Source: Paraspadella gotoi
Taxonomy: Eukaryota > Animalia > Chaetognatha
DNA length: 53,646 nucleotides
Assembly (NCBI GenBank): GCA_051294375.1
Contig: CM119268.1
Span: 740,324 to 793,969 of the forward strand
Direction of reading: 5' to 3'
The notes beneath the pieces are model-generated. The model made no database searches. It saw only the letters and a list, made by a program, of their open reading frames with translations, and had not been told where the DNA came from. The translations under genes and the position numbers were made by a program. This document shows positions 1-53,646 of the stretch, piece after piece. The first letter of the stretch is position 1. Each line of letters begins with the position of its first letter.

Positions 1-407
1 TCGAGGATAAAAATTTTTTAAAAAATGAATTTATTTGTAGTTGGGCATTGCAATATCTTCACCCCTTATATATTCATTAGTAATTTAATGTAAAGATTAA
101 TTCGATGAATCAACCAGTAACAAAGTTGGTTAAAATTCACTCTTTGCCGCGATTTTGTTGCAAAAAAAATTTTTTTGTTATTATTCAATTTCAAATAAGT
201 CATAATTGCTGAAATCGCCCAATATGAGCTTAAAATTAAAAATATGTTTGTATTAAGCTTTAAAGATTAAGTTGATGGTTACTGTTAGCAATTGAGACTT
301 AGATTAAAGATTAGAGTTTGGGGAAAGGGTTAGGGATTAGGCACCTTAATAATGTTTGGGTCAGATTTTGAGGCACAGATTTCGTGAAAGATATATATAA
401 ATATATA

Positions 408-660
408 TGTAGATAAGGCGCTTAGTGGGCTGAAGATGACTATCCGTAACTACTAAAATTCCCTCTAGCACCCATAGAACGGGTCCTGGGCTTGGAACCA
501 GGCTTCAGGGTTTGCCAAGCCCCCAAGGGGGCTTTCGGCCGTCCTCACTCTTCCCGCAGGGTAGGTACCGGCTTGGGATTGAACACAGTACCTCGTGGTC
601 ATGAGCTGATGCCTTTACTCAATGAGCCACCGGGGTGAACCTAAGCAATGCCCGACTACA
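408..660 (-). mobile_element. SINE family 1 (tRNA-like head with CAT anticodon loop, twister-like core)
   Basis: Minus strand reads CCCCGGTGGCTCATTGAGT (A box) ..AGCTCATGACC.. GTTCAATCCC (B box), then GAGGACGGCCG..CCTGGTTCCAAGCCCAGG..CTTCAGCCCACTAAGCGCCTTATCTAC; homologous copies at about 20955, 21835, 32470, 40836 and 53039. Confidence 0.75.
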
Positions 661-746
661 TATATATAAACTATTAAAAAGAAATTTAAATATTTATTTA
701 AACCGATTTCACGATAAATCAGGCTAACCTAGCTTACCAAGCTTAC

Positions 747-3700
747 CTTGATGACAGAAGCCAAGACAAGCAGTCAAAAACGCGACGCCGACGAATGAAT
801 CAACAACAACAATGAAAAGAACCGAAACGACGAAAATAAGGATGGAATCGACGATGAAAATTACGAGTTTTCGAGAAACTAGGGGGAAAAATANNNNNNN
901 NNNNNNNNNNNNNNNNNNNNNNNNNNNNNNNNNNNNNNNNNNNNNNNNNNNNNNNNNNNNNNNNNNNNNNNNNNNNNNNNNNNNNNNNNNNNNNNNNNNN
1001 NNNNNNNNNNNNNNNNNNNNNNNNNNNNNNNNNNNNNNNNNNNNNNNNNNNNNNNNNNNNNNNNNNNNNNNNNNNNNNNNNNNNNNNNNNNNNNNNNNNN
1101 NNNNNNNNNNNNNNNNNNNNNNNNNNNNNNNNNNNNNNNNNNNNNNNNNNNNNNNNNNNNNNNNNNNNNNNNNNNNNNNNNNNNNNNNNNNNNNNNNNNN
1201 NNNNNNNNNNNNNNNNNNNNNNNNNNNNNNNNNNNNNNNNNNNNNNNNNNNNNNNNNNNNNNNNNNNNNNNNNNNNNNNNNNNNNNNNNNNNNNNNNNNN
1301 NNNNNNNNNNNNNNNNNNNNNNNNNNNNNNNNNNNNNNNNNNNNNNNNNNNNNNNNNNNNNNNNNNNNNNNGATTGTGGGCGTATTGTCGTTCGGGGCCT
1401 TTGCTGTATTGGGGCCCCTCATCGGTGAAACGGCGGGCTTATGAGGGATCTTATGAACATACGGACAAACCAGTAGAAAATGAAACCCGAGTCAGTAGGT
1501 CAACGGACTCCACTCTCTTACAAGATGAGAACATAGCCAGGGCCCTTAATGTACATTTCAAAATCAAAGAAATATGTTATCCGTGAAATGCTTAAGATTT
1601 ATAGTACAATCACTATTTGATGTTTTAAGTAACTACTTTATTTTTTATCTGAGCGTTAAGTGAGTTAGAAAACAGGCTATTGAAGAGACAGTGATAACAG
1701 TTGTGTGTTAGTGAAAACAGAAACCGTTTCAATATAAAGCAGTTCCCGTGAGTTTGGATCAGAGCTGGTAACAGCCATGTTACAGGCGGCGTTAAAAGCG
1801 CCCCAATCTCCTCTACTGCTAGGCCAACCACGGGCATAGAACCCCAGACCTTTGAGGTAGGGCCGCCGATCCCGTAACAGGACAAAACCGTCGAGATGCG
1901 ACTTTGGACGGATGATCCATCAATTGTCTCGTTGAAGGCGTCGACGCGACACTCGGCGAAGGATTCCGAGAGCATCGGAGGAAGAAAGACTCTCATCCCG
2001 AACATGCCGACGCTCTGAGAGAATCCGTAGAGGATAAAGACGAGAAAGAGTCGATGCTTGAAGAGACGTTGGAATATGGCGAAGGAAGTCGTTTGGGTCG
2101 GTGGATCATTTTCCGGAGTCAGAGGATCGGAAGGAAGGCTGTCGTCTTCACCTTCGTCTGTGGGATCAAGTTTCTCTGCATCGACTGAGTTCCGATTGGC
2201 TGAATTACGATCAGCTAATCTGCCATTGGCTGATTTCCCATCGGTTGTTTCGCGATCAGCTAATCTTTTATTGGCTAATTTTTCATTGGCTGATTTCTGA
2301 TCAGCTGATTTTTTGTTCGACGTCTTCCCATTAGCTGATTCCTGCTGGGCTATTTTCTGATAAGCGGATTTGTCAGCAGCTGATTTGACATCAGCTGATT
2401 TCCCATCAGCTGATTTCCTATCAGCTGATTTCTCATCAGCTGATTTCCCATCAGCTGATTTCCCATCAGCTGATTCCTCATTGTCTTCGAGTTCAAACAT
2501 AAAGATGGTAAAGAATAAAATCAAAAACCACAAACAACCGAGGAGCATCAACGAAGATTTCCAGCCCGACCTGGTCATAAAAAAAACTTAGCATTACATT
2601 TTAAACTTTCTTTCCTTTCTCTCCTACTCTTACTATACAACTTTGCAATACTGTTTTTTTTGGTCAAAATAAATCTTATGGTGCACTAAAATCCACCAAC
2701 CGTTCTTCAGCGGCCATTGGTGCCGGAGGCAAGTCATTCGCTCCCAACCCTAAGGTTCTGGGGTTCTGCTCTGGTGGTCGCCTCATAGAGGGACCGGCGC
2801 GCTTAACCCGCCTGTAACATGGTGCTTACAGCCTGTCGAATAGCTCAGGGACTGCTTATATTGAACGGGTCTGTCATTAACTCATAACAATAATTACTGT
2901 CTCTTCTATCTGTTTTATGTTCACTTATTTAAATTTGTATAGTTATGGAAAATTGTGAAATAAATTAAACTAAGTATAAAACTTGAAAAATAACTAGTTG
3001 TAAAAGCCAATTCCTGTCAAAGCGTTTGTTATGCATATTGCATTATTGCATAATCAATTAATCATTAGAACAGCTACAAATGTTATCAGTTAATGAATTT
3101 AAGTCGATACGGCGCAACAACTAATAGCCGTTCTTTGTTAATATACAGTAATATAACTTCAAAAACTTTTAAAATCTAACCTGGTGATAACCAAGTCGGT
3201 TAAAAGCGGAAGAACCATCATTCCCAACGGAGCCCCGCAATTGGAGATTCCATAAGCAAGGGCGCGATACCTGATCGTTGCCCGGCCTGTGAAGTGAGTT
3301 GAAAAATAACTAGTTGTAAAAGCCAATTCCTGCAAAGCGTTTGTTATGCATATTGCATTATTGCATAATCAATTAATCATTAGAACAGCTACAAATGTTA
3401 TCAGTTAATGAATTTAAATCGATACGGCGCAACAACTAATAGCCGTTCTTTGTTAATATACAGTAATATAACTTCAAAAACTTTTAAATCTAACCTGGTG
3501 ATAACAAGTCGGTTAAAAGCGGAAAGAACCATCATTCCCACGGAGCCCCGCAATTGGAGATTCCATAAGCAAGGGCGCGATACCTGATCGTTGCCCGGCC
3601 TGTGAAGTGAGTCAAAGTTTAGTTTCTCGTGAAACAAGGATTCTAAAATCGAAAAGTTCTCGTATGGTGGACTAAAAATCCACCAACCGTTCATCAGCGG

Positions 3701-6700
3701 CCATTGGTGCCAGAGGCAAGTCATTCGCCTCCCAACCAAAGGTCCGGGGTTCTTGCCCGGTGGTCGCCTAGCAGTAAGAGGGACGGAGCGCTTAACCCGC
3801 CTGTAACATGGTGTTACAGCCTGATCCGAAGCTCATTGACTGCTTATATTGAACGGTTCTGCACTAACACATAACAATAATTACTGTTCTCTTCATCGGG
3901 TTCGAACTCTGGTCTGAATGGTCATTGCAATAGAATGATAGGCCACAGTGGTCACTTATTGAAATGGGCACGCCAAGTGAGGGGAGACAAATTGAAGGTT
4001 AGTTTACATTGTGTTTATATTAAGTTTGAATAAATTATACTTAGGTTATATAATTTACTTATAAGTTTAGTTTCTTATTTGTCCTAATTCAACATTATAT
4101 ATTTTTGTAGTTTTTAACTTGCACACTTGCTTACTTGCTACTTGCTTGCATCATCATCTGTCATTTGGTCTTCAACTTTCTATCTAAGATTGGAAATTGT
4201 TTTTTTCTCAAAATGTTGTTCCTATTTATGCTTTATTACAACATGGTTCTAGGATTATAAGGTTAGAGTTAAGTTTTTTTACATGTTAGAATGTTTGTTT
4301 TCCAAATATTTATTTGAGAGCAGTTGAGCACGAATTTGAATTCAATAATTATTTATGGCACTCAAGAAGAATAAAGATGAAACTTAGTTTTGTTTCATTT
4401 GCGATAATATTGGATTATCTAGAGCTCGCGTTAAGAAGCGCTTCACCTTAAACCTAGGACTAAGCTCTGACGAAAAAAGCCAGAGGTTTTTTTAATATAT
4501 TCTTTTACCGGCCAATGTAGAATGATGGCAATATTGCTATTGTTAAGTTTCAAAAAAATCCGATCATAAATATAGAAAATATTAACCAAAATCTTCGGAA
4601 AATCCACCCCTTCTTTGGAAGATTTTCGCCATAGAAGAATTTTCCCGAATCTGACTCCCGGTTGAAAACTCTTAGAATTCCGAACGTAAGCTCCTCTTTT
4701 ACTTTTACTTTAAATAAAAATTTCACCAAAATGGACTAATTCACTTTACCATGATCGTTTTCATATTAAAATAACTAAATAAAATGTAAAGAAAAATTTT
4801 GAGAGCCCTTCAGACATATGGCTATCGAATTCCTGAATTCGAAGTTTATTGTAAAATCACAACATGCCTTAAATGCGTTTATATTGTAATGAAGTGAGAA
4901 ATCCCTTTATTTATATAGAAAAATTGAGATGAAAATTTTTTCCTGAGCAGACCAGTCCATTTAAATTTGATGGTTTGATATCAAAATGATGGTTAATCAT
5001 AAAGAGAAAAAAAATGCGAGCCCTTCAGATGCAAACAGGATCTGAATCGAGTCTTTTTACATCAATTGGGGATGTGCATCGTTTCTAAACTATTTAGTAT
5101 TTTTAAATGAATTTGGTACCGATCGATAGGAAATTCAAAAATATCTACATACAAAATTTCATCAAAATCGGATAATCCGTTCAAAAGTTATGGCAAAAAA
5201 ACGATCTCGAAAATCGCGCTTCGAATCGATCAACTTTCGCTTAAAATCGAACTCGTTTTGATCCAATAAGGATTGAACTTCGCGTAGTACTAAGCTTTAA
5301 ATCGGTAATCGCGATTAGGCGCAATCCGGCCTCGTAAGAGTAATTGAAGAAGCGAAACAAGGAAAAGAGGTAATCATTAGAAAGGTAAATGATAAAAATA
5401 ATAAAATTTAACAGAATATGTAAGATAAATCATAAGAGAACAAACAAGTTATCAATGCAAAGTATAGCGAGTGATATCGCCAGCAAAATTACTATTTAAC
5501 TAACGTCAATTTAAATTTAATATCGTTAATTCAAGATCAGGAATTAAAGATTGAGAATTCACTACGTCACTTCACGATTAATTTTTCATTTTTGAATCAT
5601 TTTCAATTTGACGAAAATTGATTTGACTATGATAACATAAAACTATTATTAAAAGAAATGATTGATTTACAAATTGATGAAATGAATAAAATTAATTAAA
5701 CTAATAACGAGACGATGGTTTAATATTTAAATTTGTCATATTCTGAATCCTTATTTTATTATAAATAAGTTTGAGCAAACAATATCGGATTTGCCTACAA
5801 TAATTTAGTGCCAATCAGCTAAAAAGTATGCAGTGAAAAAAGTATCAAGTTGAAAAAAGTATGCAAGTTGAAAAAAGTATGCAAGTTGAAAAAAGTATGC
5901 AGTTGAAAAAAGTATGCAAGTTGAAAAAAATTATTCAAGAGTATGCAATTTAAAAAAGTATGCAATTTGAAGAAAGTATGCAAAAGTATGCCAATTTGAA
6001 AAAAATGATGCAAAGTATGCAATTTTAATAAAATGTATGCAAAAGTATGCAATTTGAAAAAAATGTATGCAAAATATGCAATTTTAAAAAGTATGCAAAA
6101 GTATGCAATTTCAAAAATGTATGCAAAAGTATGCAATTTAAAAAATTTATGCAAAAGAATGCAATTTAAATAAGTATGCAAAAATATCATAAATAGGAAA
6201 AGTATGCATACTTGAAAAGTATGCATACTTTGAAAAAGTATGCATACTTTGAAAAAAGTATGCCTACTTTTTTGAAGTATGCATACTTTTTTCAAAGTAT
6301 GATACTTTGAAAAATTATGCATATTTTAAAAAAAGTATGCATACTTCAAAAAAGTATGCATACTTGAAAAAAGTATGCCATACTTTGAAAAAAGTATGCA
6401 TATTTTAAAAAAAAGTATGCATACTTTTTTGAAAGTATGCATACTTTTCAAAGTTAGCATACTTTTTTCAAAGTATGCATACTTTTTTTCAAATTGCAAC
6501 TTTTTTTAAATATCCTACTTTTTTCAATCACGTCACGTCAATGAATGACTAGCATCGCATCAATGAATACAATCATCGCATCAATATGACTATCATCGCA
6601 TCAATGAATGATTATCATCCGATCAATGAAGGACTTCATCGCATCAATGAATGATTATCATTGCATCAATGAATGACTATCATCGCATCATCATTTGGTT

Positions 6701-9700
6701 ATTCATCGCATCCATCCTTCGGTTATCATCGCATCAATATTGGTTATCATCGCATCAATATTTGGTTATCATCGCATCAATATTTGGTTATCATCAAAAG
6801 TAGGCTCGATCCTATTGCTTTTAAGATTAATAATTAATGTCTCTTCAAGAGATAAGATAAAGAGACTAACAAGGGACAAAACGACGCCGAGAACGCCAAT
6901 ATCACGGGCGTGAAATTCAAAACATTTTATACAGACCGCGTTCTAAAACGTAAAAATACGGTGAAAGCCATGTTGAAATATGGTATTTATCTGGCCCGGA
7001 TCACGCATGATCAATGCTTATTTTTAATTGATGTCCTCATTGGATAAACTACGTCAACCATTTCAATACAGACCGGAACGCGCTTTAAAAAAGCTTTTAG
7101 CGTGCAAAAACTTGATATCCTTTCTATTTGCTCTAAATTTAATAAGCTCTCTAAATTTACCCCCGCGCTCTACCTGAAACGATGTAAAAACAATACAGTT
7201 TCTTTCGAGTCTTAGAACAAAAAAAAATTGAAGGCTTGACATGCAGTTTTCACCTAAAAACCAGTTCATTTGATCTTTATCAAGCATTCAAATTTTATCT
7301 AGTAGAGAAGACAATAAGCTATCCGAAACCGTACTGATTTGTATGATTTGTTCTATTTTACAAAAGATCAAGCAGGTTTTTGGGAAGGGAAAAAAACGGT
7401 CTGACCAGTTCATTTAAATACCATTTCTTGGGCATGAATAAATGGAATTTCGATCGCGCTCTACCTCCGTTGGCTTCCCAAGACGCCAAGCTTTCGAAAT
7501 CTACCCATATTGATATAATTTATATGGGCCTTGACTATGCAGTTTTGAATAGAGTGAAATATAAAGGAATCTTGATCGGAACTTCGATTCGAACGATGCG
7601 CAAGCCCTACGATCAATTTTTATCGGGAACTTTTCCCAGGACCGTTTATATTGTTTGTAGTCAGATTTGAACGAAAATCTCCATTGAAAANNNNNNNNNN
7701 NNNNNNNNNNNNNNNCAAAGTTTAGTTTCTTCGTGAAACAAGGATTCTCTAAAATCGAAAAGTTCTCGTATGGTGGACTAAAAATCCACCAACCGTTCAT
7801 CAGCGGCATTGGTGCCAGAGGCAAGTCATTCGCCTCCCAACCAAAGGTCCGGGGGTTCTTGCCCGTGGTCGCCTAGCAGTAAGAGGGACGGAGCGCTTAA
7901 CCCGCCTGTAACATGGTGTTACAGCCTGATCCGAAGCTCATTACTGCTTATATTGAACGGTTCTGCACTAACACATAACAATAATTACTGTCTCTTCATC
8001 GGGTTCGAACTCTGGTCTGAATGGGTCATTGCAATAAGAATGATAGGCCACAGTGGTCACTTATTGAAATGGGCACGCCAAGTGAGGGGAGACAAATTGA
8101 AGGTTAGTTTACATTGTGTTTATATTAAGTTTGAATAAATTATACTTAGGTTATATAATTTACTTATAAGTTTAGTTTCTTATTAGTCCTAATTCAACAT
8201 TATATATTTTTGTAGTTTTTAACTTGCACACTTGCTTACTTGCTACTTGCTTGCATCATCATCTGTCATTTGGTCTTCAACTTTCTATCTAAGATTGGAA
8301 ATTGTTTTTTTCTCAAAATGTTGTTCCTATTTATGCTTTATTACAACATGGTTTTAGGATTATTAGGTTAGAGTTAAGTTTTTTTACATGTTAGAACTGT
8401 TTGTTTTCCAAATATTTATTTGAGAGCAGTTGAGCACGAATTTGAATTCAATAATTATTTATGGCACTCAAGAAGAATAAAGATGAAACTTAGTTTTGTT
8501 TCATTTGCGATAATATTGGATTATCTAGAGCTCGCGTTAAGAAGCGCTTCACCTTAAACCTAGGACTAAGCTCTGACGAAAAAAGCCAGAGGTTTTTTTA
8601 ATATATTCTTTTACCGGGCCAATGTAGAATGATGGCAATATTGCTATTGTTAAGTTTCAAAAAAATCCGATCATAAATATAGAAAATATTAACCAAAATC
8701 TTCGGAAAATCCACCCCTTCTTTGGAAGATTTTCGCCATAGAAGAATTTTCCCGAATCTGACTCCCGGTTGAAAACTCTTAGAATTCCGAACGTAAGCTC
8801 CTCTTTTACTTTTACTTTAAATAAAAATTTCACCAAAATGGACTAATTCACTTTACCATGATCGTTTTCATATTAAAATAACTAAATAAAATGTAAAGAA
8901 AAATTTGAGAGCCCTTCAGACATATGGCTATCGAATTCCTGAATTCGAAGTTTATTGTAAAATCACAACATGCCTTAAATGCGTTTATATTGTAATGAAG
9001 TGAGAAATCCCTTTATTTTATATAGAAAAATTGAGATGAAAATTTTTTCCTGAGCAGACCAGTCCATTTAAATTTGATGGTTTGATATCAAAATGATGGT
9101 TAATCATAAAGAGAAAAAAAATGCGAGCCCTTCAGATGCAACAGGATCTGAATCGAGTCTTTTTACATCAATTGGGGATGTGCATCGTTTCTAAACTATT
9201 TAGTATTTTTAAATGAATTTGTACCGATCGATAGGAAATTCAAAATATTATCTACATACAAAATTTCATCAAAATGGATAATCCGTTCAAAAGTTATGGC
9301 AAAAAAACGATCTCGAAAATCGCGCTTCGAATCGATCAACTTTCGCTTAAAATCGAACTCGTTTTGATCCAATAAGGATTGAACTTCGCGTAGTACTAAG
9401 CTTTAAATCGGTAATCGCGATTAGGCGCAATCCGGCCTCGTAAAGAAGTAATTGAAAGAGCGAAACAAGGAAAAGAGGTAATCATTAGAAAGGTAAATGA
9501 TAAAAATAATAAAATTATAACAGAATATGTAAGATAAATCATAAGAGAACAAACAGTTATCAAATGCCAGAAGTGTTAGCGAAGTGGATATCGATGCTCT
9601 CTTCTTTAAAATCTTCCTCGATCTCTAAAACGACGTCGACTCCTATTAAACCTAAACACTAAGCTTTAACCCTAACCATAAACCTTAAGCATTAGCCTAA

Positions 9701-12700
9701 AACCTAAAACCTAAAAACTGAATTCTGAATTTAAAATGAGATTAGGTATTTTGGGCATAATAAGGTAAAATAGTCTAAGAATTCCCTAATGCACGCAGAA
9801 GCTTTAAGTATGATAATTAAAAAATATTATATACCAATCAAATTCATGATGAAGAGCATAATACAACCAGCGGCGCAAAAAGGAATGATGCCAAGAAAGA
9901 CGATTAGGCTCGCTGCTGATGAAGCCATCCAAGATGCGCAAATGTAACTGGAAAAAAAATTATTAATATCATTTAAGGAAAAACTCACCAGTCTCTTTGG
10001 AAGCGTGTGCTCGAATCCCACCGCTGCCACCACATTTAAGGAAAAACTCATGGATTTCTATCGTTGAAATCAGGAAGATGATTTTATTCTGAGAATAAAG
10101 GTGACGGTGAGACACACGCAGGAGTCTTGTTCAATGCTACTGAATCTAAGACAAGCTATGTCTATTTATAACTAAGGAAGAGGATCGGCGACGTGGGTAA
10201 AATTTACAGTTCCAATGATACTGCAAGCTGATTGGTCGATTCCGGTTCCATGCTTTACCAATCAGGATTCAGCGAGATCGCCCGAGTCTCCGATCCGATT
10301 TGCTTTTGGTGCTATACTCTGCGATTATATATAAATTTGTTTAAATTTTAATAAATTAATTTGATAATTAAGCTGTATTTGTTATTTTCGTCTAATTTTA
10401 TAATGTTTTTTTTTTGCTAGACTTAGTCTAGTTTTTGTTGTTGATGATGATTGTACTGAATCAACCTCGTTGTATTCTAATAAAATCGCATATATATAAA
10501 TTATTAATATCATTTTACTTCTTATCAACATATATTTTAATCATTCATTGAAATTTTAGCTATTCTTTGTCCCTTCCTCATGCTTTGTCCCCTCCTCCTT
10601 CTTTGTTCTCCTCCTCATTCTTTGTCCCCTACTCATTTGAGGTATAGTCAGAGCAGTTATTTGACCACTTTTCAGGCAAAAATTCGCTGCGACTGATTTA
10701 GGTGGTCAAAAAGTCGAATTTGATTCATTTTCAGTGGAATGCGCGGAGGAGTAGGAAATCATTAAATGCTCTAACTTTTTGATTGAAGTAGAAGATAGAA
10801 GTATGAGCAAATATTACCAATGATTTAAAATTGTCCCCTTCCTCAATCTTTTTCCATTCCTCATTCATTGTCCCCTCTTCATTCTTTGTCCCCTCCTCAT
10901 TCCTCCTCCTCCTCCTCCCCCTTCCTTCTCGTTCACCTCTCACCCTTTCCCTCTCACCCGGTCGCGAGAACGATTCCCGCCAAAGTGAGCATGATCTGTC
11001 CAGAAATCCTTTTGAGAATCACAGCGTGAAGAGGAGAGAGAAAGTTAAATCCATAAGCGAGGCTTTGGACCCAAACGAGACTTGATCTCGAGGCTGAAAA
11101 GTCACGGAGCCAAATCTCAAAAAACGAGCCTAAAGAGGAAAGAAAACAGAAGAGCATGAGTAAAAAATCTTTATGAAATTGGTAAAACCAAAATAAAAAT
11201 TATCCATTCATTTAATAAATGAGCTATCTTGCCCCTGACTTTTGACAGGCTTTGGTGGTTAAAGGCCTCCATCACTCTTACAAGATAATGACATAGCAGG
11301 TCCCTGCAAGCTTTCAATCAAGACTCTTTCAAAGTCTCGTTTATTCACTCCAAGAGTACCTGGCTTCATTATCAATGAAGTAGTATAACATTTAAAAGAA
11401 TATTTCAATTTAATGTAATGTAATGTAATTTATTACATTTATTTCTCATAAAGCTTGCTGCGTCCANNNNNNNNNNNNNNNNNNNNNNNNNNNNNNNNNN
11501 NNNNNNNNNNNNNNNNNNNNNNNNNNNNNNNNNNNNNNNNNNNNNNNNNNNNNNNNNNNNNNNNNNNNNNNNNNNNNNNNNNNNNNNNNNNNNNNNNNNN
11601 NNNNNNNNNNNNNNNNNNNNNNNNNNNNNNNNNNNNNNNNNNNNNNNNNNNNNNNNNNNNNNNNNNNNNNNNNNNNNNNNNNNNNNNNNNNNNNNNNNNN
11701 NNNNNNNNNNNNNNNNNNNNNNNNNNNTTATATCATGTCAGAACATCGAATTATGATAAATTATTTAGGCAAAAACGATGATGTCCGTCCGTAAACGTTT
11801 GTAAACGTTAAAATATTTTGTTAAAGATTTGGCTACGAATTAGTGTATAGTGAATAGGTATAATAAGGTTAAGTATTTGGTGAAAGTTATTTAAGTTAAA
11901 TTTAAATTCATAGTTTAGGAACACAAATGGGTAGCTCTCGGAAAATAGTGCCAGATAATTACATTCACATTCGACTTACCCAGCGAGTGAGTGATGCCCA
12001 AAAGAAGGAACATGGAGACGAACCCGCCCACGACGATGGGAACTGACCAGATTGAATCTTTGGCGAAATTGGCGCGAGGAAAGAGACGCGCCAACAGATG
12101 GCGTGATAGGGAAGGCATGACGTAGAGAAGATGGCGTGGCTTCATAAAGATAAAAAATACTCACGCGCGAGCAAAAAAGAATCACGCCTGAAAACCTCAA
12201 TCAGCAGATTTGACCGGAGAATTTGCTGCAGTTATCACCGGTGAAGAAGGTTGAGGAGAACGTTTATCCGAATCCTAGGCTTTGAATCCAAACGAGATTT
12301 GATTTTATGCGAAGTCGAAAATTCATTCATCCAAATCTTCGAAAAAATGATCCTTGGAGGAAGAAAAAGGATTTGGCGGGAAAATTTAATAGATTCTAGA
12401 ATAATTGACACAATTGAGTCCGTTGGGAGTCGGAGCAAGTCGTGTCGCCTTATGTGAAATCGAAAGATCTTGAAGCTCAAGCCACTGAGTAGATTGGTCT
12501 TTGCTGAAATAGCATTGGGGACAATCTGCTCGCTTCTACTCGCTGACTTTTCTTTTCATAATTTTCCATCTCCTTTACTCTTTTTCCATTTCATCCTATT
12601 ATTTGACTGATCAATCTCTACAACATACACTACCTTATATAACATTTATACTAAATTGATGAAAAGACCGCTATAACATACTTACTTACATACATACATA

Positions 12701-13151
12701 CATATTACATATTACATGAAAATTTGCAAATTACTTGTTTCACTATTTTTATTTTTCATTTTAATATTTTAATAATTTTATGAAGGTTTTAGTATTTAAT
12801 CTATTTTATTTATTCAAACATATATTGCTTTCTTTTTTAAAAATATTTTATTTATCTAATAATTCAATTTGGGAAGGGGAAGTCAGTGTTGTCTTCTGGA
12901 AATAGAGGGAGGCATCTATACAACACAAGGTTAGATTACTATCTGTCCTTACTATCTGTACTATTACATATTACATTCTTCACTTACAAGCAATCGCTCA
13001 CCGAGAGAGTGATTGATTCCCATCAAGAGAAACAAGCACAGAAATCCTCCCACGACGATAGGATCGACCAAGCAGAGTCTTTGACGAAATCAGAGCTTGG
13101 GAAAAGACGCAACAAGAGACGACGAGACATGGATGACATGCGCTGTGGCAT
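747..13151 (-). CDS. MFS transporter, SLC16/monocarboxylate-transporter-like; multi-exon, 3' end not resolved
   Basis: Phase-compatible GT-AG exons: first exon 12145-11980 (..KDSIWSVPIVVGGFVSMFLLLGITHSLG) or its paralog 13151-13002; 11129-10958 (SFFEIWLRDFSASRSSLVWVQSLAYG..); 9947-9835; 3286-3181 (RYRALAYGISNCGAPLGMMVLPLLTDLVITR); 2570-1850 (SGWKSSLMLLG, long loop, LFLVFILYGFSQSVGMFG); about 893-747 next to an N gap. Motif order matches SLC16 TM1-TM10 from memory. Confidence 0.8.
1681..1856 (-). mobile_element. SINE family 2, 5'-truncated diverged copy
   Basis: Reverse complement matches 3738-3895 (AAAGGTCTGGGGTTC..GCCTGTAACATGG..ATATTGAAACGG..ACTGTCTCTTC). Confidence 0.75.
2205..2476 (-). 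repeat. Coding 15-bp tandem repeat (SADGK/SADEK-type pentapeptide) in the transporter's central loop
   Basis: (CCATCAGCTGATTTC)n on + strand; translates as ESADGKSADGKSADEKSADRKSADGK in the 2570-1850 exon. Confidence 0.85.
2710..2908 (+). mobile_element. SINE family 2 copy (indel-rich, possibly a redundant read of the 3696 copy)
   Basis: Matches 3696-3897 including about 30 bp of upstream flank (CTAAAATCCACCAACCGTTC). Confidence 0.65.
2984..3611. repeat. Tandem duplication of about 315 bp containing a transporter exon (second copy frameshifted)
   Basis: 2984-3298 is nearly identical to 3299-3611, differing mainly by single-base indels. Confidence 0.85.
3696..3897 (+). mobile_element. SINE family 2 (tRNA-like head with CCC anticodon loop, twister-like domain, 3' tail)
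   Basis: GCGGCCATTGGTGCCAGAGGC (A box) ..CGCCTCCCAACC.. GGTTCTTGCCCGGTGGTCGC with acceptor-like pairing GCGGCCA/TGGTCGC; followed by structured 3770-3844 and a tail shared with other copies. Confidence 0.75.
3770..3844 (+). ncRNA. Twister-ribozyme-like motif (permuted, P5-type topology) inside SINE family 2
   Basis: AGCAGUAA-GAGG-GA-CGG-AGCGCU-UAA-CCC-GC-CUGUAACA(UGG)UGUUACAG-CC-UGA(UCCGAAGC)UCA-UUGACUGCU: UAA cleavage motif, 8-bp P3, P4 loop UCCGAAGC, pseudoknot CCG/CGG. Confidence 0.55.
5820..6530. repeat. AAAAGTATGCA-based satellite that inverts via palindromic AAGTATGCATACTT units
   Basis: Direct AAAAGTATGCAA units to about 6180, then palindromic units, then reverse-complement units. 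Confidence 0.9.
6533..6830 (+). repeat. About 22-bp minisatellite (ATCATCGCATCAATGAATGACT)n, part of a dispersed element
   Basis: Tandem units ending in GATCCT(T)ATGCTTTTAAGATT; same array and terminus at 44420-44645 and 51505-51985. Confidence 0.85.
7716..9590 (+). repeat. About 1.9-kb near-identical duplicate of 3613-5480 (probable assembly artefact), includes SINE family 2 at 7802-8000
   Basis: Starts exactly after a 25-N gap; differs from the first copy almost only by 1-bp indels. Confidence 0.85.
7875..7948 (+). ncRNA. Twister-ribozyme-like motif (duplicate copy with perfect closing helix)
   Basis: Same as 3770-3844; closing helix AGCAGUAA/UUACUGCU is fully paired; predicted scissile U-A at 7898/7899. 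Confidence 0.55.
9988..10032 (+). pseudogene. Retroposed 3' fragment of tRNA-Leu ending in CCA, with 18-bp target-site duplication
   Basis: CCAGTCTCTTTGGAAGCGTGTGCTCGAATCCCACCGCTGCCA-CCA resembles the variable arm, T arm and acceptor of eukaryotic tRNA-Leu; flanked by perfect CATTTAAGGAAAAACTCA at 9970-9987 and 10033-10050. Confidence 0.85.
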
Positions 13152-14118
13152 GGAAGAGGGGAGCGTGTGGCTGATGGATGAACGTAAACATTTTGATTTG
13201 CTCGCTCTTAAAACGGGAGTCGTGAATTGAGCTTCGGTAACGTGTAAAAATCTGGACAATTATTTTAATTTTAAAACTTTAAAGATACATATGGTTTCTA
13301 GACTTTGTTTATATATTTTATTTTTAATTCATCGAAATCAAAGAATATAAAATTTAAAAAAAAGACAACACAGAATATACAACTTACAACCCAGAGTTTT
13401 TTTTTTGTTTTTTTTTTTACAAAAAAACAGAATTCTCAAAGTTTACGATTTAATTTATCTTCGTTAACCAAAATTAAAACATAAAAAAAAGTTCATAATG
13501 ATTCATAGTATTTTCTGCTTGCGTTCGCCGTCAGATGAACTGTTTCTGATAAGAGACAAGCATATCTCTCAATGTGAATGGTTTGAAAATAAAAACTGCA
13601 GAAAAAAATCTCGAAAAATCTTTCGAGTGATGAAAGTGTTCACGCCAGAAATAAATCCTTAAATCACGACTGAGTCGATCTCAACGCATTTTATACATTT
13701 TAAGTATTTATTTCGTTGATCCAGCTCGGGAAAATTTTTAAAAAATAAAATAGACAAGTAATCAAGTAATGAAAGAAAGAAAGAAAAAAAAGAAATTGGG
13801 AACAACAGTTGTAAATCGAAAGGGGGGGCTTTTCTCACGAAGGGGAACTTGTCTCACAACTCCAACAAGATGAGAGATAAATAAAAATAAATTATTTATT
13901 AAGATAAAAAGAACAAACGGCGATCCCCCGGAATTTAATTGAAGACGTTTCTTAGTTACTAATTCTATTTCCCCCTGTTATTTTTTCATTGACTTATGCT
14001 AAAATTGAGAAGTTACCTAAGAATATTACTTTATTCTTTTGTTCATGAAATACAGATTGGATAAAACTTCAGTGCGCTCTGGCGGAAAATTCATAAAGTT
14101 TTTTTTTTTGTTTGACCG

Positions 14119-14132
14119 GTTGCCCTGGCGAC
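14119..14132. promoter_or_regulatory. RFX X-box upstream of DNAI3
   Basis: GTTGCCCTGGCGAC fits the X-box imperfect palindrome (GTTNCC-NN-GGNRAC), about 180 bp before the ATG of a motile-cilium gene. Confidence 0.7.
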
Positions 14133-14313
14133 GATGTAACATGGTACAGATCTTTGACAAGAAAAAAAATGATGCACTGTTGATCGCGTAAAGATGACAA
14201 ATTTGTTTTGTTTGTTTATAGTCAATCAATTTTGTTCTAAAAATATATTATTTTAGAAAATATTCTATATACTTGCGATTTTTTTTCTTTGAACAGAAAA
14301 AACAAATCACAAA

Positions 14314-15286
14314 ATGGCGCCAAAAGTTAAAAGTAAGTTGAATCCAAGCTTTGTCTTTCACTTGTTTCATTCACGGAAATTCTAACCGAAAAAAAAACTA
14401 AAAAAAAAACGTCAAAATCTAAAACCCAAAACACAAAACATTAATTTAATTCCTAAAACAAACAAATATAAAACGATGCATGCGCCTCCAGTAACAACTA
14501 ATTAATACTTTTTTTTTGCTAATAATTTTAACCTTTCTGTTTTCGTCTCTTGTTCTAACGAATTTTAAAAAATTCAACCAATCAGCGTGAGTGGAAGCGA
14601 ATTTAACGATATTAAATTCTACTTTAGGATAATTCTGATAACTTGGTCAGATCCTCTTTCGNNNNNNNNNNNNNNNNNNNNNNNNNCTTTCATGCCTTTC
14701 ATGCTGATAACTTCAATCAGCATGCCTTTGGAGCTGGGTCAATGGGTCACGGGTCAATGGGTCAATGAGTCAATGGTCTCCCTTTTTTCTCCATTTTCTC
14801 TATTTTTTTTCCTTCATTTTCTCCCTTTTTCCTTCTTTTTTCTCCTGTTTTTCTCCATTTTCTCCCTTTTCCTTCATTTTCTCTCTTTTTTTTTCCATTT
14901 CTTCTATTTTCCTTCATTTTACCTTTTTTCCTCCATTTTCTCCTATTTTTCTATATTTTCTTTCTTTTTCCTCCATTTCTCCTCTTTTCCTCCATTTTTT
15001 CCCTTTTTCCTCCATTTTTCTATTTCTCTTATTTTCCTTCATTTTTCTCCCTTTTTCCTCCTTTTTTCCTCAGTTTTCTTCTATTTTCATATATTTTCTC
15101 CCTTTTTCCCACATTTTCTCCTATTTTCTGACTTTTTAGTCGGATCTGCTTTTCAGCAGATCCCGACTCTATAATTCACTTTGTCAGTCCGTCGGTCCGC
15201 CCCCTCAATCTTGTCGGGCATTCACTTATATCATGTCAGAACATCGAATTATAATAAATTATGCCAAAAAATGATGTCCGACCGTG

Positions 15287-15318
<32 letters not shown>

Positions 15319-18300
15319 CGTCCCAACCTTTAGCATTAAACTCCAATTACTCATGATTAGATGGATGGATTGGATTAAAATTTTGTGTGTGGGTAGGGAA
15401 GTGCTAGTGGAAATGAGTTAAATGAAAAAACATAAGTCACATTTACTTGATATTTTTTTTATAATTTTAACCCATATTTACTCTAATTAATCATAATTGG
15501 ATTGATTGATTGAGATTAAATTTTGTGTGTGGGTAGGAAAGTGTGTGATTGGGCATTGATATAAAGTTTCGATGGAATCGAGGAGTTGAAATGAGTTTGC
15601 ATGGAAAAAACTAAAGTCAAGTTGACTTGAATTTTTATTATTTATGCTATTTGAATTTGAGTTTTTAAATAATTAATTGATTAATTAATTAATTAATTAA
15701 TTCAGTGAAAAATTCTGCAATTTGAAAGAATGATGTAAGTAAAAAAATTATGCATATTGAAAAAATGATTCAATTTGAAAGAATGATGCAAGTTGAAAGA
15801 ATGATGCAAGTTGAAAGAATGATGCAAGTTGATTGCTCAAACTTGTTCCTACATTTTTCTCCTATTTCTCCATTTTTCTGCTATTTTTGTTATCATTTCC
15901 CTCATTTTGTCTAATTTATCATTATTTTTCTCCATTTTACCTTTTTTTCTCCAATTTTCCGTCAATTTCCTCCATTTTCCTTTCATCTCTCTTCTTTTTT
16001 TTTTTTTTTCCCCTTTCATCTCTCTCCATTTTCTTTCATCTCTTCTTCCATTTTTTCCTTTCATCTTCTCTCCATTTCCATTTCTTTCATCTCTCTCCAT
16101 TTTTATTCCATTTTCCTTTCATCTCTCTCCATTTTCCTTTCATCTCTCTCCATTTTCTCCTTTAACTCTCTCCATTCCTTCATTTTCCTTTCTTCTCTCT
16201 CCCATTTCCTTTCATCTCTCTCCATTTTCCTCCATTTTCCTTTCATCTCTCTCATATTTCTCCCATTTCCCCCCCCCAACTTTTCAGCCGCGATGTCGGG
16301 TCTCGTCCCGATTTTTCTTTCGTCACAAACTCAGTCGATTGTTGATTGCGTCGCCGACAAAGACGTCACCGCGGGTAAGTTAACTTTTGAATTATCAATT
16401 GAATTAATTGATATAATTAATTTATAAACTATTCATTTACTTGATAAATTAATTCTAGAATTATGTATAAAATTAATTAATATTAAAGATTATTCATTCT
16501 CTAGATAAGTATTTTTTAATTTGTATTGTATAAAACTATCATGATTAATATAAAAACTATTCATTCACTTGTTTAGTCATTTTTTTAAATTATGTATAAA
16601 AATTAATTGATACTATTAATTGAAATATTATTCATTCATTTGATCACTAAGCTATCTTGCCCTTGACTTTGGCAGGCTATCATGGGTATGAGAGGAATAC
16701 AGAAATATAGAAAATTTAATATCATATCTGGCGATTTTTTGTAGATAAGTAGAATAATTTCATACTTATTTACTTTTAAGCTTCGCCTCTGAAATTAATC
16801 AAGAAGGAAACGATTTTAATGGACATTAAAACGAGAGCGGGTGTTTCAGACTTCAAGCCTTTTAATGATGTCATCCAGGTAAATTTTTTTTTCTTCTTTC
16901 CATTTTATTTTCTCTTTACTTTTTTCTTTCAGTAGAAAAAGGAAAATAAAATAATAACAAACAATGATGAAAATATATATATTAAATATTTTTTTCACTC
17001 GTTTGTTTGATTCTTTTATTAGTTATTGTTATTCCTACAAATTCCTATTTTTTTTTTCTTTCGTGTTTTCGTGTCATTTTTTCTCTTATCTTTTTTTAGT
17101 CAGATTAAGATTTTTTTTCATTAAAAATCGATTTTTTTACCTCATGAATTGAATTTTGCGTGTTTTGCTTTTTTGAAGGTTTTTTTAATGTCTGCAAAAA
17201 GATTAAATATTTGGCCAATAATTATAAATAAAGAAACGAATAAATACAATAAAAGAACTAATTTAAAAAATTGATGCCGTCTTAACTAAATCCAGAAAAG
17301 AGCGGTAGTATATATTTGCAATGCTATGAATATTAATTTTTGTCATGCATACATGCAAGAAAATTCAATTAAATAGATAGATTATTAAGAAAATTAAATT
17401 GCTAGACATGACGAAGCACGGCATGACGATTGACGAGGCATGCCAAAACTATTGTCCTCGTTTTCCCCTCCTTTTCTCTCATTTCCTGTTAATGAGCGAT
17501 CACCGCTTTCAGAACTACAGTGGGGACGACATTCTTCTCGTTTTCGACTCGGATTTCGAATCAGGACAGAATTTTCTCCTGGCGACAACGGAAGAAGCAA
17601 AGACTGCACAGTTGAAGGTTCGTTCGTGAACTCTGAAGACGGTACTGGTAATTAACAGTTATGGGTGCAGTAACGTATAAACTAATTGCCCTCGTTGTGG
17701 ACATTTTTAAGTACAGAGATATATCCAGCTCTAATGGGACTAACTTCAAGTGCTTTCAGCACAAAATTGGTTTATGATAAAAGAAATATTTGAAATTAAA
17801 GACAAAGTCTTTATACATCAACGATTTTATTTTTATTATTCAGACAAGTTTCGGCTTTCATTCAAGCCTTCATCAGTGCTTTGACAATTCACAGTTTCTT
17901 ATTTTCCAAATTGACTTTGGCCAACAAAGATATGAAACAGGACAGTGGTGAAATGTGAGGACCGGTTTAAGTTGGTAGAGAGAGAGAGAGAGAATGTGAG
18001 GGAAAAGAAAGTAAATTTTGTGAGTGAGAGAGAGAGAAAGAGACAGACTTCAATAAACTAAAAGATTTAAATTAATTCAGATTAAAACAAAGTGAATAAA
18101 GAAGTGAAATTTAGATGAAATGGAAATAAAGATGTTGAGGGATAGGTAAGTGAAAGAGTAAGTGAAAAATAAGAAAAAGAAAAAGGTCAACAATGGGGGA
18201 TGCTGACGTTATGGTCGGGTCATTGCTTTGTCATAGGCTGAGAGGCTAATGTGGTGGTGTGATTCTTTATCACCGCTCAACTTAATATTAATTTATCATT

Positions 18301-18467
18301 ATTGTTGAATTAAATTTACTATATATATATTAATAAAAAAAATTGTTTTATCTAAATATTAAAGTTAGAATTAAATTCAGGGATGAAGGAACAGAAATGA
18401 AGCGTTTTGGGAAAAGAGAGCCCGACCTTTACCTGTGACTTCAGTCAGAGACTGGATCTTGTATTAT

Positions 18468-18510
<43 letters not shown>

Positions 18511-21500
18511 AGAAACACTCTTCCACCGTCGAGAGCGACATGAGCCTTCGCCGACAAAGCCTGGCCGACAAGCCGATCCCCGAGGAGGACGAGTTGGCCA
18601 GTCACTTGACCTACAAGCCGCCAGTACCGAAACCGTGGGAGACCCTCGGCTCAGAGAAGGAGATTCATCCTCGGCCGAGAGATCCGCCGGGGAAGGCCAA
18701 GGTGAGATTGATTGATTAGATTGTTTGATTGATTGGATTTAATTTTTGATTGATTAAATTATTAGTGATTGGATTGATTGATTGATGGATTAATGTACTG
18801 ATATTCATTTTTTTATGAGTTTAGAGATTGAATATTAATCTTTTTTATTTGATTGATTGATAGGATTATTATCAGTAAATGCACTGATTGAAAAAATGAT
18901 AAGTGGTATTAATAATTAAAGTATTATTCTAATGGATTTTATTATTATATATTGATATACCTAGGATATTGATTAAATAATTGTGCAGTTTTTATTGAAT
19001 TTATTATCATTATTATTATTATCAATTACTTAATTAGTTATTTAATGGTTACACCACATCTACATTTCTCAGCTCCGCATATCCGTGACCCGCAAGCGAC
19101 GCCAGTTCGAACTTCCAATTAACTTCGGCGATCGATCGGCGGGCGACGCCAAAGACGCATACACGGAATGTCTCCCTTACGAGGATCGATCTTTCGAACT
19201 CAGAAGAAGCGAAGTGGACAGAGCCACTCAGGTGGGTACAACCAGTTTTTGTCCAGTAGTTTGGTCCGAGTCAATGGGTTGAGTAGTTTGGTCGAGTAGT
19301 AGATTTAGTGGTTAGGTTAGCATACTGGTTTTGTTTGGTCGAGTTGGTTGTTTGAATATTTAAGTAGGGCGGTTTCGTCAGTCATTTGAGTAGAGGAGCT
19401 TGTTTGAGTGGCTGGATCGAGTTGTTTCTGTTGAGTGTTTTACACAAGTGGAGTCGGGTGAGTAGTTTTGTCGGCAGTTTGATTAATTGATTTATTTATT
19501 TATTTAAGTAGCTTGGTTGAGTGACTTGGTTTAGTTGTCAGGTCAAGTACCTAATATCAGGATTTAACTTGACCTCGGCTGATTTCAGTGTTTCGCCCAG
19601 TTTTTGCAGGCTTTTATCAAAGTCAGAGAGAAATTTGTAATTGTTTTTTAGTTTCCCTTGTAGACTAATAAACTCTGTTTTTACGAGTTTCCAATGAACT
19701 TTATTACAAATAAATAAACTAATAAAACTTTACTATGCATTTTTCTTAATCGTTGGATCTCGTGTTAAAACATTTGGCACGGGCAACATTAGGAATGCGC
19801 GTCTCCGCTGGCATGAAGAAAAAACATTCTTCACAAGTTTAGTCAATTGTTTTGCTAAGTTTTTTGGCACAATAGCTAGATCAAGTAGCTTGCTTGAGTA
19901 GTTTCATTGAGTGGTTGAGTTGAGTGATTTATTTGATTGATTGAGTTGATTGACTTTGCAAAACAGTTAAGTTTATTGGTTGGGCCGAGTAGTTTAGTCA
20001 GTGGTTTGGTTAAGTGGCTTGGTAAAGTTGTCTAATCTAGTGGTTGCATGGTTTAGTCAACAGTTTTGGAGATTGTAGTTTGGTCGAGTAGCTTGAGAAG
20101 TTGAGTTAGTAGTTTGATCAAGTGGTTTGGCCGAGTAGTAGATTCTGTTTTAAAGTTTTTATTTTGAGGCAGTTTTTTATCGGCATTTTCTGTTAATTTG
20201 TATTGGTCTTTCACTGTAATTTGTTCAATTTATAACTTACTTATTAAGGGCAATAGAACGAGTCTATTGGTTACAATAGAAAAAGCATTAAAACGAAATA
20301 TACAGGGACTTCAATTTGGAGTGATACGAAAAAACTTGTAATATAATCGAAATGAATTACAATCAGGTTATTAATTTTTTTATACTAATAGAAAACTATT
20401 AAACTGTAATTGTGAGCTTTCTAACTAATAAATGTCATAAAAAAATATACAGAGTTTTTTGGTATCGTTCCAGTTTGAAGTCCCTGTATTAACCAAACTA
20501 ATAAAACCAGCTATCAACCAATGGCCTTTCAGGCGGTGTCCAACGTGGCGGAATCAAGCGCTCAGACCGAATATCGTCATCCTCGTCATGCCTGCACGCA
20601 GTATTTCCCTCGCGAGCTGGAGGAGAAAGATAGAGAGAGAGAGGCCGAGTCGACTGAGCTGGCTAAAGCGATCAAGAACTTAGTACCTAGGTGAGAATGA
20701 GAGAGAGAAAAGAGAGGCAGAAAGGCTTTTCCTCTCAAACCTTCAACTCCATCCAGATTCGAAGCTGCTCTTCAGCAAAACGAAATCCTTGATGTCTTCC
20801 ACGAGGATTGGCTTCGACTCGCCGACGACGACGGGACATTCGGCTCAAAGTCGAACAACAACTTGAAGGAATATCAATCCTTCACTGACCTCGTCTTTTC
20901 AAAGGATAAGGTCATCACTTGCATAGACTGGCATCCCACCATTAAGGGTAAGTTCGTAGCGGACATTACCCAGGTTCTCCCTGCTAATCGATCTTCGCTT
21001 GCCAACCCGTGGCTCGTTAAGTAAAGCCATCAGCTCATAATGAAACAGTCCAGAGTTTCAAGTAAAGTTTAAGCCTAGGACCCTTTCCATGGCTGGAGAC
21101 TGGAGAGTTCAACTCGTTAATACAATTAAATTATCAAATTAAATAGTAATAGTAAGTCAAATTACCATGATTGGACTAACCGCATACGAATTTAAAAAAA
21201 AAAATTACCCATTTTTTTATGATCAATTTAATTTCAATATTTTTGATAATTTTCGTCTCAATGGTTATAGCCGTTACAAAGATCAAACATTATTTTGTAA
21301 TATGACTATGAAAGATTCTTTTGGACAACCCAAACAGTCAGGGCGCATTTCTTTCCATCCTCCTTGCAGACCCGTCTTTCTTTCACGATGGCTCCTTTCT
21401 GCTTGCACACCCGTTCAATGTACTCATCCATCTTCAAATATTCCGGAGCCGGCTCTAACCACCTGCAATGGAGTTAAATCAATCAATCAAACAATCTTTT

Positions 21501-24500
21501 GAATCCTAATTATGTATGCACTTAAAACTAACTCATCTGAAAGAGAACAGACTGCATGTCCTCCCGGTTTGACAACATCCAGGAAAGAATCCCATCCATC
21601 GATAGGAACGTGACCAGGGGCAAACGCTCCCGCCATCATGACCAAGTCGTAATGATCCTTCAAAAAAAAATCCCTTTTATGCTTAATTATGTAATGGGTA
21701 TAATCAATATCAAAATTATCCATTCTTTCAATAAAAACATCTAATGTGAGCTACTTAGGGCTTCCATCTCTTTTTACAAAAAAATTGTTGGACCCTGTGT
21801 GATTGTGGAAAAGGAGCTACGTGGGTTGAAGAGCAATGGAACGGGTCCTGTTCTTGGAACCAGGCTTAAGGGTTTTCCACACCCCCAAGACAGGTTACAG
21901 CCGTCCTCCCAAGGTATGCACTATTTGGGATCAATCAAGGTACCTAATGGTCATAAGTCAATGGGCCGGGATGTGAGGCATCTCCCGACAGTTGGCGATC
22001 AGGGCTTTGGACCTGCAGTGACTACCCCATATCACTGGAGTGTTTAAACTGTTTATGCCGACACCATCACAATTAACCAGCATGACCGAGAGGGGATTGA
22101 ACCTCGCACTCGCGGTTCGTAAGCGAGTACTAAGCTGTCCAAGCTAATGAGACGAGCTGTGATAAATCGGGGAATTAAATATTGTATTCCACACTAGCTA
22201 ATCATAGAGATAATACAAAATTAACAATGTCCAATTCCATACTTTCTCAACGGGCAACTTTGCTCCGCCTCCGATAAAACTGACAAAAGTTTTATCATAG
22301 ATTTTTTTCTCTTGGGCGATTTTGAGCATTTCTTCTGAAGCATCAAGGGCGTCAACAGAAATAGAAGGATTTAGTCCTGCTTCGAGGAGACTCTCAGTGA
22401 GAAACCCAGTTCCTAGAGAAAAATTGGGGTCATAAATAAAAAGAGGATATGAAACCTACAAAAAATTCAAATGAGTTACCAGTGGGTTGGGTAATAATGA
22501 TATAAAATGCGTGACAGTTTCTATGATTATGTTACCTTGTTAAAATGGGTTAGAATAATAAATGAAATATTAACCAATAAATTTGTTTTTACATTTATTT
22601 TCTGCTTCAATGAAACAATCAATTAAAAAAAAATGATGCTTAATGATTACCTGCGGCCATATCAATTATTTTTCCCTCATTACGCTTTAACTATTTCCAT
22701 TATAAGAGTTCTACAGATTTCGGAGTGTGACCTTATTATATCATGCAAATCTTTTTCATAATCTTGAGCCCAAGAACTGGTCAGCGCGCGAGCGTTTCTT
22801 CTTTTGATTTTCAAGAGTCGACACTCGTTTATAATTAGTCGACTTGTGCATTGTTTTACGCTGCTATCACTTTACAATGACGATTACCAGTTACTTAAAA
22901 GAAAGTCTTTATTACTATTACACTATTTTTTTGACGAATAACAACTAGAACAAAAAGTGGTGAAAAATTTATTGGGAGTCTTTCTGCACGACCCAGACTA
23001 TAAGATCGTTTGTCGTGCAAGAGAATTTTTCAAACCACTGGGTGGTAACTCGTCCTCCTCTCTTAATTGGCTCCTTTTCTTTGACACACTTTCTGGGCAA
23101 TGAATTTTTGCCGAATCTGGAAATATTCGAGCGTCGTTTCGCAACAACCTGTGAATGAGTCACATTCTCATGAAAAAAGAAACAGAACTTAACAGAAAGG
23201 AAAGCAAATAGAAAACAACAAATTAAAAAACACTAAATAGATCTAAACAAAATGAAAAATAACACTAAAAGTGCAACAAACAAAATTTTTAAAAAGCCTC
23301 TAACAACTAAAAAACCAAAGAAAAAAAATACAAAGAAACAAAACTAAAAAAAACTAAATAAAATACAAACCAAAAACAAAAAACAAAAGCAAAAAAATAA
23401 ACCAAAAAATAACCAAAACAAAATTTTTCCCCACTCGAATTTAAGATCAAAAAGAAATTCACTTTTTGGTGATGGAGCAGACTGCATGTCCTCCGCTGGT
23501 TTGACCGCGTCCAGAACAAAGTCCCAACGTCGAGAGGCACGTGACCCGGGACAAAAGCACCCAGACATCAGTCGCTCAAATCGTAGGACTCCTACACATT
23601 TAAATTTTAATCATGAATTCAGAAGCACGCGATCCAATAGTTGGCTCTGTTTAAAAAAAAAACTATGTTCTTTTCCCGCGGAATTTAAATTTATTTATTC
23701 TTTTGTTAGCTGCAAAGTGTAGAGCCGGAGTGATTAAAACCTAAACCTTATGACGATCAAGTGTTCTATTGCATGATGGCATTAACTTGTTGCTTTGGGC
23801 TATGGAACGCTGCATGATGCTCCATGTCATTGGCCGCGTTAAACCTAGGACGGTTCTCCAAATAATATGCATAGGAAGGAACTGTTAGAGAACTCGATGA
23901 AAATAAAACTAGATTTCCTAAAGATATCGTTGTAATAAGCCCGAAGCTAATATTACTAAATTGTTTAATTTTGATTTCATTAAGGATTCTATAGATTTAT
24001 TGGGTTATTATACAATTTTTAAATTGTTTTGAAAAATTAAACTATAGATTCAGCATGGATGATGAGTTACGTTTTGTTTTTACCTTCGCAATATTGTGTG
24101 TACTAACTATTAACTTCAGCGCGATAAACCTTAACTTTATTTTTAAGCTCAATATTAACGCTAATATTAAACCTCAAAACCATTCGAAGATAACAAAGTT
24201 TTATTTGATACAGAACAAAGCGATTTTTTTTTAGTAGAATTATAATTGTAACAATGTACAATGTAATGTACATACTATACACTACTTTTTAACCGAATCT
24301 ACATCAGCGCTAAAGTAAGTCCGCAAATTTTATTAAACAAATTTTATTTATAACAAATAAATCATTTCAAATACTACGATAACTGCTTACTTTCTCAAAC
24401 GGCAATTCGCTCGCGCCGCCGATGAAAGAGACAAAAGTTCTCTCGTAAATTTTTTTTCTTTGGCGATTCTCAACATTTCTTTGGATGCGTCTACGGCGTG

Positions 24501-25356
24501 AATTAGGACGGGAGGAGGCAGACCGGCGAGTCGGAGACACCGGCGCGAGAGATCCAGTTCCTTAGGGAGGGCCAATCTTTGTCAATGGGGTGGGTCAGAA
24601 GTTGTGATTTGGGAACCTTCCACAAATGAAACTTCATACATTTCTGAGAAAACTTTCAATGAACCAAATTTTTTCTAAAATGGCTAGAAGCACTAGTAAT
24701 ATAATTTTTTTAGTATTTATTTATAGATAGGAAATGTCAATTTTTTTTAAAATTTATATTTTTAACAGCAGATTCAGATAGCTTATAAAAAGTTGACTAC
24801 ACAAAGTATAATTCTTTTTTCAATATTTTGATGATAAGTGGGTTAAATCATCATCTGATAATTTTAGCAGTTTTTACTATTTTCATAATTTTACTAATTT
24901 AAAAAACTTGTAATTACATTTTTTGCTTAACTTTTTTAGCTTGACAGAATATATTAAAAAACTTAAAATATCAAAACAATATATAGCATATAATAATTTT
25001 AATTAGCGAATTACTCATGGTTCGGAACATTTTTGCTCACTAACTTATAGTTAGGCTTAGGACTACTGAGTCTCTCTATTTTCCTGGTCATCCCGTCTGA
25101 CCACTAACTGTATCTCATTGAAACTGCCCGTTTTAAGGTCTATTTTTAGTCTGGTTCCTGTGATGTTATCGTTCAAACTAATGTTAGAATCATTGAAACG
25201 TCTGCCTGTATGAAAACAAGTTTCTACGAGTTTTTTTTTTATGGAATAATAAATATTCATTAACATTAACTTTGTCCTACATTTCATACGGGCGACGTCT
25301 GAAATTCGCGAACCAAAGAATTGAAAATCATAAACAATTTTCTGGGGGAGAGAGAG

Positions 25357-25427
<71 letters not shown>

Positions 25428-27474
25428 GAAATCCGATCAAGAGACAAAAATCTCCAAAAATAAAAGAAAATAAAGCCCAGAAAGCGAAAGAAGAGAGAGA
25501 GAGAGAGGAGAGAGAGAGCTCAAACGAAACGCGAGAGAGCGAGTCAACTCACCCGCGGCGAAATCTACGATCTTCGTCCCCTCTTCCGGTTTGACCGTTT
25601 CCATGACGACGGCCGCCACGTTGGCGGGCGTTCGCCACCCGACGTCGTTCATGTCGGTTTCGTAGTCGGTCGCCCATTTTTCGTAAAGATCTAGAGTTTC
25701 TTCTTTAGTTTTTCCGTCGGCGACAGCAACTTGAAAGTTTGCCGACATGTCTTGTAAATCGTTGGGTCGAAGATTCGGAACTGAAGTAACCATGTGAGGG
25801 AGGGGAAAACGTGACGCTTTAGGACGGCGAGAAGGAAAAAAGCACTTCATAACGGATGTACCATGGGAAAAATATATGGTAGAATTGTACGTTGTAATTA
25901 TTCGGGCGCTATTTATTTGGGAGAAATTAAAATCAATATAAAACGATATGCGGCATCTCGAACAAAACCTCTTACGTTTATAAAATCGGCTAATAAGGAA
26001 AAATGATTTTTCCCTTGCGAAGTTCGTGACCGAGAGTAAGGCAAAGAGAAAAAGCCAGCGTTGGAACGAGCATCTCGGCGAGACCGGAAGCCAATACTGC
26101 AAACCCCGGAGAAAACGACCGATGTGATCCAAAATATTATTTTTTCTTTGAATATCTTTCAAAAATGTTTGTAATATTTATTTTTGGAGATATCCGGTTC
26201 ACTAATCATAATTGAATTCAAAACTGAATAAACTATGAAAGCAAACACGTTTAATAAAGTCTTGACGGGTCTAGTTAAGGGGTGAAACTTAGAGGTAAAT
26301 TTACCTGATTAAACTGAGCAAAGTGTTTCTGAAATTGGCCTAAGGTAAAGAAATGAATTTTTCTTAATTAAATAGGCAATTTCTGATCAAAATATTTGCT
26401 TATATTTTATTTAAAGATAAATAAAACAATATATTTTATTTATTGTTTTAAATTTCGTTATCAACTAATATTTTTTAATTGTTTTAATTACTATTTTAAG
26501 CCAAAAATACTTTCCCCAGATGGTATGAAATATGATTATCATAGTAGCATGGCATTAGTTCTGTAATCTACTGGCTACTACCAGAACCAGAACCAATAAA
26601 TTTATTAAGAAGATTAATTTATTGATATTAATTATTAATTCATTAATTAACAGAAGTAAAGAAATTAGTAATAAAATGAGGATGCATACATTTAAAGAGA
26701 TTTGCAATGTACGAATTCAGTTGTATCCTCGATATGACTGACAAGATTTAAAACCTCGTCAAAAGAATGATGTAACAATGTACCCAAGACCAAAGTCGCC
26801 CATAAATTATTTGTACTTATTAAAATGCGCAAGCTTACTAGAATTATTTGCAGAAATATGATATGGATTACTTCAATACCTCCCAAGGCTGATTATATTA
26901 AAAAAAATTCGAGCTCAATAATAGAAAGTTAAACTATCCTATGGATATAAATTTTCAAATATATTGTGTTTTTTTCTTTCGTTGTGTTTTTAGATTTGGA
27001 GAGAAAAAAAATTTTTTAACAACAATGACTTTTATTATGATTAAAACATACAATGTTTTGATGTTAATTTGCAATCTTTATCAGTCTATTTAAGTTTTGA
27101 TAATTATATTAATTTTTTGTTTCACAAGTAAACAGTGAGAAGGATGGAGGAAAGAGAGAGAGACAGAGAAATAAATGTTTCTTACAAAGAAATAAAAAAT
27201 AGACAGTGGTCAGTTTTGAGGATAGGGTAAGTTTGAGCAGAGAGAGAGAAGGTGGTGAGGAAAAGAAATAAAATTTGGCAGAGAGAGAGACAAAAGATGC
27301 AGAGGTCACAATTAGATTCAATACATTATACATCTTATACATTATTCATCTTTCTTTCTCTCTGCCAAATTTCAATTTTCTTTTCCTCACCACCTTCTTT
27401 CTTCTCTGCTCAAACTTACCCTATCCTCAAGCTGACCACTGTCATTTTTTTAATTCTTGTGGAAACATTATTCT

Positions 27475-27506
<32 letters not shown>

Positions 27507-29549
27507 CATCCCTTTCACTGTTTACTTATGAACAAAAAAATATGTACTATCAAAACTAAATTAGCACTGATAAAGACTTTGCAAATTTAAATCAAAACAT
27601 GTATGTTTAATCATAATAAAAAACATTGTTGTTAAATTTTTTTCTCTAAAAATCCAAAAAAGTTTCTTCTATTTTTTCTTCATTTAACAAAGATTTTTAA
27701 CTCAAAAATAAAAAATGCCATCTTTGAAAATTCTGAAAAATGTTTTATCTTAATTAAAAAACAAACTTTATAATGGACTCAAACCCCTGTCACCAAACTT
27801 GGTTAAATCTGAATAAATATTTTTAGCTATTAATTTTATTTTACAAAATTATTTTGTCTTTCATTGAAAAATATTTCTAAAATTATTTGGGCTAAAACCA
27901 ATTGAATTTCAATGTTGAGCAAATTAAAGTTTTTATATCTGATAAAGATTTTGTTTAAAAAATTAATACCGAAAAAATATCCTATTTTGTAATTTTTTTA
28001 ATTTAAATTTAATTTAATATTATTTGGTTTTAATTATTGAAAAAAATATTTCCCCTTTTAAATCTTAGCAAATTAGATCATAAGTTTGTCAGTTATATCT
28101 TAGTTTTAAAGCTCCTCTTCCTCAATTAAAAATTGCCTACTTTTATTTCAGTTAACTACTAGGTAAACACAAAAATTGTCTATTACCTATTAAGAAAAAA
28201 ATTTTGCCTAAGTTCACCCCTTAGTCTAGTCGTGTTACCCCCCAATTCCAAATCTTTTACAACTGCAATACTTCACAGACTTTATATCTTTAAAAAATTT
28301 ATAATTTTACTGTAATAATACATTTTTGTCAATCAACGTTTCATTAAACATATTTAAAATAGACACTTGAAAAGATATTCAAATAAAATAATGAACTTGT
28401 TGAAGTTGAAACTCCAGTAGTTATTTTTTTTTTCAGATTTGGAAATCTGTTCTTTGACGGACTCTTTGCTGCAGGACCATAAAGAAAAAAAAAACACAGA
28501 AAAAAAGTATTTCGGGCCGGCAAGAACTTTTTCGAGTCGATAAACGATCTTTTTAAAACGTACGAGGTTTTGTTCGAGACAAGTCACGATCAGGCAAAGA
28601 AAATGCCGGTAATATATATAATAACATAATAATAATACGACTTCTGTTTTATTTCAGATGAGATTTAGTTCTTCTATCTTATTTACTTATTGTAGTAGTT
28701 TAAATTATTTCTCATATCTACTGATACAGTTTTCATAGAAGTCTTATTTACTACACGGTTAATTTAGAAATACTTTTAATAGAGTTTAATAATAATTTTA
28801 GTTTTCAATTTAAAGTTCTCGAGTCACATGTGATCGTTCAATTTAGTCTAGAAGGCAGAAAAGTCCACGAAAGTCCCAGTATATAGTATATATATAGCAA
28901 AGAGAGAGAAGAGCTTTTATTAACGTTGCATTATTCTTGAACGTTATTTTTTTTATAGATTCTTTGTTATAACTTTTAAAAAATATTGTTTTTATTGATA
29001 CCGTTGCTGCAAAAAAAAATATTTTCAGGGTATTTAACTATTGTGTTAATATCGTTTTTGTTATTTTTGTTGATTGTTTGTTGATGATGATTGTACTGAA
29101 TCAACCTCGTTCTATTCAAATAAAATCGATATTATTAATAAAAAAAAAATAGGATTTCAGGGTCCGTCTGAGAAAAAAAATTATTTAAGAAAAAATATAT
29201 TATATATAATATATATATATATATGAGAGAGAGAGAGAAGAGAGAGAGAGAGACGATCAATAAAAAATCTTGAGCAGTTAAGAGGCGATAGTAGTTGACT
29301 AACGTGACTAACGTAGCATTCAATCAAGAACAGCGAAGTAACGTTAACAAGGTAGCCTATTTAGAAATAGAATGTAGTTATTTCAACATTTTTCGATAAA
29401 AAAAAATTTCGACGCCAAAGATGAAAGTTTTTTTTTTTCTGAAGAGGTCCAGAGTTTCCCAACGCACGAAAAAGGATTGATAACCCGAGAAAAATGCTTC
29501 GAGTTGAAACTAGTTTAATCCGATCTTTAAGGTTCAGTTGTGCTGAGAT

Positions 29550-29580
<31 letters not shown>

Positions 29581-30338
29581 GAGTTGGGATTTTTGTATTT
29601 TTTTTAATATTTATAAGTCAGAGAGTGAGAAAATGAGAGAGAAAGAGATGAGGAAATGTTAGTTTAAAACGTTTTATTTAATGATCGTTGTTCGGGTCCT
29701 GAAAGAGCCGGTCGGACTCTGCACCCGAGCACCTCCTCCTCATCATTCCTATTCCTCCTCCTCATCATTCCTCCTCCTCCTCTTCCCCCTCCTTTCCCGT
29801 CGATTAAGGGCCGAAGGCAAAGGTTTAACATTAGGTTCTTCACTCACTCTTCCTCTCTCCTTTCCCTTTACCAGCCCTCTCCCGAGATTACCTTTTTTGG
29901 CCTTTTCCGTTACTTTTTTAGTCGCCCGTCAGTTAGAGTGGCGCCCAATGTGGGGCTCGAACCCACGACCCCAGGATTAAGAGTCCTGTGCTCTTAAAAC
30001 TGTGTACTTAAAACTGTATACTTAAATCCGGGCAGCTCTGAATTTAATTCAATTAGTTCATTTAATTTAATAAAGTACCAAAATAGAATTGAGAAAATAA
30101 CAGTGCGAGGCTGAGGAGTATTTATCGAGGAGGACAAAGGGATGTTATCGAGGACAAAGGAATATTATCGAGGAGGACTAAGGGATATTATCGAGAATAC
30201 ATCAAACGTTTTAAATGAATACATTTTTGAAATCACCAATTTCACCAATCTCCTATTTGGTTTATTTTAAAGTTGATTTGAATGACCCTTTTTCCTAATG
30301 AAAGTCAAGAAAGAAAAAGAGAGGGAAATGCTGAAGAA

Positions 30339-30392
<54 letters not shown>

Positions 30393-32120
30393 CTCAACTC
30401 TCACTTACCCTCCCCTTAACCAAGGCGTCGTGGCGGTGGCGGCGGCGGAGAAACTTTCCTTCGCGGACAGAATCGATTCTTATTCTCGACTCATCATGAA
30501 TCCATCGCTGATTCTGGTTTGGAGTTTTACTGACCCGATTCACCCGCAGGTCTGGGGATCATGGGGGATTCGGGGGATCAGAGGGATTTGGGGATTCGGG
30601 GGATCAGAGGTGTTTGGGGATTCGGGGTATGAGGGGGATTTTTAGTTGCCAACTCGACCGTTTCAACTTCCCCAGTTGCTCCTCGAAGCCCCAGACGACA
30701 TCTTCTGTTTTCAATTTAATCCATCTGATCCGAATATCGTCGCCGGCGGCTGCATGAACGGGCAAGTCGTGGTTTGGGACATCGGTCCTTATGCGGACAG
30801 GCTCAAGTCCAGCAAGACTAGTAAGGTAAGAGAGAAGGAAAGAGAAAGAGAGAGAGAGAGAGAGAATTTTAATTTTAATATCTTCTCTCTCTTCTCTCTC
30901 TCTCTCTCTCTTTATTCCCCCCCCCCCCCAGAGCGGCGGCAGCCAAGGTGGCGGCGGCTCAAGCGGCGGCGCCAGCGGCAGCGGCGGCGGGTTCGAAGCC
31001 GACGCGGCAGAGCTGGAATGTCCTATGATTCGCTACGCAGCTGTGTCGGCGATCGAACAAAGTCATAAATCCTGCATCACTGATTTGTTGTGGCTGCCTG
31101 ACCATTTCGAGGTGAAGGGGTGGTTTTTTTTCGTTGTCCTCCTCCTGGTTGTCATTGTCTTTGTCTTTGTCATCATCGTTTTCGTTGTCCTCCTCCTGGT
31201 TGTCATTGTCATTGTCTTTGTCATCATCGTCGTCGTTGTCCTCCTCCTGGTTGTCATTGTCTTTGTCATCATCCTCGTCCTTGTCGTTCTCCTCTTTGTC
31301 ATCTTTGTCGCCCTCCTTGTTGTCATCATCGTCGTCGTTGTCGTCTTCATCGTCGTCGTCGTCTTCATCATCGTCGTCGTCATCATAGTCTTCTCCTTCG
31401 TCGTCTTCGTCCTCATCTTCCCTTCCTTTCTCTTCTCACCCTCAGGTCTCCCGCCTGGGAGTTCCGCTAGAGAACAAGAACCTCCTGTGCAGTCAGATCC
31501 TGACCTGCGCCTCTGATCAGGTGGTCCTGTTCTGGGACATCAGGCCGCCAGTGGAAAAGGCCAAGGGAGGCGGCGGTGGAGGGTCCATGGAAAGAGGCGG
31601 GACTACCGGTAATTTTGCGACCGCTACGCCTTCTTACAAAATTAATATACATAGGCGTTCAGGATAATAAATAATAATTTATTTATATGTCTTAATAAAT
31701 CATTTTCTGTCTTAATAAATCATTTTTCTGTCTAAATAAATCATTTTCTGTCTAAATAAATCAATTTCTGTCTTAATAAATCATTTTTCCTCCTGATTTT
31801 TTTTTTTTATTTTATATATTTATTTCATTAGCTAACATGGCCTCCCCCCCCCTAATTTATCTCCCACCTCCTCCTCTTTTAAAAAGTGGGAGGCACGATT
31901 ACCACCTCGTCCACCTCCATCACCACCTCTTCCGGTGGAGGCCACACCGGCTCATCCGCCCCAGATGCTTCCACGGGCGATTCCAATCCTGAAGGCTCGC
32001 CCGTCGTCGTCAACAAATTCAAACATCTTGATCTGACGTGGAAACCGTTGCTTAAGGTCACCCTGCCATGCTCCGACCCTGGCGGGGACTTTGCGCCCAC
32101 TAAATTTAGGTGAGAGAGAG

Positions 32121-32159
<39 letters not shown>

Positions 32160-35100
32160 AACATTGTCCTTTTGTCTTCAGCATCCAAGAAACGCAGGGC
32201 GATCGATCATCCTTAGAAGGAGCCAAGCATCACGAAGGGGAAGACGACGAGCTTGGTGATTCCTCCTACGTCAGCGGAAGAGTCAGCGCCTCAAACAAGC
32301 AAAGGATGCTTACCAAAGTGAGTTTAATACAAGGAATTATTTTCTTTAGATAAGCATACCAAACTGAGTTTAACCCATGCCTCGAAAAAGAAAAAAAAAA
32401 GTTTTCCTTAACAGAGAATGGTCACAACAGCATTGTCGCAATAAATCTCGATTAAAATGTCGCAGTATATTTGTAGTCGGGCATTGCAATAAGGTCACCC
32501 ACCTATAAGCAAGATACCTTCAGTCGTTTCCCGGTGGCTCATTGAGTAATACCATCAGCTCATGACCATCAGGTACAGGGATCGACCCCCAATGGTTCCT
32601 ACATCTAGTCTGCAGGAAGCGTGAGGACGGCCGTAAACCGCCTTGGGGGCCTGGAAAACCCTTAAGCCTAGTTCGAAGCCCGGAACCCGTTCTCTGGCTA
32701 CTTGAAGGGGTTAAAGAATTTGCGGATAGCACTCTTCAGCCCACCTCGCGCCTTATCTACATATTAACACTGCCACACCTCTAGCTTCATTCATCCCAAG
32801 TGTCACATTCCAGCCACAAACCTTACGATTTCCCTCTGCGTTGCCAAAGGGAGACCGTCCTAAGGTAACCGCGCCAGTGACAGGTGGCGTTACTTAGGGT
32901 AGGAAGCCCTTAAAGCTAATAGTAAGATGACCCGTCCCAATGGACAACACAGGCAAGACGACTGTTACCATCAAAACTGAATCAACTTAAAAGTTTCAAT
33001 TAATTAATTAATTAAGGTTTCAACGAAGTTTTATCTCGGAACTGAAGACGGCCATTTGGTCTACGTCGATTGGAAACCAGTCAAGGATAATGATACCGGG
33101 AAGATCTCCACTCCCAGGGCGACATTTTGGAATTCCTTCAGGTAAGAGATGTAGGCGAAAATCTTGCTTAAAAAAAAATTCAACATTTTTCTAATAGAGA
33201 TTCCGTTCGAATCTGACTGCCCCAACTTTACAAACGAGCCTGCAAGAAATTCCGGTAGAAAACAGTTGTAAAAACACCGCGATTCCGACAGCTTTGCATC
33301 TCAAGAGCTCGTTCCCTTTTTTCTTGTGGCATTTGATGAAATTTTACTATCAAACAAGCCAGGGGAAATGGACTACTCGTCTCCGGAGGATTTTCATACC
33401 TCATTTTTACTATAGAAATGAAAGGGAAATTTCACTTTTTTAAAAATTACAAACGAGATTAGGGTATGTTAGCATTATAAATGGTACTTTGAATGATGAG
33501 ATTCCAAAAGCCTTGTATCCCTAGAGCTCGTTCTATTTTTCTTTTTATTATTGACAAATTTTTTCATATTAAACCAACATGGTAAAGTGAATTGGTCCAG
33601 TTTTCATCGCGAAATTTTTATTTAAAAAGAAATTAAAAGGAAGGTTAGAGAAAAAAACTTATTTTTCCTAATATCTTTTGAAGGAACAAAGATAAAGGGA
33701 TGGCAATAGTACCAAAATGAAGCCATAATCATAGGCACATACAAGATACAATTTTAGAATTATTTTGGCTGAAATTCTTTACAGGGTGAGTGTCAAACTA
33801 AGTCAAAATTATAATTAATTTTAAAACTAATGACACCCCATAGAAATAAATAAAAATTAAATTCTTTTTAATGATTCTGAAAGAAAAAAAGCTAAATTGT
33901 ACTCTAGTAAAACTTAAAAGTTTTTGGATAAAGAAAATGTAAATTTTTTGTCACTTAATAATTGCTTGTCTGATTTTACAAGCATGCTTACAAAATTCTA
34001 CAAAATATTATTCACCCCATCGCAGTCTAAGTATTTATCTTTCTTTTCCACCAGCAAAAAGTAAACATTATCTTATTTTAGAGAACAGGGACGTTTACTG
34101 AAAGGAGCCAGAAGATGTTCAACTTCTTCACTTTAATGTCAGTTTTTAATAATAAAATAGGCCAATTTTTTTAATTACTCAACTTTCACAGCTTCACAAG
34201 ACATTAACACTTTCACAATATCCCAATGTTAATGTAATGTATTATATTTTTTTACCTAGAAATTATAAAAGAAATAGAAAGTTGTGGATTCCTTTCACTC
34301 AAAGGGAAAAAAAATTTACTAGCGGAATTATAAGTTTGTAAGAGGCAGTCAGAATCGGCGAAAATCTTATAAGGCAAACATGTTGAAAAAAAGGGGTGGA
34401 ATTTTGATGGGTTTCCTAAGATTTCTCCACAATGTAAGGTCCGATTAAAGCGAAACTTGAGATTTACAATATTCCCGTCATTCCACATCCATCGATATAA
34501 AAATATAAGAAAAAAGCCACTGGCTTCTTTTTCTATAGCGGCTTCCTATGAGATGGCACTAAATAGATCTCTACTCCGAGGGCGACATTTTGGAATGCCA
34601 TNNNNNNNNNNNNNNNNNNNNNNNNNNNNNNNNNNNNNNNNNNNNNNNNNNNNNNNNNNNNNNNNNNNNNNNNNNNNNNNNNNNNNNNNNNNNNNNNNNN
34701 NNNNNNNNNNNNNNNNNNNNNNNNNNNNNNNNNNNNNNNNNNNNNNNNNNNNNNNNNNNNNNNNNNNNNNNNNNNNNNNNNNNNNNNNNNNNNNNNNNNN
34801 NNNNNNNNNNNNNNNNNNNNNNNNNNNNNNNNNNNNNNNNNNNNNNNNNNNNNNNNNNNNNNNNNNNNNNNNNNNNNNNNNNNNNNNNNNNNNNNNNNNN
34901 NNNNNNNNNNNNNNNNNNNNNNNNNNNNNNNNNNNNNNNNNNNNNNCCATTCAGGTAATGAGATGGCACTGAATAGATCTCTACTCTGAGGGCGACATTT
35001 TGGAATGCCATTCAGCTAATGAGATGGCACTGAATAGATCTTCACTCCAGAAGACATTTTTATCCTCTCTCCCCTTTCCTCCCCTTCTCCTCATCCCCCT

Positions 35101-37838
35101 CCTCCTCCTATTTTTTCCCCCTTCTCCTCCTTCCTCCCCCTTCTCCTCATCCCCCTCCTTCTCCTCCTCCTTTTTCCTTCTTCCTCCCTTCTCCTCATCC
35201 CCCCTCCTTCTCCTCCTCCTCCTTTTTTCCCCTTCTTCTCCTTCCTCCCCTCTTCTACCTCCTCATCAGGACGGCCCTGTGGTGACTCTTTTGCGCAGCC
35301 CTTTTTTCAAGGACATCATTCTTTGCGTTGGAGGTTGGACGTTCACCATTTGGAAAGAAGGAGTTCATGTGAGTGTGTCATGATGATGAATATGATGATT
35401 ATGATGATAATGAGGAAGATGTTGATGATGATGAAAATGAGGATGATGATGATGATGATGAGGATGATGAAGATGATGACAATGATGATTATGTTTATGA
35501 TGATAATGATAATGATAATTATGATGATGTTTATGATGATAACAATTATGAGGATGAGGATGATGACGATGATCATAAAAATGGTGATGGTAATGATTAT
35601 GATGATAGTGATGATGACGACAATGTTTTTTATGTCAGTGACAAGGTTGACACAAATGGTGATAAAGAAGATTGTGATGCCGATAATGGTGGTCTTTGCA
35701 GATAAGGTCTAACCAATAAGATGATGATTCTGCTGTTGGTGCAGCTGATGCTGCTGCAGCTACTGTTGACGAATATCCCGACCCCCCTGCTGCAGACGGG
35801 ACCCCTGCTGCAGTCGTCGGCGGACAGTAAGCGACTCACCTGCGCCCACTGGTCGCCCACGAGACCAGGCGTCTTCTACATAGCGAAGGTGGGGGGGGTT
35901 GTGTTCTCTCTGTCAGCGAAAACGTTTCAATTAAATATCGTATAATAATTAATTTTACATGGAATTAGGTTTACAAAATGTAATAGTTGGTTTTTTTTTT
36001 TTTTACTCAATATCACCGATAGTAGAGAACAACTCCACTATCTGAAATTACGATAATTATTAGTAATAATAATATTAAGAATTTATATTAAGATTATTTA
36101 TAAATTATTTTTAAAAGAAATGAATTAAACTTAAATTTTCTGTTAATAACTGAAAGAAAAAAAAACAATGCTAATTTGTTAAATATTTTAATTATAATTT
36201 TTAAACGAATAGTTGACTTCAGTTTCGTTTATTTTTCATTATTATTTCATTTATAAATCGTTCATTCTTTTCTATATTTTTCAGTCTGACGGAAATGTTG
36301 ACATCTGGGATTTGCTGGATCGAACTCACGAACCTTCGCTCACACAAAATGTATCTGCTGCTTCAATCACATCCATTTATCCAAAACAAGTTTCAAGTCA
36401 GTTGAGGGAGGAGTTAATAGTCAACTCTTGTCAATAATTACTTTAATAACATATTCACTTTATATAAAACCTTAGAATTTGGCTTCAAATTCTCAAAGCA
36501 ACGTTGCTTATTTTCAACCCTTCCCTTCTTTATTCCTTATCAACCTCTCTTAACTCTTCCCCTCTCTCTCCTCCCTTTTTCCCTCTCTCCTTTCCATCTC
36601 CTTTTCCTCCCCCTCTTTTCTCCTCTCCCTTTCCTCATACTCCTTCTTCTCCTCTCCCCTCTTTTTTTCTTCCCCCTCTTCCCTCTCTCTCTCCATATTT
36701 CCTCCCTCTTCCCCTCTCCTTTCCCTCCCCCTCTTCCCCCTCTCTCTCCTTCCCTTTCCCTCTCTTCCCTCTCCCCTCTTCTCCCTTCTCCCCTCTCTCT
36801 CCTCCTCTTTTCCTCCCCTCTTCCCCCTCTCTTTTCCCTCCCCTTCTTCCTTCTCTCACCTCTCTTCTGCGCCCTCTCCCCTTCCCCTCTCACCCCATTG
36901 TCTCAAAGGCAAAAAACACCTCCTAGCCATCGGCGACGGCCTGGGCACCCTCCACATCCTGGAGATCCCTTGGTCCCTCCGCCAACCCGCGCCCAACGAG
37001 TCGGTGGGCGTGGCCAACTATTTGGAGAGAGAAGTCAAACGCTGCGCCTTTGGAAAATCCAGATGGGAAATGCGAGCGAGAGAGAAGAGAGATTTGGAAA
37101 AGAGAGAAGCTCAGGCCCAGGCGGCCATGAAGGTTTGAGATGGCGGCTGGGGGGGAGAAATGTTTCTTGGGGAGAAATGTTGCTTGACAGAGATAAGTCC
37201 TGGAAAGAGCTGGGGTTAATTGTTGTAAAATTGAGTGGGGCCAAGTATCCACGACTGCTTGATGGGGCAGGAATTAAGCTGGGGGAAAAAGAGCTGGAGA
37301 ATGTAAATGGTTGATGTTGTCATTTTGTTTCGTTTTGTTATTGATGTTTATTTTGTTTCCCCCCCCCTCATTTTCATTATCCAACATTCCGTCTTTTTTT
37401 TCAGACCGCCGCCCCGCCGGCGACAGAAGACGAATTGATAGAGAAGATGCAAGTGAGTTCTAAAGTCGGACTAGAAAGACAGACTGACTAGACGGACAGG
37501 CTGATTGATTAAACGGACTCAACTGACTGCTTGATCAGACTCAACGGCTTAAAGTCACGATTTAAGAAAAATGGTGAATCAAATGAGACGCGCCGCGTGA
37601 TCACGTGAGCCTTCGATAAAGCAGATTGCTCTTTTTCATGTTTTTTTTGTCAATCGACATCGAATAATCATTATGATAATTATTTCTTAATATTACGGAT
37701 TATAAACATTTCGACGATCGTTCAAATCCTTCTCCCTCTCCCCGCCAGGCGGAGTACAAGGCGTACTTGGAATTGGAGAAGGCGGTCTTGATGGAAATGG
37801 GTCTCTGGCTTGAAATCGACGAAGATATTCCCTCTTAA
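14314..37838 (+). CDS. DNAI3: Dynein axonemal intermediate chain 3 (WDR63/IC140), 21 coding exons
   Basis: Exons: 14314-14332 (MAPKVK), 16288-16374, 16781-16878, 17513-17617, 18513-18701 (YKPPVPKPWETLGSEKEI), 19073-19231, 20533-20690, 20757-20947 (ALQQNEI..LKEYQSFTDL..WHPTI), 30425-30549 (WSFTDPIHPQ), 30676-30825 (EAPDDIFCFQFNPSDPNIVAGGCMNGQ), 30932-31111, 31446-31608, 31887-32109 (HLDLTWKP), 32182-32317, 33017-33141, 35270-35368 (RSPFFKDIILCVGGW), 35796-35888, 36285-36396, 36909-37132 (GTLHILEIPW), 37405-37452, 37749-37838 (TAA). All GT-AG and in phase except a 1-nt shortfall at the end of exon 15. Confidence 0.95.
15135..15830 (+). mobile_element. Non-autonomous Helentron/DINE-like element with 5' hairpin and (GTCT/GTCC)n tract
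   Basis: T-run then hairpin AGTCGGATCTGCT-TTTC-AGCAGATCCCGACT, GTCC/GTCT microsatellite, internal repeats; related pieces at 11728-11795 (+) and about 51985-52500 (-). Confidence 0.5.
17841..17880 (-). ncRNA. Minimal type-I hammerhead ribozyme motif (Penelope-like pLTR remnant, about 17820-18250)
   Basis: Minus strand AGCA-CUGAUGA-A-GGCUU(GAAUGA)AAGCC-GAAAC-UU-GUC-UG followed by an AATAAA-containing tract; intact core, weak stem I. Confidence 0.7.
19245..20140 (+). repeat. Degenerate GAGTAGTTTGGTC-like tandem repeat interrupted by a probable pLTR remnant (about 19560-19870)
   Basis: Recurring GAGTAGTTTGGTC/GAGTGGCTTGGTT units; insert has a decayed hammerhead on minus strand (TTGATAAAAGCC..GGGCGAAAC). 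Confidence 0.55.
20955..21095 (+). mobile_element. SINE family 1, decayed and internally deleted copy
   Basis: CCCGTGGCTCGTTAAGTAAAGCCATCAGCTCAT..AAGCCTAGGACCCTTTCCATGG matches the family. Confidence 0.55.
21306..22851 (-). CDS. METTL27: METTL27 (WBSCR27)-like class I SAM methyltransferase, copy B, nested in DNAI3 intron 8
   Basis: Exons 22851-22651 (WAQDYEKDL..IIDMAAG, contains indels), 22412-22243 (GTGFLTESLLEAG..VDALDASEEMLKIAQEKKIY), 21657-21533 (YDLVMMAGAFAPGHVP..VVKPGG), 21462-21306 (..VWVVQKNLS-stop). Exons 2-4 are clean and in phase. Confidence 0.8.
21835..21985 (-). mobile_element. SINE family 1 copy
   Basis: Minus strand GGAGGACGGCTGTAACCTGTCTTGGGGG..AAAACCCTTAAGCCTGGTTCCAAGAACAGGACCCGTT. 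Confidence 0.7.
22082..22157 (-). pseudogene. tRNA-derived fragment (Val-TAC-like loop), probable SINE head
   Basis: Minus strand TAGCTTGG..CTCGCTTACGAACCGCGAG..GAGGTTCAATCCCCTC; T arm present, acceptor stem does not pair. Confidence 0.45.
22969..25748 (-). CDS. METTL27: METTL27-like methyltransferase, copy A (indels in exons 2-4: pseudogene or sequence error)
   Basis: Exons 25748-25553 (clean: LYEKWATDYETDM..KIVDFAAG), 24560-24391, 23591-23463 (PGHVPLD..AVKP.GHAVCS), 23148-22969 (..VWVVQKDSQ-stop); same intron positions as copy B. Confidence 0.7.
26276..28223. mobile_element. Non-autonomous TIR DNA transposon, hAT-like, about 1.95 kb
   Basis: TIRs TAAGGGGTGAAACTTAG / CTAAGTTCACCCCTTA, direct flanks GTCTAGT on both sides, inverted subterminal motif TAGGCAATTT/AAATTGCCTA; no ORF. 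Confidence 0.7.
26985..27660. repeat. Long inverted repeat (about 310-bp arms, about 47-bp spacer) of a Penelope-pLTR-like sequence
   Basis: 26985-27299 is the diverged reverse complement of 27347-27660; each arm has a decayed hammerhead (CTGATAAAGA..TCAAAACATGTA) and resembles 17820-18160. Confidence 0.75.
29939..30033 (-). pseudogene. tRNA-Lys(CTT) pseudogene with genomic CCA and disrupted D arm
   Basis: Minus strand GCCCGG..[14-bp tandem duplication]..AGAGCACAGGACTCTTAATCCTGGGGTCGTGGGTTCGAGCCCCACATTGGGCG-CCA. Confidence 0.8.
31130..31420 (+). repeat. Intronic GTC/ATC trinucleotide-derived tandem repeat
   Basis: Repeated GTTGTCCTCCTCCTGGTTGTCATTGTC..CATCATCGT units between DNAI3 exons 11 and 12. 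Confidence 0.85.
32470..32762 (+). mobile_element. SINE family 1, most complete copy (leader, tRNA-like head, twister-like core, tail)
   Basis: TTGTAGTCGGGCATTGCA leader; CCCGGTGGCTCATTGAGT..AGCTCATGACC..GGGATCGACCCC; core 32611-32690; tail CTTCAGCCCACCTCGCGCCTTATCTAC. Confidence 0.8.
33148..34548. mobile_element. Probable non-autonomous DNA-element insertion in DNAI3 intron 15
   Basis: Bounded by TAGG..CCTA with GAGATG on both flanks; internal motifs (GAATCTGACT, TGCATCTCAAGAGCTCG) resemble 4640-5035. Confidence 0.35.
34549..35060 (+). repeat. 61-bp minisatellite derived from the 3' end of DNAI3 exon 15 and its splice donor (spans N gap)
   Basis: Unit GAGATGGCACTGAATAGATCTCTACTCYGAGGGCGACATTTTGGAATGCCATTCAGGTAAT versus exon end AGATCTCCACTCCCAGGGCGACATTTTGGAATTCCTTCAG-GTAAGAGATG. 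Confidence 0.85.
35380..35625 (+). repeat. Intronic (GAT)n-derived low-complexity tract
   Basis: GATGAT/GAGGAT/AATGAT units following the exon 16 donor. Confidence 0.9.
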
Positions 37839-38738
37839 AATGAGAATCCAAAAAGTCACAATTATATGTTTTATGATATATATGGAACGGCGATCCAGAG
37901 AATTTTAACAATTTTGTTTAAACGTTTGACAAAATATTTAAAACAGTTTCACACGATATTCCCGTGAAAAAGAAGGGTCTCTTCATCCCAAAGCAGCTCA
38001 TTTCATCTTAAATTAGGAATAAACTTAATTTTTAGGTAGATTAGGTTAGAGGTTTGGAATTGGGTTAGGGATTAGGTTAGCATTTACGGGTAACGATTAT
38101 GGTTAGGGATAAAGGATAGAGATTAAAGTTTATTGATTAAGGTTATGGTTAAATATTAGGTTATGGATTTGGATTAGAATTAAATATTAAACTTAAAAGT
38201 TAAAGGATGAAGAAGCAGAAACGGGGCGGTTTTGGAATAGAGAGCCAAAAAAAAAGAGAATAAATATCAAATCGCTACAACCTATACGAAAATAATTTCC
38301 GGTCCTGACTTCCAACATGATTATATTATTTACTTTCCCCGCTTTAATTCACGCTATTCAATTTCGTTGTTTTGTTTTTGAAATTCACAAAGTTGAATAA
38401 AAGATTCACCAAAATTGGCTTCGATCTTTACCTTATTAAAAATGTTTACAATTACCTAGATTAGTTTAATTACCCCTAATGAGTCCAAAATGAATGGAAA
38501 TATCTATTATCAATTACGGATTGAATTCAATATTACATGATTCCATTTTTAAACAGTTCGCAATTAGAATGTTCGAAATTGAGGGCCCAATTTTCGAAAT
38601 TGCAGGGCCCAATTTTCGCTGGCATCTAAAAATGTGACGATAGCTTCCGAATTGCCTTCGAAGTCATTACATCTCCGAATGTCATTGATCAACTCTGTCA
38701 TCACCACGCCCCCCCTCTTGATTTATCACTGGCATTCG

Positions 38739-41700
38739 TCAGCATCCACAGGCGTTTAAGAAGTCGGGGTAATTCGGAAAGTAGACGAATCGCTCGTAAC
38801 CGTAGATCCAGAAAATATATTCGTGAACTCCGGTCCGATCGGCAACGAGGATTTCCGTTAGGGGGACAATGTCAACGCTTTGAGCCTGAGGTGGGAAAGA
38901 ATATTTAAATAATCTGTGCCGGTATGTTCACACCGACTCACATACAGCTGCATTCAGATATATATAAATAATATATCTCTCTCTCTGTGTCTCCTATCTC
39001 TCTCTCTTTCTCTCTCTCTCTCTCCCTCCCTTTCCATCCAACCTGATAGTGTAGCTTTTTCTTTGACTGCATCTTATAATGTTTAGCTATGAGTTCATAA
39101 CTCGCGTCGTACAAACGATAATCCTGAAAAAAAAAGATGTGGGTTTTTCCACCTGACCTCATGCTCACCGGACGTGACCCGTTAGACCTTCTTACCAAAT
39201 ACAGACATACTGACATACACTGACGTATTCAGATATTGGCAAATTGAACAAATACTGACATGAACTATACAATCGTGACCCGATTCTTACCGGCTTTGAA
39301 TGAATGACTAATTCTGACCCATTCAAAACTTGTTGGTTCGATTGGTTAGATTTGACCTGACCTGACATGATGCGACCTGAGCCCGATTTGACCTGACCTG
39401 ACGCGACCCCTCTCTCACCTGGCTCAGTTGCGACCTGAGCCCGATTTGACCCAACAACAATTTGACCATACCCGTTCTGACCAGACCCCCTCCCACGTTG
39501 ACATAAAAGCATAAAAGTAGTAGAGCAAATTTGTCCCAATCTGATCGTGTTCAATTGTTCATTGTTCAGAGCTGACCCCCCAGTCCCGTTTTTGCTTGGT
39601 CCCTCTCTGACCTCACTCCATCGTAAACCTGACCCCATTTCGTCGTGATCCCGTCAAGACCCGATCCCTCTCTAACCTGACCCCCTCCATTCCGACCCGA
39701 CCTGAATGGGGGCGACTCTCTCGAAGCATTCCTCGACGACCCTCTTCCCCTTTGCTCGGTCGAGCAGTCGGTCCGGCAACTGAGTTCGATTGTAAAGCCA
39801 AAAGGAGGAGAAGACTTGAAAGCGGACGAAAAGTTCCACCGAGGATTTGAGGCGTCTGAAGAGGGCGTTGGGGAAAGAGGGAGGGAGGAGAGGGAGGGGA
39901 GGGGAGAGAGGAGAGAGAGGGAGGGAGAGGGAGGGAGGGAAGGGAGAGGAGAGGAGGGAGAGAGAGGGAGGGAAGGAGAGAGAGGGAGGAAGGAGGGAAA
40001 GGAGGAAGAGAGAGAGGGAGGGAGGGAAGGGGAGAGAGGAGAAGGAGGAAGAGGGAAGGAAGGAGAGAGAGGAGGGAGGGAAGGGGAGAGAGGAGAGGAG
40101 GGAAGGAGAGAGAGAGAGGAAGGGGAGAGAGGGGAGGAGGGGAGAGGGAGGAAGGAAAGGGAGGGAAGGAGAGAGAGGAGGAAGAGAGGGAGGAGAGAGG
40201 GGAGGGAGGAGAGGGAGGGAAGAGAGGGGGAGGGAGGGAGAGAAGATGGAGGGGATGGGAGAGAGGAGAAGGGAGGAGGGAGGGAAGAGAGGGGGAGGGA
40301 GAATGTAAATAGTAAAAAATTGAAAGAAAGAATATTTTTTACATTGATTGTGTTGGAACACATACACTATCGTAACCCAACTAATTTCACCCCGGTTCAC
40401 GCCCCATTGGTGTCAATGCTAGTAAGCGGGACGGGTCGTCTCACCTGTTACGGCCATCTTCAGTCAGAATCTAACTTCATTGAACAAACGAGATGGTGTC
40501 CATGGTGGGGTCCGAGAGAGCTCATTAATTCATGGAATTGATAACTTTCCCTTGGAATAAGTATCCTCGTGAAATAATAGAACGGGAAATAAAAGGTAAA
40601 GCGTTTATTGAGAGAGAGGCATCCAGTAATCAGCAAAATGTAAGAACAACGGGAGAAAAGTGAAAAAGTGAAATCATGAAAATCAACGAGCCCCGTGAGG
40701 AAGAGGATGAGGAATTTTTTTAATTTGTATTGATTGTACCAAAAGTAAATTTAAAATTTCGTTGTTTTTGGATAAAGAGAGAAAAGAGACTCGTTAAAAC
40801 CATGCGCGCTACTTATTACTTATTATAACCTTGAGAATAAGGCGCAAAGCGGACTAAGAGTGCTATCCAAAAGTTCTTTAACTCCCTCTCGAATCCGTGC
40901 AACGGGTCTTGGTCTTGGAAACAGGCTTAAGGGATTTCCAAAGTGTTTAACGGCCGTCCCCACGCTTCGCGCAGGGTAGGTACCATCAGGGATGGATCTC
41001 GGATCCTGTTGGTCAGGAGCTGAGGGCTTCACTCAATGCGCCACCGGGCGAGGACCGAGGGAGCCAATCGTAATGGCGGGGTGAACTTACTGCAATGCCC
41101 GAACTACAACCTCATCACTTCTTATCGTCACCTGAATCCCTCGCATTCATTGCAGCGAACGGAACCGGTTCCATTGCACGCAAAGCATTTGCGGATCCCA
41201 ATGCCCCAACAGTAGTAGCAGGGGTTCTCGTAGTCGGTACCGCTGCCAAAGCAACTGGGCAAGGGGAGGGGTTGGCGATTGATTGATTGATTGAGTATAT
41301 GAATCGAATGAATCGATCCATCAACCATTCAATCAAAGAGTGTGAAATGAGATAAATGAATAAATAAATGAATGAAATATTGAATGAAAGAATAAATGAA
41401 TGAACAAACAAATGAATAAGTGAATGAATAAATATATATAAATATACGAATGAATACCCTAATGAATGAACAAATGAATGAATGCATAAAATAATGGAAC
41501 AACGAATGAATGAATTTATTGAATAAACAAATAAAAGTCAACGACCGATTTAAATTATGGGATAAAAGAATGAATGATTGACTGACGGACTGACTGATTG
41601 ATTGATTCAACGATGAATTAAATAAATCATTGCTTGTCACAACCATTCATTCAAATGATTGGTGAGCACATTCAAACTCCGCTCCTTACTGATCGCAATG

Positions 41701-43416
41701 ACTCAGTCCTTCTTCCACGCAACTGACACAAAATTTCGATCCTTTCCCTTCACATTTTTCGCATCGATGAATAATCGTCGTGTGAGGCACCTGATAGAGA
41801 GAGAGAGAGAGAGAGAGAAAGATAAATATGTAATTATGTATATATTAAACAAAAGAAAGTGGATTCGGCGAGCTCGCATGTCTCTCAATGCAATCAAATC
41901 GTACACTGTTACCATCAAGTGGCACTCAGTTGCAATCAAGACGCATTCAGTTGCAATCAAGTCGAACTCACGTTGATCTTAAATTCTTCGTTCTTAAAGA
42001 ATCCATGACGAGGAACTACGATTTCCCATGGATGCGGAGGAGGGACGCAGCCCGGGCTGTCGACAGCGCCGCCGCTGCAGGAAAAAATGACAGCAGCAAC
42101 AATAACAAAGACAATAATTAAAAGCAACGATACAATGTAATGGACCTGGTCCAGCCAAGCGAATCAGTGGTTACTTGTACTGTACACAAAATATGCCGAC
42201 TGAAATACTATGTTGTTGGCGCGGGCTGAGTATTCAATGCCCCTTAATCTAATGTGATTAATCTCATCTTAATCTTAATCTAATCTTAATATAATCTTAA
42301 TCTAATCTCGTAACCTCATCCTGATGGAATCTGATAAAGATCGACTCACCAAAAGGGAACAGTTTTCCAGTGAGATTTCCTTTCTTCTAAGAAAGAATCT
42401 AGTTGATACTTGAGAGCCGGGTAGTGACACACGGTCAGAATCTGGTCAAAAACGATTATGAAAATTATTTGGGGTTTTATGAAGTTCAAGATGTTTTTAC
42501 ATTTTACATTTCAGATTTTACAAGTTGCAGTAAAATTTCTGGTGATAATCGAAAATTCCTTTTTATCGAGCCAGACAAGGCTTAGTTTTACAAAGTGTGC
42601 GATCATAGTAAGTATAAAATTTAGATATGGCTTCTCATCTTGAAATAGCTTTGATATTTTCTTATTACATTTGGATTTAAGTATTTTTGTTTGAATTTCA
42701 ACTTCATTATGATTTACTGCTATGTATCATATAATATCCAAATTAGTATATAGAAATGCTTTAATCTAATTTACATATTGCAGTATCTAATATTGAAATG
42801 AAATTCAAAAATTTTTTTAAAATTTTTAATAAAAATGGGAACTCAAAGGATTTTTTAATGAGAAGCTATATTCTTAATTTTAATACAAATAAAAATAAAA
42901 TCTTTTACAAGCTGCGATTGGAAAAAATTGAAAAATTTCCAATTGTAAACAATTGTAACATATTTTTGCCTTTCTTTTATTTCTTTAAATTATATATATA
43001 TTTTTTTCTTTTTTTTCTTTTTTTTACACTATTACTGTTTATGATTATGTCAATACTGTTTTTGGTATTAATAAAAAAAAAAAAAAAAAAATTTAGAAAA
43101 GACGAGTTCAGGCTCTGCAGTGACTGTACAGCGGCCTTCCAGCAGCTGTCCAGCTTTGTCTCTCTTTCTCTCTTTTTCTCTGTACGATCTCATGCCTGAT
43201 CGTTCGTTTTTTGAAAAATTCTGATTATTTTTTTCGTTCTTTAAAACTTTTATTATGCCATTTATTCTACGCTTTTTTCTCAATACAAAATCCTAAATTT
43301 ACATCCGAGATTTTCCTGGATACAATTTAGAAAAAGTGAAGAAAACTTATAACGAGTTCCGCCTCTGCAGCGTCTGTTCAGCTTCTTTCTCTCTCTTTCT
43401 CTCTCTCTCTCTCTCT

Positions 43417-43467
<51 letters not shown>

Positions 43468-44359
43468 TCTCCCTTTCTCTCTCTCTCTCTCTCTCCTATT
43501 TTTTTTTAGTCACTTTTTTTTTCACCACCGTCACTTGGCGACGAGTAAACAGAGTAAACGAGTTCCGCCTCTGCAGCGTCTGTTCAGCTTTTCTCTCTCT
43601 CTCTTCTCTCTCTCTCTTTCTGTCTCTTTCTCTCTTTGCGTGATCGTTCGTTTTTTGAAAAATTATGATTATTTTTTTTACTTCTAAAAACTTTTATTAT
43701 CGCCATTTATTCTCGATACAAAATCCCAAATTTACATCCGAGATTTTCGTGGATACATTTGAGAAAAAGTGAATAATAACTTATAATGCCATGCAATGTC
43801 ACATGAGTTCTGCTAATGTGAGAGGTAGGCAATATCTTCCTAAATAAAGAACAATCTAAAATTTCATTCAAGATTAAAATTTTTAATAAAATGAGGAAAT
43901 AAAATTTTTTTTGATAAGTAAAAAAAATATTTGGAAGTCAAAAATATCATAGTCGTAACAGAGTATTTTCAACTATATATTTTGTTAATAGAGATTATAA
44001 TTTTTTGACCGTTATTATTGAAAATAGTTTAGCCTTATAGCGACGAGTTTTCATTTCATACAATCAATATCAATCTCATTAATTTTCAATAATATGCAAA
44101 AAAATAAGGTTTTCAACCTCATTTTGAACTAGATGAACAAAAGACTTCAGTCTTATTTTCAATTGAAAAAAAATAGAAAGTTAATTGATGCTTAATCACA
44201 CTCATAAAACAATTTTATTTTTATCACGCCACTTTTTTCTTAATACAAAATCCCAAATTTATTTCCGAGATTTTCGTGGATTTTTATTTTTTTCCTTCTA
44301 AAAACTTTATTATTATTTTTTATTCTCTCTATATTTCTCTCTCAATCAACTCTATGTCG

Positions 44360-44409
<50 letters not shown>

Positions 44410-44798
44410 AATTAACTCATCACGTCAATGACTAGGATCGCATCATGAATAACTATCTGCATCAATGAATGACTATCATCGCATCAATGAAATTATCATC
44501 GATCAATGAGACTATCATCGTATATTGATTATCATCGCATCAATGAATGACTATCATCGCTCATCATGATCATCGCCATCAATCCTTCGGTTATCATCGC
44601 ATCAATATTTGGTTATCATCGATTCCTTATGCTTTTAAGATTTTTTTAATACGAATTTTTTTTTTATCTTCCTATTTCTAAAATAATTAATTCACTCGCA
44701 TATTTTCAATAATCAGCGAACCTGCATTCGTAGAGCAAAGCCTTTGTTCATATTTTGTACGGTGGCCATCTCAACCACTAAGTCACGAATCTGTCTAT
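38739..44798 (-). CDS. SSUH2: SSUH2-like protein (DnaJ-type CxxCxGxG zinc-finger repeats); 5' exons unresolved
   Basis: In-phase exons 44798-44722, 42408-42350 (YQLDSFLEERKSHWKTVPF), 42074-41972 (VDSPG..PHPWEIVVP..FF), 41790-41690 (VPHTTIIHRCEKCEGKG), 41254-41132 (CFACNGTGSVRCNECEG), 39855-39702 (LLDRAKG..VAPIQ), 39123-39043, 38885-38739 (QSVDIVPLTEI..WIYG..NYP..CGC-stop). Candidate indel-rich upstream exon about 45438-45246. Confidence 0.88.
40836..41108 (-). mobile_element. SINE family 1 copy with leader
   Basis: Minus strand TGTAGTTCGGGCATTGCAG..CCCGGTGGCGCATTGAGTG..GGGGACGGCCGTTAA..CCCTTAAGCCTGTTTCCAAGACC..GCGCCTTATTC. Confidence 0.75.
43095..44645 (+). mobile_element. Tandem or partial copies of a composite interspersed element (CGAGTTCCGCCTCTGCAGCGTC, (CT)n, CATCCGAGATTTTCGTGGAT, 22-bp array)
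   Basis: Motif recurs at about 43102, 43353, 43560 and 50847; same module order at 50845-51985. Confidence 0.6.
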
Positions 44799-45654
44799 CT
44801 GAAAAAAAGAAGGAAAAGAAAAGGAAAGAGAGAAAAGAAAGAAGGATAGAAAGAAAATAAAAAAGAAGGAAAGAAAAAAAGGAGAGAAATATATTAAGAA
44901 AAAAGTAAGAGAGAGAAAAAAAAGGAAAGAAAAGAAAAAGCAAAGAATGAATTTATGAATTCAAATTTTCAGAATCCCTTAAGGCTTAACACTTTCGCTA
45001 TTTCGCAATCTTCACTCTTTATCCCTCAATCATTACTCAATCAGAATTTCACAGTCCTCATCACTCGTAATCGCTGTCATTACCCTATCATTATCATTAC
45101 CCTTTTCACTGTCTTCCCTTTATCGCTATTTACAACTCTGCCATAACTGTATCACAATTATATTGTCTTTTTTATCACTCTCACAATTTTACTGTTTTCT
45201 TTTATCACTCTGTCATTACTTTATCATAATTTCACAGTTTCGCACCCGAGATGGAGTAATCCATGACGAACTCAAGATATGAATCCTCGTTAGACAGAAC
45301 ACGGCGAAGTCACGGCGAACTGTTGTCTTCTCACATCTTAAGGTTCCGTCGTGACCTCATCCCAGGTGACGAGGGCCGAGTTCAGCCTTTCCTCTTTCGC
45401 CCAGGCTGACGGTCCACGGTTCTTGGGGCCCATATTTCCTTTGAACCCCCCCCAAAAAAAAATCTGGAGCGCTAAGACGAAGTCGAAGTGCTAAGAGGAA
45501 GATTTAAGAAAAAGTTTTTATAAAGAGCTAAATTAGATTTTTATTTAAAACCAATAAGATTGACAATTAAATTATGTCACAAATCTATGGTTCTGTCATC
45601 TCAGGACGAAGTAACGGGTTTACGGGTTACGAAAGGAGGAGAGATGTACACCTC

Positions 45655-47700
45655 CACACCCCCCAGTCTTTCCTCCCCTTCTCTTCTCCATTCCAACGCT
45701 CCAGCTTCCTTTCCCCTTTCTCTGTCCCCCATCAGTCCTTTTCCTTCCCTTCTTCCTTCCCCTCCAGTCTTTCCTCCTCTCATTCTTTTTCCCACCCCAC
45801 TTAAAAGTCTTCCACCTGTACCTCTCTTTTCTTTTCCCCGCGAGTCTTTCCTTCGCCCCTTCATCTTCCCCCTCCAGTCCTTCCCTTCCTCCCTTCTTCT
45901 TCCCCCCAGTTCTTTCCTCTCCCTTCTTCTTCCCAGTTCCTTTCCACCCCTCTTTTTTTTCTCCTTCCAGCTCCTTCCCCTCCTCATTCCTTCTTCTGCC
46001 CCCAGTTCTTTCCTCCTCTTCTTTCTTTTTTTCCCCCAGTCTTTCCTCTCCCTTCCCTTCTTCCCCCAGTCTTTTCCTCCCTTCTTCTTCTTTGCCCCCA
46101 GCTTTTCCTCCATTCTTTTTCCCCCCGCAGTTCTTTCCTCCTTTTCTTCTTTCCCCCAGTCTTTTCCCTCTCCTTCTTCTTCCCCCTCTCAGTCTTCCTC
46201 TTCTCCCCGCTTCCATCCTTCCCCCTTCTCTATCCCTTCTTTCCTTCCTCTTCTTCCCCGCCAGTCTTTCCTCGCCCTTTCCCGCCTCCTAGTCTTCCTC
46301 CCCCCAATCTTCCCCCCGTCTCGTCACTCTTCTTCTTTCCCCCCAGTCTTCCTCCCCTTCTTCCTTCCTCCCACAGTCTTTCCCTCCCTTCTTCTTTCTT
46401 CCCCCAGTTCTTTCCCCCTTCTTTTCCTCCCTTCCAGTCCTTCCTCCCCTTCCGATTTTCGCTTTCGCTTCTTCTCCAAGTCTGTTTCCTCAGCTCTTCT
46501 ATCCAGTCTTTGCGCTCCCGCTTTTAGCGCGTCTTCTCACCCTTGCTTACTATCAACCGGCCTCCAGTCTTTTCCTCCCCTTCTTCTTCCCTTCCGCATC
46601 CTCCTCTTCTCACAGTCTTTCCCTCCTCCTTCTCTTTCCCTCCAGTCTTTCCTCCCCATTCATCTTCTTCCCCCCAAGTCTTTTCTCCTCCGTTCTTTCC
46701 CCCAAGTCTTTCTCCCCCTTCTTCTTCCCCCATCTTTCCTCCCCTTCCTACTCGCCCTTTCCACTTCTTCATCCACCCATTTCCTCTCCTCCCCTTCTTC
46801 TTCTTTTTCGCCCCCAGTCTTATCCTCCGTCTTCTTCTTTCCCCCCAGTCTTTCCTCCCCTTCTTTTTTCCGCCCGTCCCATGTCTCCTCCCCTTCTTCC
46901 TTCCCCCCCAGTCTTTCTCCCCTTCTTTTCTTCTTCCCTCCAGTCTTTCGCTCCCCTTCTTCTTCCCCACCTCCTTTCCGCTCCATTTCTTCTTCCCTTC
47001 TTCTCAGTCTTTCCTCCTCTCTTCTTTCCATCTTCCTCCCTTCCTCCCTTCAGTCCCTTCCTCTCCTAGCTTGCTTCCCTTAGTCCTCTCTACTCCCTAG
47101 TCCTTTTCCCCTCCCCTTTTCGGTTCTTCACGTTCCAGCTTACCCGTCTTCCCCAGTCTTTCGCTCCCTTCTATTCTTCCCCTTCCAGTCCTTCTCCCCT
47201 ATCTTCTTCGCCTCCCAGTCTTTCTCACCCATTTTCTTCCCCGTTCCGTCCATTCACCGCCTTCTTCTTCCCCCCGGTGCTTGTCCTCCCTAATTAATCT
47301 TCGCCATGCTATCTTCCCCCTTTCCCCCAGTCTCCTTTCCCCTTCTTCCTCTCGCCCCTCCAGTTTTCCCTCCTCTCCCTTTCTTTTGTCCCCCACAGTC
47401 TTTTTCCCTCTTCTTTCTCACCCGCTCCAGTCTTTCCTCTGTCCCCTTCTTCTTCCCTGCCCAGTGTCTTTTCCTCCCCTTCTTCTTCCCCACTCAGTCT
47501 TTTCCTCCCCTCCTCTTTACCCTTCCCACTCTCCACACTTCCTTCCCCTCCAGTCTCCTCTTCTTCTTCCCCAGTCTTTCCCCCCCCTTCTTCTTCCCTT
47601 CCAGTCCTTCCTCCCCTTCTTCTTCTCTCCCCAGTCTTTCCGCCCCTTCTTCTTCCCCAGTCTTTCTTTCCCCTTCTTCCGCGCCCCAAGTCCTTTCTTT
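45655..47700 (+). repeat. About 2-kb pyrimidine-rich degenerate minisatellite (CCCCAGTCTTTCCTCCCCTTCTTCTT-like unit)
   Basis: CCAGTCTTT anchor recurs roughly every 20-40 bp; source of many spurious ORFs. Confidence 0.85.
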
Positions 47701-50700
47701 CCACTGAATTTTGGTCACTCTCGCTCTCTCTCTTGCTCTTCTTCCCTCTCTCATCTTCATTCTTTTTTTGCTACTGTCTATAAACTTACTCCATTTGGCC
47801 GTGAAGATGTGATCTGTCCAATGGAATCGAAATATTGGTCATAAATACAAAATACTGTTACCTGTACTCCGCATGTGTAATCTCTATTAAATCTAATTAA
47901 ATAATAATAATAATTAATAATAATCATGAAATAATAATAATAATAATAATAATATAATAATAATAAAAAACTCGTAAGTAGAAAGTTTCGGCTTTATGTT
48001 ATCAGACAGGGTGGAAGTTTTATCCAAGGAATCGGCGACGTTTACGTTCACTGAGAAATTTAAGTTGTGTTTGCAAATTTTGCCCCCGTGATTTTTTGGG
48101 GCCTTCTTTGTTACTTTTTAGTTCCTCATGTCAAAATTTTTCTAAGCAAGTTCAGATGTTAAAAAATAATGTTTTTTGATTACTAGCTTATATTAGACGC
48201 AAACCTCTCTCAAATTAAATTATAGTTATCACCTTATGTTTATGTTTATAAAATATAATCTATTGAGACCCTAGTAATACTTACAGGGTGGGACCTAATA
48301 TCGGAGACCAGGAAATTTAAACAAATGTTACTCCGTAACTGCTAATCTATTAATTATTAATTAAAATCCTGAATAAGGTAGTTCGTGGGATAGGTACTCG
48401 TCGCTTCAGCTAGACGAAAATTTAATTTGCTTTGGTTGAAATTCCTTTTGATATTTATTGCTGCTTTTTGATGCACAGACGCTCGCTCGGTTTCACAGCG
48501 GCCGGCTTTTGAAAGAAAAAATGTTTTGAATACTATTTGTTTAAATCTCATTCTAATACATAAGTTTTAAAATATATTTTTGGATATATTTTAGTAATAA
48601 TATGCCTTTCTGGCCAAGGTATAACATGGTATTTTGGTTAAAAAAATTTTAAAGTAAGAGTAAGATTTGGGTTAAATTATCTGCTCTCACTGGTATTAAT
48701 TTTTATTTAAAACTTAACTTATATCAAGGGAAAGTTTATTAACGATATTGTCAGATCAATTAAATTTCACTTATGATAAGATTTATTAATGTCATAATAA
48801 AAAGCGTTAAAAAAAGGTTAAGAAGGAATACAGTCAAGTTTTGACAATTTAAGCATAATTCGTTTATTACTTTATCCGACTATTAGTTGTTTTACTTACG
48901 ACTAAAGGGTTTTTGAAAACATCCACGCGCTTGTAGTTGCTTGAATTTTTTTTTTTTTCCCATTGTATAATGTATATAAAAAGTAAAGCCCCCAAAAAAC
49001 TGTTGCCTTGGTCTAATTTATTTATTGTGTTATCAAATGTTTTAGACCACGGGCCAGCGGCGTTTAAGTCTCTCTTCTCGAATATTAGTTGGGTCCCACC
49101 GATTTACTTATATTTGTGCAAGCTCATAAAAAGTATTGACCAACGGTTACTTATTTGTTTAATTAATAAAAAGGGATTTGTCAATTGTTTCAGTCTTCGG
49201 TAAAGAAATGGACCCGGACCTCTTGACCGTGAAACAAGTTGTCGAAGCGAATGACACCGGGGCATTTTGTCATTAATAAAGACAAATACCCGCCCCTTTA
49301 ACGAAGGAATGCCGCTTTTTGGCCCGGAAGAACCGACCTTGGAGTAGCCTAGGTGGACAGAAAAAACGACATACAGACCCTCGGGAAATTCGAATCCTAA
49401 ATTTCGCCTTTTCCCAAACGTAGATTACTATTTGGATATACATTAAATATGGTACTAGGCTCCTACCCTGTTTCCCTATCTTCGGTTGGAACAAAAGGTA
49501 TATTTATGTTTACTTTACTCTCTACTCTATTTACCGCTAACACCCGGTCAGTATGATTAATATATAAATACTTAATTAAATAATTCATTGAACAAAATGT
49601 GTTTCTTACAATACACTAATCATCTTGTTTTATGTTTCTCCTACGTCCGTCCTCATCGTCGTCGTGCGGATCTTGTTTCAAGTAATCCCCAAATCAGCAA
49701 TCACTAATCATACTTTTACTCTGATCTCTTTTCCGCAACACGTTCTTCGGATATGGAGAACTATGATACAAGATTCGACGACGACGATAGAGGACGGACG
49801 AGGGCAAAAACGAGATGCATAACCGAAGAAGAGAGAAGGCGATCGAGTCGAATCGGCCAAACTTGTTCTCTCCACTTGCGCCGGGAAAACGACTTCGCTT
49901 CATATCCGACTTTTGCCCAGCGTCGACGAACTGAATCGCGTCGTCTCTGGGAGCGATGGTAAAAGTCGCTTTTTTGTTTCTTTGTTTTTTGGTTATTTCA
50001 AACAAATGTTTTCACTCGCTTAATAAAACGCTGTAGGTAATAGCGGCACGGGTTACCACGCTGGAAAAGCCCGTCGCCCGCTATCGGACCAAGTCTCCAC
50101 CCAAAATTCCTGTGACCCTCCTTTCGAATTTTCATTTTCACCTCTGAAGAGTTGATTCGGGAGGATAGGATAAAAGAGCTTAGATTTAAATTATGATTAC
50201 AGTAAAATTAACCAAACAGAGAGGTTTTGAGAAACATTGTTCGATCTGCCTACGATTAATTAAATTAATTAATAGATTAATTAATTAATTAATTCTAATT
50301 AATTATTATTAATAGGATTAAATGTAATTAAAAGAATTGATTTAAATAATAATTAATAGATTATATTAATTAAATTTTGTAATAATTTAATTATAATTTA
50401 TTATCAAGGCTTCCTTGTCATACATCGATGTCTTTACAAATTGGATGTTCCAGGAACAGTTATTTAAATGTTTGTTTACATTTAGTCACAAACAAACAAA
50501 TATCCTCCTTATTAATCGAGCCCAGGGGCGCAATGCCCGTCCTTGGCTAGATTTTGATTTCGGTTTAGCTTTTTCGGGTCACGGCCTTTTTTTGCAATCA
50601 TGGTTCTGAAAGGGAATATAGGGGAGTTGAAATTTCATATAAGTGCGCTCTAAGATCAAATTTTAAAAATTCTCATGTTCATATCAAATATATTCTGATG

Positions 50701-50844
50701 TTGTTCATTTACCCAAAACAAAAACGTTTAAATAATTATAGTCGCTCTCCTCTCTCTCTTTCATTTTAAAATATCATGATCGCGCTCTACTCCCTCTCTC
50801 TTTTCCCCGTTCAGACTGGGCTATCTATTGAATTTGTGCTAAAA

Positions 50845-51985
50845 ACGAAGTTCCGCTCTGCAGCGTCTTTCCAGTCTTCTTTTCTCTCTCTCCTCTTTCT
50901 CTCTCTCTCGTCTCTTTTTTTATTTTTTATTTTTTCTTTTTTAACTAAAAAAAATTTTTAGATATAATTGGGCTCATAAGTATAATAACGAATGCCCAAG
51001 CGAACAGGGTGCGAAAACCCGGTCCTTTTGGTAGAAGAAAGAGCTCACGCTACTCTACGCGTGCCGGACGCCAAATAGGTCAGCCTGTAGAAGCTTCTCT
51101 CATCTCTCGTCTCGGGTCTTTTTAAATTATAATATCTTGGGCTCTTTCCCGGTCTTCTTCTCTTCATCTTTTTCTCTGCAGCGGCTGTTCTCTCTCTCTC
51201 TTTTTTTCTCTGTGTGTGTTTTCTGTCCTCTCTGTCCGATCTTCTTGCGTGATCGTTTTGTTTTTTTAAAAATTTCTGAATTTTTTTTCCTTGCTAAAAC
51301 TTTTTATTATTAAACCATTTATTCCGGCGCTTTTTTTTCAATACAAAATCCCTATTTCATCCGAGATTTTTCGATGGTTTATTCTCTTTCTTTCTCTCTC
51401 TGCTCTTTCTCTCTCCCTCCTCTCTACTTCTCTCTCTCTCTCTCTCTCTCTTCCCTCCTCTCCTCTCTCTTTTTCACTCCATACACGCATTTGTTCTGTT
51501 TTATTTGACTATATCCGCATCAAATGAATGACAAATATCGCATCAAGTGAATGACTATCATCACAGGCAGTGAATGACTATCATCAGCATCAATAATTGA
51601 TTACATCGGAATCAACTAATAATTTCCTTTTATCAATTCATATATTACTATTACTCATCAATTAAGTAATTACCCTTCAATCAATTACTATTACACTCAA
51701 TAATTCGTTGACGCATGAATCATATGCGTTTTCTTCACCGCCTGGGTTTTTTCATTAATTTTCTTTTTGGAAGATGGGGTCTGGCTTCGATCTTTGAGTC
51801 CTTTTTAGATTTTTTTATATTTATGTCCTCCTCCTCTCTCTCTCTCAGCTCTCTCTCCTCTCTCTCTCTCACTCTCCTCTCTTTCTCTCTCACTCTCTCT
51901 TCTCTCTCGACTCTCTCGTCTTTCTCTCTCTCCTCTCTCTCTTTTTATGCAATAGCGACGATCCTTATGCTTTTAAGATTTTTTT
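50845..51985 (+). mobile_element. Second, noisier copy of the composite element seen at 43095-44645
   Basis: GAAGTTCCGCTCTGCAGCGTC, GATCGTTTTGTTTTTT, CATCCGAGATTTT, ATCGCATCAA units, GATCCTTATGCTTTTAAGATT. Confidence 0.55.
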
Positions 51986-53038
51986 AAACTTGCATCATTT
52001 TTTCAACTTGCATTCCCGTCAAAACATTTATATCTAGCTTCTTCAACTCACTTTCCTATTGTAAAATTATTCAACTCTGCACTGAATTATCATGAGCTTA
52101 ATAAATAAAAAGATTAAAAAAGTAAAATGTGAACCTCATATTTTTTTCAATTTACAACCTCATTTCCCCACTGGGGACGTTTCCACTTGAAAACTTTATT
52201 ATCCAAGCTTCGTCACACATTCCCCTAACCCACACACCCAAAATTCAAGCTCAAATCATCCATAACCAATTAGATTAATTAGGGAGGTATTTTATTAGTT
52301 AAAATAAGGTTAAAAAACATTAAGTAAATTTGCCGAACTTGGTAATGTTTTCCACTTAAAAACTTAATTTTCCCCACTTACCACCACGAATTCCATCCCG
52401 AAACTTTATATCCAGCTTTATCACAACCCCACTTTCCGCCCTACTCCACACCAAATTAATTTTCAATTCCAAAACCAGCCAATCAGGAAGTGTAATTGGG
52501 GAGCCCTTTTTTTGCCTAAGCATGGGAGAGGCATGGACCGGATTTGATTGACTAATATTAATTATTGATTAATTTTATTTCCTAATTGATTAATTTAACT
52601 GATTATTATTTGATTTATATACAATCCCGCAGTATACATTTAAATGTAATGCAAAAAGAACAGCATAAATAAGTTAGTTAAAACAGGTTGAGTTTTTTAT
52701 GTTGTGTTTTTCCGATTTAGAAAGAACGATCATTTCCATCTCAACTATTCCCAGTCGAACTTGAATTATCCTGTTCATCCACAACTTTCTACCCACATAC
52801 AAATTCCAGGTCCAATCAGCCCATCCACTCATCGAGCAATTGGTTGTTCCAATTAGTGAATATATTTTTTGTTTTTTTCCATTTAAACTCAATTTCCCAC
52901 TTCGGGACGATCATCCGAAACTTCATTTATTCCAAGCCNNNNNNNNNNNNNNNNNNNNNNNNNNNNNNNNNNNNNNNNNNNNNNNNNNNNNNNNNNNNNN
53001 NNNNNNNNNNNNNNNNNNNNNNNNNNNNNNNNNNNNNN

Positions 53039-53092
53039 AGGGGGTTATAGAAGTTACGGAAAGTCATCTTCAGCCCACTTAGCGCCTTATCC
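53039..53092 (+). mobile_element. SINE family 1 3' end after N gap
   Basis: AGTTACGGAAAGTCATCTTCAGCCCACTTAGCGCCTTATCC matches the tail of the 408-660 copy. Confidence 0.65.
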
Positions 53093-53646
53093 ACAGTATA
53101 TTTCCATTTTATTTTTCCTCCTATAAAAAGAACCGTGTCTAAAAAGCATGTTGAGATTGAATTTCACGAAATAATGGTTAAAATATAAAATTAAAGTCTT
53201 TTCTCAACTAATGAAGCCATTTTTGAAAAAATAATTGTAATATTTTCTTTACCATCATTGTTTAAAATTTTTTGGGGAAAATGCTTTAAAAGGGGCTTGA
53301 AAAGTATTTGGTCAATCAAGATGAAATTTAGCATACACTGTTAACCCATCTACCTTTATTGATTCATGCCATAACAAAAATTATTGATAACTATTTTGTG
53401 CATAATTTACTTTTTAAAAGAATCTGTACAGGATTTATCCTCCAGGATGTGACTACACTATTTTTAAAAAAAAATTATACTTAATTACAAAGAGCACCTA
53501 GTTGTGAATATAATTTGTTGGGAAATTTTTAGGTTACCTCTACAACTCCATTGATAATACCATCAATGCAGTGGATTGTACCTTATCCAGCAAGTTGTGG
53601 ATGCTATTGTGGACCCGATAGATGTAATAGAGGCTTGAAATTTTAA

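Follow-up and report, generated by a model that had tools for sequence, protein, structure and literature searches.

A type-P5 twister-like module with a palindromic P1 in two repeat families that carry a tRNA-like segment

Results

Family A, a high-copy repeat with fixed ends

The window, i.e. the whole stretch of 53,646 nt analysed here, contains copies of two repeat families, designated A and B, in which a tRNA-like segment precedes a twister-like module. The features of family A are as follows.

7769..7998 (+), full copy of the repeat with TA...CA ends, delimited by short-read contig depth
7766..7768 and 7999-8001 (+), left and right target duplication, TCG, 3 bp (chance of a 3-mer match 0.026)
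7769..7802 (+), 34-nt leader 5′ of the tRNA-like part, with a depth equal to that of the remainder of the repeat
7803..7873 (+), tRNA-like segment (Gly, CCC), A-box-like 7810-7821, B-box-like 7853-7863
within 7875..7891 (+), twister 5′ half: P5a 7875-7880, AA, P2b 7883-7886 (A7884 bulged)
within 7875..7891 (+), G7887 (predicted general base), A7888, pseudoknot T1 strand CGG 7889-7891
7892..7897 (+), palindromic mini-P1, AGCGCU in the 7875 copy, GGCGCU in ca. 99 % of family depth
7898..7905 (+), UAA (predicted cut 7898/7899), P2a CCC, conserved GC of pseudoknot T2
within 7906..7948 (+), P3 hairpin 7906-7924, 8 bp
within 7906..7948 (+), P4 7925-7929/7938-7942, loop L4 UCCGAAGC 7930-7937, P5b 7943-7948
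3663..3895 (+), family A copy in the 98 % duplicate of 7716-9593, not independent
2677..2908 (+), full-length decayed copy, duplication TCT (3 bp) or ATCT (4 bp), according to the end register chosen
1681..1862 (-), copy without the 5′ part, with many indels

The letters that a previous, sequence-only reading had quoted at 7875-7948 were located, as were its further copies at 3770-3844, about 2783-2856 and 1740-1822 (minus strand). The 3770 and 7875 copies count once, because 3613-5479 and 7716-9593 are a 98 % duplicate adjoining an N gap, and one of the three independent copies lacks the 5′ part. The region 40374-40480, a weak match (nhmmer E 0.11), was absent from a later copy search and so was not upheld as a copy.

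The common letters of family A were taken from short-read contigs of four runs, weighted by depth. At 7769 the summed depth climbs from 0-60 to 10^4-10^6, past 7998 it drops, and the contigs bear out the flanks of this copy, indicating a high-copy repeat of 230 nt with fixed ends and the order leader, tRNA-like segment, twister module and short tail. The leader can form a hairpin (7771-7777/7785-7791), and its positions 7791-7799 pair with 7954-7962, enclosing the tRNA and twister domains, with a probability of at least 0.93 in seven of the eight scored pairs. ARAGORN called a tRNA-Gly(ccc) on the common letters at a relaxed threshold only, and neither ARAGORN at default settings nor Rfam reported a tRNA in 7803..7873; the segment, with its box-like motifs, is likely a Pol III promoter. 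The reading had described the repeat as tRNA-headed: the tRNA-like part does precede the module, but the repeat begins 34 nt before it.

The 3′ end is sharp, running at 7998 into unrelated flanks with no A-rich or tandem-repeat tail, and no family A copy contains a TTTT stop. For 7716-8330 in the four runs, no joint spanning the insertion, such as an empty site would give, was among the 15 of 23 joints listed, so this search does not fix the duplication length. Tandem arrays of the Sm-alpha type were also considered and dropped, as no head-to-tail joint was among those listed (15 of 32; 15 of 23 in the empty-site set). Family A has a subterminal inverted repeat, 36 nt from the end, and no terminal one. 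The hairpin and inverted repeat were examined as possible Helitron/HINE features; this reading was rejected because the inverted repeat lies 36 nt off the end and target duplications exist, judged against the general features of these elements.

The module of family A has the layout of a type-P5 twister

Judged from its letters, the module matches a type-P5 twister in strand order, helices and conserved bases, with P1 cut down to a 6-nt palindrome. A descriptor built from published twister features, and drawn up after the sequence had been seen, matched only the 3782 and 7887 sites in the window, against a chance expectation of 0.0067 matches per window (300 Markov resamples). The predicted cut, between U7898 and A7899, falls where the sequence-only reading had placed cleavage.

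The common letters match a type-P5 twister better than the 7875 copy does, with a 5-bp P4, a 6-bp P5 and both pseudoknots. Position 7892 is G in about 99 % of depth (contigs, four runs), so that the family P1 is GGCGCU, self-complementary if G-U is included; the AGCGCU proposed earlier is indeed self-complementary, but holds for this copy and not for the family. Similarly, 7941 and 7942 are G in 84-99 % of depth, with an extra G in 56-90 %, which makes the family P4 CCUGA/UCAGG (5 bp) and its P5 AGCAGU/ACUGCU (6 bp). The 8-bp helix AGCAGUAA/UUACUGCU is restricted to the 7875 copy, where P4 is damaged. The UAA, the GA and the U...AAGC of L4 are kept, with no variant of at least 3 % at these sites among the rows listed, and pseudoknot T2 (GC:GC) is formed by the GC after P2a and the GC in L4. 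The pair closing the P4 loop is A-U in family A and G-C in family B; a G-C closing L4 is essentially invariant among known twisters (PMC5408937). Energy minimisation of the family A domain (z = -2.0) yields P3, P4 and P5, and the P2 proposed here does not form.

Changes C7889T (0.3-10 % of depth) and G7933A (0.8-7 %) occur in the contigs, both of CpG type, and within-family covariation of T1 is indistinguishable from CpG decay. The letters of the copy near 1790 do change to the CCA:UGG pairing noted in the previous reading, but this is weak as covariation, because both changes are CpG-type, their linkage is unreadable from contigs and the copy is rich in indels.

A second family with a compensated RNA fold

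Family B was exposed by a model of 36 phage type-P5 twisters, and comprises four copies in the window.

408..660 (-), full copy, TGTAG...CTACA, duplication TATA (inside a TA run), with a tRNA-like part
536-546 and 485-502 (-), GA-T1-P1 and P4/L4, respectively, of the twister-like module of the 408..660 copy
32472..32761 (+), full copy, duplication TATT, 4 bp
32623-32633 and 32667-32683 (+), GA-GGA-CGGCCG, followed by UAA ACC GC, and P4/L4 of the module of the 32472..32761 copy
40832..41108 (-), full copy, duplication AGGT, 4 bp, twister module decayed
21812..21986 (-), partial copy, tRNA-like part and twister module

All three full copies have TGTAG...CTACA-type ends, one end being decayed, and 4-bp duplications (chance 0.0086 each), and the terminal inverted repeat is of 5 bp only. 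The tRNA-like head differs from that of family A and was identified solely by relaxed ARAGORN and box-like motifs. The letters of the family come from these four decayed copies in an error-prone assembly.

The common letters of A and of B alike can be laid out on a single descriptor, AA-G-N-NN-GA-NNN-palindrome-UAA-NNC-GC-P3-P4, in which no helix is incomplete: a P2 of 2+1 bp about a one-base bulge, T1 (3/3), a self-pairing P1 (6/6), P3 (8/8), P4 (5/5) and a P5 of at least 5 bp. Swapping strands between the families disrupts T1, P2, P3 and P1. The T1 pseudoknot is CGG:CCG in A and GGA:UCC in B, hence compensated, and P2, P3, P4 and P5 are likewise compensated, with the one-base P2 bulge common to both. 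The palindrome is CGGCCG in family B versus GGCGCU in family A, so that the inner pair of P1 changes from CG to GC, which is explained only by an intermolecular duplex. An intramolecular P1 stem is absent, a monomer gaining at most 1 bp from the 6-nt palindrome: as a duplex, the palindrome has -8.3 (A) and -10.7 (B) kcal/mol, compared with +5.6 and +4.1 kcal/mol as a 1-bp hairpin. Among 71 chance-type pattern matches, from a search for short-P1 twisters in prokaryote genomes and phages, none had a Watson-Crick linker palindrome, two had one with G-U, and none combined a palindrome with a 4-bp P4. Families A and B may share an ancestor and are therefore not fully independent trials. The compensatory changes across the fold, occurring in two families whose leaders, heads and tails are dissimilar, suggest that an RNA stage was under selection. 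The sequence-only reading had proposed a permuted twister-like module, here of type P5, that follows a tRNA-like head and has P1 reduced to a palindrome; this is supported, the covariation backing the fold and the palindrome.

The same reading had cautioned that the short P2 could denote a disabled relic. This caveat is weakened, since both families share the geometry of 2 bp, bulge and C-G, since phage type-P5 twisters have a P2 of 3 bp closing in G-C in 35 of 36 cases, and since type-P1 twisters can tolerate an imperfect P2 (PMC11662667).

Searches with covariance models

In the covariance-model search named in that reading as a check, Rfam gave no twister match to family A either at gathering or at E<=10; nor was there a hammerhead match to this family. 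The model of 36 phage twisters scored 6.5 bits on family A (E 7.8), misaligned. For the family B copy at 486-539 the top Rfam match was Twister-P5, with 20.2 bits (E 0.036) under a gathering threshold of 37.6 and an alignment that sets P3 in the P1 columns, and the 32472-32761 copy had no Rfam twister match. The CGG:CCG pseudoknot was present in 10 of the 12 Rfam-confirmed phage Twister-P5 loci tested, and its pattern at 13 loci versus two raw matches for an uncompensated pattern. No relatives were found among viral contigs or prokaryote genomes in public collections. A single metagenome match was dismissed as due to chance; it lies beside a bacterial gene that, from its look, we take to be gyrase-like.

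A rival reading takes the domain for a chance fold or for another, degenerate cloverleaf of the tRNA type, since relaxed ARAGORN calls a tRNA over the module in A and in two of three B copies, and P5 and P4 stack as acceptor and T arms do. However, no T-loop consensus is present in its 8-nt loop, the two pseudoknots and the bases UAA, GA and GC are all retained and covary between the families, and Rfam favours Twister-P5 over tRNA for family B, making this explanation very improbable. The fold of the module is, in our view, very probably twister-derived, and the best natural copies would probably cleave.

Discussion

The carrier resembles solo LTRs

The repeats are probably not SINEs, and likely represent solo LTRs of small retrotransposons; an LTR carrier seems quite probable for family B and is slightly favoured for family A, whose leader would be U3-like under this model. 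The previous reading had opted for a Pol III SINE with an internal twister, either active or disabled. On this view the SINE would have been moved by a LINE (RTE-type), and a disabled twister would be left over from the 5′ end of a LINE. A tRNA-like head, a high copy number and the lack of the 5′ part in one of three independent family A copies agree with a SINE, and RTE 5′ regions are a known source of SINE bodies (PMC5786205) and carry twisters (PMC8501958; PMC7761336) with P3 and P4 similar to those of the module. However, RTE twisters are of type P1 and sit at the 5′ end, as opposed to a permuted type-P5 module, and a cut 96 nt past the start would strip the promoter from a monomeric SINE RNA, with no head-to-tail joints among those listed (15 of 32; 15 of 23). 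Moreover, a conserved leader of the same abundance as the head precedes the tRNA part, and this leader, the sharp tail-less ends and the 3-4 bp duplications are at odds with target-primed insertion. The SINE reading is thus not supported and already largely contradicted, and we consider it quite improbable.

Fixed ends, duplications of 3 bp (A) and 4 bp (B), the subterminal inverted repeat of family A and the fact that all copies seen are solo would also suit non-autonomous DNA transposons with a captured tRNA-twister cassette as passenger. Academ elements, for example, have YR...YR ends and 3-4 bp duplications. Such elements appear decidedly unlikely here, as terminal inverted repeats are missing in A and span only 5 bp in B, and the RNA fold, compensated between families with unlike leaders, heads and tails, speaks for selection at an RNA stage.

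The LTR reading has its own gaps. Neither a two-LTR element nor a PBS or PPT was found in the window, TGG occurring within 7 nt downstream in none of the six end-bearing copies, and in family A the ends are TA...CA, the one well-confirmed insertion being flanked by a duplication of 3 bp, versus 4 bp in animal Helenus. Solo LTRs are common in Helenus, and one animal Helenus LTR, among LTRs with 4-bp duplications, starts with TA (PMC10886601).

A possible role for dimers

We propose, with about even confidence for and against, a type-P5 twister with a palindromic P1 within the solo LTR of a Pol III-driven, Helenus/TRIMp3-like element, in which paired LTR ribozymes excise a unit-length RNA. In the 5′ LTR, Pol III would start at the tRNA-like segment and, because family A copies lack TTTT, would read onward past the copy. 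The full element would consist of two LTRs flanking a short internal part, so that one transcript would carry two twister copies. The two palindromes are predicted to build a 6-bp P1 between copies, with the halves swapped and both UAA sites cut, and a lone copy, limited to 1 bp and a 4-nt loop, would cut poorly. The released unit-length RNA (5′-OH, 2′,3′-cyclic phosphate) would be circularised and then reverse-transcribed and integrated by a Gypsy-type partner, both by analogy with plant LTR retrozymes, and recombination would leave solo LTRs like those in the window.

We see equal grounds for and against the dimer mattering for cleavage. P1 is dispensable in known twisters, so monomers may cut, and in type-P1 twisters its length is without effect on cleavage (PMC5408937; PMC11662667). 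Within an LTR-like carrier, the twister might then cut as a monomeric mini-twister of 1 bp and a tetraloop whose sole task is to set the RNA ends, its cut replacing the T-run stop found in ordinary Helenus LTRs and the palindrome being incidental or a helper; a T-run follows the tRNA part in most Helenus LTRs inspected by eye, and family A has no TTTT. Yet those tests of P1 used type-P1 forms with free ends, not a closed 6-nt linker, the linkers of all 36 aligned phage type-P5 twisters are of 14-24 nt, and both families keep a hexamer that is self-complementary throughout and compensated at its inner pair; we regard this monomer alternative as unlikely. A stricter form of the dimer proposal, that these are obligate-dimer, Pol III-driven twister LTR retrozymes of animals, firing only with both LTRs in the transcript and acting as a full-length sensor that releases circular RNA, is advanced tentatively and is rather doubtful. 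Such a class would have been missed so far because its permuted, P1-less form scores below the Rfam models.

If true, this would be without precedent as a natural dimer-dependent twister and would link TRIMp3 with retrozyme biology for the first time. Twisters are widespread, but the sole animal role found in the literature is 5′-end trimming in RTE retrotransposons. A permuted, palindromic-P1 twister, kept through compensatory change in two high-copy families, raises the question of whether twisters act as dimers, like some hammerheads. It also suggests how LTR elements transcribed by Pol III could define their RNA ends when a terminator is lacking. Since the form escapes Rfam, more examples may sit unannotated in animal repeat libraries, labelled as SINEs. 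We found no published description of a tRNA-like head, a palindromic-P1 twister and an LTR-like repeat combined.

Comparison with known systems

The module shares with type-P5 twisters (RF02684) the strand order P2-GA-T1-P1-UAA-P2-GC-P4/L4, a 3-nt P2a ending in C and an L4 of the U-NNN-AAGC type, and its CGG:CCG pairing is a natural variant. It differs in its P1, a 6-nt palindrome instead of a hairpin of 14-24 nt (36/36 phage twisters), in the one-base P2 bulge, the P3, the closed P5 and, for family A, the A-U pair closing P4, and in the model match, which is absent (A) or sub-threshold (B). Another twister of an animal retroelement, the T-variants of Perere-3 (RTE clade) from Schistosoma mansoni, has similar P3 and P4 letters (PMC8501958, Table 1); however, it is of type P1, occupies the 5′ end of a LINE that is autonomous, has its P1 completed by target DNA, and has neither a tRNA head nor a permutation (PMC8501958).

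As in Helenus/TRIMp3 and Cassandra, a tRNA-like Pol III promoter lies within a short leader-bearing repeat (PMC10886601), and family B also shares with Helenus/TRIMp3 its TGTAG...CTACA-type ends and 4-bp duplications (Kojima 2024, PMC10886601); another likeness is the many solo LTRs. In contrast, Helenus/TRIMp3 LTRs mostly end shortly after a T-run, where a twister of 75-90 nt comes next here, and family A has TA...CA ends and duplications of about 3 bp, with no internal part, PBS or PPT seen. No ribozyme is described in the Helenus paper, the word appearing once, in a reference title, and motif searches of its supplement found no twister context (PMC10886601).

Plant LTR retrozymes likewise have a self-cleaving RNA in the LTR, 4-bp duplications and solo LTRs, and a double cut with a circular RNA was proposed for them (Cervera et al. 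2016, PMC4918200). They contain type III hammerheads, are from plants and, in the part of that paper available to us, are described with no internal Pol III promoter, as opposed to a twister behind a tRNA-like promoter in an animal-type genome; the lack of a hammerhead here bears on classification as an LTR retrozyme rather than on a similar way of working. A one-pair stem with a palindromic tetraloop working between copies is found in the hammerheads of Penelope-like elements, amphibian retrozymes and Schistosoma Sm-alpha, the latter also joining a Pol III promoter to the ribozyme (PMC6765202, PMC7229834); unlike the module, these are not twisters and occur in tandem arrays, of which there is no sign here. 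Hammerheads are the precedent both for palindromic dimer ribozymes and for circles produced by LTR ribozymes (PMC6765202, PMC7229834, PMC4918200).

Two repeat families share a twister-like module

The letters quoted in the sequence-only reading are present at 7875-7948, within the 7769-7998 copy of a 230-nt repeat (family A). Further family A copies were found by BLAST and nhmmer:

3663-3895, +, within a 98% duplicate of 7716-9593
2677-2908, +
1681-1862, minus

Because of the duplication around 3663-3895, the independent insertions of family A in the window number three. Nine public runs cover part of the region, none recorded as RNA; contigs from four runs were aligned to 7740-8030 and from four to 7716-8330, the short-read run X1 being common to both sets. 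Summed contig depth over 7716-8330 was ca. 0.3-1.3 million within the repeat versus 6-61 in the single-copy flanks, which shows that family A is a very abundant repeat, although this sum is no copy number. Depth goes up at 7769 and down past 7998, where unrelated flanks take over (loose-end agreement 0.41-0.43). The common letters in the contigs depart from those of the 7769-7998 copy at several places: positions 7892 (ca. 99%), 7941 and 7942 (both 84-99%) read G, one further G is present in 56-90%, and 32-49% carry an additional T 3′ of 7879 (indel table), also seen in the loose ends. The palindrome proposed as a reduced P1 therefore has the family letters GGCGCU instead of AGCGCU, still self-complementary if G-U is allowed.

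In a second repeat (family B), a leader precedes a tRNA-like part, presumably of Met type, that has A- and B-box-like motifs and is followed by the same twister-like module; BLAST found no significant likeness between the families (best E 0.078). Family B copies are:

408-660, minus, full
32472-32761, +, full
40832-41108, minus, full
21812-21986, minus, partial
53039-53104, partial
20953-21095, partial
34-64, partial

A single descriptor, composed after sight of both families' sequences, matches the common letters of each with every helix complete, those of family B being derived from four decayed copies, none intact. Its order is P5, AA, G-bulge-NN, GA, pseudoknot strand T1, six-base palindrome, UAA, NNC, GC, 8-bp P3, 5-bp P4, loop L4, purine and P5. 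Between families, T1 changes from CGG:CCG (A) to GGA:UCC (B) and the P1 hexamer from GGCGCU to CGGCCG; P2 opens with a C-G or an A-U pair and bulges either A or C, and the P4 pair that closes the loop is A-U or G-C. Swapping strands between A and B disrupts T1, P2, P3 and P1. The families thus have a common anatomy and covary, in the way that the sequence-only reading had called to be tested among genomic copies. It had also cautioned that the short P2 might mark a disabled relic; this caution is weakened, since a short bulged P2 is common to both covarying families and so reads as a shared feature more than as a sign of decay. PMC11662667 reports that type-P1 twisters tolerate imperfect P1, P2 and P4; its supplements catalogue ca. 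2,600 twisters of that type.

Folding used the family A common letters, substituted by script, and gave high-probability stems for P3, P4 (5 bp), P5 and a 9-bp leader-tail stem. The whole repeat had z = -3.4 (0/200 shuffles equally stable) and the domain alone z = -2.0 (7/200). The proposed P2 was absent from the lowest-energy fold of the domain, by a method that cannot model pseudoknots. ARAGORN recognized the head as tRNA-Gly(CCC), at a relaxed threshold only.

Relation to natural type-P5 twisters

The Rfam covariance models, on which the sequence-only reading would have had the assignment checked, gave no match on family A. For family B, the top match to the 486-539 copy was Twister-P5 (20.2 bits, E 0.036, below the gathering score of 37.6), in an alignment that sets P3 into P1 columns, and the 32472 copy had no twister match in Rfam. 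As a comparison set, we drew natural type-P5 (permuted) twisters from phage contigs by their T1 pattern. GGG:CCC yielded 44 loci, with Twister-P5 matched in 17 of the 20 tested in Rfam. The CGG:CCG match noted in the sequence-only reading is a natural twister variant, because it occurs in 13 phage loci, versus two with an uncompensated pattern, and matched Twister-P5 in 10/12 tested.

The alignment comprised 36 phage twisters (29/48 rows of one set and 7/13 of another); excluded were duplicates, parses other than P5 and several rows with a long P1 or with a P3. In the aligned twisters, P2 is three pairs long, the outermost being G-C in 35/36, and the P1 linkers span 14-24 nt. A model from this alignment scored family A at 6.5 bits (E 7.8, misaligned); its top-ranked match in the window, 486-547 minus (18.4 bits, E 0.025), is part of family B. 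In several phage contigs (L010/L011, L023, L024, L031-L034, L053), between two and five type-P5 twisters lie within a few kb, and a ribosome-binding-like AGGAGG comes after each of them; such clustering is already known.

The palindromic P1

The central pair of the hexamer is CG in one family and GC in the other, a change that fits a duplex of two copies, because adjacent bases cannot pair within one strand. Computed energies were -8.3 and -10.7 kcal/mol for the duplex versus +5.6 and +4.1 kcal/mol for a one-pair hairpin. Among the linkers of 71 chance-type matches there was no Watson-Crick palindrome, and two with G-U pairs. Hammerheads with a single pair and a palindromic tetraloop cap are described as requiring dimers (PMC7229834, PMC6765202). 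Nevertheless, deletion of P1 from a twister reportedly causes no loss (PMC5408937), so that a monomer may cut as well.

Nature of the carrier

For a SINE made from Pol III RNA, one expects the tRNA head close to the 5′ end and a variable tail at the 3′ end. In the contigs, the 34-nt leader of family A equals the head in abundance and the 3′ end is sharp and tailless, which argues against the SINE initially proposed; the carrier is probably LTR-like. Family B starts with TGTAG and finishes with CTACA (TCTCA in one copy), and all three full copies have 4-bp duplications (TATA, in a TA run, TATT and AGGT; chance 0.0086 each). This matches the solo LTRs of Helenus in animals, a group of LTR elements that are non-autonomous and have a tRNA-like promoter within the LTR (PMC10886601). 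Family A is not canonical: it starts with TATGG and finishes with TTCA, has TCG on each side of the 7769 insertion, whose junctions were confirmed by contigs without substitutions, and has a 3- or 4-bp duplication at the 2677 copy. One published Helenus LTR likewise starts with TA, whereas 3-bp duplications do not appear for Helenus in the sections of PMC10886601 covered. No PBS, PPT or two-LTR copy was found within the window, nor an empty site or head-to-tail joint among the contig joints listed for 7740-8030 and 7716-8330. The case for an LTR is therefore fairly good for family B and, for family A, made by analogy.

The family A leader contains a hairpin (7771-7791) in which TGGTGGA pairs with TCCACCA, resembling a primer-binding site and a tRNA 3′ end, which we take to be Ala-type; no polypurine tract lies 3′ of it. 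Similar letters open published Helenus internal parts (PMC10886601).

Surroundings of the repeats

Repeats are plentiful in the window, and its coding pieces are short and scattered (e.g., a WD40 repeat), which we take to indicate an animal-type genome. Likely artefacts of error-prone long-read assembly are two duplications whose copies differ chiefly by single-base indels: one of 1.9 kb (3613-5479 and 7716-9593, 98%), next to an N gap, and a tandem one of 317 bp (2983-3612). Two more short high-depth repeats occupy 8094-8177, to the right of the 7769-7998 copy (contigs). An open frame of 320 aa (1625-2587 minus), hydrophobic at its start and containing repeats of the ADxKS type, extends into the 1681-1862 copy and had only weak compositional Pfam matches. 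A truncated tRNA-like piece at the Rfam gathering score (29950-30001 minus) belongs to neither family. There is also a MITE-like 670-bp foldback stretch (26987-27660; arms 80% identical).

Proposed route and known systems

The module is a real, uncatalogued twister variant with predicted activity in two abundant repeat families. Its anatomy and covariation are observed, whereas transcription, cutting, the dimer, the circle and a full-length element are inferred. Most likely, Pol III would transcribe from the tRNA-like part of the 5′ LTR on through the 3′ LTR; TTTT is present in 0/3 family A sequences scored and in 2/3 family B copies. Both LTR twister copies would then pair via the palindrome, with cleavage at UAA, and the released unit-length RNA would be circularized and copied.

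The open-access literature covered describes twisters at the 5′ ends of RTE elements (PMC8501958, PMC7761336), hammerheads that act as dimers, retrozymes and Helenus; a twister within a SINE or an LTR, one with a palindromic P1 or one acting as a dimer was not found there. The variant may have been annotated earlier, e.g. in Repbase, in subscription papers or in the original twister alignment. The circle route is modeled on plant LTR retrozymes, for which circularization and copying have been proposed (PMC4918200); their ribozymes are hammerheads, whereas those here are twister-like.

Follow-up and report, generated by a model that had tools for sequence, protein, structure and literature searches.

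Short repeats of the chaetognath Paraspadella gotoi share a twister ribozyme fold behind a tRNA-like head and include likely solo LTRs

Repeat elements in the window

The window analysed here is a stretch of 53,646 nucleotides from Paraspadella gotoi (assembly GCA_051294375.1, contig CM119268.1, positions 740,324 to 793,969 of the forward strand). An intron of DNAI3/WDR63, with exon matches at 32018-32257 and 33008-33139, carries a short repeat element on its sense strand (Table 1). The best named matches of the DNAI3 exons are at 75-78% and include hemichordate, tunicate, amphioxus and chytrid. The intronic element belongs to the first of several short repeat families which, although different in sequence, all have a tRNA-like head followed by the RNA fold of a twister ribozyme. 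Very many variant copies of these elements are present in the species. The two family-2 copies at 3663 and 7769 represent the same insertion, copied by the 1.9-kb duplication, and are therefore not independent.

Table 1. Repeat elements and twister-like cores in the window.
Feature	Position	Strand	Details
Family-1 element, likely solo LTR (TGTAG...CTACA)	32472..32761	+	TATT/TATT flanks
tRNA-like head of the 32472 element	32529..32600	+	A box 32535-46, CAT loop, B-box-like 32578-89 (motif scan)
Type-P5 twister fold of the 32472 element	32613..32689	+	P5 32613-16/32686-89; P2 32619-22/32637-39; L1 GAGGA 32623-27; palindrome 32628-33; UAA 32634-36; predicted cut 32634^32635; T2 GC 32640-41; P3 32642-66 (strands 32642-49/32659-66); P4/L4 32667-83
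Family-1 solo LTR	408..660	-	TATA duplication within TA run; twister core 480-556
Family-1 solo LTR (TGTAG...TCTCA)	40832..41108	-	AGGT duplication; part of P3 deleted
Family-1 copy, 5'-truncated	21815..21957	-	Linker CGGCUG
Family-1 3' tail	53041..53095	+	Adjoins assembly gap
Family-2 element (TATGG...TTCA)	3663..3895	+	34-nt leader; tRNA-like head with CCC loop; twister core 3771-3843 with L1 GACGG 3782-86, linker 3787-92, predicted cut 3793^3794, L4 3825-32
Family-2 insertion, second copy	7769..7998	+	Within 1.9-kb duplication, 98% identical
Family-2 copy, L4 decayed	2677..2907	+	Duplication ATCT (4-bp) or TCT (3-bp) by choice of end
Family-2 copy, decayed, 5'-rearranged	1681..1854	-	
Third family (absent from the initial annotation)	21990..22160	-	tRNA-like head and twister core: L1 GAUGG, linker UGUCGGCA, L4 UCCAAAGC
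Further decayed twister core	11226..11287	-	L1 GAUGG, palindrome AGGCCU, P5 AUCUUG/CAAGAU, P3 deleted
Possible TG...CA element around the 11226 core	11174-11390		TAAA duplication; found post hoc
Candidate twister-like core	32849..32912	+	90 bp downstream of the 32472..32761 LTR; linker UCCUAAGG, T1 2/3

The initial annotation of this DNA described families 1 and 2 as SINEs with a common twister-like architecture. The common architecture was largely confirmed, whereas the register in which the families had been aligned, the closing helix and, for family 1, the SINE label required correction. Judged from its boxes, the tRNA-like head is likely to be an internal Pol III promoter. The A-box motif was found in five of five copies and the B-box motif in three of five by motif scan, ARAGORN called no tRNA gene, and at gathering level Rfam recognized a tRNA-like piece only. 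As had been noted, the heads of the two families differ (CAT versus CCC loops), and their 3' tails do not align.

A twister fold in families of different sequence

The G-A of L1, the UAA at the cleavage site, the GC and the AAGC of L4 follow each other in P5 order and match published twisters (Table 1 of PMC8501958). Both pseudoknots (T1 and T2) and the P2 and P4 stems were found, with covariation. The T1 pseudoknot changes compensatorily, as GGA/UCC, CGG/CCG and, in the third family, UGG/CCA, all of which are complementary. The sequence strings on which the initial comparison was based were recovered. For family 1 these are GAGGA CGGCCG UAA ACC GC (32623-32641) and the P4 strings CCUAG UUCGAAGC CCGG (32667-83) and CCUGG UUCCAAGC CCAGG (408-660(-) copy), and for family 2 GACGG AGCGCU UAA CCC GC followed by P3 and by CCUGA UCCGAAGC (3782-3832). 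Their proposed alignment at GA-CGG is incorrect, as the family-2 GACGG, which is the L1 strand, corresponds to GAGGA in family 1, where CGG is one half of the palindrome. A closing helix CGGG/CCCG is present in the 408-660 copy, but it reads CAGG/CCCG in the 32611 copy and GCAGU/ACUGC in family 2.

Individual copies show two to three defects each relative to the conserved twister bases. The 32611 copy is decayed, with a G.G in T1, a broken P4 and one mismatch in P5; in the 408..660 core T1 and P4 are intact and T2 is defective. At the fold-breaking positions 3836, 3837, 506, 529 and 535, 94-98% of the contig depth in run X1 has the fold-compatible letter, and values were similar in three other runs.

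The claim that structure was kept while sequence changed was supported by covariance models, each of which had the other family as its top match outside the training copies. With the family-1 model, copies of family 2 scored 26.3 and 24.0 bits (E 1.8e-5 and 8.3e-5), and the family-2 model found family-1 copies at 25.6 and 17.1 bits and the third-family core at 17.6 bits; antisense strands of training copies reached up to 22.3 bits with the latter model. A sequence-only twin, run for family 2 only, failed (3.3 bits, E 3.9), so that detection across families needs structure; the model structures were set by hand on one twister template. Plain alignment of family-1/family-2 core pairs exceeded shuffled sequence in one of four pairs (z 3.8) and not in the others (z 1.7, 0.9 and 0.2), and MAFFT misregisters the L1 strand between the families. 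The candidate core at 32849..32912 gave no match with either the family-1 or the family-2 model.

Descriptor scores of single elements were also above chance, as shuffles reached the real score in 10/500 (32472 copy), 1/500 (408 copy) and 1/500 (3663 copy) cases; three of nine elements tested were too decayed to be recognized by the descriptor. The 1/500 obtained for each of the cores at 21990 and 32849 is discounted, since this descriptor had served to select both. Other searches were less discriminating, and are what could be said for a chance match to a permissive motif. In the complete window the descriptor count was not clearly above that of 60 shuffles (5 versus 1.8 ± 1.6, maximum 7), and a loose descriptor allowing up to three defects did not discriminate (17 real versus 19.4 shuffled matches). 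MFE folding of five cores did not recover the pseudoknotted fold and was mostly no better than for shuffles (z +2.5, -0.6, -1.6, +0.8 and -2.2). The Rfam Twister-P5 model (RF02684) matched the 408 copy at 20.2 bits, below the gathering score of 37.6 and in a different register, and did not match the 32611 and family-2 copies; no hammerhead was found in the elements in the Rfam scans, the motif being a twister. Against chance stand the reciprocal model matches at E about 2e-5, the three different complementary T1 helices and the position of the core, which is the same behind the tRNA head in three families. Moreover, P4 of at least four pairs together with a full T1 occurred in none of 31 motif-only control matches (28 metagenome and 3 viral loci). 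We therefore regard a chance resemblance as scarcely credible. A tighter twister pattern had no match in viral contigs or in prokaryote genome contigs.

A palindromic linker replaces P1

The P1 hairpin, which is phylogenetically conserved in twisters, is absent from these cores and is replaced by a self-complementary linker of 6-8 nt, which occurs in four sequence variants. The linkers CGGCCG, A/GGCGCU and UGUCGGCA self-pair at -8 to -11 kcal/mol and form no hairpin, and the AGGCCU of the 11226 core is a further palindrome; for a random 6-mer, self-pairing has a p of about 0.05. The AGCGCU palindrome reported initially for family 2 is indeed present in the sequence, but it is a minority form, as G occupies position 3787 in 99% of the contig depth of run X1 and preserves self-complementarity via G.U end pairs. 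The 5' strand of P2 has 3 nt, compared to 4 in published twisters.

Six-nucleotide palindromes serve as dimer-initiation sites in retroviruses, which counts for an alternative in which the same LTR elements carry a ribozyme able to cut as a monomer, for which a single base pair with a tetraloop would suffice, or a fold that is a dimerisation or packaging signal. Replication would then follow the scheme of a conventional Helenus/Cassandra-type TRIM, starting from Pol III transcripts that are uncut and terminally redundant, with no circle. For Helenus, replication in the manner of other LTR elements and with no ribozyme has been described. P1 is dispensable in vitro, and imperfections in P1 and P2 are tolerated in tested twisters, those in P1 without reduced cleavage (PMC5408937, PMC11662667), so that cleavage could be achieved by a monomer and may not require dimerisation. 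Polymorphism is also not lower in the core than elsewhere in the element (2/40 versus 16/213, p 0.75; 3/40 versus 13/167, p 1.0). However, at least three divergent families have retained the catalytic G and A together with both pseudoknots and the L4 motif, a degree of conservation that a mere packaging signal would not require, and the loop of a monomer need not be palindromic in every family. We consider this alternative unlikely, although it is the strongest of the competing explanations.

Element ends point to LTRs

Each of the three complete family-1 copies is bounded by TG...CA and flanked by an exact 4-bp duplication (TATT, TATA and AGGT; chance 0.0087 each), and because of these ends and flanking duplications family 1 likely consists of solo LTRs of tiny LTR retrotransposons rather than of SINEs. 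Sequence upstream of the tRNA head is conserved in family 1. In both families 32-66 nt of the element precede the A box, and a poly-A or repeat tail is lacking. Within the window there was no full-length element with two LTRs, no PBS and no PPT.

That both families are LINE-mobilised SINEs, with a ribozyme-derived central domain, for instance from an RTE 5' UTR, kept as structural core, would agree with the head-core-tail layout with its unrelated heads and tails. Twisters occur at the 5' end of the RTE element Perere-3 in Schistosoma, and RTE 5' UTRs are described as contributing SINE bodies. However, the transcript of a Pol III SINE starts at the tRNA head and so would not carry the upstream leader, and an active ribozyme behind the head would cut the promoter off the SINE RNA (Kojima, 2018, PMC5786205), two problems that an LTR layout avoids. 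Perere-3 twisters are of type P1 and completed by target DNA, whereas those described here are of type P5. With the family-1 ends and duplications and the lack of a LINE-type tail, the SINE reading is already largely refuted for family 1, and for both families together we hold it to be very improbable. An origin from an RTE 5' UTR was set aside, as known RTE twisters are of type P1 and the elements have LTR ends.

Family 2 ends in TA...CA. A 3-bp duplication fits both of its independent insertions, while an exact 4-bp duplication fits one and needs a terminal change; over the two insertions, lengths of 3 and 4 bp are about equally good. Family 2 alone could accordingly be a non-LTR element, either a SINE-like or Sm-alpha-like retroposon with a tRNA head or a tandem-array monomer, the twister module having been exchanged between it and the LTR families; a Pol III promoter and a hammerhead are combined in SINE-like repeats of schistosomes. 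The conserved 34-nt leader upstream of its tRNA head and the missing poly-A or repeat tail argue against this, no head-to-tail joint is present among the 15 joints listed of 41, and several published Helenus LTRs also start with TAT or finish with TCA, although TG is absent from the family-2 start (TATGG...TTCA). We judge a non-LTR family 2 improbable.

Proposed mechanism

In families 1 and 2 a tRNA-like head precedes a type-P5 twister fold. On balance, we think it rather probable that family 1, with its TG...CA ends and 4-bp duplications, consists of solo LTRs of non-coding mini LTR retrotransposons of the Helenus/TRIMp3 type, and that such elements would spread as twister-based retrozymes. 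In the cycle that we propose, Pol III would start at the tRNA-like boxes in the 5' LTR of a full element and read into the 3' LTR. The two LTR ribozymes of one transcript, or those of two RNAs, would pair via the palindrome and cut at U^AA, because the 6-nt linker cannot form a stable P1 hairpin. The RNA from cut to cut would be one permuted copy of everything including the tRNA head, without terminal repeat, and this unit RNA would be circularised by ligation and then reverse-transcribed and integrated by a helper Gypsy element, which would restore two LTRs. Solo LTRs would be left by LTR-LTR recombination or by short cDNAs. Family 2 would likely follow the same plan, and the 32611 copy is probably a decayed relic whose predicted activity is likely weakened.

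More tentatively, and at somewhat less than even chances, these families may form a superfamily of Pol III-driven LTR retrozymes in animals, in which the ribozyme is a naturally dimeric twister. The palindrome in place of P1 would make cleavage conditional on the pairing of two LTRs or of two packaged RNAs, so that solo copies would be nearly harmless in introns and full elements would release the unit RNA circle.

In eukaryotes few roles have been assigned to twister ribozymes, and descriptions of LTR retrozymes come mainly from plants and involve hammerheads. If the model is true, the twister would gain a role in LTR retrotransposition, LTR retrozymes would extend to animals, and a natural candidate for a dimer-activated twister would be at hand. 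Repeats with tRNA heads that are annotated as SINEs may then be solo LTRs with ribozymes below Rfam thresholds. The predicted dimer can be tested with short synthetic RNAs.

Comparison with known systems

No description of a twister-based LTR repeat system was found in literature searches. The closest layout is that of the Helenus TRIMs (TRIMp3; Kojima, 2024, PMC10886601), which are non-coding, with LTRs of 100-320 bp, internal tRNA-like A and B boxes after a leader, TG...CA ends, 4-bp TSDs in animals and frequent solo LTRs. Helenus TRIMs have two LTRs around a short internal region with a PBS and a PPT; none of these internal parts was seen in the window. The Helenus paper does not describe a twister and mentions a ribozyme in one reference only, and no twister was found among the animal Helenus LTRs in parts 5-9 of its supplement by eye or with a three-motif search. 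In our reading of that supplement, Helenus-2_SyJa and Helenus-2_SyUm of Synergus wasps have a tRNA head followed by a hammerhead core in the LTR, the same layout with another ribozyme. If the proposed superfamily exists, these LTRs would together with it suggest that tRNA-promoter TRIMs repeatedly captured interchangeable ribozymes.

Plant LTR retrozymes (Cervera et al., 2016, PMC4918200) likewise have a ribozyme in the LTR, a 4-bp TSD, solo LTRs, a proposed Gypsy helper and a circular RNA intermediate. They differ in having a type III hammerhead, no evident promoter of their own and demonstrated circles, whereas the animal elements have a twister and a tRNA-like promoter and their circle is proposed only. 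Type-P5 twisters (RF02684) share the order P2-L1(GAnnn)-P1 position-UAA-P2-GC-P4, with an nCCnAAGC loop and the T1 and T2 pseudoknots; the Rfam consensus has a P1 hairpin of 8 bp, in contrast to the 6-8-nt palindrome, the 3-nt P2 strand opposite a bulge and the P3 found here. In the minimal hammerheads of Penelope elements and axolotl retrozymes (PMC7229834, PMC6765202) a required helix has likewise shrunk to a single base pair with a palindromic tetraloop, and dimers cleave better, but these belong to another ribozyme class and to non-LTR elements in tandem arrays. The twister variants of the Schistosoma RTE element Perere-3 (Liu et al., 2021, PMC8501958) also represent weak-P1 twisters with similar P3 stems in an animal retrotransposon. 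They are of type P1, lie at the 5' end of an autonomous LINE and trim co-transcripts, and have no tRNA head, LTR or palindrome.

Repeat copies and their genomic setting

The window is eukaryotic DNA rich in repeats and contains exons of DNAI3/WDR63. Copies of two families of short repeats, each with a tRNA-like head and a type-P5 twister-like core, were located by BLAST within the window (see table), together with fragments of family 1. The family-1 copy under study (the 32472 copy) is intronic, with exon matches at 32018-32257 and 33008-33139 on either side. Repeats of both families abound in the species: in a comparison that used four of 11 contig runs, 8643 contigs of run X1 matched one family-2 copy and 3335 matched one family-1 copy, figures that do not represent copy numbers. 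The 1.9-kb direct duplication is either a tandem duplication or an uncollapsed haplotype.

Features of the window, with positions, strand and basis or remarks
Feature	Position	Strand	Basis or remark
Family-1 copy	32472-32761	+	BLAST within window
Family-1 copy	408-660	-	BLAST within window
Family-1 copy	40832-41108	-	BLAST within window
Family-1 copy, truncated	21815-21957	-	BLAST within window
Family-2 copy	3663-3895	+	BLAST within window
Family-2 copy	7769-7998	+	same insertion as 3663-3895, in 98%-identical duplication
Family-2 copy	2677-2907	+	BLAST within window
Family-2 copy	1681-1854	-	BLAST within window
Decayed twister core, palindrome AGGCCU	11226-11287	-	covariance models of both families
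Possible TG...CA element around AGGCCU core	11174-11390	-	TAAA duplication; picked post hoc among many candidate ends
Second twister-like core	32849-32912	+	90 bp 3' of the 32472 LTR, same intron and sense strand
Third-family element (tRNA head, twister)	within 21815-22190	-	adjoins truncated family-1 copy; short internal duplication around UAA
DNAI3/WDR63 exons	16786-37126	+	about 16.8 to 37.1 kb
Direct duplication	3613-5479 and 7716-9593		1.9 kb, 98% identity; second copy begins at N gap
ORF resembling transporter exon	1625-2587	-	label by eye
Repeated pieces resembling methyltransferase exons	25437-26177	-	inside DNAI3 intron; label by eye
Repeated pieces resembling methyltransferase exons	21545-24502		inside DNAI3 intron; label by eye
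AT-rich tandem repeats, 18-19-nt	5818-6522 and 15707-15844		partly palindromic; source of spurious miRNA-family matches
tRNA-like fragment	29950-30001	-	Rfam RF00005, 30 bits; no twister seen behind it

A twister fold with changed sequence

The twister module, a predicted fold, is real, conserved in structure and common to at least three repeat families. In the published order a twister reads P1-UAA-P2-GC-P3-P4(loop UCCCAAGC)-P2-GAGGG-P1 (P, stems; Table 1 of PMC8501958), and the Rfam type-P5 model begins with the P2/GAGGG strand. In the P5 register the order is GCGU GAGGA CGGCCG UAA ACC GC P3 P4(UUCCAAGC, 408 copy) for family 1, and GAGG GACGG AGCGCU UAA CCC GC P3 P4(UCCGAAGC) for family 2. 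The initial annotation had aligned GA-CGG across the families, thereby counting one half of the palindrome of family 1 two times; the actual counterpart of GACGG is GAGGA. In the corrected register pseudoknot T1 is fully paired in each family, as GGA/UCC (family 1), CGG/CCG (family 2) and UGG/CCA (third family, at 21990-22160 on the minus strand). Pseudoknot T2 is GC/GC except in the third family, where it is GU/GC, and P3, P4 and P5 keep their pairing with different sequences. In P2 of families 1 and 2, a 5' strand of 3 nt stands opposite a bulged 4-nt strand. Positions 3784 and 3828, which pair with each other in T1, each show transitions in about 10% of X1 depth; these possibly mark a compensatory subfamily, but both positions are CpG sites.

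Covariance models were made from four real copies per family with nested structures set by hand, and the window was searched unfiltered; E-values are rough. Beyond its training copies, the family-1 model best matched two cores of family 2, at 26.3 bits (E 1.8e-5) and 24.0 bits (E 8.3e-5), followed by the new core at 11226 (14.8 bits; 16 matches at E<=10 in the window). For the family-2 model the 408 copy came first (25.6 bits at E 1.9e-5; 21 matches), followed by two antisense self-hits (22.3 and 18.6 bits), then by the third family and, with an equal 17.6 bits, the 11226 core, and by the 32472 copy (17.1 bits). In a sequence-only control, performed for family 2 alone, the alignment without structure gave the 408 copy only 3.3 bits and missed the other cross-family cores. 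The reciprocal matches and this control bear out the earlier proposal that both families share a fold while sequence changed. Plain alignment points the other way: one of the four cross-family core pairs scored above shuffled sequence and the other three did not, nor did any of six pairs of heads, tails or leaders.

A 21-feature descriptor was equalled by 10 of 500 shuffles for the 32472 copy, one of 500 each for the 408 and 3663 copies and three of 500 for the 21800 copy; three of nine elements, too decayed, did not match it. Window-wide it counted 5 against 1.8+-1.6 in shuffles (maximum 7). These window-wide counts weigh against more than a chance resemblance, as do the sub-threshold Rfam twister score (20.2 bits) and polymorphism in core positions that was not lower than in the remaining element. 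On the supporting side, the pairings were lacking in all 31 loci of microbial and viral contigs that matched the motif alone.

In the 32472 copy T1 contains a G.G mismatch, P4 is broken and P5 has a mismatch, so its predicted ribozyme is likely weakened. It may not be dead, since in a large survey mean cleavage was still 0.65, down from 0.76, with a single T1 defect (data from PMC11662667). At five fold-breaking positions in the two compared copies, 94-98% of X1 contig depth has the fitting letter, so these defects represent private decay, which also favours the fold.

A palindrome in place of P1

At the place of P1 lies a self-complementary linker, CGGCCG in three family-1 copies, CGGCUG in one, and AGCGCU in family 2, where the first position is G in 99% of depth and gives G.U end pairs. 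Further palindromic linkers are UGUCGGCA and AGGCCU (at 11226). For the linkers that were computed, self-duplexes have energies of -6 to -11 kcal/mol, and none folds into a hairpin. In a fifth candidate core, at 32849, the linker is imperfect, and neither covariance model detects this core; it may belong to an older element that received the family-1 LTR as an insertion, with TGTCGCAG directly upstream.

The palindromic linkers resemble hammerheads in which a helix is reduced to a single base pair plus a palindromic tetraloop, and for which better cleavage as dimers is described (PMC7229834, PMC6765202). It is possible that the twister cores instead cut as monomers, because P1 is described as dispensable (PMC5408937) and imperfections in P1/P2 as tolerated (PMC11662667).

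Probable solo LTRs and a proposed mechanism

The SINE label of the initial annotation does not suit family 1. All three complete copies start with TGTAG and finish with CA, and exact 4-bp duplications flank each (TATT; TATA, which lies within a TA run; and AGGT, read with the element end corrected by one base; empirical chance 0.0087 per copy). The A box is set 32-66 nt into the elements, and no poly-A tail was found in them. A SINE, being a copy of a Pol III transcript, should have the head at its very start, and its promoter would be severed by a ribozyme placed after the head (see PMC5786205). In an LTR element, the 3' LTR would provide the tRNA head again after the cut.

Family 2 starts with TATGG and finishes with TTCA. 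Its two independent insertions can both be read with a 3-bp duplication, and one of them with a 4-bp duplication. By analogy with TAT- or -TCA ends reported for certain LTRs of Helenus (TRIMp3), tRNA-promoter mini LTR retrotransposons (PMC10886601), and from its 34-nt leader, an LTR is the tentatively favoured reading of family 2 as well. At the 5' end of family 2, GGTGGA/TCCACC form a terminal hairpin, and a complementary pair of distant stretches, AACCGTTCA/TGAACGGTT, encloses the tRNA head and twister (region of 3672-3695 and 3852-3862). Past the family-1 3' end at 408, loose contig ends in three runs share RTTTTAAC directly after the LTR end, which may be the start of an internal region or a target preference.

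The twister-bearing families most likely represent solo LTRs left by mini-retrotransposons with a tRNA promoter. In a full element, Pol III would start in the 5' LTR and produce a transcript containing two ribozyme cores, in which palindrome-palindrome pairing would complete P1 and permit cutting at U^AA. The RNA running from one cut to the other would have no terminal repeat, and it would have to be circularised before reverse transcriptase and integrase of a Gypsy helper could regenerate two LTRs, with solo LTRs as by-products. A circular-RNA route with a Gypsy helper was modelled for plant retrozymes, ribozyme-bearing non-coding retroelements (outlined in PMC4918200).

Comparison with known systems

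Searches of the open-access literature found no twister within an LTR, TRIM or SINE, nor a twister dimer occurring in nature; the available portions of PMC12859917 and PMC4758252 held nothing further on the question. LTR retrozymes are placed mainly in plants and metazoan retrozymes are given no LTRs in excerpts of PMC7761336 and a 2026 preprint (10.64898/2026.07.22.740005), and animal retroelement twisters are known from RTE Perere-3 (PMC8501958). The closest layout to the elements described here is that of Helenus (PMC10886601). A term search of the text of that paper returned no mention of twister, and the portions available likewise leave unmentioned a hammerhead core that, by eye only, lies behind the tRNA head in Helenus-2_SyJa-LTR and Helenus-2_SyUm-LTR of its supplement.
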